DNA of 64,000 nucleotides from Paraspadella gotoi. Lineage: Eukaryota > Animalia > Chaetognatha. The position numbers and the translations under genes are program-made. Below the pieces are notes generated by a model. That model was not told where the DNA came from. It was given only the letters and a program-made list of their open reading frames with translations, and searched no databases. Location: positions 22,521,058 through 22,585,057 of the forward strand of contig CM119265.1 of the NCBI GenBank assembly GCA_051294375.1, in the 5' to 3' direction. Shown here in pieces: positions 1-64,000 of the stretch; the stretch's first letter is position 1, and the number at the start of each line of letters is the position of its first letter.

Positions 1-294
1 CTTCAAAACTCCTATTATTTTAACAAAAGATGAATGTAGATGAAAGCAAATGCGCAGGAGCATCGATATCAAAACAAAAGAAAACCGACTTTTCAATTTG
101 AAAATTGTCTTTGAAAAACTGTAAATCCCTTCAAATAAGACCAAAGAAAAAACTAGAAAATTCAACGCCATGTGCCGCCAGAGCCCCGGTCGGGCTTCGT
201 CTATCGTTTCAAAGTTTCGCCGTTGAGGCGTAAAATTACGTATGTGAAGACAGGTCGGTGGAGGGCACCACTTTCCCGCCACCAGCGCCTTAAT

Positions 295-3200
295 ATGGCG
301 GCGGTTCTCGAGCGGTTTCGCCGCCGTGTTCCGAACGCTCGAACGCGCAGCCCTGCCAATGAGGCCGGCGCACTCGCCGCTGCCGGAACCATCCCTAATT
401 CCCCGCCAGTCAATGGAGACTTCAATTTCCATTCAGGTAACTAATTAAAAACTTGCTTACGACGTGTCACCGAGAAATTTCTAATTATGAGTGATGCCTT
501 AAAATATTTTTTTTATTTTCTACCCTTATTTTCGAACAAACGCCTTCATTAAAATTCTTCTTTGCTCCATATTAATTTGCTTCGTATTTGTTCGGTCTTT
601 GCGTCTTGCCGTTTTAATTAATATCTTAATAAAAGTTTTTCTTTTTCCCTCCCCCAACAACTAATTTTCTCGTCAAGAAATTAATTACTCTGACGCATTT
701 ATTTGTGACATGTCCATTATCTAAGCAGCATAGTCCAGCACATATCATGTGCTTTAAATTTTTTAATAAATAATTTAATTGGCTTGTTCTTAATTCATCT
801 TTTAATCCAGTCACTCCGTCCCAATCCCCGCTTCACGAACCGTTGGGGCAAAGCCCCGCGCACCGCACCGCTGATGACGCATCTTCCGCCAACTCTTCCA
901 ACTCTTTTATGCAAAAGCCACAACGTGGCTGGTTGCACCCCGACCACCAATTACGCCCCGGCGCTGGCGTCGTTTATGGGGTCCGATACATTGGGTCCAT
1001 GGAGGTCACCGCTCCTATGCGTACCCTCGATTTTGAAGTCAGAACACAAGTGAGCGATCGTTAGTAAATTTTCAGTTAAATATAGGTGGACGTGCAAGTT
1101 GTTTTTGAAATAGATATTGTATTTTGTTTAACGATGCTAGTACGGAATACACTATATAGTAGGGTGGAGTGATGAAAAGATTGAGCGATGGAACAATGTT
1201 TTTTTGCTGCTTTTGTATATGTAATAAAAAATAATTAAGCCCTTTTTCCCAAAAAAATTGCATAACAGAATCATTAATTAAATTTTTTCTATAGTAATAT
1301 CCTTATAAAATCATAAAATTTCTAAATTATATTTTTTTAATTTTAAGAACAGTTTCGAATTCGCCGGAAAAAACTGAAACTTTTGTAAAACATGTTACAT
1401 GATATTTTTAGTCCACCATAATACCATGATGGGAAAAAAAATTGTTGCGGTTGTTTCCAGTTATTTTTTGGCATTTTAATGTAAAAATCAAAAAATAAAA
1501 TTTAGATATCATTTTTGTGATTTATACGAGCTGTGTCTCATTTATGTATGATAAAAAATACAAGTTCCATGTAAAAGAAAATGAGTTGTCCAAAAGAATG
1601 CTTGCTTCTTTTTTATCTTTTTCATATCTTTACTTTTCATTTATATTAATTTTTGGTTCTTTTTCGTTACTTTTTGAGTTAAAAATCTTTGCCTTTTCTC
1701 AGTCTCATGTCAAATGGTTATTTTATCATTTCCATTAAGATAGATTTAGGGATGAATCTTAATTCATATGTCAAAAAAAGCGGTATTGAAAATATATTAA
1801 TGCTGTAAATGCTCCAGAATAAGTATCAGTAAAAGTTATAAGTTTCCGGGTAACTTTTTTATATAAGCAATCATTTTTATTTACCTGTGGATGTATTATC
1901 AGAACCGAATATCAAACGAGTTTAAAAAAAATAAATAAAAATTTTGTTGAAATGAAAGACAATGCATCATCCCATTATGCAGCAACAATTTAAACCTGGT
2001 TTATTTTATAGGGGATCCATCATTTTTACTGCTTGCCAAAGATTATTTTTTGCTTAAAATCTAATAAAAAATATTATATTAAATATATAATATTAACAAA
2101 AATGTGAATATCCTCTTGATCAAAAAGAAGTGAAAAAAGTTGGAGATAACCTTTTTTGGAAGTATTTGAATGCATTAAATAATTTTATGCTGTTGAAAAA
2201 TATTTTTTTATTCAGTCTTAGAGAAGTTATATTATATATTAATTGGCTAAAAAATATATTTGACAATGAAATTAACCGACTTTTCTAAACCGCGACAATT
2301 TTTTTTTCCATCATGGTATTATACTAAATTGAAAAAATTAAAAGAAAAAGTTCAATATATTTCAGTTAAATCATGAACTGAATAATTTGATTTGGAGAGA
2401 GATGTTAGTGTTGTCTTCTGGAAATAAAGGGTACATATTACACAACACGAGGTTAAAGTTAAAAATACTTATTAATACAATCCACTTATCAAATAAGGTG
2501 GCCAAAGAGTCGATCAACCTGGTTTGTGAGGCGGCGGGACTGAAGTCGATCAACAAAAAACGACGCATAGAACGGAAAATACAACGGCTTCTGGGGGAGA
2601 GACCCGACTTGCACAACGCAGGTTTAATACCCGGCACAAAAATACGAGTTACTTTGTCATGTATTAAGAAAAAGGGATGCAATAAACCTCAGCAAAATTT
2701 TTACCCTTGCCGCTTAGGTTTCGATGTAACTTTGACTATCACCACGGATGCCTTAGAGATCGTTTGTACTGATGGGGACAGAAACGGGGAAACCATTTGT
2801 CATCATCCTATGCAAGGCGTCTCTTTCGCCTCAGGTGCTCTTTTAGTTTTATTTCAGTTCAAGCAGACACTCTTAATAGTTAATAAGTACTATCAGGCTA
2901 ACTTCCTAGTCTAAAACGTTACAATCAAGTTGTTAAAGGAATTTTCCAAGAAAAAGAAAGTCGGTTCTCACCTACTAGTTATAGTCATCGCTCGCGCTAT
3001 CATCGCTCTCGCGCGCTCACGCGCCTTTTCTTTTTTCGCGTCTCGCGAAGGTGGCGACGCGGAGACGCTGGATTTCGTGGCTTACGTGGCGAAGGACACG
3101 TCTTACGCGCGCGCCTGTCACGTTCTGGAATGCGGAGGCGGTCTCGCCCAAGACGTTCTTACCACAATCGGTCAAGCCTTCGAACTGCGCTTCAAAGAGT

Positions 3201-6200
3201 TTCTCCAAAATTCGCCGAGGGCTGCGGATGTGTCGCAGCAGCAGCAGCCTCCGCCGCAACACCACCAGTTTCAGGTCCACTTGCGACGACTATGCAGGAT
3301 TTACAAACCGAATTTAAAAAAAAAACCTAAATCTTAAAAAAAAACGTATTCCACCCGAATCGTACCAGCCTATCCAAACGGTGTCCGGTGATAGCGGTTT
3401 CGTCGAAGGCGGTGCAACTTGGGGTTCTACCGGAAGCGCCTCTCTCGCCAAACATGAATATTACAACGACATTCCTCCATCTGGCTCGCCTTCTCTGCGA
3501 CGAGACGATCCTCTCACCGGAGGGGTCATTAGGTCAGTCGAGTGCGCAGTTCTCGGAGGATTTACTCCTGTGAATAAAAAAATTTCCAGCGAAATTAGTT
3601 AATAATTTTCACGATTTGTTATAATACGTGTATTATGTAATACACATTTTACAACTTTAATAAGAATAATATTCATTACTATTAAATATATTTTTAACTT
3701 TTCGATTTGAATCGGGGATTTAAAGCTCTTTGACCCAACAACCTCTGTACGAATGACCCTCCGGTCGTTTTCGTTATTTTTCCTGATTTTTATCGCCCGT
3801 AACGGCTCCGACCACCGTCGCTTCATTTGGTAATGCGATCGTTCAGAAACGTGCGTAAGCCATTTATTTACCTCTGTATGTCTTCGTCTGTCTTTGTTTA
3901 ATGGGTTACGTGCGTTCCCAGTATCACCTCCTTAGTTAACAATCAAGCTAGTGAGATCAAGGAAATTACGTAAAAAAATTGGTGTAAAACACATTAAATG
4001 ATCATTAATTGAAAATTCCTCCTTTCTCTTCCCGTCTTGTTATTCTCGCAGGGGAAACGGGAACGATTCGTCCTGCGGCATCCTGCTGCAAGACAACCGC
4101 CCTCCTCCCCCAATACCCCCTCTACCCCGCGGTCACCTCCTCCCTGCGACCTCGGGCCTCTCGCTGCCTTCGCCCACCACCACGACCACGGACTCGTTCG
4201 GTTCGGCCACCGTCGTCTCCGCCGCCACTAACCCCTTCGACTTTTTCGGGACGCTGCCCCCGCCGCCGTCCACCTCGCCCCCTCCGCTGAACTCCGCTTC
4301 CCAGCATAATTCCCTTCCGATTCATTCGCCACAGGCGCAGGTGGGGTTCCCTCTCGCGCTCCGAGAGGGAGGGAGAGAAAGAGAGAGACACACGAGCAAA
4401 GAAAAGGAGAAAAGTCAGGGTGACGACCAAAATTACCAGAGGATTTTTCCCTAGAAAATTGCTCCGCTTTTTTTGTTGTTCGCGCGACCGAATGCAATCC
4501 CTTGGGGTTCGAATTTGGGCTAGGAAAATAGGAGATCGAAGTTGTTTTTTTTTCGAAATGAAAGAAGGACAATATGGCGGAGACCTCATTGCATTCAAAG
4601 CGAGGCTCGTAGTAAAAAAAAACAATACGAGAGGGGGAAAAATCACGAAGTTATGCATGGACGTGTTTTTCGTCGAGCGACTTCTTTCGGAACGTCAAGT
4701 CATCATGCCGAGCTCGTTTCATGGGCGTGACCAGAGGGAAGAAAAGAAACACGGCGATCCTCAATAAAAATGCGTCCGGCCAATAAGTCGAGAAAGCGCG
4801 TGTTCGGAGAACCAAATGGAACGACCATCGATCAGTTTTTTTTCTCGACCGTGACGGACGAAGAGGAAAGCCCTTTTTTTTATATAGTGTTTGTTTTTTA
4901 ATAAAAAAAAATGTCGCTCCATCAGCGTTCGTGATCTCGTGATCAAACCGGATATCGTTTTTAAAAAAAGCAATAAAAAGGAGGACGAGAGAAGCTGAGT
5001 GGTGAAGGGAATAAAAGGCTAGAGATATGAAGGGAAAGAAAAATAAGAAGAAGAATACTAAGCAATGTGACGAAAGGGAAAGAACAAAAGGAGAGAACGA
5101 GAGGATAGAAGACAGATGAAATAGAGACTGGGAAGGAAAGAAGGGTGGAGGGGAAGAAAGTTGGATAGTGAAATCTTTTTCGCGTTCTTCTGCTCGACGA
5201 GGCATTAACTCTGGAGAGTTCGATTTCAATTTCAGATTGGATGCAACGATGCTGGATCGACCGGGGGCGCCGGTTTGCCCGGAGACTCGTCTAACGGGAT
5301 TTCTTCCAATCAGAATTCTTTGTTTTCGACGAATCAGAATTCACCTTTCGCCTCCAGCCAACCGCCGTTACCCCCACTCCCTCTGGACGGGGAGGGCGAC
5401 GTTCTCTACCACGAGCCCTGGTTCCACGGAAAAATAAGCAGGTGCGTTTTTGTATATCGAACTCGTTGTTTTTTCGCCCCCAAAGCGCCTGTCTGCAAAA
5501 GGAAAAAAAACGCTTTACCGTTTTAACCAAACGTGAAAAAAAAAACATTAATTAAAAAAAAAAAAAAATTAGTTCCGACTGTTTTAGTTTTTAAAGCTTC
5601 TCTAATCTTTCTAGGGTCTTTCGCACTTGTGCCATTCAGCTGCTCCTCCTTTATTAACGATCAAATTTACACGGTTTTTCCCTCGTTCGCCGCTCGAAGA
5701 ATTTTTTTCATTCACAGCGCTCTTAACGTCTCCTCCTTTCTCTTTTTTTTCGGTGTCCCTCCCCGACCCTCGCGATTCGATTCCCTCCATCATCAATCTT
5801 CGACAATGTTCCGCTTCCCGTTTGGCTGAGAAAAAACTCATCCATTTCCGTCACCATTTCTCCTTCCCCCGTTGTTTTCGCGCTCTTTCTCATTTCGACT
5901 CTTCTTTCCCCTTTTCGCTTTTTCTTCTTTGGTTTTTTTGGCTCTTCTCGTTACCCCCGGAGCGGCTTCCAGGATTCTCTGAGGAAGGGCCCGATCGTAT
6001 AATTCGCGAGCGCGCGAACAATCGTTCTCTCTCTCTTCCCTCCCTCTCTCTCTCTCTCTTCCCCCCCTCCCCTTCATCCTTGGATTGGTATTCGGATCCA
6101 AGTGCCAACCAAGTTTCTCTTTTCTTCTTTTTTTTCGGCGCGCCACCAATTTCTCTCGGGCGGCGGAGGCGCCTGTAGTCTGATTAAGTCGGAACGGAAT

Positions 6201-6323
6201 TCCGTCGTTGCGCGCCCCTCCTTTTTGGATTTTTTTCCCCCCGTTTTTTATCAACCACAAAACTCCCCCTACCGATCTCTTGGTGTTTCGACGCTATTAC
6301 CTACTCTTTCTCTNNNNNNNNNN

Positions 6324-6358
<35 letters not shown>

Positions 6359-7583
6359 AAACAAATAACTTTCCTCCCCATTCAACTAGCCTCCTAATGT
6401 CGTGCTTGCGGCCTAATTACGCTCCACTAAAGGCGAGTGCAGAGAGAGAAACGAAAGAAGAAAAAAAAAACAAGAATCGCTCGCGGTCGTTTTTTTTTTC
6501 GCACCCTCTCCTCATATTCTAAACCCTCACCCCGACCCGTTTTCGCAGACGGGAGGCAGAAGCGCTCTTAACCACGAACGGCGACTTCTTGGTGAGGGAA
6601 TCAACGCATCAAGCGGGCCAGTTCGTCTTGTCCGGTCTCCACCGGGGAGCAATAAAGCATCTCCTCTTGGTCGATCCTCAAGGTAATTCTCTCGCCTCCG
6701 CCTCATTTTCTTTCTTTTAAAATTATTTTTAAGATTATATTACTCCTTGATATGTAGTTATTTTATACAATTTAAGAATAATACAAGAACAAGAGATACT
6801 TGAAATATTTTTTAAAGAATCGAAACAAAGTTTTGTTTCTAGTTTTCGGTTAAACAAGGACACAATGCGGCCAGACACTTCGATTGTGCCTAACCCCGAG
6901 GGGATGTCATGGTCACTCTTTCTTTTTTTTCTCTCTCCTTTTCTGCTGACGTGCGACGTGGGGAGAATATTTATGAGTCGAATGCGGAAGAAAGCTTCTC
7001 ACTTTTCTTCACTGACTTTTTATACTTCTTGGCGAAGCTCATCAAAACAGCAAACTGTATATAACTTCATTTATTCTCCTTGTTCTTCGTCATCTGACGA
7101 GTGGGGGGGGAAAAAAGGAAGGAGTGATGAATGAGAGGGCGAGGAACAGGAAAGGGGGGGTGAAAAGAAACTAAGGGGGAAAAAAAGAGCAACGCCAAGT
7201 ATGAGCCAAGGTTAGATTGGAGATTCGCGACTTCGCCAACTTGACTTTGTCAAGTGTTTTCTTCATTTGTGAGAGAAAGAAGACGAAGTGGACAAATTAA
7301 TCACGTTTCACTAAGGTTGGCGGAGGATAAAATGAAAACCTCTCGCCTTGCGTTTGGATCTTAAAATCTGGGCGGATCTATAGTTCCATGATTAAAAAAG
7401 AAAAACGCCTTTAATTTTTCTAATTTTTCAAAGATTTTTCTTTTCTTTTCAGGTGTGGTTCGAACGAAGGACAAGCAGTTCGACAACGTGAGTCACCTGA
7501 TTCGTTTTCACCGCGACAACCACGTCCCGATCGTCAGCGCGGATTCCGAACTTCTTCTCGTCACCCCCGTCGTCAAGGCTTAA
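295..7583 (+). CDS. SHC1: Shc-family adaptor protein (PTB - CH1 - SH2), 10 exons
   Basis: Exons ~295-436, 811-1049, 2498-2621, 2718-2834, 3051-3274, 3369-3532, 4052-4340, 5236-5441, 6549-6682 and 7453-7583 join in phase through GT-AG introns. PTB motifs: [21 protein letters not shown]...[45 protein letters not shown]...[17 protein letters not shown]1 motif: YYND. SH2 motifs: [14 protein letters not shown]...GDFLVRES...[16 protein letters not shown]. Confidence 0.93.
1421..2319. mobile_element. MITE-like non-autonomous DNA transposon in Shc intron 2
   Basis: ~30-bp TIRs (ataccatgatgggaaaaaaaattgttgcggtt / aaccgcgacaattttttttccatcatggtat), each flanked by TA. The interior is AT-rich and non-coding. 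Confidence 0.7.
6305..6355. repeat. (CT)n microsatellite containing a 10-N assembly gap (6314-6323)
   Basis: Seen directly in the sequence. Confidence 0.95.
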
Positions 7584-8641
7584 AGAATAACATTAAAAAG
7601 AAGAAAACAAATCTAAGTCGTTCAATCGCCAAAGTTTTATTGACAAAGAAATATGTACAAATATATAAACTCGACGGGACGCGCTTCCGATATTTTTATC
7701 TCGACTTAATCGACGCCGCTTCGAAAGTAGCCGCCACCCCGCGCGTCATTCAAAAATAGAGGATTGAAGCAAGTTTATGGAATCTATCCATCGTTTCTTA
7801 TTTTCGTTTAACATTCGGATCGAGTTACATCAGACGCAAAAATTTATTTTCATTCTTCCAAAATGCGTTCTGCCGAATCTCCAAAATCCCAATTGACATC
7901 AACGGTGTCGATTTGTTTCATTTAATTTCGCTTCAAATGGTCCAAGGCACCATGTAGCCTCCTGCTCCAAAAATTGTTTTAATTATTTTCGAGATAGTCT
8001 GTTTCGTCTCAGTTAGCAAAGGCATTCTTTGAATTTAAATATTTTGTTAATGCATGCAATTGGGAGAGCTAAATTTGAGAGGGCTCAGTTTTTTATCTTT
8101 CATTTTTTCCCCAAAAATTGGTGAAGGAAGTCTCGTTAAATAGCTTTATCGCTCAATTTTCCTTCTTTATGGGATTACTCCTTCCTCCCCTTTTATTTCA
8201 TAGGATTTATTCGTCGTTTTATAGAGCTTGTATTTTATAATTGTACTAACTGTAAATGAAACCATAATTAAACCATATCAGTACCAGACATATGTCCGGA
8301 AAGTGATGTACTACTAACGACATTCGTAGATACTTCCACACTTTGAACGATGTTAACCGCAAAAGAAACTAGTGTATCATAGTAGGGGCTCTCCTAGAAT
8401 TCCGAAAGCTACGAGTGTTGTTATCCCACTATTAGAAGTCCGCTATATTGAAGGAATTTGTCGTCGTCGGGGAAAGTGTATTTGAATTTATGTATTTTTC
8501 AGATGGATCTATGCATTTTTTTTTATTCTTTGTCCGAGTATTTATTTAATGTTCCGACAGAGTATCCTACACTATATTTACCTGTCATTTCGCAAAATTC
8601 TTCTGATTTTGAATTTTGTAGGTAAAAAAGGCTGTTGAGTT

Positions 8642-19031
<10,390 letters not shown>

Positions 19032-19442
19032 CTTAACTTTTTTTTTCGTTTGCCATCGCGCGAACGAATCTGAGATTAGTTAAAGATGTAGACTCGAGAC
19101 TTAGACCTAGTCGTACTGTGAAAACCAGTATTGTGATAAGTTATCACTGATAACCTCTGCTTTTGATCCAACTCCTTTTCTCCACATTTTTTTCGAAATT
19201 TATTAGTCGGGCCAACGAAATAGTTTGTCGCGTTGTATACCGCCTTAGTTAATTTATTCTCAGCTAATGTTTTATATAAAAATGTTCAACCGATTTTACT
19301 ATTTAATACGTTAAAGTTGCCCCGTTGTTAACTTATTAATAGGTTCTATTAAGAAATTCAGTAGAATGATTCAAAACTTGGGCGTTGTTACTATAAATCG
19401 TTAAAAAGTCTAAGGATCGTGTTGAGCTGCAGTCCTTCGACG

Positions 19443-22338
19443 ATGATTATCCTCTACGATGGGATCTCATGTTTTCGGATCGCAGGAGCTTTGAGGCCGG
19501 ACTTCTTGGGTAAGTGCCTTTAAAATCAATAAACTTTCCTGATCCTGAGTTAAAGATTGTTTCCGTTTCAAACAGTCTCGCTGCGGCGCGGCGCAGCGAC
19601 GGCCTCCGCTGCGTCGTCACAGCCTCAACTCGTCCGTCGATCAAAAGAGGCCACGAGTGCCTGTTGCGTCCTCGATTTGCAGCCTGACGTGGAGCTGGGA
19701 CCCATAGGTTAGGTAATCAAGGACTTAGCGAATGTCATTTTTACTACTTTGTATAGACAGACGATATACTCGTAAGCGTTCTTTTTTCAGAGGTTAAAGA
19801 GGCTTTCTTCCGATTGGCCAAACGTTTTCATCCGGACGCTGGAAGCGCAGAGGCAGATCCAGCCAAGTTCGCTTCCGTTCGAGACGCTTACAAAACGCTC
19901 ATGGAGTCTGGCACCGTTGAGGGAGTCGGCGTACCGGGCGTCAGAACCGGTGAGCAAAGATTGTATATCCTCACTCGGTTTTGTGAACAAAAAGACTGTT
20001 TTAACGATGAAAAAAAGAAATTAAAAAAATGATTCGATCGGGTATTTTTGATCGCACCTCGGCATGAATTCCGTCCGTCTCTCCAAAATGAGAGAACCCG
20101 TTTTATCGAACTTTCATCAGATACGGTTCTCTTCTTCCTCTTTTCAATTTTCGATCTTTGATTGCCCTTTTAAAACAATTGGGGAATGATAAACCGACTG
20201 CGAAAAAGTCTTAATATTCTCAACGGAATTATATTTAGTATCGTTATATTTGGTCCCCGGGTATTTTCATTTTTGATTTTCTCATAGTTTGGTTTACGAC
20301 GACCTACTATTTCCTTTTTTATAATTTTATCTCAAGTTTTCTTCTCTCCTTTTTTTGTGTGTGAATGGCGAATTCAATCGTGAATGTAACCGAAGAAAAA
20401 GATCCGATTCACCTTCGATCGCATTATATTTTTCTTTACGCTCGTCTGACGATGGGAAAGAAATTTAAGTGGGCGTAAAATGGAGAAAAACATGACCACC
20501 TCCTCCTCTCACAATTCTTTTTTCGTTTTACTTTTTGTGTTTTGAATTACTACGGTTTAACTTCGACCGAGTGGATTACCTATCCATTCATTTTCGTGTG
20601 ATTTTTTTTGGTTTTTTTTTTTGCGTCGTTAAAAAACGAGTTTTGGGGTCAGTTTTACACTTTTTTCCCCTCGGTGTTAATTGATTCTTTTTAAATCCGT
20701 AAAATGAATTTTTTTCTGGTCTACTACGGTTTGCTTAAAACATTACTCGTAAATAATAGCCTATCCAAAGCTTGTATATTAAATTAATAGATAATTATTA
20801 TATTGGTTTTTCCAATTTCAATGAATTTTCTTTTATGTACATTTTTCATAGTATCTGTAATTAAGTAGTTGTTTAGATATTTTATATCGTTATTTTTTTG
20901 GATGTTTGTTGAATCATTTACAATTTCGGCGGTTAAACTTCGAAAACTTGTGTTGCTCATGGACAGAGAATAGCCGATGGGATAGTTTTTATCTAACTTT
21001 ATATTACGTAAAAACCCCCCGACGACGTGAAGTTAAAATAACACCAAAACATGTCTAACATACGAAATTTTAAGCCAGCTAAAGTTAAAAGGGAAGAAAG
21101 AGGGAAAAAATTTCCGCCCCATTAACTCGTGAGTTTTTCCACCACAGAGGCTCAAGAAGAAGAGTTTACTGCTACCATGGAAGAATTTGCTAGAACCTAC
21201 GACGTAAGACACACCGCGCCCCAACATCGCCAGTACCTTAGTTTCGAAGGGTGAGCCGCGTCACCGTCTGCTTGAACATTTCTATTTTTTTTTACTTAAA
21301 AAATTCTTAATCCTATTTTTGTCACTGCAGCTACGGACGGGGAGCTCCGATGCAACGACAGCGTCAGTACGACAAGCACCGCGCCGAACGTGCCGCCGCT
21401 CGAGCCGCCGAATACAGAGTAGAAAAACTCGCCTGGAACGAGGAAAAGTCAGCCGTCGTCGTGGTTAGAAGAGACGACGACGACGACGATTTGACATTAA
21501 CAACGACTAAAAACGAGACAAAAAAGGGAGGACAAAGGCTACGAGGGCGACGACCGATATGACAACAATCATTTAGCGAAAGAAAAAAAACAACTGCAAT
21601 TAAGGCGGCGACGACGACGACGACGACGACGTCGCCGACGGTTGTCCTTAAAGACTGACCATTGGTCAGTGACCAATGACCATTCTTTCTTTCGAATTCT
21701 TTTTTTTTTACTCAGTCGTTTGACCCGAGCTATTTCCTTCCCCCCCCCCAGGACAAAAAAAAAGCCAAGGATATAAAGACGAGATTCGGAATGGAAAGGG
21801 TAGTGGAGGATTTGATACAGGAAAGGTGAGGAAGACCTTTTTTGACCATGTTGTAATAATAATTAATTGTAATTGTAATAAAGAATGAAATACGAATTCG
21901 CGCAACGCAGAAAATATTGATATTTTCAGCATCAGTCGTGGAGAGTTCGAAACGATCCAAGGTAAAGGGAAACCCTTGAGGCGAAAGGACTTGGAATCCA
22001 ATCCTTATTCGGATTTCATGACCACGAAAATGAACGAAATTCTCATCAACAACGGATACCAACCGGAGTGGGTCGAGCTGGGGACTGAAATCAGGATGGA
22101 CATGGCGGAGGCGAGAGGCAGGTTCGGAGGAGGAGAGGGCTTTTAACAGAGGGGGAAAAAAGTGGTGTTGTAGAATGATCGGGGTTAATATGTACTTTCG
22201 GTTGAGGTTCAACGTCCCCTTTTTGGTTTAATTTAGAGGGACTGTTAGTGGTCGCCGCGTGGTTTAAATTGCGTCAATTGACCGCCAACTAAAAAGAGGG
22301 ACAGTTAAGCGATGCTACCCGTAGGACGTACGAAAAAT

Positions 22339-22389
<51 letters not shown>

Positions 22390-22924
22390 GACTCAGTCTC
22401 ACGAGATCGAAGCTCGGGTCGTATCCCTTTGAAAACCCGTTGGACGAGCGGGATTGGGAGGATCACGTGAATCGTTTTAAGATCGAATGGAAAATCGTCA
22501 ACGATAAGATATGGCGGTTTAACTTGTTGGTGAGAAGAGTCGTCTCGGTTTTATTTTCTCTCCATTAATTGGGGGGAAAAATTGCTTGAAGCGATTTTCT
22601 TACTCGTTTATATTTGTTTTCATAGGTGCCGACTTTAAATCAACAAATAATTCCCACCACCGCGGATAAGGAGTTGGACAGAGTATTGAAGGACGAGGAC
22701 GCGAAATTCCGCAGGGAACCGCGACCGCCTGAAATCGAAATCCATCGAAGTCGCCGGAAAAGTATGCGGCAGACCTGAAAGGGGTCCGGAAGAATCAGTG
22801 AATAACCCCCCCCGCGTTTTTATTAATCCCACCCTCAGGTGTGAACGCGTCGGGTCGTGATTATGTCGAGACTCCGATGGATTTATTTCAACAATTATTG
22901 ACCAATATATTTCGTTGGAAGTGA
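19443..22924 (+). CDS. DNAJC28: DnaJ homolog subfamily C member 28-like, 9 exons
   Basis: J-domain VKEAFFRLAKRFHPD...KFASVRDAY. Also HTAPQHRQYLSFEG, ERVVEDLIQESISRGEF..IQGKGKPL, NPYSDFMTTKMNEILINNGYQPEWV and FNLLVPTLNQQ. Exons join in phase; the start codon and last exon are less certain. Confidence 0.88.
22343..22386. repeat. (CT)n microsatellite serving as the polypyrimidine tract of a DNAJC28 acceptor
   Basis: The CT run ends immediately before acag|ACTC. Confidence 0.9.
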
Positions 22925-23350
22925 ATCTTTTTTGACGATATCCTTCGACCCGTAGCTCCGATTTCGGCGTTTTCTATTCGCGAGACTCTAGTCATCCTCT
23001 GTTTTTTTCGATATTTTTTTATCATAAACTATTTGTCAGTTCATTGAACCTGTGATAAATAAAAAGTGAAAAAAATTATTGGGGAAAAAAAAGATGTCTG
23101 CCAAAGATTTTCCATCTGACTCGAGCCATCGGCGCTTAGATTTTCCCCAAGGAGTAAACAAATCAGAAGGTTGGACTTTTAATATTTTAATCAAATTTGT
23201 TCACAAAAGAAAAAAAAAATCTCCCTCTCTCTCTCTCTCTTCCCCCCTCCCCTCCTTTTCCCCCTTTTCCCCCCCGATCGGACTTAAACAAAAGTCGTCG
23301 ATCGATCATCGTCACTGACGTCACCGTCCCCGAATCCCCTTCTCGTCGAG

Positions 23351-24085
23351 ATGAGCCGCCGCGAATCGGCGATGATGCGGGCTGCGCGCTCCGATCCCGA
23401 CTCGATTTCCAACTCCGATCTCCGCCGTTACGCGCAGTTTCAACTCTCCTGCTGCGCGGCACTCCTCGCCTCCGTCCCTTTCGAGATGGACGTCGTCCCG
23501 ACGTCGAAAGTTGAATGGCACCAAAGCCAGCTCTCCGCTCGATCGAGACAAGAAAATTCGGAGCGCGGGATTCTTTGTCGCGTTATCGAGTCCGTTTTGA
23601 GTCCCGTTTTGGATTTGGAAGAAGATTCCAGTTTTCCCTGCGAGTTGGTCGGCGATTATCGAGGCGGCGGCTGCTTCTGTGGCTGTTGCAGCGGCGACGA
23701 AGTTGAACGCGTCCCCGCGAGGAGGAGGAGGAGGAGGAGAAAGAACAAAAACAAGACCAAGCCGAAGGAGAATTCTGATGACCCGTTTGATCTATCGTCT
23801 ATTAATGGTGTCGGCAAGAATTTCCGAGTCGACGATTTAAATTTCCAAGCTCGTGATCCTTCCGTTTTGGTTGACGTTTCTTCAAACGATCCGCCGACAA
23901 AAGCGTCCCTCCCGTCTCTCGCTCTTTTCTCAGAACCATTGCTCGAGCCCCGTCTTGACTCTGAGCGCGATGCCTCCTCGGGTCAGTGTTCGCCGCCAAA
24001 ACCCCTGATCCTGCGCGGATTGCGCGCGCTCATCTCCGCTAAACACAAGCCTTCGATTAGGCTCGATCTCGACGAAGATCTTTGA
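23351..24085 (+). CDS. intronless 244-aa ORF of unknown function
   Basis: ATG-initiated 735-nt ORF with exon-like GC/CpG composition between AT-rich flanks. It contains a Cys cluster (CFCGCC) and a basic run (RRRRRRRKNKNK). No family recognised. Confidence 0.45.
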   Translation: MSRRESAMMRAARSDPDSISNSDLRRYAQFQLSCCAALLASVPFEMDVVPTSKVEWHQSQLSARSRQENSERGILCRVIESVLSPVLDLEEDSSFPCELVGDYRGGGCFCGCCSGDEVERVPARRRRRRRKNKNKTKPKENSDDPFDLSSINGVGKNFRVDDLNFQARDPSVLVDVSSNDPPTKASLPSLALFSEPLLEPRLDSERDASSGQCSPPKPLILRGLRALISAKHKPSIRLDLDEDL

Positions 24086-24711
24086 TCGTCTTGCAATCGA
24101 CTATTTTTTTTTTCAGTTTTATGACGAAGTTATCGTTTAAGTTTTACACTTTCGCAACACGAAATATCTCACTAAAGTTTTTTCCGTTCGATTTTCTTTT
24201 TTTAAAACCAAATGCGTTTTTTTTCCTACGTGATTCGTTACTTGTATAAAAAAGCATGACTTTATTTTCAGATGTATTAATTTACTGTACATCCCTGACA
24301 GAGGGATGTTAATTTGACTCGCGTAATGGGGAACTGTATTTTTCGTGGTTTTTACGTCATTAGATGGGCATTAAAGATAATCAAATAAGTTGGGGAAATG
24401 GTTGCGGCCCAAAAACTAAAGAGCTACAGCAGGCTCCAGGCACCGCTACTCTTCTGCAACGGTGGACGAGCGGATCGATCGCGTGCTTCCCTCGATCCGC
24501 ATATGACGAGAAAAGAGGCTAATGCCTCGTTAACTTTTGAATTTTCGCTAAGACCCATCCGGAAATAGATGGAGAGGCAGCGCGCGCTTCTTCGCTGGTT
24601 CGCGTGTTCGTCGTCCGGCAGACCGTCCGGCGAAAGAGCGACGACAATTTTTGAAGGACACGGCACCATCAAATAAACGAAAACTGCACTCCTCGACTCC
24701 TATCCGCTGTC

Positions 24712-27700
24712 ATGTCGACGAACAAACCAGCGGTTGGGACGAAGTCGAAAGACGAAGGGGCGGAAAAACCAGGTCCCCCGATTCAGGCCTTGAGAGATCG
24801 AGCCACTTCCTGTCCGAATCCGCACGTTTGTTCTCACCCTTTGCACGCGACCAACGCCTCCCTCCCCTCGCAATCTAAGACCGCCTTTCGCCCACAAGTT
24901 ACAACCTCGCCCAATAAGAACAACCCTTCGGCTCCTCCCGTACCGCCATTGGTCGGCGCCGTGCCCAAAACTCCTCCTCGACGCCACCCAAAGCTCAACC
25001 CCCACCAGAAGGTTCTCGACATGCACCTGCACATCCCTCAACCTTCGGACACGCAACAGGATTCTAGTTTCACTCCCAGCGCAATTGGTCGCGCTGACGC
25101 CGACGCCACTCTCACCTTTTCTCCGAAGAACAGTGGAAATATGGCGGCCCAAGCGACCACGGCCGCCACTTTTGCGACTTTTTTGAAACGCCACGGCCTG
25201 CAAGATTTTCTACATTATTTCCCGACCGATTTTACGGTTGGTCAGTTTCGCTCGTTGACCGAGGAAGATCTCCTTCTCAAATACGGCATAAAAAATCCTA
25301 TGGCGCGACGTAAGTTCATGTCCGTGCTGGCCGGCACGTCTCGGAAACCGCGCGATCATACACTACGTAACTCTGTCGGAACTCCGGTCATGTCGCCCAT
25401 CGCTCCTCCTGTTAATCCAGGAGTCCACGGACTGCAACACTTCGGACCTCCGCTGCCGGCGCCCCCGGTCCTCTCCCCGCTGCCTATCTCTCCGGCGGCG
25501 ATGCTGGCGTTAGTCGACGCGGATGTGTCCCCTTTGCCGTCGCCCTCAAATCCACTGGGCCCGGGCTTTCCCCAGCGCAGCGCCTCCATCCATGCGCTGA
25601 CGGGCGGCAACGTAGCGCCGCCCCCGATGCACGCGCCCGGCATTTCGTCGCCCGTGTCCTCCGTGCAGTCCCCGGCCGCTTTGCGCCTGAGTCGCCAGTG
25701 GTCGTTGGGCGCCAACGACGCTCTAAGCTTGCTGCACCGCAGCCCGCACTCGGGGCGAAGCCGGCGCTTCAGCGGGCACTTCTTGTCTCCGTCGATGGGC
25801 GGCGGTTCGGTATCAAACGTAGGCGCCCCGATAGGCCTCCAGGTGGGCCTCAGCGGCGGCGGACTGCTAAGGCATGGCCACTCGACTTCCAACCTGCAAT
25901 TCTCGTCCGTGGGCGAGTCGGCCTCGGGGGCGTCGAACGTCTTTAGCGAGTCCAACCTGGTACGCATGAGGAACTCGTCGAGGGGCCACTCGGCTCCCTG
26001 CCTGACGTCGCTGGGGAGAAGCGAGCTCTCTTTTTCGCCGCCATTCTCGTCGTCGTTCTCGCAGTCGAGGAAGAACAGGTGCGTTATTAAATTGTAATTT
26101 ATTTGTGTATTATGGCAACAGCCGGGTTGCCTGTGATGCCTATTGGGATGGGGCATCTCACTGTTGGCTTTGGGGGCTTCCGACCCTCAGTGACGCCTCC
26201 AGTCACTGGCGCGGTTACCCTAGGACGGTCTCGCTTTGCCAACGCAGAGGGAAGTCGTTAGGACTGTGGATGGAACACTACGCCTGGGATGGTGTGTTCC
26301 CCCTCTGAGCCAATGGATTTGGCTGAAGGATGACGGACGTGAGGCGGTGTGAATATACCGCCACAGTATTACGTTTATTAAATCGGATTTTACTATTTTT
26401 TATCACCTTCAATTCCATTTCAGGTCCCATTCTCGACGCTCTCTGAACATTCTTGGTCCAAGCGTTCATCCTCATTTCAACTTAACGTCGCCGACGATTC
26501 CCAGAGGTCATTCTCCGGTGACCATAGCGACACAACCATCCAATTCGGTCACGTCTCTGCCAACGGAGCCCGCGGTAATGCAACATCACCAACATCAACA
26601 CCACCACAGCCCCGCCATCAGCGTGACTCGCGCCGCTGTAGCACCGCCGCATGTCAACGCACCTCCGCCATTCATAGGCGGATCGAGTTTCCGACCCATC
26701 AAATCGATGACTTTTTCTACTTGCGATCAGAGGTAATTACTTAGTATTTACAAGTTTTTTAATGATTTCTAAAATATATTTAAACTGGTATCTTTTAAAT
26801 TTTTTCGTTAAAAAAAAAGCCGAGTTTTTGGCGGGTAAGTTAATATTTTTTATTCGGCGTTCTGGTGTTGCTTAAGTCGTCTCCTCGCTGCAACTGGGGG
26901 TGGGTACTTGAGCGATAACGACCAGGTTTTTATCGGATCCCACCCCGGCTCGTTTCAATTTTCAATTTTCTTTTTCACTGGCTTAATCTCCGCAAATTGC
27001 TAGGAAACTTCGCGCATCACATGCTAGTGTGGCTTCAATCATTTTACCTTTTTTTTTAATTTAGCGTTAAAGCAAGACACGTTTTTTCTTTCTTTTAAAT
27101 TACGGTTTTTACAGCAGATCTCTGCTCTATAATCCACCTTGTTGGTCTCTCGGTCCCACCGGAAAATCCTGTTGTTAAATCACTTATATCATTGCAGAAC
27201 TTCAAATTATAAAAAAATTATGCCAAGAAATGGATGTCTGTAATCCGTCCGTCCGTCCTTCCCCCCCCCCTTCCCCCCTGAGCTTTAAACGCCAATTACT
27301 CATAAGTGGATCGGGTGATTGATTTGAAAATTTGTGTGATAAAGAAGTGTATGATTGAGCTGGAAATCAAGTTTTGATGGAATCATCCGAGCAGAAATCA
27401 GTTTAAAAAAAAAAAGTTTCTTTATTTGATTTTTTTCATATGAAATTTAAAAATAACCATAATTACTACAATTATGACAATCACAATTTCCATCATAAAA
27501 AGCATAACGACAAAAACCTAAAACTATAAAACCTAAAAAAAAAGGATAACGCAAGATTAATCATAACTTATCTGATTAGCAGCTTACCGCTTAATAATCG
27601 TGGGAAGATCCAGCATGGTTTGGCAAACAGTTTGAGCAAACAATGTTTGCTCAAACTTGGGGAAAATTTTGCTTGTAATTTTACGGTTTGGATATTCTTA

Positions 27701-30436
27701 GACGTAATTGGTTCCCTTGAAACCATTTTTTCCTCTCTGTAATTTCTCAAGTCATCGCGTTTCTTGTTTTTATCAGGAGATGGTCGACTGCTTCATTGCC
27801 ATCGTCGGGCTACAGCACGAACGAACCCGCGAGTTCCTCCAACGTTTCTTCGCAATGTTCGTCGCACGAGAGACTTCACCAGGTGATGACTTTGTCGAAA
27901 GCTACTAGTCAGTAGCTAGTAGTCATACATGGAATTGTTCGTGAGTTTGTTTAAGATGTACATACTAAAAATGTACGTTCTCAAATGTATGTACTGAATT
28001 AGGTTAGGTTAGTGGTAGGATAGTTTATTAACATAAATGATAAAGGACCAGGAGGTTAACTTTGTTACTATTTACTTTACTATCTATTTTGAACTCGCAA
28101 TTATAATATAACAAATTATATATAACAAATATATACAATATAACAAATTATAATATAACAAATATTTTTATGACGCCAATATTGCAGCTTCACCACGGCC
28201 CAGAGTGGGCTTCACAATTTTCTAGCAACGAGTCGAACCCGTCGCTGGAAGTCGACATTCCTAACTTGACGTCCTTCTCCGGGGGCGACGGCTCCGCCAC
28301 GCCTAAGTCGCCCTGCCTAGCTCGACCCCGCTCGCGCTCCCTCAGTTCTCCATCGCACTCACCCGTGGGGCCCGCGTTTGCGGGAGTCAATCTGATCCAG
28401 GAGTCGCAGGAGATCGCGATGCTCAACGAGATCTACAAGGAACGCTTCCCCAAAGCGACGGCGCAGATGGAAGAAAAATTGGCTGCGTTTATCGCTGATT
28501 TGGAACAGGTTAACGAGAGGATGAAGTTCATTGTTGAATTTCAACTTTATAAAGTTTACTAAAATTTGTTATCAATCTCAATTTTTTAACAGTCACTGCA
28601 ATCGAGATTGGATTTGGTCGGAGTGGAAGGAGTAGCTTCATACGTGCTGCATCAAGTTTTAGAGCTGTCAAGGTAATACACAGGTTCGGTTGTTTGTCGC
28701 GAATGAGATTTAAGAACGCGTTTATAACAAATTCGCTAAAGAAAAAAGACGTTAGGAACGAGAATAGCACTTAACTATCCGGGGTTTTTATTAATCGATC
28801 AACATTAACTTCAAGTGGATCGATTAGAAAGGCCCCAGATTGCGATATTATTTAAAAAAATTTGCCCCAATTGAAGGAAATAATGCTTAGATACGAGCGA
28901 TTCATCGACACAGCAACTCATTGTAAATAAACTTGTAAATTGTAATTAAGCTTTCCCTTTTTTAACGACAGAAACGTTCTCCAACGTTCTCGAGAGAACA
29001 AAGTGACGTCGGAATACTTTTACGAGTTGTCGCAGACGCTGGCGCTGCTGCTTAACGACGTCCGCGAGCGATCTCCGGCCTCGAGCTGCGTCATCACGGA
29101 TCAGATCCGCAAGATGATGATGATCATCGCTCGTCCGGCGCGGCTCTTGGAATGCCTCGAGTTCGATCCCGAGGACTTTTACAACCAGATGCTCGACATG
29201 GAGGGAGAAGTGAGAACCATGCAGATGATGCAGAGGATCAACACGCAGAACCAAGGGGCCATAGCTCAACATCCGCAAATCGTCGCCCCCGCTCTCTCTG
29301 TTCACGAAACTGGTGAGGGGGAGAAGTCGTGAATTTTTTGCTTTAAATGTTCTTTTCTCGTTTGCATTTTATTTTATCTTCCCATCTCCATCCTTTTGCA
29401 GGGGCCAACTTGAATTTGGGCTACAACGAAGGCTCCTCTGTGCTAGACATCGCCAAATACGTGCTCAGCTATTTAGGCATGGCCCGCGATCCAAACGAGG
29501 GTGTCAACTTAAAGGAGTCGGACTCGGGTCGACCCGATACCCCAGACACGGACGAGCTGGAGTCGGCCGCCGCTGAGACTCCGCCGTCAAGCGCTGCCAC
29601 ACCAGAACCGACACCGTCGGTACCGGTCCACCCTCCCACGCCGTGCGAGGACGACTTCGAGACCATAAAGCTCATCTCCAACGGGGCTTACGGCGCTGTC
29701 TTCCTCGTCAGGCACAAAACCAGCAAGGAGCGGTTCGCCATGAAAAAGATGAGCAAGGGAAACGTTATACTCCGTAACCAGATTGATCAGGTCTTCACCG
29801 AACGAGACATCCTCACCTTTTCCGACAATCCCTTCGTCGTCAGCCTCTTCTGCAGCTTCGAGACCAAGACTCACCTCTGCTTCGTCATGGAGTACGTGGA
29901 AGGTGGGGACTGCGCCACGCTGCTTCGCAATATTGGTGGCCCGCTGCCGCTGGACATGGCGCGCCAGTATTTCGCCGAAGCGGTCCTTGCGCTCGAATAT
30001 CTCCATAACTTCGGCATTGTGCACCGGGACATCAAGCCGGACAACATGCTCATCACTTCCGAGGGACACATTAAGCTCACTGACTTTGGTCTTTCCAAGA
30101 TCGGACTCATGAACATGACCACTAATCTGTACGAGCGTTGCCTCGACGCCGAGTCCACTATGTTTAAGGACAATCAAGTCTTTGGGACGCCCGAATACAT
30201 TGCGCCGGAAGTCATCATTCGGCAGGGGTACGGGAAGCCCGTCGACTGGTGGAGCATGGGGATCGTTCTTTACGAGTTCCTCGTCGGGTGCACTCCTTTT
30301 TTTGGCGAGACGCCAGAGGAACTCTTTTCTCAGGTTCGCTCTCTTTCTCTCTGCCTCTCTCGCTGCCTCATCTGATTCGTCTAAAAACGAGTTCAGCTCT
30401 GCAGCGGCTGGACTTCTCTCTCTCTCTCTCTCCCTT

Positions 30437-30471
<35 letters not shown>

Positions 30472-33400
30472 TATACACGCATTGTTTGTTTGTTTGTTTT
30501 TGTTTGTTTTACTTACTGTGAATCACTTATCGCGTCAATGAATGACTCTCATTGCAACAATGAATGACTATCATTGCATCAGTGAATGACTATCATTGCA
30601 TCAGTGAATGACTATCATTGCATCAGTGAATGACTATCATTGCATCAGTGAATGACTATAATCGCATCAGTGAATGACTATCATCGCATCAATCATTTGG
30701 TAATCATCGCATCAATCATTTGGTTATCATTGCATTAATCATTTGGTTATCATCGCATCAATCATTTGGTTATCATCGCATCAGTGAATGACTATCATCG
30801 CATCAGTGAATGACTATCATCGCATCAATCATTTGATTCTCATCGCATCAATCATTTGGTTATCATCGCATCAATCATCAATTGTTTTTTTGAAATAATG
30901 GATATTGGATAATTTTGTACATGCCATGCTTTATTTATTTTAGGCCATTGCCTGCGACATCGAATGGCCAAACGATCCGAGCCATCCCAACGCCCCCAAT
31001 GATCCAGACGACGTGGCCCGTGACTTGATCGAAGGTCTTCTCCAACAAGACCCACGAGATCGATTCGGGGTCGAAGAAGTCAAGAGGCATCAGTTCTTTT
31101 ATGACCTCGACTTTCTTACACTATTGAGGCAAAAGGTAACACAAGTGAAAACGATTAGTGATTAATGATTAATTGACATTTTCCTGAAAACTGGACAACT
31201 TCTTCAGGCCCAGTGGATCCCCGAGATCGAAGGCGAGGAGGACACGAGTTACTTCGACACTCGACAAGATCGTTACGATCACTCGACCACTTTGCAGTCG
31301 GGGGAGGAGAAGGAAGCGGAAGAGGAGGTTGGCGACGCCCTCTTCGCTGCCTTCAACACTTGTTCTCCTCGTTACAGCGTCACCGGCGGTCACGCCTTCT
31401 CCAGGTACGGATGCTTAGCAAATTGTTTTTTACTAAAATCTAAGAGAAAATGTTTCGCTTTATTCATTCCTCCTCGCATTCTTTTTATCTCCTCAAGACA
31501 CTCCTCCGCTGAGGGCGGCGATTTACGCGGCCGTAAACCCTCCTCGTCCTCGCGGTGCTCGTCTTTTTGCTCGGACGTCTCGACGTCCGACCTGTCGACG
31601 GGCGCTTCGTCAGCATCTCCTGTTTCCCACCTCCTCGACTCCCCGGCCGCTTCGCCCCGTGTCCCTTTCCTATCTCGCTCTTCTCTCAGCGCCACCTCGG
31701 TTCTTTCCCAAGAGACCTCCAACGCATCCAAGACGAGCGAAGGGCCTCACTACCGGGTCTCCTTCACAGGCGACTTCGAGGATAGTGACGATTCTTCTAA
31801 CAACAACAACGTCCTTGCAAATTCCAACAACAGCAACAACAATCACATCAACGCCGTTTTCCGTGAGACCGACAACGGCATCAAACCTTTGATCGGCGTT
31901 GTTTCGGCCGATGGCGTCCCGACGCCGCTGGTCGAGAAGTCGACACCGGCGCCGATTTCCGCCTCCGATCTCAAAGCCACATCAGCGCGCGCTTCGTCCT
32001 TCGCGTTTTCCTCTCCCACCTCCTCCTCCCACGTGACCCCCGCGTCGCCGTCATCCTCGGTCGCGAGGATGGCGACCGAGGCGGATTCCTTCAAACTCAT
32101 CACGGCCTCGAAAGGGTCGAGCGGCGGCGCGGATCCTCACCGCCTCAATCAGAGTTCGTCGTTTTCTCTGACGTCGACGTCGTCAACTTCGTCGTCGTCG
32201 TCTTCTTACAAATCGGTGCCCGAGTCGAATAGCAGAGACGATATCCCCTCGACCAACCTGCCTCGCTTCTCCATATCAGTGGAGGACGGTCCCAAGAGTC
32301 CCATCAATCTTAAAGAGTTGTCGCCGGTCGAAGAACACGAGGACAAAGAGAAAGAGTTGGACTTTGGAGATGACGACGACGACGATGAGGACGATGTCGC
32401 CGGCGAGTTGGGACGCGACGGCGATGAAGGTGACGTCGATCCGGACAGCTCGTTGGAGGTGGAGCCGTTCGACTACCGATCCTCGGGAACGTTGAAGAAG
32501 TCGCACGAAGGCAGCGCCAAGGAGACCGTCGTCGTTCGACGACGCAAGGACGCAATTCTCGGACAAGGTTCTCCAAACGGGAAGACCTTCGTGCCGATTG
32601 ATCGGGATCGAGAGAATTCTCCGTCGTCGGCGTCGAAGCAAACGCAGCAGCAGCAAGAGGATCGACTTCAGCAAAGGGATGGAGCCGTGCCTCCGCCGCC
32701 GCTCACTTTGTGCATCCCGGCCAGAGGTGGTCCGGCCTTGACCTCCGACGAACCCGCGATGATGATATCGCCTCCGGCAACCGCCTCGATCGCCGGGCAG
32801 CCCCTGAAAATGTCGGGGGTTTTAGCCGAAACGATTCCTTCTCCGATCAGCAGCGTCACTTCCTCCCGCGACACCTCGCCCACCCGCAGCGGGCCATTGT
32901 CGTCGAGTGAGTCAAAACAAGCGTTTCTGTTTTTAATTTCGAACTCTTCATTTAATGTTTTTTTCCCCAGCCGCCTCTCCCCATCACTCGCAAACTTACA
33001 ATCTAGTCAAACCTCCAATCGTTATCAAGAGAGGACCGAGAGGCTTAGGTTTCACCATGCGCGCAATCAGGGTTTACAACTACGACTCTCCCCTTACGGG
33101 TAAAGAATGGAATTTGCCGAACCAAGACAACTCCAGAAAGACCAAAAAAGAAAAAAAACTACGTATAATAATAAGAACAAATATAATGATAATCAATTTA
33201 AATTTTCACACCCATCCTTAACTCCAGGTTCTCGCGGCGCGGTTCCCGGTTCCGCCCATTCCCGCAAAGGATTGGATCAGTCGTACACGATGCAGCACGT
33301 CGTTATGTCCGTGACCGAGAACGGACCCGCTCACGAAGCCGGCCTTCAAAAGGGCGACCTCATCACTCATATCAACAGCGAGAAAATTAAAGGTTTTTAA

Positions 33401-36400
33401 CAATTCAATTATTTTTGCTTGGCAATTCGCTTTTCCGCATTTAACCGTCAATTAAATTTCCTCGCAGGTCTTTTGCACACCGAGGTGGTGCAGTGCATTT
33501 TGAGCGGATCAAAACTGGTTAAGATCAACGCCGTGCCCTTGGATCAGACGTCGATCCGCACGTTGCCGAGACGCAAAGGTCGTGAACATCGCGCGAGCGG
33601 CGGCGGCGCGCACGGTGAGGACTAAGGACGGAAAATTTCTATGCTGTTTGACATTTACGCGTGGGAAGTTTGCGAGAACTTTTTCGGTTATTTCAGGAAT
33701 CGGCATGACGAGGTTAAGCGCCAACATTCATAGAGAGCACGGTCATCGTAGAAAGCATTCCAGGACGCACAGGTGCACTGTCCGACAAACTACATAGTAC
33801 AAATTATTATTATTGTTATTATCATCATCATCATACGTTCATTATCAACTTATTTCGACATTTTTTCAGTCACGAAAAATCAAGCGAGAAGAAGAAAAAT
33901 CGCAGTTCGCTCTTGCGCCAACTCACGAGCAAAAGCGGTAAGGCGGCGGCGGCGGCGCAGCTGCATGGTCAGAGTTCGATGTCGAGCAGCTACCACGGCG
34001 GCTCTTCACTTCCGCAGGTGGATATAAAGCACATATATAAAACAAGAACGGTATTTCCACTGTGTTGCGCCACAGTGACTTTATTTCACATGTATTTCCC
34101 TTTGATCACATGATATGACTTGACATGACATGACTAAAAAACTTTATTCGCCCATGTATTTATGACTTGCACTGCACCAAAATTATCAATCAATTATCAA
34201 ATGATATGCATTTTTAACATAAATAGGACAGACTGACAGACCGACCGAAAAGTGGCTTATAGAGTTGCTCCGCGAGTACTCGCGGCGCAACTAAAAAGAA
34301 CACGCATCGCAACTATCAATTTGCACATGCATTCTTGTTCTAGAAATCTGTTATATCAGGAATGTTCTCTCATTGACTGAATTTTTTCTCCTCTCTTCCA
34401 GCTCATATGCAACGACCACAACTACGCCCAGTCGCCGAACATCGGCAGTTCCCCGCCGTTGCCGCCGGGCGGAGGCAGTAGCAGCGTTCCGCCGTCTCGA
34501 AGTTTCACCTCGTTGAGCTTTCGGTCTTTGTCGTCCGGCAGCGAAAGTCTCGGCTCTGCAGGCGCCGGATCACCCGGTGCCGCCGGCGCTAAGTCGCCCA
34601 AATCCCCGCCGATTCACGCCCACGGAAAACGGGGCCGATCTCTGGGAGGATTGAATGGTAGGGATTTAAATTTCTAAAATGGATTTAAAAAAGAAGTAGG
34701 AACATTTGATGTTCATTTTTGTTGTTCAGATTCTTCCTCTCCGGGGAGTTCACAAGGTTCCCCGTCTTCTTCGGTCCCTAATTCGCCGAACGTCATCGGC
34801 GCTACGACGCATCTCGGCGGAGTTCTGCACGCCGCCGTCGACAACTCCGGTGGAGCAGGTTCGCTCGCGAAATATGTTGGCGCGAAAGTTGTCTTTGTGA
34901 TGGTTTCTTTTTCTTTTTGCATTGTGGCGTGTTTTCCAGTTCTGGCTAGCAGATCCAAGACCATACTCTTCACGATCTTGCGCGCTTTGTTGCAGATGAA
35001 AGTGTCACCAGGTCCGGGATATTTTCAAATATTTTTTACATTATTGTTGCATACTGTTCGTTTCCATATGTTTCGAAGTCGGTATTAGGTTTAGAATCGT
35101 TAAAAAGCCACGTTTCAAATTCATCCGCCACTCTTTCGTTGTTGCCCAACTTTTCCGATTATCTTTTGTTTAAACCGATCTCCCCTCTCCTCACCCTCCC
35201 ACCCGCCGGCCTCCTCTGCTCTTATTCGATTGAAGGAGCGATCGGTGCCGCGTCGTCTTCTGGTGCTGCCCCATCCGCTTTTCAACGGCCCTCGACTCTC
35301 GTCGGCCTCAAGAAACAATTGGCGAAAACGATCGGGGCGACGCGAGGATCTCCTCAGCAGAGGCGAACCTCCGTGGGTAAGTTATGGATGATAGCTGCTT
35401 GAATTAATTTATTTTGATAAATTTTAAATCCCCCTAGGTGGACACGCCATGCCTTTGTCCCCTCTCGCGCGAACGCCTTCGCCTTCTCCCATCGCTACAT
35501 CACCTACAAGGTCCCCCTCGCCGTTGACACTGGGACACGCGGCCGGAAGTAGCAACATGACCCAGACTTACCAACCCTCTACTCACGGACCCAATTCAGG
35601 TAGCCCTCTGTTCTCACGAATGCTTTTTGTTAATAATATAAGTATCAATTTAGATAATATTTGATATTATAATGGCTAGACATCTCGCCTCATCCTCGTG
35701 GCGAGCGCGGCCACCATCATCATCTGCATTATCCTCATTATCCGAGCGGAAGTGGGACTTCGACGGCCGTCGCCTTTTCCCCTCACAGCAAGCAAAGATT
35801 TATGGCCGGTAGACCCAAGAGTTATTCTGGAGGACCTTCAGCAGGTTCGTAAGTTCTGGTATGGATGTTAATGACTTGAAACAAACTTACCCTCCCGCTC
35901 CCGCTTTCAGGTGTTAGTGGTAGCCACTCTGTCGACGGGATCGAAAGTCCTGGGAATTCGGGGGGCGCCATTCGTCAACACTCGGCGTCGGCGGCGACAG
36001 GTAACGGCGGGTCGCCGTTGCTAAGGCGCGCGCTGTCGCCCGATCGTCTTCATCCGCAGCTCGATCTCCAGAGAAGCCACTCATCGCCCGCCAATTCTGG
36101 CGGGTCGGCTTCAGGCAAGTATTTTGACGTTTCCAATTATGCTAAATGTATTATTCGTTTAATGTTTCGTTTTTGTTGTTTCCACTTTGTTATTTTGTCG
36201 TTCCTCCTGCGATCAAATGTTTGTTTAACTTTGCTTATCTGGGCAATGGGCATCCTACTTTTGCTGATCTAAACTATTTTTTCGCCCCTCGCATGTAGTC
36301 AGTTTCAGTTCGCATCCTTTTGTATATATTTTAAGCAAACTGTATTAAATTGTGCTTTTGTTTTCGAAATTTTCCTGGCTTCTCCACAGGCGTTGATATT

Positions 36401-39400
36401 GACCCATACCAGTTTCATTCCGGCGGCGTCAGGGGAAGTCATTTCCGAGCGTTTCATCCGCCTTTCCGCAGATCGACCGGTAACGAAACGTCTAGACTTC
36501 CATGCTACGCAGTAACCGGCATTGGGCGATTTCGGACAATAATCTCTTGTCTGTTTGCTCCCTGTCACAGATGCATGTTTGATTTACGCACGCGTTTTAA
36601 TATCATTTTTTCCTCACATTAATAAATATATTTCGCACTTCATTCTAAAAAAAAATTAATCGTTCACCATGTACATCTATTTGATCTAGGTGACAGTCCT
36701 GTCGGCGTTCCTCGATCGTCGGCGCTTTCACCGGGCGGAAGTCACACCACTTCCCCAAAGCGACTCCATCATGGTACGGGAAGCGGGCATCAGCCTGTCG
36801 GCGCCGGTCAACCTCTCCTTCAAGTTGGCGGCGGCGGCGGCCCGTCTTCGCTGATGCGAAATTCTGATCATATCGGTCAGAACGAGCGGGGCGATTTCAA
36901 GGCAAGGAGCAAGAGTCCCGGACTCAAGCTGAAGATCGGGCCGCCGGTCGGAAGTCAAGGTACGCGAGCTTTAATCTACAGAGGGCATCATATTATAAAA
37001 TGTGGTACTGTGGCAGCAAGACTTAAAGCTGCCTCACTGCTGTCCGTCCTCAGCCTCGTCTCAATGGCTGAGCAGGCTAAATCATCTCATTCCATCCGTG
37101 CGTCCCGGGTTCAATCCCTGGGTATCCCGGTTGTGACCAGAATCTGTTCCCACCAAACTACCCGATCGAATTTCATGAAATTTTACATATAGAGTCCTAA
37201 TGACCATATAAATGGAACTATCGAAGCGAATTTTGATATTCAACCCATGACAAGAGATACAGGGCCCTGGTGCTGGACCCTCGGGGGCCAAAAAAGGCTA
37301 AAATATTTTTTTATTTTTTATAATTTTTTAGTAGCATCAGGTTCATCGATGTCTTAAACATATAAAAATCTTTTTTAAAACTAAAATTGATAAATATTTT
37401 GCTAATTAATCGGTGTTTGAAGATGCATGGTTCGGTTTTTTTTTTCGTTTTTTTTTTCTCCCAATTTTCCCGCATTATTCCAAAACCGCTGGTGTTCATG
37501 AAGCTGAAACTTAAAGTTAAATTAATATTTTTGTGGTAATAAATACATTTTTGTGGAATAGTAAACGACTGTGCAACTGTTCAAAACAAAAAAATTAAAA
37601 AGTTAGAAAAACAATTTTTTCACATTTTTTGCCCCTATTATTTGCCCCCTCCTGGGGGCTGGGGCCCATATCTCGGCTCAGGGGTCAAATATTGAAATTC
37701 GCCTCGTTCATAACAAATTTCATTAAAATCTATTCAGTAGTTTTCTCGGAACGTGTTCTGGTCACAAAAAAGGGTTACCTCATTTTATAATATGAAGTCT
37801 TCTGTAATGACTAATGTGTTCGTTTTTATTTCGTTTTTATTTCGCCAGACGGGCGAATGCCCAACTTGGGTTTCTGCGTCTTTTGACCGTAGTCGTCATC
37901 GTCGTCACGCTGTTTTAACATTGAAAATAGCTCAAGTTTGTAACCATAAGAAGCTGAAAATTTAGATATGGTTTCTCATCATTGAGGTCTTTTAAATTGT
38001 TATGTTTCATATTCCTACACTCATTTGTTTGTTTTATTTAAATAAATTTAAATAAAAATCGTTGTTAAATCTCTCTTCAAACTTTGTTCTAAATCAAATC
38101 ACAACGAAACAGAAAGGAAAAAAACACAATGTTTTATTTACAAAATAATTTTTATATATATGAAATTGATACAACCAATATAAAAACGAGTTCAGCTTTG
38201 CAGCGGCTGTACTAGAATAATTAAAGTTAAACTAACAATTATGATAATTAAATCATTAATTATTTAGCTAATAATTGAACCACAAACAAACATGATCATT
38301 TACCCGGGCCTTAGGGCGGTTTATAAATTTTTTTTTTCTCAAATTTTATTTTTTTTAGTATCAAAATTTGTTGTCAACCCAGATTTTTCTTTTGTTTTTC
38401 GTTTGCTCAGACTTAGTCTGTTTGTTTGTTTGTTGATGATCATTGTACTGAATCAACCTTGTTGTATTCGAATAAAATCGCATATATTATTTGGTTAGCA
38501 TCGTATCAATTATTTGGTTAGCATCATATCCATCGTTTGGTTATCATCGCATCAATATTTGGTTATCATCGCATCCATCATTTGGTTATCATCGCATCAA
38601 TATTTGGTTGTCATCGCATCAATTCTTTGGTTATTATCACATCAATCCTTTGGTTATCATCGCATTATTCCTTTGGTTATTATCTCATCAATCCTTTGGT
38701 TATCATCGCATCAATATGTGGTTATCATCGAATCAATAATCAATTACTATTACATCAATCAATCAATTATTATTACATCAATCAATTACTATTACATAAA
38801 TAATTCATTATCGCATCAATCATTCGGTTTTTTTTAGGATTTTTTCATTAATTTTCTTTGATAGTAACGTCTGGCCAGATCACTATACTTTTAAGATTTT
38901 TTTATTTAACTTTAGGGTTAAAACTTATTTAATAATATATCTTCAAAAAATCTCACCTTATGGTTGAATACATATTTCAGGCGACAGCGATTCACGTGCA
39001 TCTGACAACTATAACGATGCGTTCGAACTACACGGCCGCGCGATTCCTCTCTCTACGCGTCCTGTTAACGCTCCTCGCGACGGGACTCAAGCCCAGTCGC
39101 ACTCGTCGCAACTTCTGCAGCATCAAATGCTGCACTTGCAGCTGTCTGGTACCCGATCTTCGCCACAGCGCCAGCGCGTCCGCAGTGAACCAAGCGGAGA
39201 CTCTTGCGTTTTTGGCCCCGTGGAAGAAAAAACGCCCCCTTCCCGGGCTTGCCCCTCTACGCCGCCCCCACCGCCCCCTCCTCGATCGCCCACCCCTCCG
39301 CCGCCGCCCCCGCGGACGCATTCAGCCTCACCCGGCGCGGCGAGGGAGAGCAGGAGAGAATTAGTGAGGTCAAAGGTGAGAGAATTTGAAGGTCAAAACA

Positions 39401-40884
39401 TGAAACATTCCAATGAGTCTCTCAAGTTTTGTCCTGGTTTTATTTGATTTATTATTGATTTATTATTCGATTACTTTAATATTAGTAATGTAATAAAAAT
39501 TAATCATGTTTGTAATTTGGAGTTATTCTGACACAAAAAAAATATCCGTTTTTACTCAGAAAGTGACATCTGAATCGGCGAGTCCCAGTCCAAACCGAGG
39601 CAAGTCGGACACGCCCAGATCCCGGGGCGCCTCTCCCGCCATCCCACCGCGCTCCTCATCCATCCAGTCTCGAGAAGCAGGCACGGCTCCGCAGTCGCGA
39701 CCCGGTCACGGCGTCGTCGCTCCGCCCTCTTCGATCGCCACTTCGACTCGATCCTCGCCGCAACCGATTCCCGCCCCTCCCCCGCCTCCCGCACCCGTTC
39801 TCACCCACAAACAACAGTTTCAGCGACACAGCTGCCCACCCGGAACTCTGAACAGGTTCGGGCGGGTTGTCGGCACTAGTCGCAATATCGAGTTGTATTT
39901 AATTGATTTGAATTTGATTTCATTTATTTGATAAACGTGATTCAGAGAGTATGTTACTGATTGCGACGATCTTGTAACGCTTTTGCGCATAAGTGGCGTA
40001 GTCGTCGTCGGCGTTCCAACTTATCGATCGCCTTTTTGATGATTAAATTTGGGTGTATGAAGCTGGAAATTTATATACAGCTTCTCATCATCGAAATTAT
40101 CAAAACAAACAAATTTCCTTTATTATTTTTATGTCTCCTTCTCTCTCTCTTTTCTCTTTTAATTATATGTAGCTCTCTCTCTCTTTTCCCCCCAGGCTGA
40201 TTCATCGAGAAAAAAAACGCTTTTTCTTTTTCTCTTTTCTCCTGCTGCTTCTGCTGCTGCCTTTTGATATCTTTCTTTTTTTCTGGCTGCCTCTGCTCCG
40301 CTGCTGATTCGTCCGAAAACGATTTGGCTTCTCTCTCTCTCTCTCTTAAATCAAATCTCTCTCTCTCTCTCTTTCTTCCTCTCTTTTTTTTTCTCAGGGG
40401 CTGCGTCTGCTGATCAGTTCATTTCTGAAACTGTAACTTTAATTTTCCTCGGTACTTTATTTTTTTTTTAATTGACAATTGCAAAATCGAATTTTTCTTT
40501 CTCTTTATAAATTTTTTTTTTTTTCAAATTTTATTTTTTTTTATTATCAAAATTTGTCGTCAATCCAGATTTTTCTTATGCAATTGCGACGATCCTTATG
40601 CTTTTAAGATTTTTTTTTTAAATTTCAGGCAGGACAGCTCATCGCCAGACATCGGACGCGGCAGGCCCGTTCTAGAATGCGGTTCGAGTCAAGGCAGCGA
40701 TTGCGGTGACGGAAGCGTTGGCAGCGTCATCAGCGTTGGGGTCGGCGTTACCTTCCGGCGTCCTCGAAGTCAACAAGATTCCGTGAGATCGGGAAGCGGA
40801 GAGTTTTCCAGTTTGGAAACGGAAGCCGACGCCGCCAAGAGGCTCTCCTTTCAAGAGAAGAGGCAGTTCTTCGAATCCCTTTGA
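24712..40884 (+). CDS. MAST: Microtubule-associated Ser/Thr kinase (MAST): SAM-like - DUF1908 - AGC kinase - PDZ, ~24 exons
   Basis: DUF1908 motifs [39 protein letters not shown] and [20 protein letters not shown]. Kinase [15 protein letters not shown]...HRDIKPDN...[12 protein letters not shown]...[23 protein letters not shown] (exon 29402-30333). AGC tail [22 protein letters not shown]...[12 protein letters not shown]. Also [19 protein letters not shown] and [14 protein letters not shown]. Stop TGA at 40882-40884. Confidence 0.93.
27106..27660 (+). mobile_element. HINE family A copy (5' subTIR eroded) in a MAST intron
   Basis: Contains cagcagatc...tctataatccac, agaacttcaaattat and (GTCC)n, with 3' gtttgctcaaactt, all matching the 17897 copy. 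Confidence 0.72.
30382..30890 (+). repeat. HINE family B fragment with a 22/23-bp tandem array
   Basis: Starts aaaaacgagttcagctctgcagcggctg (shared with 38182 and 58281). Tandem units agtgaatgactatcattgcatc and aatcatttggttatcatcgcatc span 30537-30877. Confidence 0.75.
34040..34297 (-). mobile_element. HINE family C, short complete copy
   Basis: The minus strand reads tttttagttgcgccgcgagtactcgcggagcaactctataagccac, then (GTCG/GTCT)n, and ends ggcgcaac...cttgttt. This is the same architecture as family A with a different subTIR. Confidence 0.7.
36979..37804. mobile_element. TA-flanked MITE with long imperfect inverted arms (Tc1/mariner-like ends)
   Basis: TA|CAGAGGGCATCATATTATAAAATGTGGTA ... 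TACCTCATTTTATAATATGAAGTCTTCTG|TA. Internal inverted matches: 37131-37190 vs 37710-37770 and 37220-37295 vs 37640-37706. Confidence 0.72.
38182..38903 (+). mobile_element. HINE family B derivative with a 23-bp tandem array (38483-38830)
   Basis: Shares aaaaacgagttcagct, tatcaaaatttgttgtcaacccagatttttc and the terminal cttttaagattttt with other copies. The array unit tttggttatcatcgcatcaat is the same as at 30700. Confidence 0.68.
39960..40620 (+). mobile_element. HINE family B copy in the last MAST intron
   Basis: ttgcgacgat...ttttgcgcataagtggcgtagtcgtcgtc ... 3' attgcgacgatccttatgcttttaagattttt. Near-identical to 49757 and 57948. Confidence 0.78.
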
Positions 40885-42320
40885 AGAATATTTCCTTTCT
40901 CCCTCTCCTTTCTGGATGGGCGCGGAGCTGTCTCGGCAAAACCCGCGACTCTTACCTCACGCTTTGATTTTAGCCCACAAAAATACACTCACGCAGGCAC
41001 ACACACGCAGACACCCAAAAACACCAACAACACGCCCTAAAAAACAGTGCTCCCTTCCCGAATAACCGAGATAGTTTTGATTGTAGTTTTGTTGTCACGA
41101 AGAGGAAGAAACAGTAAAAGTCTCGGATGTTTTTTGTTCTTTTGTCTTTTTTTTTTTCTACTTTTGACGGGCGGTGATTGAAGGACGAGGAAGACGGATA
41201 TGGGACGGATGGGACGGATATGGGATCCAAATGTTTCTCGCTTTGTTATAAACGCTGTTTTTATTTTTTGTCGATCGAGATTTTCCCTTTTTTTTTTTGA
41301 CCCAATAAACAGCGCCGCGGTTCAAAAGGTTACTTTACGCTTGTTTTAAATAATATTACAGAGCTTTCTATTTGGAAAAATAATATTTAAAAATAAGATT
41401 TGTATTTCTTTTTTGTTTTGCGTATTTTCGCTCGAGACCGTTAGATGGGGGCAACCAAAACCTGGAGTGGAACTTTTGATTATTAATATTATAATTACTA
41501 TTATTCGGAGACTCCATAAATACCTGTCGACGACAATATATTTTTGAGATGCACCCAATTTTTGCTCCCGATATCACACTTCTCTCTTAGCTTCAGCGTC
41601 AGCTTCATTTCATCTCGTCTTTCCTCTCTTTTTTAATCTTTCGTGTCCGTCTTATCAACAACAGTAGCGTAATTTCTTTTTCATGTCCCTTTAGAGGATA
41701 TACGTTAATCTATTTCGTGAAGAGGGTACGGCAGAAAGAAAAAAAAGGATTGCATGACACGATAGTTTTACAAGAATATTTTTGTGCCTCACACCGTTTT
41801 TATAGTAGTTATTTTGGCGAGGACGATTTTTAGCTTTTTTGGGAATGCTGTTACGTATTGACCTAGCTCTACTCCTGAAAATTAGTTTCTCAACTCAACC
41901 AGTTACAAAAAAGGAAGGAAACTAGTTATTTTTATCTAAACACGGTGCGTGAAAAACTCAAATACGTTTTGTTTTTTTACTTGCACATTTAAACTTAAAA
42001 TGTCATTTGGAATGTTTACTGTACTATCTAAAAATCATTCCATTTCGCTCGTCCAAGAATACCTTTTCCCTTCTTTGTGTTAGAACTCACCATTAATGTC
42101 TATTGTGATGAACTTGTAACTTCGATTTTCTAGGCTCATACGATGACAATTGAAATTTTTCGCTCCGATCATAAGGATGAAGATATTTTAGAGCTGAACT
42201 ATGCTTTAACTTGCCTTTGGGGTGGATAATCTAATGACATAAAAAATGGGTAAAACCCAAAAGATGAAATATTTTCGATTCGAGCTGATTTTATTAATTG
42301 GTCAGCTGTTCATCCACGGA

Positions 42321-45300
42321 ATGGATCTCGTGCCTCGTTTGTCAAAAGGTTTTGAGAATTCGGGAATCACAGGTGGGTGTGATGTGTAGTGTTTTATAAA
42401 TTGTGATAGTTGTGATATTGATGTTTAAATCGGTAGTAAAAAATATCGGCATTAAGTCTTGTTGTCTTACTTCGCCATTTCGCGCGTTTAATAGATCTCG
42501 ACTCAAGCGAGTTCAATTTTTATGATTAGTCAGGTTTTACATAATCCTTGGGAATTTGGTCTCCAGAGCACACGTCATTCAACTGCCATCATCCGAAGGC
42601 CGAGACCCCTCAAGTCCTCAATATTAGCTGCCCCTCTGCTTCGGTCGATGTCAATTCGATCAACCAGAAAAATCAAGGAGCCAAGATTAAAATTGTTCAA
42701 GGAGTTTATGGAATTTCCACTTATCCAGGTCAGTGGAAAGTTACTGAAGTTTAATCTCTACATAATCATTTAAGGGACAAGGACACCCTCTGATGTTGTG
42801 CTCGTTGTATGACTAATTGACTATTGACTAGTAAAGCGTAGTAAAAATTTCAAAATCAATTAGAATCAAAATTCGTGAAACCTGTGAACATGTCTTTAAT
42901 CTACAGGAGTAATTTAAGGGTGGTTTAGGGGTAGTTAAGGTTAGTGGCGTTTAGGTTAATTAGGTAATATTTTTTACTATTTTTTTATCTCGTCAGACGG
43001 GCCCGTCCTGGGCGAGATTTAGATTTTACAAGACAGCGTGGACGCAACCGAGCCTTTTATTGTTATCGTTTATAACCTTGTTGAAGAATAAATCATTCTT
43101 ACTCTGAAACTTGTTGCGTCCACAACAGTTCATAATAGACTATTCCAATATTGATCAGCAACTTTTAATACGCCTTAATGACTAGGTATTCGGTGCTATT
43201 ACCACCATGGAGATTGTTTTATCGACGACATCGGCAGTTTAAAAGATTGCAGCGGAAAACGAAATTGCCAAATAACCGTCGATAGAAGGTACGGATTCTC
43301 CATATCAGCCGATGTTTTCGAGTCGTCAACATTAATAATCTCTTTAAAAAATTTTGTTGAAAAAAAGGTATCTGGGTCACAAATGCGGCGGAAAATCGTT
43401 TTCCAACTATTTGATGGTCGCCTATCAATGCATTCCCGCTGCTTCCATCCACAACATTTGCGAGAGTTCCTACCACATTTCTGTCTACAACGGTTTTATC
43501 ATCTCCCCCGGTTATCCGAGTCCTTATTACAAAGGCGAGTCTTTAGCTCTTTAATCCGTTACGCGCACGCGCAATAAATGACGTTGACAACGGAAACGCT
43601 AACGCTCTTCCCTCCATCTTCAGACATCAACTGCCAGTGCAACGTCTCCACTTCCGACGGCGGGCTGTTGTTCCGCGTGGTCGATTTCAGCACAACCGCT
43701 CTTAATTGCCAGCACGACTACGTGGCCGTTCATACCACGCGCAAGATAGAGAAGTTTTGCGGAGAGTATCCCTTGGGAACCTTTTACAGGTTGGTTTACC
43801 CCTTTTTTGTTTTGATTATTAAAGGATGTTAAATGATTTTTTTTTTCAGAACTCGTGAGAGACAAGTTTCGCTTCAATTCATCACCAAATTGTCCGCTCG
43901 TGGATTTTGGCTCGAATACAAAGCGCGATCAAGTAGGTCTTCTCTCTCCTTTTTTTATTTTTAACTTTGTTTTGGTTCTTTCGTTTCGTTGTGTTGTGTT
44001 GGGTTGTGTTGTGTTGTGTTGGTAGCATTAAAGGAGAAAAGTTTTTTTTAATTTTGAACAATGAATTTATTTTGCATGAAAAATGGACGTTTCGGCTTCA
44101 ATGTAAGCCTTCATCAGCGCAAAGTGAGTGTCCATTTTTCATGCTAAATAAATTCGTTGTTCAAAATTAAAAAAACTTTTCTCCTTAAATATTTTTAACT
44201 TAAAACTTTTTTAAATGATTTTAGGCAAAAGTCTTCTTACTTTGGCCTGCGCCTCTCTCTCCGCCCCTACCGACCCATCCGCCTCCACGACAAGACTTCC
44301 GACCTGGCGCTCTGACGCCAGCGCGCCCGACGCCGCCTCCTCGAACGCGTCAACTTCATCCGCGTTTCCCCTCGAAAACTCTTCTGTCAAACACCCTACG
44401 GGCGTCGTGAGCGACAAAAGCAGCTTCGAACGCGACGCCGTCCTCGTTGACGATTCCGTTGTCTCCTCCAAGGGCCGCACTCCCTCGCAACCCGTCGTCC
44501 CGACCAAGTCGCGGTCTTGTCCGTACTGGGAGGTCGGCTGCGGCGACGAGGAGGTTGTCGTGGACGGACTGTTGCAGGACGAGTCGGGCGACGACGATTT
44601 TGTCGGCGCCGGACGTCGTATCGGTCAAATATCCACGATTCTTATCGTCGTCGGCGTCTCGGCCTTTGTCGTCTTTTTCGTAGTCTTCGCTGTGGCGTAC
44701 CGGAAACGTCAGAGTGGTCTGGTCCGTAACGCCGACGAGGATCCGCCCTCTTCCGGTGATTTTTCATTTACGACCTCGGACGCACAAGTTCATAAATTCA
44801 ATCACAGTTTTCCTTTGTTTGCAGACAACGGCGGCCTGGGATCCTTTTATCGCGGCGCCAAACTCAGCCTCGATTCCATCAATTCTGCCTGCGAGTGGAA
44901 CGGCGTTAAAACAACGGGCGCCTATAACGTCAAGTCGCGTCCACTTGATGCGGTCGGACCTGGCGGATCGACCCAATCGTTGGAGGAGTGGGGTCACGTC
45001 GACGATTTCGGCCTCTCACCGGCAGGGCCGGGCACCGAACCACGGAAGACCAATTTTTATCGTTCGAGGAGCTTCACCATGCTCGACCACGTCGCGCAGG
45101 TATGAGTTTTGCGATGATGACGTTGGAGTAAAGTAAAGTAAAGTAAGGCACATACTAAAAAGTAAACGTAAAAGCAAGAAAACCAAACATGAAATGTCTT
45201 TAAAAAAGTCCGTAATATGAGTTCGTGAATCGCAGTGAACGGAGGTAGACGATCCTGTTGGAGATAAGGTATAGACGTCATCGTAACCGTAACAAAAGAA

Positions 45301-48300
45301 AGCATTTTCGTTGAAAGATTTAAATTTTTAGTCGGATCTGCTTATCAGCAGATCCCGACTCTATAATCCACTTTGTCGGTCCGCCCCCTCAATCATGTCG
45401 GGCATTAAATTATATGTCAGAACATCGAATTATGATACATTATGCAAAAGAAATGTCCGTCCGTCTGTCTGTCAGTCTGTCTTTGTATGTATGTCCATTG
45501 TCCATCCCACCTTAGCAAAAAACTCCAATTACTTGTGATTGAATGGACGGATTGGAATGAAATTTTGTGTGAGGGTAGGAAAGTGTGTGTCTGACTCAGA
45601 GCTGGATATGAAGTCTGTCTCTGAGCTGGATATGAAGTTTCGATGGAATTGTGCGAGTGGAATAGAATTCAAATGGAAAAAATAAAAAAATAAATTTCAC
45701 TATTTGAATGCCAATTACTCATGAGTGGATGGGGCGATTGACTTTAAATTTTGTATGTGGGTAGGAAAGTGTGTGATTAAGCTGGAAATAAAGTTTCGAT
45801 GGAATTGTGGAAATGAGTTTAAATGAAAAAAACAAAAAAAACCTGTTTCACTAATTGATTATGCTTGTTTTTCTTTTTATATTAAATGTAAATGCAAGAT
45901 GTAATAATTAATAGAATAATTAATCAGTTAATAAATCAATTGTCAATTAATTAATCAATAATTAATTAATCAGTCAATAATTAATCATTTAATTATTCAA
46001 TCAATTTATTTATCTATTAAATAATTAAATCAATCAATTAATTTAACAATTAATTATTTAATAAATCAATCAATCAAGTCAATCATTATCGGCATTATTG
46101 TCGTCGTCGCCATCAACGTCGTCGTTGCTTTTGTTTCTGGTCAGTGACGAAAAGACCTAAAAACAAACATTTTGGGTCAAATTAATAAATTAATTAATTG
46201 CCTAATTAATTAACATGAATTCTATCATGTAGTTCTGCGCCCTACAACTAAGTGAAGCATCTGCTCTCCAAACGCGACATCTCCCGAGAGAAAAACGAAG
46301 AGGAAAACTCCTCTTCCCCGCCTTCTCTTCCCCTCCGTACGCTACCCAGTACGCCGACACGAGACAGAATCACTTCTTCTGTTCGCGCCTTTGCGCTCAG
46401 TCTCCCGGCTTTTTTACGAAAATATTTTTTGATTATTTTTGTTAAATAATTTTGCATATTTTTGTTTCTCTTTTTTTTGGAGTTCAGAATACAGATATTC
46501 TTCAACACGTGGCTTTTTTGAAGTTCTCTCTCTACGGCCGCCATCTTTTTCGTCTTCGTTGTGCGTGGCTTCGGAGGAAGAGCCTTGACTCGGCCCTTTC
46601 GCTTGCCCTCGACGCACCCTGCGCGGCTGCGGAGGGAAGAGCCGCGACTCGGCCCTCTCGTTTGCCCTCGGCGCTTAGTACGGCTGCAGGGGGGAAGAAC
46701 CTTGTTTCGGCCCCCTTGTTTGTCCAGTGCTCTGTTTTTTGGACTGAGGCGCGTGTTTTCAACTCGACTACCCTCATGTCTCTTCCGCCGCCGCCTTCGC
46801 CGCCGCTCCCACCGCCGCTCCACCGCCTCCACCATCAGCCATTCGGGCTTTTCTGGTCAGGCCGAAGTCATGCCCCTTCAGATGGAGGCAGTTCTACTCC
46901 AAATTAGCAACGCTTTTCTAGCGTTCGTCGCGAATTTAAGGAGTTTCGCCGCTCGTCTCGTTCCGAGTTGGAGAGTCTTCGGCGGTGAGTACTTCTTTCT
47001 TTTCGTTTTGGTTTTTCGCCTTTTTTTGGCGTACATTCGGCGTACAGAGGGGTTTTCCTCCTGTGCCCCACCTAACTCGATTTGTTTGTTTGTTTTTTGT
47101 CGGGCCTTCGCCTGGTCTTGTTACAGGCTCACTTGTGGTGGGGAAGAACTACATGATAGAATTTTTGGTTCCTTATGGAACCGGGATTCTTCATGGTTCT
47201 TCCCCACCAACAACCACCCACCGTCCACCCCTGGCACCACCGGTGGTGGAGGGCGGCTCAGGCTCGCTTGTCTTGTTTGGTGGGTGTTTTTTGGGGTTCC
47301 TTTTTTGAGATTGTCATTTTTCAATGATTTCTCTTTTTTTCCATGTACGTTTTCTTCATGGTTCTTGGACGCCTCTGTTCGCCATTTCGCCGTTCTTCGT
47401 CGATCTTCGTTTGTTCGCCAGCGACTTGGAGTCTTCGCGTTCTTTGGCGGCCTCTTCGCGGCGGATCGGCCTTGCGCTCCGAGCGGGTGACTGCGTCACG
47501 CCTTCCTCGTCGAGCCCCGTCTGCGCAAGTCGACGACGACGCCTCCGTTTCCGGATCAGAGGAGGGTTCCTCCTCTGAAGAGTCTGCTGGGGTTTTGACA
47601 ACTTCTTGTCTCGTCGTGCTTCTATACAGCCTTCGGAGTGGGTCCTGCAGCAGTGGAAGGATTTGCGCAGAGTTGGCCAGGACGACGTTCTTTTACCGTC
47701 GTGGGACGTGCTTTCCGCCAATACGCGTTTCCGGCGCTGGTCGGATGTTTCTTCGCCGGCGGAGTTTCGTCCTCCTGCTCAAGAGAGTTGCCTTGCCGCT
47801 CAGTTCGACGCCGTTCGGAAGGACTCCAAGACGACGCGCGCTTTCAAGGCTTTTGAGCGCATCATGAGGGACGCCGGAGCGTCCGCTCATGCTGTCCTTT
47901 CTGTCGCTGACGCTCTCCGCCTCATGGTTGAGGCCCTACGCTCGGAGGGGCCCGGTGCAGTGGACGCAGGCCACCTTGACGATCTTGCCAAGCCCCTTGG
48001 AGACGCCTCGTCGGGTTTGGCGGCGATTTTTGGTTCGGCCCTCTCCGAGTCTCGGCGCTTAGTTGTCGACGCTGCCCCTTCGGATCTCAAGACAGTTCTG
48101 TCCAGTTCTCCGCCCTCCACGTCGTTCTTTTTCGGAGACCGCTCCACAGACGTCACTCAAGCGTTCCATTCTTCGCTTCTCCGCTCCGGGGCGCCACACA
48201 ATTGCGCCTGTTCTGCTAGCCGCAAGCGTGGGCGTGGCAGTCCGCGTAGTCCCGCTCGCCGTCCTACGGCCTCGCAAGTCTTCGCCGCCTCCCAAGCGTA

Positions 48301-49122
48301 GGGCGGGGCTCCAGGGACGTCTAAGGACGCCGACTGATCGCCCGACAGCTCTTTCGCCGTTGCCTCGTCCGGCCGTCAGGTTCTCCAGGCCCGGCTTTCG
48401 TCCATGGACTGGTTTTTTGCGGTTTCTCATCCCCCCCTTCTACGACGTCCGGTCAAGTGGGCGTGGCACGTCACCGGAAGTCTTCGCGGGATTCCCCCTC
48501 TTGGTTTGCTTGGCTACGAGTGATTCTGTCTCGTGTCGGCGTCTGAGGAGCGTACGGAGGGGGAAGAGAAGGCGGGGAAGAGGAGTTTTCCTCTTCGTTT
48601 TTCTCTCGGAGATGTCGCGTTTGGAGAGCAGATGCTCACTTGTTGGTGGGGAAGAACAATGAAGAATCCCGGTTCCATAAGGAACCAAAAATTAATTTTT
48701 TAATTAATTACCGCTAATGATCGTGGGCAGATCCGACATTGTTTGCCCAAACTTGTTAGAAATCGTTCCTTTTGGTTAAAACTGAGTCTAAAATAGTGAT
48801 TTCCACTCCTAACCTCCTTAATCCTTTCTCCTTTCTCCTTCCACCATCACAATGCAACTTTCGTTTCCTTCAGGTGTCTCCTTACGCACCAATTCCGGAG
48901 ATCGAACTCTCTCGCAGCCCCGAGGGTCTCGTGCGGGTCGGGATGATGCCCACCCTCAGTTCCCTCCATTACGGCGACTACGGCGTCTTGGCCGTGTCGC
49001 CGTTCCCGCCTCCCGCCGCCGCGCCCCTCCCAGAACCTTCGCCCGTCACCATCCTGACCTCGTCGCCGGTACTCACCTCCAATCTCGACTCTTCTCCTCA
49101 AGTCTCGCCGGACATGAAATGA
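42321..49122 (+). CDS. single-pass membrane protein with SUEL/galactose-binding-lectin-like and CUB domains (5' end uncertain)
   Basis: Exons ~42321-42372, 42567-42728, 43186-43288, 43369-43534, 43624-43789, 43850-43935, 44225-45099 and 48874-49122. Lectin-like: LNISCP...IKIVQGVYG...CSGKRNCQITV...CGG...YLMVAYQC. CUB: C...NGFIISPGYPSPY..DINCQC...CQHDYV...KFCG...RGFWLEY. These are followed by a Ser/Thr-rich stalk and the TM segment ILIVVGVSAFVVFFVVFAVAY-RKRQ. No clear signal peptide was found. Confidence 0.75.
46219..48693 (+). mobile_element. non-autonomous DIRS1-like (tyrosine-recombinase retrotransposon) element with ITRs, ICR and a gag-like ORF
   Basis: ~140-bp ITRs (46232-46374 and 48519-48657), with unique outer extensions and ATT at both termini. 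Internal region 47127-47213 is the reverse complement of the joined right-end/left-end junction. No RT/RNaseH motifs are visible. Confidence 0.85.
47606..48301 (+). pseudogene. gag-like ORF (probably 5'-degraded) of the DIRS-like element
   Basis: 231-codon helical-looking ORF ending ...ESRRLVV...LKTVLSSSPPSTSFFFG followed by a basic tail. It resembles, from memory, the RR...L..P....LFG C-terminal pattern of DIRS1 ORF1/gag. Confidence 0.5.
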
Positions 49123-49756
49123 AAAAAAAAAGCTTTTTTTATTTATTTATACATATTTATGTCGTTGTCCGTAACTTTGATCTCGTCCGGTTTTTTCTTT
49201 TTTTTTTATCGCTGATTGTGACTCGAGACTTGTAAAAAAATATATGCATCTTTTTTTTTTTCTTATTTTTTTATTTATTTTTTTTTTTTTTGCTTTTAGC
49301 TCATTTATCATGATCTTTTTTATGCTCTACTAGTTTTCCTTGTGTTTTACTTTTACAAAAAATCGATGCCAGATTATTAATTACTGTATTTAGTTCCCGA
49401 GATAATGATTTTTCCATTTTTTGGGGGAAAAGACATGTTCCGGGTTAATCCCAGAAGATCAGTGATTCAGCCCGAATTAGGGTGCGGTGGGATCTCGATC
49501 TATTATTTTTATTGCTATTTAGTTTTTAGGCTGAGATAAAATAGTGTTGTGCGTAAAAGTAGTTGCGAATTTATTTAATTTTTTCACTAGTTAAAGATTT
49601 CACTACGTAGATTTTTTACGCATAATTTTGGTTAATTTATTTTTTTTAGCCATCGCATCGGTGGTAATAGGTTGTTTGTTCTTGTTTGGATAATTAAGGA
49701 GAAACGCCTCAGAATATTTTTCAATATTTTCTATGCGGGCACAATTAATTGTTTTC

Positions 49757-50056
49757 TTTTTATCGTCGCAATCGCTAAGCATTTGCGACGATATTGTAAC
49801 TCTTTTGCGCATAAGTGGCGTAGTCGTCGTCGTTGTCGGCGTTCCAAATTATAGATCGCCTTTTTTATGATTAAATTCGGGTGTATGAAGCTGAAAATTT
49901 ATATACAGCTTCTCATCATCGATGTGCTTAAAATTGAGTCTGGACAGTTATTAAATATGTTTTGTTTACGTTTTATCAAAACAAACAAATTTTCTCTCTT
50001 TTATTTTCATATTTCTTTCTTTCTCTCTTTTCTCTTTTAATTACATGTCTCTCTTT
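49757..50056 (+). mobile_element. HINE family B, 3'-truncated copy
   Basis: 5' end ttttatcgtcgcaat...ttgcgacgat (subTIR plus inverted copy), then (GTC)n and the core shared with 39960 and 57948. Confidence 0.75.
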
Positions 50057-50523
50057 ATTTGGGTGTAGATTTAATCGAAATTATTTATCAATACAAACTA
50101 CACAGTGACGAATAAAATAATTTGAGCTAGCCATGAAATTATTATAGCTTGATCTGGTGCCCAAGCGTGATGACCAACCTATTTTTAATAAAATTAAAAG
50201 TAATTTTTCTAGTTCATATTTTGCCAGTCTAGACATTAAATTATTGATTTAAATATTGATCGAGAAATGCGGATCTCGACATGTTCAAACCCCAAAGTTT
50301 GCTTTCGGACTCGTTACGGTAATCTAGTCAGTTTGTAGTTTAGATGGTCCGCATAGTATTGTTTACTCTTGTAAATTTTTGTTATGGCCAAAATAACTAT
50401 ATTGTACGTTTGTATTTGTATCTCATCTGATCTCGATAATTGTTTTTGTTTTTGAATATACCGATATTTCTTCCGATCTCCCAATGTTTACACTTTTACA
50501 GAATCGAACGAGTTAAAAAAACT

Positions 50524-53149
50524 ATGACAAAAGCCCACGTGGATACGCGGACGGAATTAGCAGAGCTTGTTAAAAGAAAGCATGACATTGCCGGTGAATT
50601 AGTAGTGGTTATTTATACTCGAGGAAATCAACATTCCATTACTTTCTCAAATTATCTTTAACCCCGTCTCTGGCTTTCCAGAGACTCTGGCAAATTTGGA
50701 GCGTCAAATCTACGCGTTCGAAGGAAGTTACTTGGAAGACACGCAGCAATACGGAAATATCATTCGAGGATGGGACAGGTATTTGACCAGCAATCGCAGT
50801 ACCAACAGCAAACAGGACAAGAAGAACCGCAAGTTCAAGGAGGCGGATCGGCTTTTTTCAAAGTCCTCCATCACTTCCGCCGGTGCCGTCGCTGGCCTTC
50901 CTGGCGTCGGCTCGGGTTAGTTTAATGAGAAGACATTTGTTGTTAAGGCTTGTTGTAAAGGCGTGCTCGCTGCAAGTCAAGAAGTTGCTTGAATGAAATA
51001 TGGGAAGTGAGAGTTATACTTTTAGAGTTTTCTTTTTCTTTTTATTAAATTGAATAATTTTTAACATAATTTTGTCATAAATGGTAAGAACTGAATCATT
51101 AAACCAGAACAAAATGGTTGCTATTTCTTCAATAAATTTTTATTAAATCAAGTTAAAAAATAAAATGAACAAGGTAAGTGGTTAATTTTAAAAAGAATGA
51201 ATACTGCATTATAAAAGCTCTCTTGCTTAAAAAATGAGGTTGTTTCTTACTGTCTTGCATCGAAGGAAACGATTTAAAAGATTATTTAATCAATATTATA
51301 AAAATATGTATTAAATATTGAAAAATATATAATCTAATAATTTTTTGTAAAAAAGTAATAACAAATTTTTTTACCAATTTATGTAATTTAATGAATTTAA
51401 GTTTTTCAACCCAGTATAAGAGCAGTAAGCTCTTATTAACGGACAGTACCATTTAGAAACACTGAATGTTTTGACTTCGATTAAAGCGTTTCGATCTGTC
51501 TTACTTCCATTTAGGATCTGACAGTCGGGAGATGTCGCCGGCGTTGGACGACTCCGCCTCAGAAACCAACGTCGATCAGAACGCCAATCAAAAGCCGTCC
51601 TTTAACGGTCCTCCCGGTTAAACGTTTTCCTTTTAAATTTTTAGTCAGATCTGCTTATCGCAGATTCCGACTCTACAATCCACTTTGTCGGTCCGTCGGT
51701 CCACCCCCCAAATCTTGTCGGTAATTCATTTTGATCATATCAGAACATCGAATTATGATAAATTATGCAAAAAAAAACGATTTCCGTCCAACCGTCCGTC
51801 CTCCCCCCGTAGCAAAAAACTCTCATTACTCGTGATTGGATTGTTGGATTGTAATGAAATTTTGTGTGGGGGTAGGAAAGTGTGTGATTGAATAGAATAT
51901 AAAGTTTTGATGGAATCGTACGAATTTTGTGTGTGGGTAGGAAAGTGTGTGTCATTTTTTCAACTTGCATCTTTTTTTAACTCGCATCATTTTTTTCAAA
52001 CTCGCATCATTTTTTCAATCGCATCATTTTTTTAACTTACATCATTTTTTATTTTTGCATCATAACTTGCATCATTTTTCAACTTGCATCATTTTTTCAT
52101 CCATTAATTAATCAATTAATTAAAACATTTATGAGTAAGCATAAATAATAAAAATTCAAGTCAACTTGACTTTGGTTTTTTCCATTTAAACTCATTTCCA
52201 CTCGCACGATTCCATCTAAACTTTATACCCAGCTTTATCACACACTTTCCTACCCACATACAAAATTTAATCTCAATCTATCCATCCAATTATGATATAT
52301 CGATAATATGGTTAAAATTAGTAAAAAGATTTAAGTTAATGTGACTTTTGTTATGTACAGACAGACGGACTTTGTTTTTTTTGCTTAATTTAGCATAATA
52401 TGATGTTCTGATGTGATAAAAATGATTTACCAACAAGATTTAGGGGTGGGACCGACGGACCAACAAAGTCAATTATAGAGTTGGAATCTGCTGATTTGAG
52501 TTGAAAAAATTATGCAAGTTCAAAAATTAATGCGAGTTAAAAAAATGGAGCGAGTTAAAAAAAGAATACAAGATAAAAAATGAGGCGAGTTTAAAAAATG
52601 AGGTAAGTTGAAAAAATAATAATAGATAAAGAAAATATTTGTACTTTATTTATAATTATTTCTACCATACTAACAGTTCAGTTTAATCCCTTGCAAGCGA
52701 TTTACATGTATGGTACAATCTGTTATGATCAGTTAGGATCACAAATTGAAAAAATTATCGTGATTGATTATCTAATTAGCTGATTACCACTTAATTATGG
52801 GAGGCAGATCCGACATAGTTTGCTCAAACTTGTTTTCTTTTAATTAGCTAATTTGTATTGAGTTTGTGCTGCATTTTTGTTGGTTTATAGAATTGGACAA
52901 TTCTGAAGCGGGTAGCCTCAGCGAGGACCAATCAAGAAAAACTCAGGAAGATGGCCCCAGTGGAGGTACTATAGATGTTTTATATCTTTTTTGCTTCTCC
53001 GAAATTAAACACCTAATTTTTAAGATTTTCCCAAATTATTACCAGTTGCTGGTAATTCTGATGGCTCTTTACACAGCGTTCAAAATGGTAAAATTCACAA
53101 GCGTCACAACAGTCAAAACAAACTCAAAAACAAAAAGCGATACAGATGA
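50524..53149 (+). CDS. MEAF6: Chromatin modification-related protein MEAF6/Eaf6 (NuA4/MYST complexes), 5 exons
   Basis: [52 protein letters not shown]...[17 protein letters not shown]. Exons ~50524-50593, 50682-50915, 51516-51616, 52891-52965 and 53046-53149. Confidence 0.95.
51638..52835 (+). mobile_element. HINE family A copy with an internal inverted duplication
   Basis: Normal 5' and 3' ends. 52170-52495 is the reverse complement of the element's own 5' part, and catcatttttt-type repeats occur in both orientations. Confidence 0.75.
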
Positions 53150-53316
53150 TCAATTAATTTGCTCCAACTTTCTTGCTATTCATTTCGCCGATCGTCAAAA
53201 TTTTGATCACTTCAACGGCCTCGTATTATCGCATATTTTTGTTTCTTTAATCTCACTATTTCTATTTGTCCAATTTTCTTGTTTGTATCGTAACTTATCT
53301 TTGAATTTAGATATAA

Positions 53317-55582
<2,266 letters not shown>

Positions 55583-55704
55583 CTCGATGTTTTCACGTTT
55601 TCCTTCTGATGCTTAAATGTTTGCTTTTTGACTATAAAATATTTGTTTGTTTCTCATAAACCACTGTGTAAGTAAAAAATATTTAAACTCTAGAAATGTA
55701 TATA

Positions 55705-56256
55705 CAAGGAGGTCCAGCTCTTATGGGACTAAATTTAAAAAAAATATTTTGGATGGGTAAACACTATAATAATTAAATAAAAATTTTTATGCATGTTAGA
55801 GATTGTTAGGATTATACAATCTATTCAAAGGATCTACCCTGAACCTTTCACAAGCATCTACCAAAAGCAGCACAAGCTTGTGTGACCGCGCCCATAGGAA
55901 AGCTACCATATTGTTATTTTCAGAGAGTTGAGACTTTTGGAGGAGACCTCCATTTGTTTTAATCAAGGACAAGGAGCTTGTAATCAAAAAAACTTAGCGG
56001 CTGAAAGTCCGGAATCATCATCTTTTGTCCCGATTTTGCTTAAAATTCTCAAAAACTTTGTAAAGAAACGGCGCGGAAAGGTACGACATGGTATTTAAAA
56101 AGTGTTAATTACATCACTTCCCGATTCATCTTCGGGACTTATTTGATATGGATCGAAAGAAAAAGTTTCTAAATATGATTTGGTTTTCGGTTTATTTTTA
56201 ATCCTTCTCGCCCTCTAGGTTCTTAAAGAAAGTTCCAAAAGAGCTGGACCTCCCTG
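55705..56256. mobile_element. Tc1/mariner-like MITE with TA target duplication
   Basis: TA|CAAGGAGGTCCAGCTCTTATGGGACT ... AGTTCCAAAAGAGCTGGACCTCCCTG|TA: 26-bp TIR with 3 mismatches. Confidence 0.8.
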
Positions 56257-57947
56257 TAAAGCGTTGCTAAGATTTAATATTAAGCAATAATATAAAGAAA
56301 ATTAAAACTATCGATCTTAATTCTTTAACATGAAAACCCTGCGCTCCCCGACATTTCTACACTGCCGCTGCCAATATCTTCACTGTAGTCTCTTTGTTAG
56401 TAATTCTAGTATTCAGTATTTATCTTACTCATTCGCAAATTTCAATTAGCATATTTGATGGAAGAAAAATTATTATAATAGAAACGTTTATTGAATTCTT
56501 TGATAAGTTCAAGAGTCTTTGATGAATCCACGAGAGTCCTTGACAAATCCGCAAAAGTTTCGCCCCTACATTTTTTGGTGAAAAACATATTTTTCTTAAG
56601 AATCTCTTTATACGGAACAGGGGTAATTCGGAACACTGACTGACACATAAAAATGAATAAAAAATTTTTTTACTAAAATTTTATAATTTTTTTAGTGCAT
56701 TAAATATTTTACCAACTTGATTTTCCAATATTAAAGTTACAGCATTCCGCTGCTGCTACAGCAGCTGCAGCAGAATATTTCAAAACTGATAGTAAATTTT
56801 TGTCTTTTTCAAGCTTCAGTCACAGTCATTCGTGACGTAATATGATTGATTATGAAATATTAATATGAAATTGGTACAACCAATATAAAAATTATCCATT
56901 CATTTAATAAATAAGCTATCTTGCCCCTGACTTTGGACAGGCTTTGGTGGTTTAAGGCCTACATCACTCTTACAAGATAATGACATAGCAGGTCCCTGCA
57001 AGGTTTCAATCAAGACTCTCTCACAGTCTCGTTTATTCACTCCCAGAGTACCTGGCTATGATAGACGAGACTACTAATTTTTCATTATTGTATAGATTAT
57101 TTCGAAACAACAATTCAATTATTTTTTACATAGCTACAATTAAATTGGGGTAAAACTGTGCTACAGTACCGGTCTTGGCTTTCCTTCACAAGTCCAGGGA
57201 AGCTATATCTTCTATAATAATGAAAGGAATGACTTGATATGCATGTGTGGGATGGAACTTGGTATGGCCTATTCCCCATTCTATATTTCAAAAAACAATT
57301 TTGAAGTTTTGTTTTGAGCTTATTTTTTTTAAAATTTAATTGCATACTGTGCTCAAAATACTTGAACGATATAATTTTTTTTCTCAGTAAAAATTAATCT
57401 AACATTACTTGGTCTAATGGTAAAGTGTTAGACTGAATAAAAAAAAAAATTTATTATTTTAGCATATTGCTAATTATAATAACTAACTCTATTATCTATT
57501 TTTTATTATTAGTTCTACTTTTTATTATAGAAATTAATAGTTGTATTGATAGGCAGTTTTATTCCTGTAATCAAATATAATTATTTTATTATTAACTAAA
57601 TAGTTATTTTTAATATATACTACAAAATATGATTTTTTGATAAATAATATTTTTTTTAAAAAAATTATGCCAAACTATTGGTGAAATGATACTGATTACA
57701 AATATATAAATTTTTTTAAATTTGGATAACCCCTTAACAAAATACAGCCCCAAAAAAAGCCCTAAAAATGGTTAAAAACACCTATTTTTTAAACCTTTCT
57801 AAAAACTGCAATAACGCGAATTTTCAACTCAAATTTGTAAGGTATATTAGAATTGGTAATATTTTATTGCCTGAAAAAATCAGAGAATTTTATAAATAGA
57901 TTAAATGACCCTTAAATTTTGTTTGAGTCGTTCTAATTTTTCTCGTA

Positions 57948-58965
57948 TTTTTATCGTCGCTTTGCATTTGCGTCGATTTTGCTGTGGTTTTGCACATAAG
58001 TGGCGTCGTTGTCGTCGTTGTCGTTGTCGACGTTCCAAATTATAGATCGCCTTTTTCTTGTTTACATTTGGGTGTATGAAGCTTTAATATTTATATACAG
58101 CTTCTCATCATCGAGGTTGTTGAAATTGGGTGAGACAGTTATAAAATGTTTTGTTTACGTTTTATTCAAAAACAAACAAATTTCCTCTCTTTATTTTATG
58201 TCTCCTTCCTCTCTCTTTTCTCTTTTAATTATATGTAGCTCTCTCCTCTCTCTTTTCCCCAGTCACTGATTCATCAAAAAAAAACGAGTAAGCAGCTGGC
58301 TCTGCAGGGGCTTTTTCTTTTTCTCTCTTTCTCCTGCTGCTTCTGCTGCTGCCTTTTGATTTCTTTCTTTTTATTTTCATGTCTCCTTCTCTCTCTCTTT
58401 CTCGTTTAATTATAAAAGCTCTATCTCTCTCTTTTCCCCAGGCTAATTCATCGGAAAAACAAATGAGTCTGCAGCTGGCTCTGCAGGGGCTTTTTCTTTT
58501 CTCTCTTTTTCTCTGCTGCTTCTGCTGCTGCCTTTTGATTTCTTTCTTTTTTTTTTGGCTGCCTCTGCTGCTGCCGCAGCTGATTCGTCCAAAAACGATT
58601 TGGCTTCTCTCTCTCTCTCTCTCTCTGAGTTTTTATTAAAAAAAAATTTTGTTATCGCAACATCGGGTTTTTATTTCATTCTTTCTTCTCGTCACTCTCT
58701 CTTTATTTTTATTTCTTTCCTTCTTATCCTTTTTATCTTTCTATCCTTTCTATTCTTTCTTTCCTTTCTATTCTTTTCTTTCCTTTCTATTCTTTCTTTT
58801 CTCTTTTTCCTCTCTATTCTTTCTTTATATTTATTCTTTTCTTCTTTTCTTTCTATTTATTTAAATTAATTTTCTTTTCTCAAATTTGATTTTTTAGTAT
58901 CATTTGTCGTCAATCCAGATTTTTCTTATTCAATTGTGACGCTCCTTATGCTTTTAAGATTTTTT
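57948..58965 (+). mobile_element. HINE family B, full-length copy with an internal tandem duplication
   Basis: 5' ttttatcgtcgc...ttgcgtcgat. The block at ~58190-58375 is duplicated at ~58375-58555. 3' attgtgacgctccttatgcttttaagattttt. Confidence 0.75.
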
Positions 58966-58968
58966 CTA

Positions 58969-61900
58969 CAGGTAACTCTTTTTCTTTACTCGATAAAACT
59001 GGAGGGAGCGATATCTCCCAAAACTAGGAGTGTAATAGCTCAGCCGTTAGTAATGGATGGCAGGAAGGTTAGTTTGTGCCCCATTGGAGGATTTTTAAAA
59101 AAAAATTCAAAAAATATGCGCTCAGCCCTAAAAAAATTTTTTTACAATATTGCTTAGCAGCAGTATTAATGAAGCTTGCCCATATTTTTGACATAAATAC
59201 TCCTAGAACGAGACCTAACCATAATGATGTAATAAAAATTTTTGAATTAATTATTTATTTTTGGTTAATAATTAATTTAGTTCACATAATAATTTTAAAA
59301 GTATCTGAAAATATCCAAGGTAAATTGATTCTTTTTTTAACAAAATGATACATGAAACAGAGCAGTTTTAATAGTAAAAAATAAAATTTTAAAAATTATT
59401 TTAATCACCAAAAATATTTTTGCAATATTATAAAATAATATCTCATAGCTCTTAACACTAATTAAACATATTTAAAACTTATAAAGTGGTTGAAAGCGGA
59501 CTCATTGCTGATTCCAAATCTTATTTTGTTTTTAAACTTTGATTTTTGTTCCTTGTTTTACAGTCTCATCATCATTTTGTAAAAAATTGAAGAAATCGTC
59601 CTCTTTCAACCTTTATAAAAATGATTGGGTCCACTTGTGCTGGAAAAATATTTAAAGTTAATCTTTAAAAATGTCTTAATATCTACTTGCTATCAAAATT
59701 TTAATAGTGAGAAGAGATAGATCTTTGCCCCAAACCGATTCTCGAACGTGGATAAATGTCACCTTATTATATTTTTATGAAAAAAAAGAATAAGATTTTT
59801 TCTTAATAGGCACAATATTGCTAGTCATTCTCTCATGGCAACGCATAAGCGCGTCATGATTGGCTGTCTTGAACTGCTGGCAGAAATGCTCTTTCACTAG
59901 GGATTTAAGTGAAGTTGAGTCATCTTAAATGTAGTTTTGCAATATTGAGGACAACCTCACAACATTTTGAGTTCACCTATCTTTTCTTACTAACATGAAC
60001 AACCAAAGCTCAGCGTCTCTAATGCAGACTAAAGAGTAGAACTTTCCATATTGAAAAGTTTTAAATCAAAACGTTGTGTAAAATGGTGCCCATTTATCAT
60101 ATGAATTTTTGAACATTTGTTTTCAAAAAAAAAATTACAGTTAAATGGGCGGCCAACTCTGAACACAACAATGAAAAAAGGTAAAAGAATTTACTATTGT
60201 TCATAAATATCTTTCTAAAGATTATATTACTACAGGGACGAAACCAATCTATCTGTAGAGCGGAAAAAACTTGGACGATGTTTACTACCTCGCATTAATA
60301 ATTAAGTTATTTTTTTACCAACTTAATTTTTTAACCTATTTTTAGTTTGATAATCTTTTAAAAAATGATATTTTTAACATGTTTGTGAAGATTTAAAAAA
60401 AAATTATGCTCATTGAATAGAGAGAATAATTTCTTTGTTTTGCTAAAAGAATTAAAAAAAAAGATTAGTGTTAAAAAAACTTTTAAATTGTAAAAAAAAA
60501 TTACTTACCTTAATAATTATTTTTATTAATTAGGTTTAACTAACGTTAAAAAAGAAAGGGAATGCACTTTTCTTAGAGAAAATGTACTTATGTTTTTTCC
60601 ACTTTAATACTCATTTCACTGCACATTCGGTCAAAATTTATATCTAGCTTTTCACACACTTTCCTACCGCTCCACAAAATTTATCTCTAATCATTATGGG
60701 TTAAATAAGTCAAAAAGATTCAAGTAAATAGACTTCATATGTCTTTTTCATTTAAACTCATTTCCACTCGTACGTTTCCAACGAACTTTATCAAGCATTC
60801 GTTACACATTTTCTACCCACACACAAAAATTTGAATCAATCTATCCATCCAGATTATGATTAATTAGATTACTTATGGTTAAATTAAGTAAAAATATTTT
60901 AGTTAAAATGCACTTGATGTTTTTTCCACTAGAACTCAGTTCACTCACACGTTCCGTCGAAACTTTATATCCCAGCTTATCACCTCACTTCCTACCCACA
61001 CACAAAATATTCATTTCAATCAACCAGCCAATCACGTAAGTTATTGGGCTTTTTGCTAAGTGGACGATGGACGGATGATTGCACTGTATTAATTATTTAT
61101 GATAATTTAATTGACTAATTGATTAATTACACTGATTATTATTTCGATTTTATATACATCTCTGCATTAACATTAATATGAAAGGGAAAAAAGAACATAA
61201 TACAATGTAGCAAACAGGCTTTTTTGTTTTTCCATTAAAACTACATTTTCCACTCAAACGATTTTCCATCGAAACTTTGATTTCCTGTTGATCAACTCAT
61301 CCCTTTCTACCCAAATAAACAAAATTCAAGTTCAATCGCACCTCTATTCATGAGCAGATGGTGCTTCAAATAGTAATTAATTTTTTATGTCTTTTTCCAT
61401 TTAACACTCAATTTCCACACTTGGACGATATATACTCCAGACTTTCACTTTAATTCTCAATGCTCATATCATCACACTTCCCTACTACCACACAAAAACT
61501 TCCATTCAAATCCATCACATCCAACTCACGAAGTAATTGGTCCGTTTTTTTGTAAGGCTAGACGAGGGACGGAACGACGACGGACATACGTATGGACATC
61601 ATTTATTTGCATAGTTTGTCGATAAATTCGATCGCTTCTGACATGACTATAAGTCAGTGCCGACAAGTATTGAGGCGGCGCCGACACGACAAAGTGTAAT
61701 TATTAGAGTCTCGGGATCTGCTGTAAGCAGTATTCGACGAAAAACAAAAAAACAACAATATTTTTATGTCTCCTTCTCTCTTCTCTGTAAAGAATAGTCA
61801 TACGTTTACTGAATAGTTTATGCACTGCATATCGTACGAGCGTGCTTACGGCTCGGTCAAATTTTTTATTGAGGTGATCAGTTACTGAACCTTCACTACC

Positions 61901-63408
61901 GTTGTGTGGGAGCGCGAGTGTGTCCTAAAGATTAAAAGAAACTAAAGATTAATTTGAGGAAAAACGTAAAAACCCCTAACTGCCCAAAATATTAACGCGC
62001 TCTTTCGTGATTCGTCCGAACGATTCTCTCTCTCTCTCTCTCTCTCTCTGCTCTCTCTCTCTCTTTATCAATTGCGGCACGCATCCTTATGCTTTTAAGG
62101 TTTAATAAAAGGCATTACCATTCGAGGCGGACTACCCCTTACTACAAGAGATTGGTTTCGACCCTGTAGCAATAAAGTTTAAAAATTATTTTATCAAATA
62201 AGTCAAGTTTTTTTAGTATTTTTTTATTTGGTTTTCGGTTGGCAGCATTTACTGTAAAAATCTTGAAAAAAATATTCAAAATTCATACTGATGTATGGGA
62301 TACCTTTTACCAATACTCGTTTTTGATTTAAAAACATTTTCATGCGATGGAAAGGTCTACTCATTATTTCTGCATTAGAACCTTGACTTTTGTTGTGCAG
62401 ATAAGAAGCGTATGAAAAGTAAGGAAAAAAGATGTGGAACTCAAAAAGTTGTGAGGTGTCCTCAATATTGCAGAAAATTTAAGTCCTTACTAAACCCTCG
62501 TCTGCAGAAGAACCTTCTGCCCTTGCGCTCAGCCATGAAAGAATGGTTCAATTGCTTATTAAAAAAAAAATCTTATTTTTTCATAAAAAATACTTAAACT
62601 AATGACACTCTTCCCTTTATATCTTTGGCAAAATCTTATCCCTTCTCATTGTAAATTTTAATAGCAAGAAGGATATTTACTTTTCAAAGTTAGTTTTAAA
62701 ATTTTTTCAATACATGCGACCCTATTGCATTTTTTATATAAGGTTTTGAAAAAGGATATCTTCTTAATTGTTTACAAAATGTACGAGTCTGCTAAAACAA
62801 GGGAACAAGAAATCAAAATTTTAAAAACAAAAACAGATTTGGAATCAGCATGATGTCCGCTTCAAAACCCTTTATAGTTTTTTAAATATTTTAATTTAGT
62901 TTTAAGGACTATAATATATTTTCTATGATATTGAAAACAATATTTTCGGGTATTTAAAATAATTTTTTAAAATTTTATTTGTTATTTATTAAAACTGCTC
63001 TTTGTTCAACTGATCATTTTGTATAAAAAAAGAATCAATTACCTTGGATATTTACGTATACTTTGAATATTATTTTGACTTAAATTAATTATTAAACCAA
63101 AAAAAAATTAAATTAATTCAAAATTTAATTTTTAAAAAAACGATCATTATGTAGGTTCGTTCGGAGTATTTATGAGCAAAAAATGATGGGGCTAGCTTCA
63201 TTAATAACTGCGGCTAGCAGCAAATATTGTAAAAATAAAGTTTTTTTAGGTGCTGAGCGCAATTTTTTTGAATTTAAAAATTCACGTCAAATGGGGACAC
63301 AAGCTAACCTTCCTGCATCTATTACTCCATATCCTGAAGCTGATTCAACTCCAAGTTTGAGAGATATCCGCTCCTCCAGTTTATCGAGTCAAAGATGAAA
63401 GTTACTTG
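58969..63408. mobile_element. large foldback-type element with ~1.3-kb diverged inverted arms and TA flanks
   Basis: TA|CAGGTAACT ... AGTTACTTG|TA. Arm matches: ctcgataaaactggagg 58989 vs cctccagtttatcgag 63373; gctgattccaaatc 59507 vs gatttggaatcagc 62836; caatattgaggaca 59940 vs tgtcctcaatattg 62457; gaaaccaatct 60240 vs agattggtttc 62149. Confidence 0.8.
60590..61742 (-). mobile_element. degenerate HINE family A copy or copies nested in the foldback spacer
   Basis: Reverse-complement matches such as cacactttcctacc, ggacggac, gacaaagtg...tagagtc.cgggatctgctg, with many indels. Confidence 0.65.
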
Positions 63409-63786
63409 TATTCTCTTCGTTTTCCTTTTCTTCTTTTATACCTCTTCCTTTCTGTCCTTCATTTCCTCTTTCTCTCTCTCTTCTCATTCTCTCTGTGTGT
63501 GTGGTCTCTCTCTTCCTTATCTTTTCTTTTCTCTCTCTCTCTCTCCATATCCTATCTTCTTTTCTGCTGCTCCCATTCCTGTGCTCTTCTCTCTTTCGCT
63601 CTGACATTTTTTTTTGGTCAGTTGAACTTTTGAACTCGTTGAGACATTGTGCTTCCTTTAGGCTGTTAATTTTTTTAATTTTCATTATTTTTGATGGCGT
63701 TTTTATCCCAAAAATATTAGGACATCCATTTCCCCGTATTTTAAGGAGGTTTTTTCGAAAAGTAGAATCAGGCAACTAAAGAATAA

Positions 63787-64000
63787 AACAAGTTTGAACA
63801 AACAACATCGGATCTGCCTACGATTCTTTGGTCAACCTGCATAATTTGGTCAACTTGCACAATTTGGTCAACTGGCATAATTTGGTAAACTTGCATAATT
63901 TGGTAAACTTGCATTATTTTATAAATCATAACATATTTTTTAATATATCATTAAAAAATCTTCAAGCAGTCAATTAACTTAACAAGTAGCCAATTAATGA
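63787..64000 (-). mobile_element. 3' end of a HINE family A copy running off the window, with 18-bp tandem repeats
   Basis: aacaagtttgaacaaacaacatcggatctgcc is the reverse complement of the family A 3' end. The unit ataatttggtcaacttgc occurs ~5 times (63826-63915). Confidence 0.7.

Follow-up and report, generated by a model that had tools for sequence, protein, structure and literature searches.

The window, a 64,000-nt stretch of Paraspadella gotoi DNA (contig CM119265.1), contains a 2.5-kb element at 46219-48693 with DIRS1-type architecture. The features of the element and its surroundings are collected in Table 1. The element is nested inside an AT-rich host repeat, and both are enclosed by an intron of a host gene, within which the element lies in sense orientation. 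A MAST kinase of the host has 48-79% identity to at least 120 proteins among the matches listed, the named ones being animal.

Table 1. Features of the DIRS1-like element and of the host sequence around it, in window coordinates.
Feature	Position	Strand	Details
Host-gene intron, 3,774 nt	45100..48873	+	in-frame exon join; contig of run X9 from 48871
AT-rich host repeat, element nested inside	45325..48757	+	other repeat copies lack the insertion
Left terminus, ATT and divergent left ITR part	46219..46255	+	complementary to left ICR
Conserved left ITR	46256..46374	+	115/119 nt vs reverse complement of 48519-48636
Probable 5' untranslated region	46375..46775	+	contains 59-bp tandem repeat
ORF1 exon 1	46776..46984	+	ATGs at 46776, 46870, 46882; GC 0.59, T 0.26
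ORF1 intron, 437 nt	46985..47421	+	GT-AG; joint in runs X8 and X9; T-rich composition
ICR in ORF1 intron	47127..47213	+	left ICR 47127-47162, right ICR 47160-47213, overlap AAT
ORF1 exon 2	47422..48337	+	GC 0.62; stop TGA 48335-48337, read through breaks
Coding-like tail, 181 nt	48338..48518	+	GC 0.62; no family match (Pfam, NCBIfam)
Right ITR	48519..48667	+	conserved 48519-48636, divergent 48637-48667
Right extension, 26 nt	48668..48693	+	small hairpin 48670-48685, ATT at end

Results

The ends and interior of the element

The initial annotation had proposed a small non-autonomous DIRS1-like element that kept all its cis signals, and our analysis supported this. The ITRs it described are present, with a conserved part that matches almost throughout (Table 1), and the element both starts (46219) and finishes (48693) with ATT, giving NTT at each end. 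As the termini are inverted, direct long terminal repeats are absent. The two extensions were redrawn using the terms of Piednoel 2011 (PMC3266345) for the divergent ITR part and the right extension: the supposed 13-nt left extension belongs to the divergent stretch of the ITR, since 46219-46254 aligns to the reverse-complemented right terminus at 28 of 36 nt, and the right extension, first given as 36 nt, is 26 nt long. The hairpin in this extension had a z of -2.27, with 4 of 200 shuffles folding equally well. Searches with the 26-nt right-end pattern gave no matches in metagenome contigs, and Rfam gave none.

The region between the left ITR and ORF1 carried about three copies of the 59-bp tandem repeat (46562-46732), had no Pfam or NCBIfam match and did not fold above shuffles (z +1.05). 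A decayed recombinase 3' end had been suggested for 46560-47000, but what occupies this interval is the tandem repeat followed by ORF1 exon 1. The earlier remark that no RT was visible was borne out by a Pfam scan of 20 ORFs of the element, which found no match to RT, RNase H or methyltransferase; a tyrosine recombinase likewise found no family match in the element (Pfam, NCBIfam). The ORF1 stop is followed by just 181 nt before the right ITR. This tail is possibly a remnant of the start of a deleted pol ORF, which it may resemble. No autonomous partner was found in metagenome and viral contigs, collections that are unlikely to include the host animal.

ORF1 is likely to be gag

ORF1 is the first ORF after the left ITR and is predicted to be helical, and by this position it is likely gag. 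The initial description of a gag-like ORF stands as to position: sequence, Pfam and fold searches gave no DIRS gag match, which makes the assignment a positional one. Searches with the ORF at 47579-48298 returned no homologue among proteins of 132-420 aa or 421-2000 aa, none in metagenome or viral contigs and no meaningful match among PDB sequences (best E 0.5), and comparison of ORF1 with Pfam and NCBIfam gave sub-threshold noise only. Single-sequence AlphaFold models were helical and of low confidence (pLDDT 42.6 and 41.7), and fold searches with them returned generic helical hairpins (best Z 7.6) or nothing. DIRS1 ORF1/gag is LAP2alpha-related in vertebrate elements (PMC4495291); LAP2alpha was not listed in our fold searches, a result that carries no weight against such a relation.

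Spliced ORF1 encodes 345 aa with single-base breaks read as X, within a full range of roughly 345-377 aa. Exon 2 contributes a 300-codon open stretch, joined in frame to exon 1 by the observed splice, and is laid out as a low-complexity S/E/D linker, a predicted helical core and a basic R/P/S-rich tail. The window copy has seven single-base breaks between 46870 and the stop, all of which are filled by reads of the species. These read-listed breaks support the frame from 46870, and the start at 46776 needs one further, unconfirmed break. Because no contig ties the filling reads to the window locus, the breaks in this copy may reflect decay and not a polishing error. Among the listed exon 2 substitutions, 6 of 17 were synonymous (26% expected), a count that does not establish purifying selection.

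The ICR lies within an intron of ORF1

The internal 87-nt segment at 47127-47213 had been recognized as the reverse complement of the circle junction, and we confirmed that it equals the reverse complement of the right end plus the left start, with one ATT common to both (local score 140; maximum of 300 shuffles, 27). The left part of the ICR scored 43 by itself, against a shuffle maximum of 26. Pairing with the left terminus is imperfect (31 of 36 nt against the reverse complement of the left ICR, the first 18 exact), and the right terminus matches the right ICR at 53 of 54 nt. The ICR also folds as a single long hairpin (z -8.35), which we rejected as independent evidence because the ITR symmetry alone forces a hairpin here.

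In DIRS1 elements the ICR is expected at the 3' end, adjoining the right ITR. Here it begins 908 nt in from the left end, in line with the earlier estimate of about 0.9 kb, with about 1,300 nt between it and the right ITR; no second ICR is present near that repeat in the window sequence. The initial annotation had placed the ICR upstream of gag and considered a permuted gene order; instead, the start of ORF1 precedes the ICR by about 250-350 nt, and the ICR falls within the ORF1 intron. We rejected the idea that the interior had been inverted between the ITRs, as the complementary orientation of the ICR is the canonical one. Contigs of run X1 cover 46543-47136, which connects the 5' region with the beginning of the ICR, and 47184-47473, which connects the right ICR with exon 2, so that the position of the ICR is no assembly artefact of the window. 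Only assembled contigs were used, and among these any circle-junction contigs are indistinguishable from the ICR itself; neither a circle nor a new insertion was observed.

Evidence for splicing

The splice sites were predicted ahead of the joint search, and exactly the predicted joint was then found: 46983>47421, skipping 437 nt with GT..AG ends (cut +1), present in X8 and X9. The numbers from these two runs are almost the same, as if a single data set had been filed twice, and the joint is carried by a single contig with a short side of 28 nt, where the tool asks for 31. Its depth was ~27 against ~600 unspliced, or about 4%, in this one RNA-like data set, and was 0 in the DNA-like runs X4 and X6. 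Within the region there are 312 GT-AG pairs, one of which is the observed pair and 24 of which keep the frame open; from the observed donor, the observed acceptor is the only one of 18 to do so. An in-frame TGA stands directly at the donor, and unspliced ORF1 stops at codon 40. T content is 0.40-0.45 in the intron outside the ICR and 0.25-0.26 in the exons, and composition shifts sharply at both splice sites. In a divergent copy with a deletion at 46954-47006, a GTGAG donor-like motif is kept.

None of the runs is on record as RNA, and the RNA status of X8 and X9 was judged from the host gene: a 3,679-nt contig of X9 matches only from 48871, as the in-frame host exon join predicts, which suggests that X9 behaves as RNA, whereas in DNA-like X3 a contig runs through 48730-49000. 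In X9 the depth of bin 48812-48915 is 154; the spliced host contig would by itself account for 65, and the remaining cover is unexplained. X1, for which 15 of 112 joints were listed, also comes out as RNA-like on this test (5.16 vs 5.15). Use of the ICR as a cassette exon (acceptor 47126, donor-like site 47345) was not seen among the 15 joints listed of 18, and the alternative acceptor 47126 leads to a stop after 48 codons.

The element belongs to a multi-copy family

All 30 bins of the interior were covered in six of seven runs, with many variant contigs, and this variation over the whole interior indicates a multi-copy family, not one broken copy. The concern raised at the outset, that a single decayed or misassembled copy might account for the arrangement, is thereby largely set aside. 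Contig depth was not taken as a copy count, and run X10, from another organism and covering 7 of 30 bins in short pieces, was excluded. Divergent relatives exist at about 86-88% identity (contig matches). The window sequence shows many single-base differences from the reads, and no contig among those listed spans the whole element.

DIRS1-like elements insert into a matching trinucleotide and make no further target duplication. The insertion site can be compared with an empty copy of the host repeat at 18501, in which a single GAATT stands in place of the GA-ATT...ATT-AA of the filled site. In X3, many joints skip about 2.5 kb at the nested element and read similarly to this empty repeat. Both comparisons involve diverged paralogues, not an empty allele of the window locus.

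Discussion

Together, these data suggest that the locus probably holds a member of a multi-copy, gag-only, non-autonomous DIRS1-like family that carries its ICR in a 437-nt intron of ORF1 and is copied by a helper. A transcript from the left ITR would have two fates. If spliced, it would yield the ORF1 protein and lose the ICR; if unspliced, it would encode no full ORF1, retain the ICR and act as the genome. The helper RT would copy the unspliced RNA, the ICR would serve as template for the circle junction and for the ends still missing, and the helper recombinase would insert the circle at an ATT, so that both helper enzymes would mobilize the element in trans. In Dictyostelium, DIRS-1 without its ICR still undergoes reverse transcription but fails to retrotranspose, and the DIRS-1 RT acts in trans (PMC7192593). 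It is likely that only unspliced RNA of the present element is copied back into the genome. Because RNA lacking the ICR cannot complete the cycle, retrotransposition could not remove the intron, and the Gag translated from spliced transcripts would have to act in trans.

One challenge to a functional switch is that the splice may be incidental: the element would be a non-autonomous passenger needing just ITRs and an ICR, and ORF1 could be decaying while cryptic sites flanking the ICR are rarely used. The low depth of the spliced form, the synonymous count, the lack of a detected homologue of ORF1 and the breaks in the window copy would all fit. Yet the observed pair is one of the few that stay in frame and it joins a 300-codon open exon, composition changes sharply at both of its sites, and the breaks are single bases missing from the window both within and outside coding sequence, a pattern that points to assembly error; we consider an incidental splice unlikely. 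That the joint is instead a DNA-level product, by deletion or as a retrocopy of spliced RNA in a DNA library, is suggested by the label 'DNA?' on X8, whose library type is not on record, but is very improbable given the exact GT..AG ends, the zero depth in X4 and X6 and the contig in X9 that resembles spliced host mRNA; even a retrocopy would imply that the intron is spliced. Still harder to credit is the reading that the locus is one canonical DIRS copy that has decayed or been misassembled. The single-base differences between window and reads and the want of a listed contig over the whole element are what such a copy would produce, but the six runs with many variants, the contigs that carry the 5' region into the beginning of the ICR and the right ICR into exon 2, and the lack of a second ICR near the right ITR all speak against it.

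Compatible with the gag-only, helper-copied family is a particular origin, to which we give a little under an even chance: the ICR-in-intron layout was inherited from an autonomous DIRS lineage of the host animal, and the element arose from that lineage when one internal deletion removed pol and YR. One deletion then suffices, where a canonical parent needs a deletion plus a move of the ICR. The coding-like tail past the ORF1 stop and the divergent relatives are consistent with this, and the ICR (36 + 54), the right extension (26) and the conserved ITR (~119) have sizes inside the range given for full-length DIRS1 elements (PMC3266345 Table 3). Against it, no long loose end leaves the 3' end of ORF1 among the contig ends listed, and the metagenome and viral collections, poorly suited to this host, held no partner. 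More tentatively still, the whole DIRS lineage of this animal group, autonomous members included, may carry the ICR in a gag intron, with splicing as the switch between Gag mRNA and genome, the intron protecting itself and the present family being a gag-only satellite.

Retroelements normally lose introns because the spliced RNA is the form that is copied. To our knowledge, there is no report of an ICR inside an intron of a DIRS or Ngaro element, and Goodwin and Poulter (2004, in Mol Biol Evol) are said to have described spliceosomal introns in some of these elements. If the proposed cycle is true, an intron carrying a signal essential for DIRS retrotransposition would be kept, sorting RNA into messenger and genome, an ICR would work far from the right ITR, and DIRS Gag would act in trans. 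Short gag-only DIRS elements with a displaced ICR would escape screens that use RT, MT and YR profiles.

Like DIRS1-like elements such as Dictyostelium DIRS-1, the element has ITRs with a conserved and a divergent part, a right extension, ATT ends and two ICRs that overlap at a 3-bp junction, with sizes in the published range (PMC3266345), and like DIRS-1 it has a small hairpin at its 3' end (PMC7192593). Unlike them, it carries its ICR in an intron 1.3 kb upstream of the right ITR, where published ICRs are 3' and near that repeat (PMC3266345), and it lacks pol (RT-RH-MT) and YR, measuring 2.5 kb compared with 3.8-6.3 kb (PMC3266345 Table 3). Among non-autonomous elements, SIRE is likewise a derivative of a tyrosine-recombinase retrotransposon, VIPER, but it is ~0.4 kb long, is described as pieces of the 5' and 3' termini plus a short internal stretch, and falls in the split-direct-repeat group (PMC6681497). 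The plant TR-GAG non-autonomous LTR retrotransposons (PMC4350172) are similar in being under 4 kb, in keeping all their cis signals and in having one ORF and no enzymes, that ORF being gag in TR-GAGs and assigned to gag by position here; they differ in having direct LTRs and a Copia/Gypsy Gag in place of DIRS ITRs, an ICR and a spliced ORF1. Finally, as in the Ty1/Copia element EVD of Arabidopsis (PMC5580714), splicing would part the Gag mRNA from the full-length genomic RNA. The short Copia RNA arises by splicing combined with premature termination, and its full-length counterpart still encodes protein, whereas the intron described here falls early in ORF1 and contains a signal essential for replication.

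Termini and ICR of the element

The 46219-48693 element has ATT as its first and last trinucleotide, and its conserved inverted terminal repeats (ITRs) were identical at 115 of 119 nt. Within it lies a segment reverse-complementary to the right end and left start fused on their common ATT, scoring 140 for circle-junction complementarity against a maximum of 27 in 300 shuffles; its right half pairs with the termini at 53 of 54 nt and its left half at 31 of 36. These signals, including an internal complementary region (ICR) about 0.9 kb from the left end (908 nt as measured, with ~1,300 nt between it and the right ITR), had been recognized in the initial annotation. The proposed extensions of 13 nt on the left and 36 nt on the right needed revision: the former aligned with the right terminus (28/36 nt) and therefore reads as a divergent ITR in the sense of Piednoel et al. 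2011 (PMC3266345), leaving a right extension of 26 nt. The terminal sizes fall inside the range in Table 3 of that DIRS1 survey.

Contig depth at 47134-47257 was ~10-30x that of neighboring bins in four runs and well above depth at the termini, possibly reflecting other families with the same ICR or a palindrome artefact. Adjoining the 3' side of the ICR is a GC-rich hairpin containing a perfect 14-nt palindrome, which folded no better than shuffles (z -1.2).

Coordinates of features in the window
Feature	Position	Remark
Element	46219-48693	DIRS1-like, ~2.5 kb
Conserved ITRs	46256-46374; 48519-48636
ICR	47127-47213
Hairpin	47217-47260
ORF1 exon 1	46776-46984
ORF1 intron	46985-47421
ORF1 exon 2	47422-48337
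AT-rich repeat	45325-48757	holds element
AT-rich repeat copies	17894-18581; 51632-51923; 61075-61744 (minus); 27112-27415; 52115-52835	without element
Host intron	45100-48873	3,774 nt; holds repeat and element
Host gene, last two exons	44215-45099; 48874-49122
MAST-type kinase gene	~23000-39500	multi-exon: SAM-like, kinase, downstream exons
Tandem-repeat arrays	30518-30878; 38477-38784	related; in kinase gene introns
Inverted pair	58967-60258; 62142-63410	1.3 kb; 73% identity

The element belongs to a family

A single decayed or misassembled copy was the reading against which the element had to be weighed. Part of the stretch was present in 10 of the 12 sequencing runs listed, 9 from one organism, and six of the seven distinct runs compared (X1, X3, X4, X6, X8 and X9) had contigs across every one of the 30 bins, between 202 and 8,688 per run, comprising many alleles and relatives down to ~86% identity. 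The element is thus one of a family, even though the assembly may have been built from some of the compared runs, contig depth was not taken as copy count and none of the contigs listed crossed the entire element. X1 contigs linked 46543 with the opening 10 nt of the ICR; others extended from 47184, in the right ICR, to 47473. Single bases present in the runs were absent from the window at ~15 places listed, in coding and non-coding sequence alike, which suggests long-read assembly error, although no contig links these bases to this locus.

The ICR lies within a spliced intron of ORF1

A GTGAGT donor at 46985, with an in-frame TGA at the junction, and an acceptor at 47421 would link the upstream frame with the gag-like ORF of the initial annotation; both coordinates were fixed before the interior was compared with reads. 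One joint, 46983>47421, leaves out 437 nt bounded by GT..AG; its depth was 26.8 in X8 and 26.7 in X9 (probably a single data set) and 0 in X4 and X6. Its support is one contig with a short side of 28 nt (tool threshold 31), and spliced depth was ~4% of unspliced. Of 312 GT-AG pairs spanning the ICR start, 24 kept the long frame, the observed joint among them, and only the observed acceptor of the 18 available to donor 46985 kept the frame open. Spliced ORF1 (X at breaks) encodes 345 aa from the ATG at 46870, or 377 aa from that at 46776 if one extra, unconfirmed break is allowed; without splicing, the frame closes at codon 40. T content was 40-45% in the intron outside the ICR and 25-26% in the exons, where GC was 59-62%. 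The ICR, placed upstream of the gag-like ORF in the initial annotation, is inside this 437-nt GT-AG intron.

Judged by its contigs rather than by a recorded library type, X9 behaves as RNA. The match of a 3,679-nt X9 contig starts at 48871, as an in-frame host exon join predicts, because the upstream host exon and the intron both end in CAG, and contig cover in DNA-like X3 was continuous through 48730-49000. Cover in the X9 bin 48812-48915 was 154 against 65 predicted, an unexplained excess. X1 looks like RNA by the same test (5.16 observed, 5.15 predicted; 15 of 112 joints listed).

At 47126 a second acceptor, accompanied by a branch-point-like CCTAAC, directly abuts the start of the ICR, and a donor-like GTACGT lies further on, at 47345. 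With this pair of sites the ICR might be a cassette exon bearing a stop; none of the joints listed used them.

ORF1 is a likely gag and the enzymes are missing

ORF1 is the first and sole long ORF. Its N-terminal part is short, looks helical and spans the exon join; an S/E/D linker follows, then a core predicted to be helical and finally a basic tail. Family-profile, protein, metagenome/viral contig and PDB sequence searches did not identify it, and the fold search, run on models of poor quality, returned nothing informative. Because gag-like ORFs of YR (tyrosine recombinase) retrotransposons evolve rapidly, their assignment often relies on position (PMC6681497); vertebrate DIRS ORF1 is LAP2alpha-related (PMC4495291). 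By position, ORF1 is likely gag. Among the exon 2 substitutions listed, which include window-private differences, 6 of 17 were synonymous (26% expected).

Only 181 nt separate the ORF1 stop from the right ITR, so neither pol (the RT-RH-MT ORF) nor YR can fit, in agreement with the RT absence noted earlier. The supposed decayed recombinase at 46560-47000 proved to be a 59-bp tandem repeat plus ORF1 exon 1.

Genomic setting

An AT-rich repeat encloses the element, and both lie in the last intron of a host gene whose last two exons give a predicted transmembrane segment and match nothing in Pfam. Sub-terminally the AT-rich repeat carries an inverted repeat of 11 bp; it also has a short hairpin at its 5' side, a microsatellite of GTCY type and, at the 3' side, a small stem-loop. 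We take this repeat family to resemble non-autonomous Helentron (HINE/DINE-1-like) elements. The empty paralogous site at 18501 has one GAATT and the filled site an ATT on each side, a pattern that would fit recombination at a trinucleotide, with the caveat that the paralogous site has diverged. Elsewhere in the window, the MAST-type kinase shared 48-79% identity, and none higher, with the 120 matches listed, the named ones being animals.

Proposed mechanism and comparison with known elements

In Dictyostelium, removal of the ICR leaves DIRS-1 able to be transcribed and reverse transcribed but unable to complete retrotransposition; its RT acts in trans, as its remaining proteins probably do (PMC7192593). 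Applying these results, we consider it fairly probable that spliced RNA would serve as ORF1 messenger and be a dead end for replication, while unspliced RNA would be the genome, unable to make ORF1; an autonomous helper would provide RT and YR, and the intron would be kept because its loss would remove the ICR. The simplest origin would be one deletion that removed pol and YR from a parental autonomous element already having the ICR in an intron. Among the contig rows listed, no long loose end at the ORF1 3' end pointed to such a parent.

Spliceosomal introns in YR retrotransposons were reportedly described in a 2004 paper. At the level of titles and abstract openings, the papers listed described neither an ICR in an intron nor a gag-only DIRS, and an earlier description is possible; the available portions of PMC5633606 and PMC5718144 hold nothing on either, and the word "intron" is absent from the main text of PMC3266345, PMC6681497, PMC3783388 and bioRxiv 2021.08.05.455354.

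The feature is real, and its anatomy is more specific than first proposed: a non-autonomous DIRS1-like element with ITRs, ICR and ATT ends stands, with the ICR in an intron. Published DIRS1 ICRs lie at the 3' end (Piednoel et al. 2011, PMC3266345; Malicki et al. 2020, PMC7192593), in contrast to the position here. The element works like DIRS1 but misses three defining features, the 3' ICR, pol and YR, and is therefore a non-autonomous variant rather than a canonical member. Among LTR retrotransposons, gag-only non-autonomous elements are known as TR-GAG (PMC4350172), and spliced Gag mRNAs are known from Copia elements (PMC5580714).
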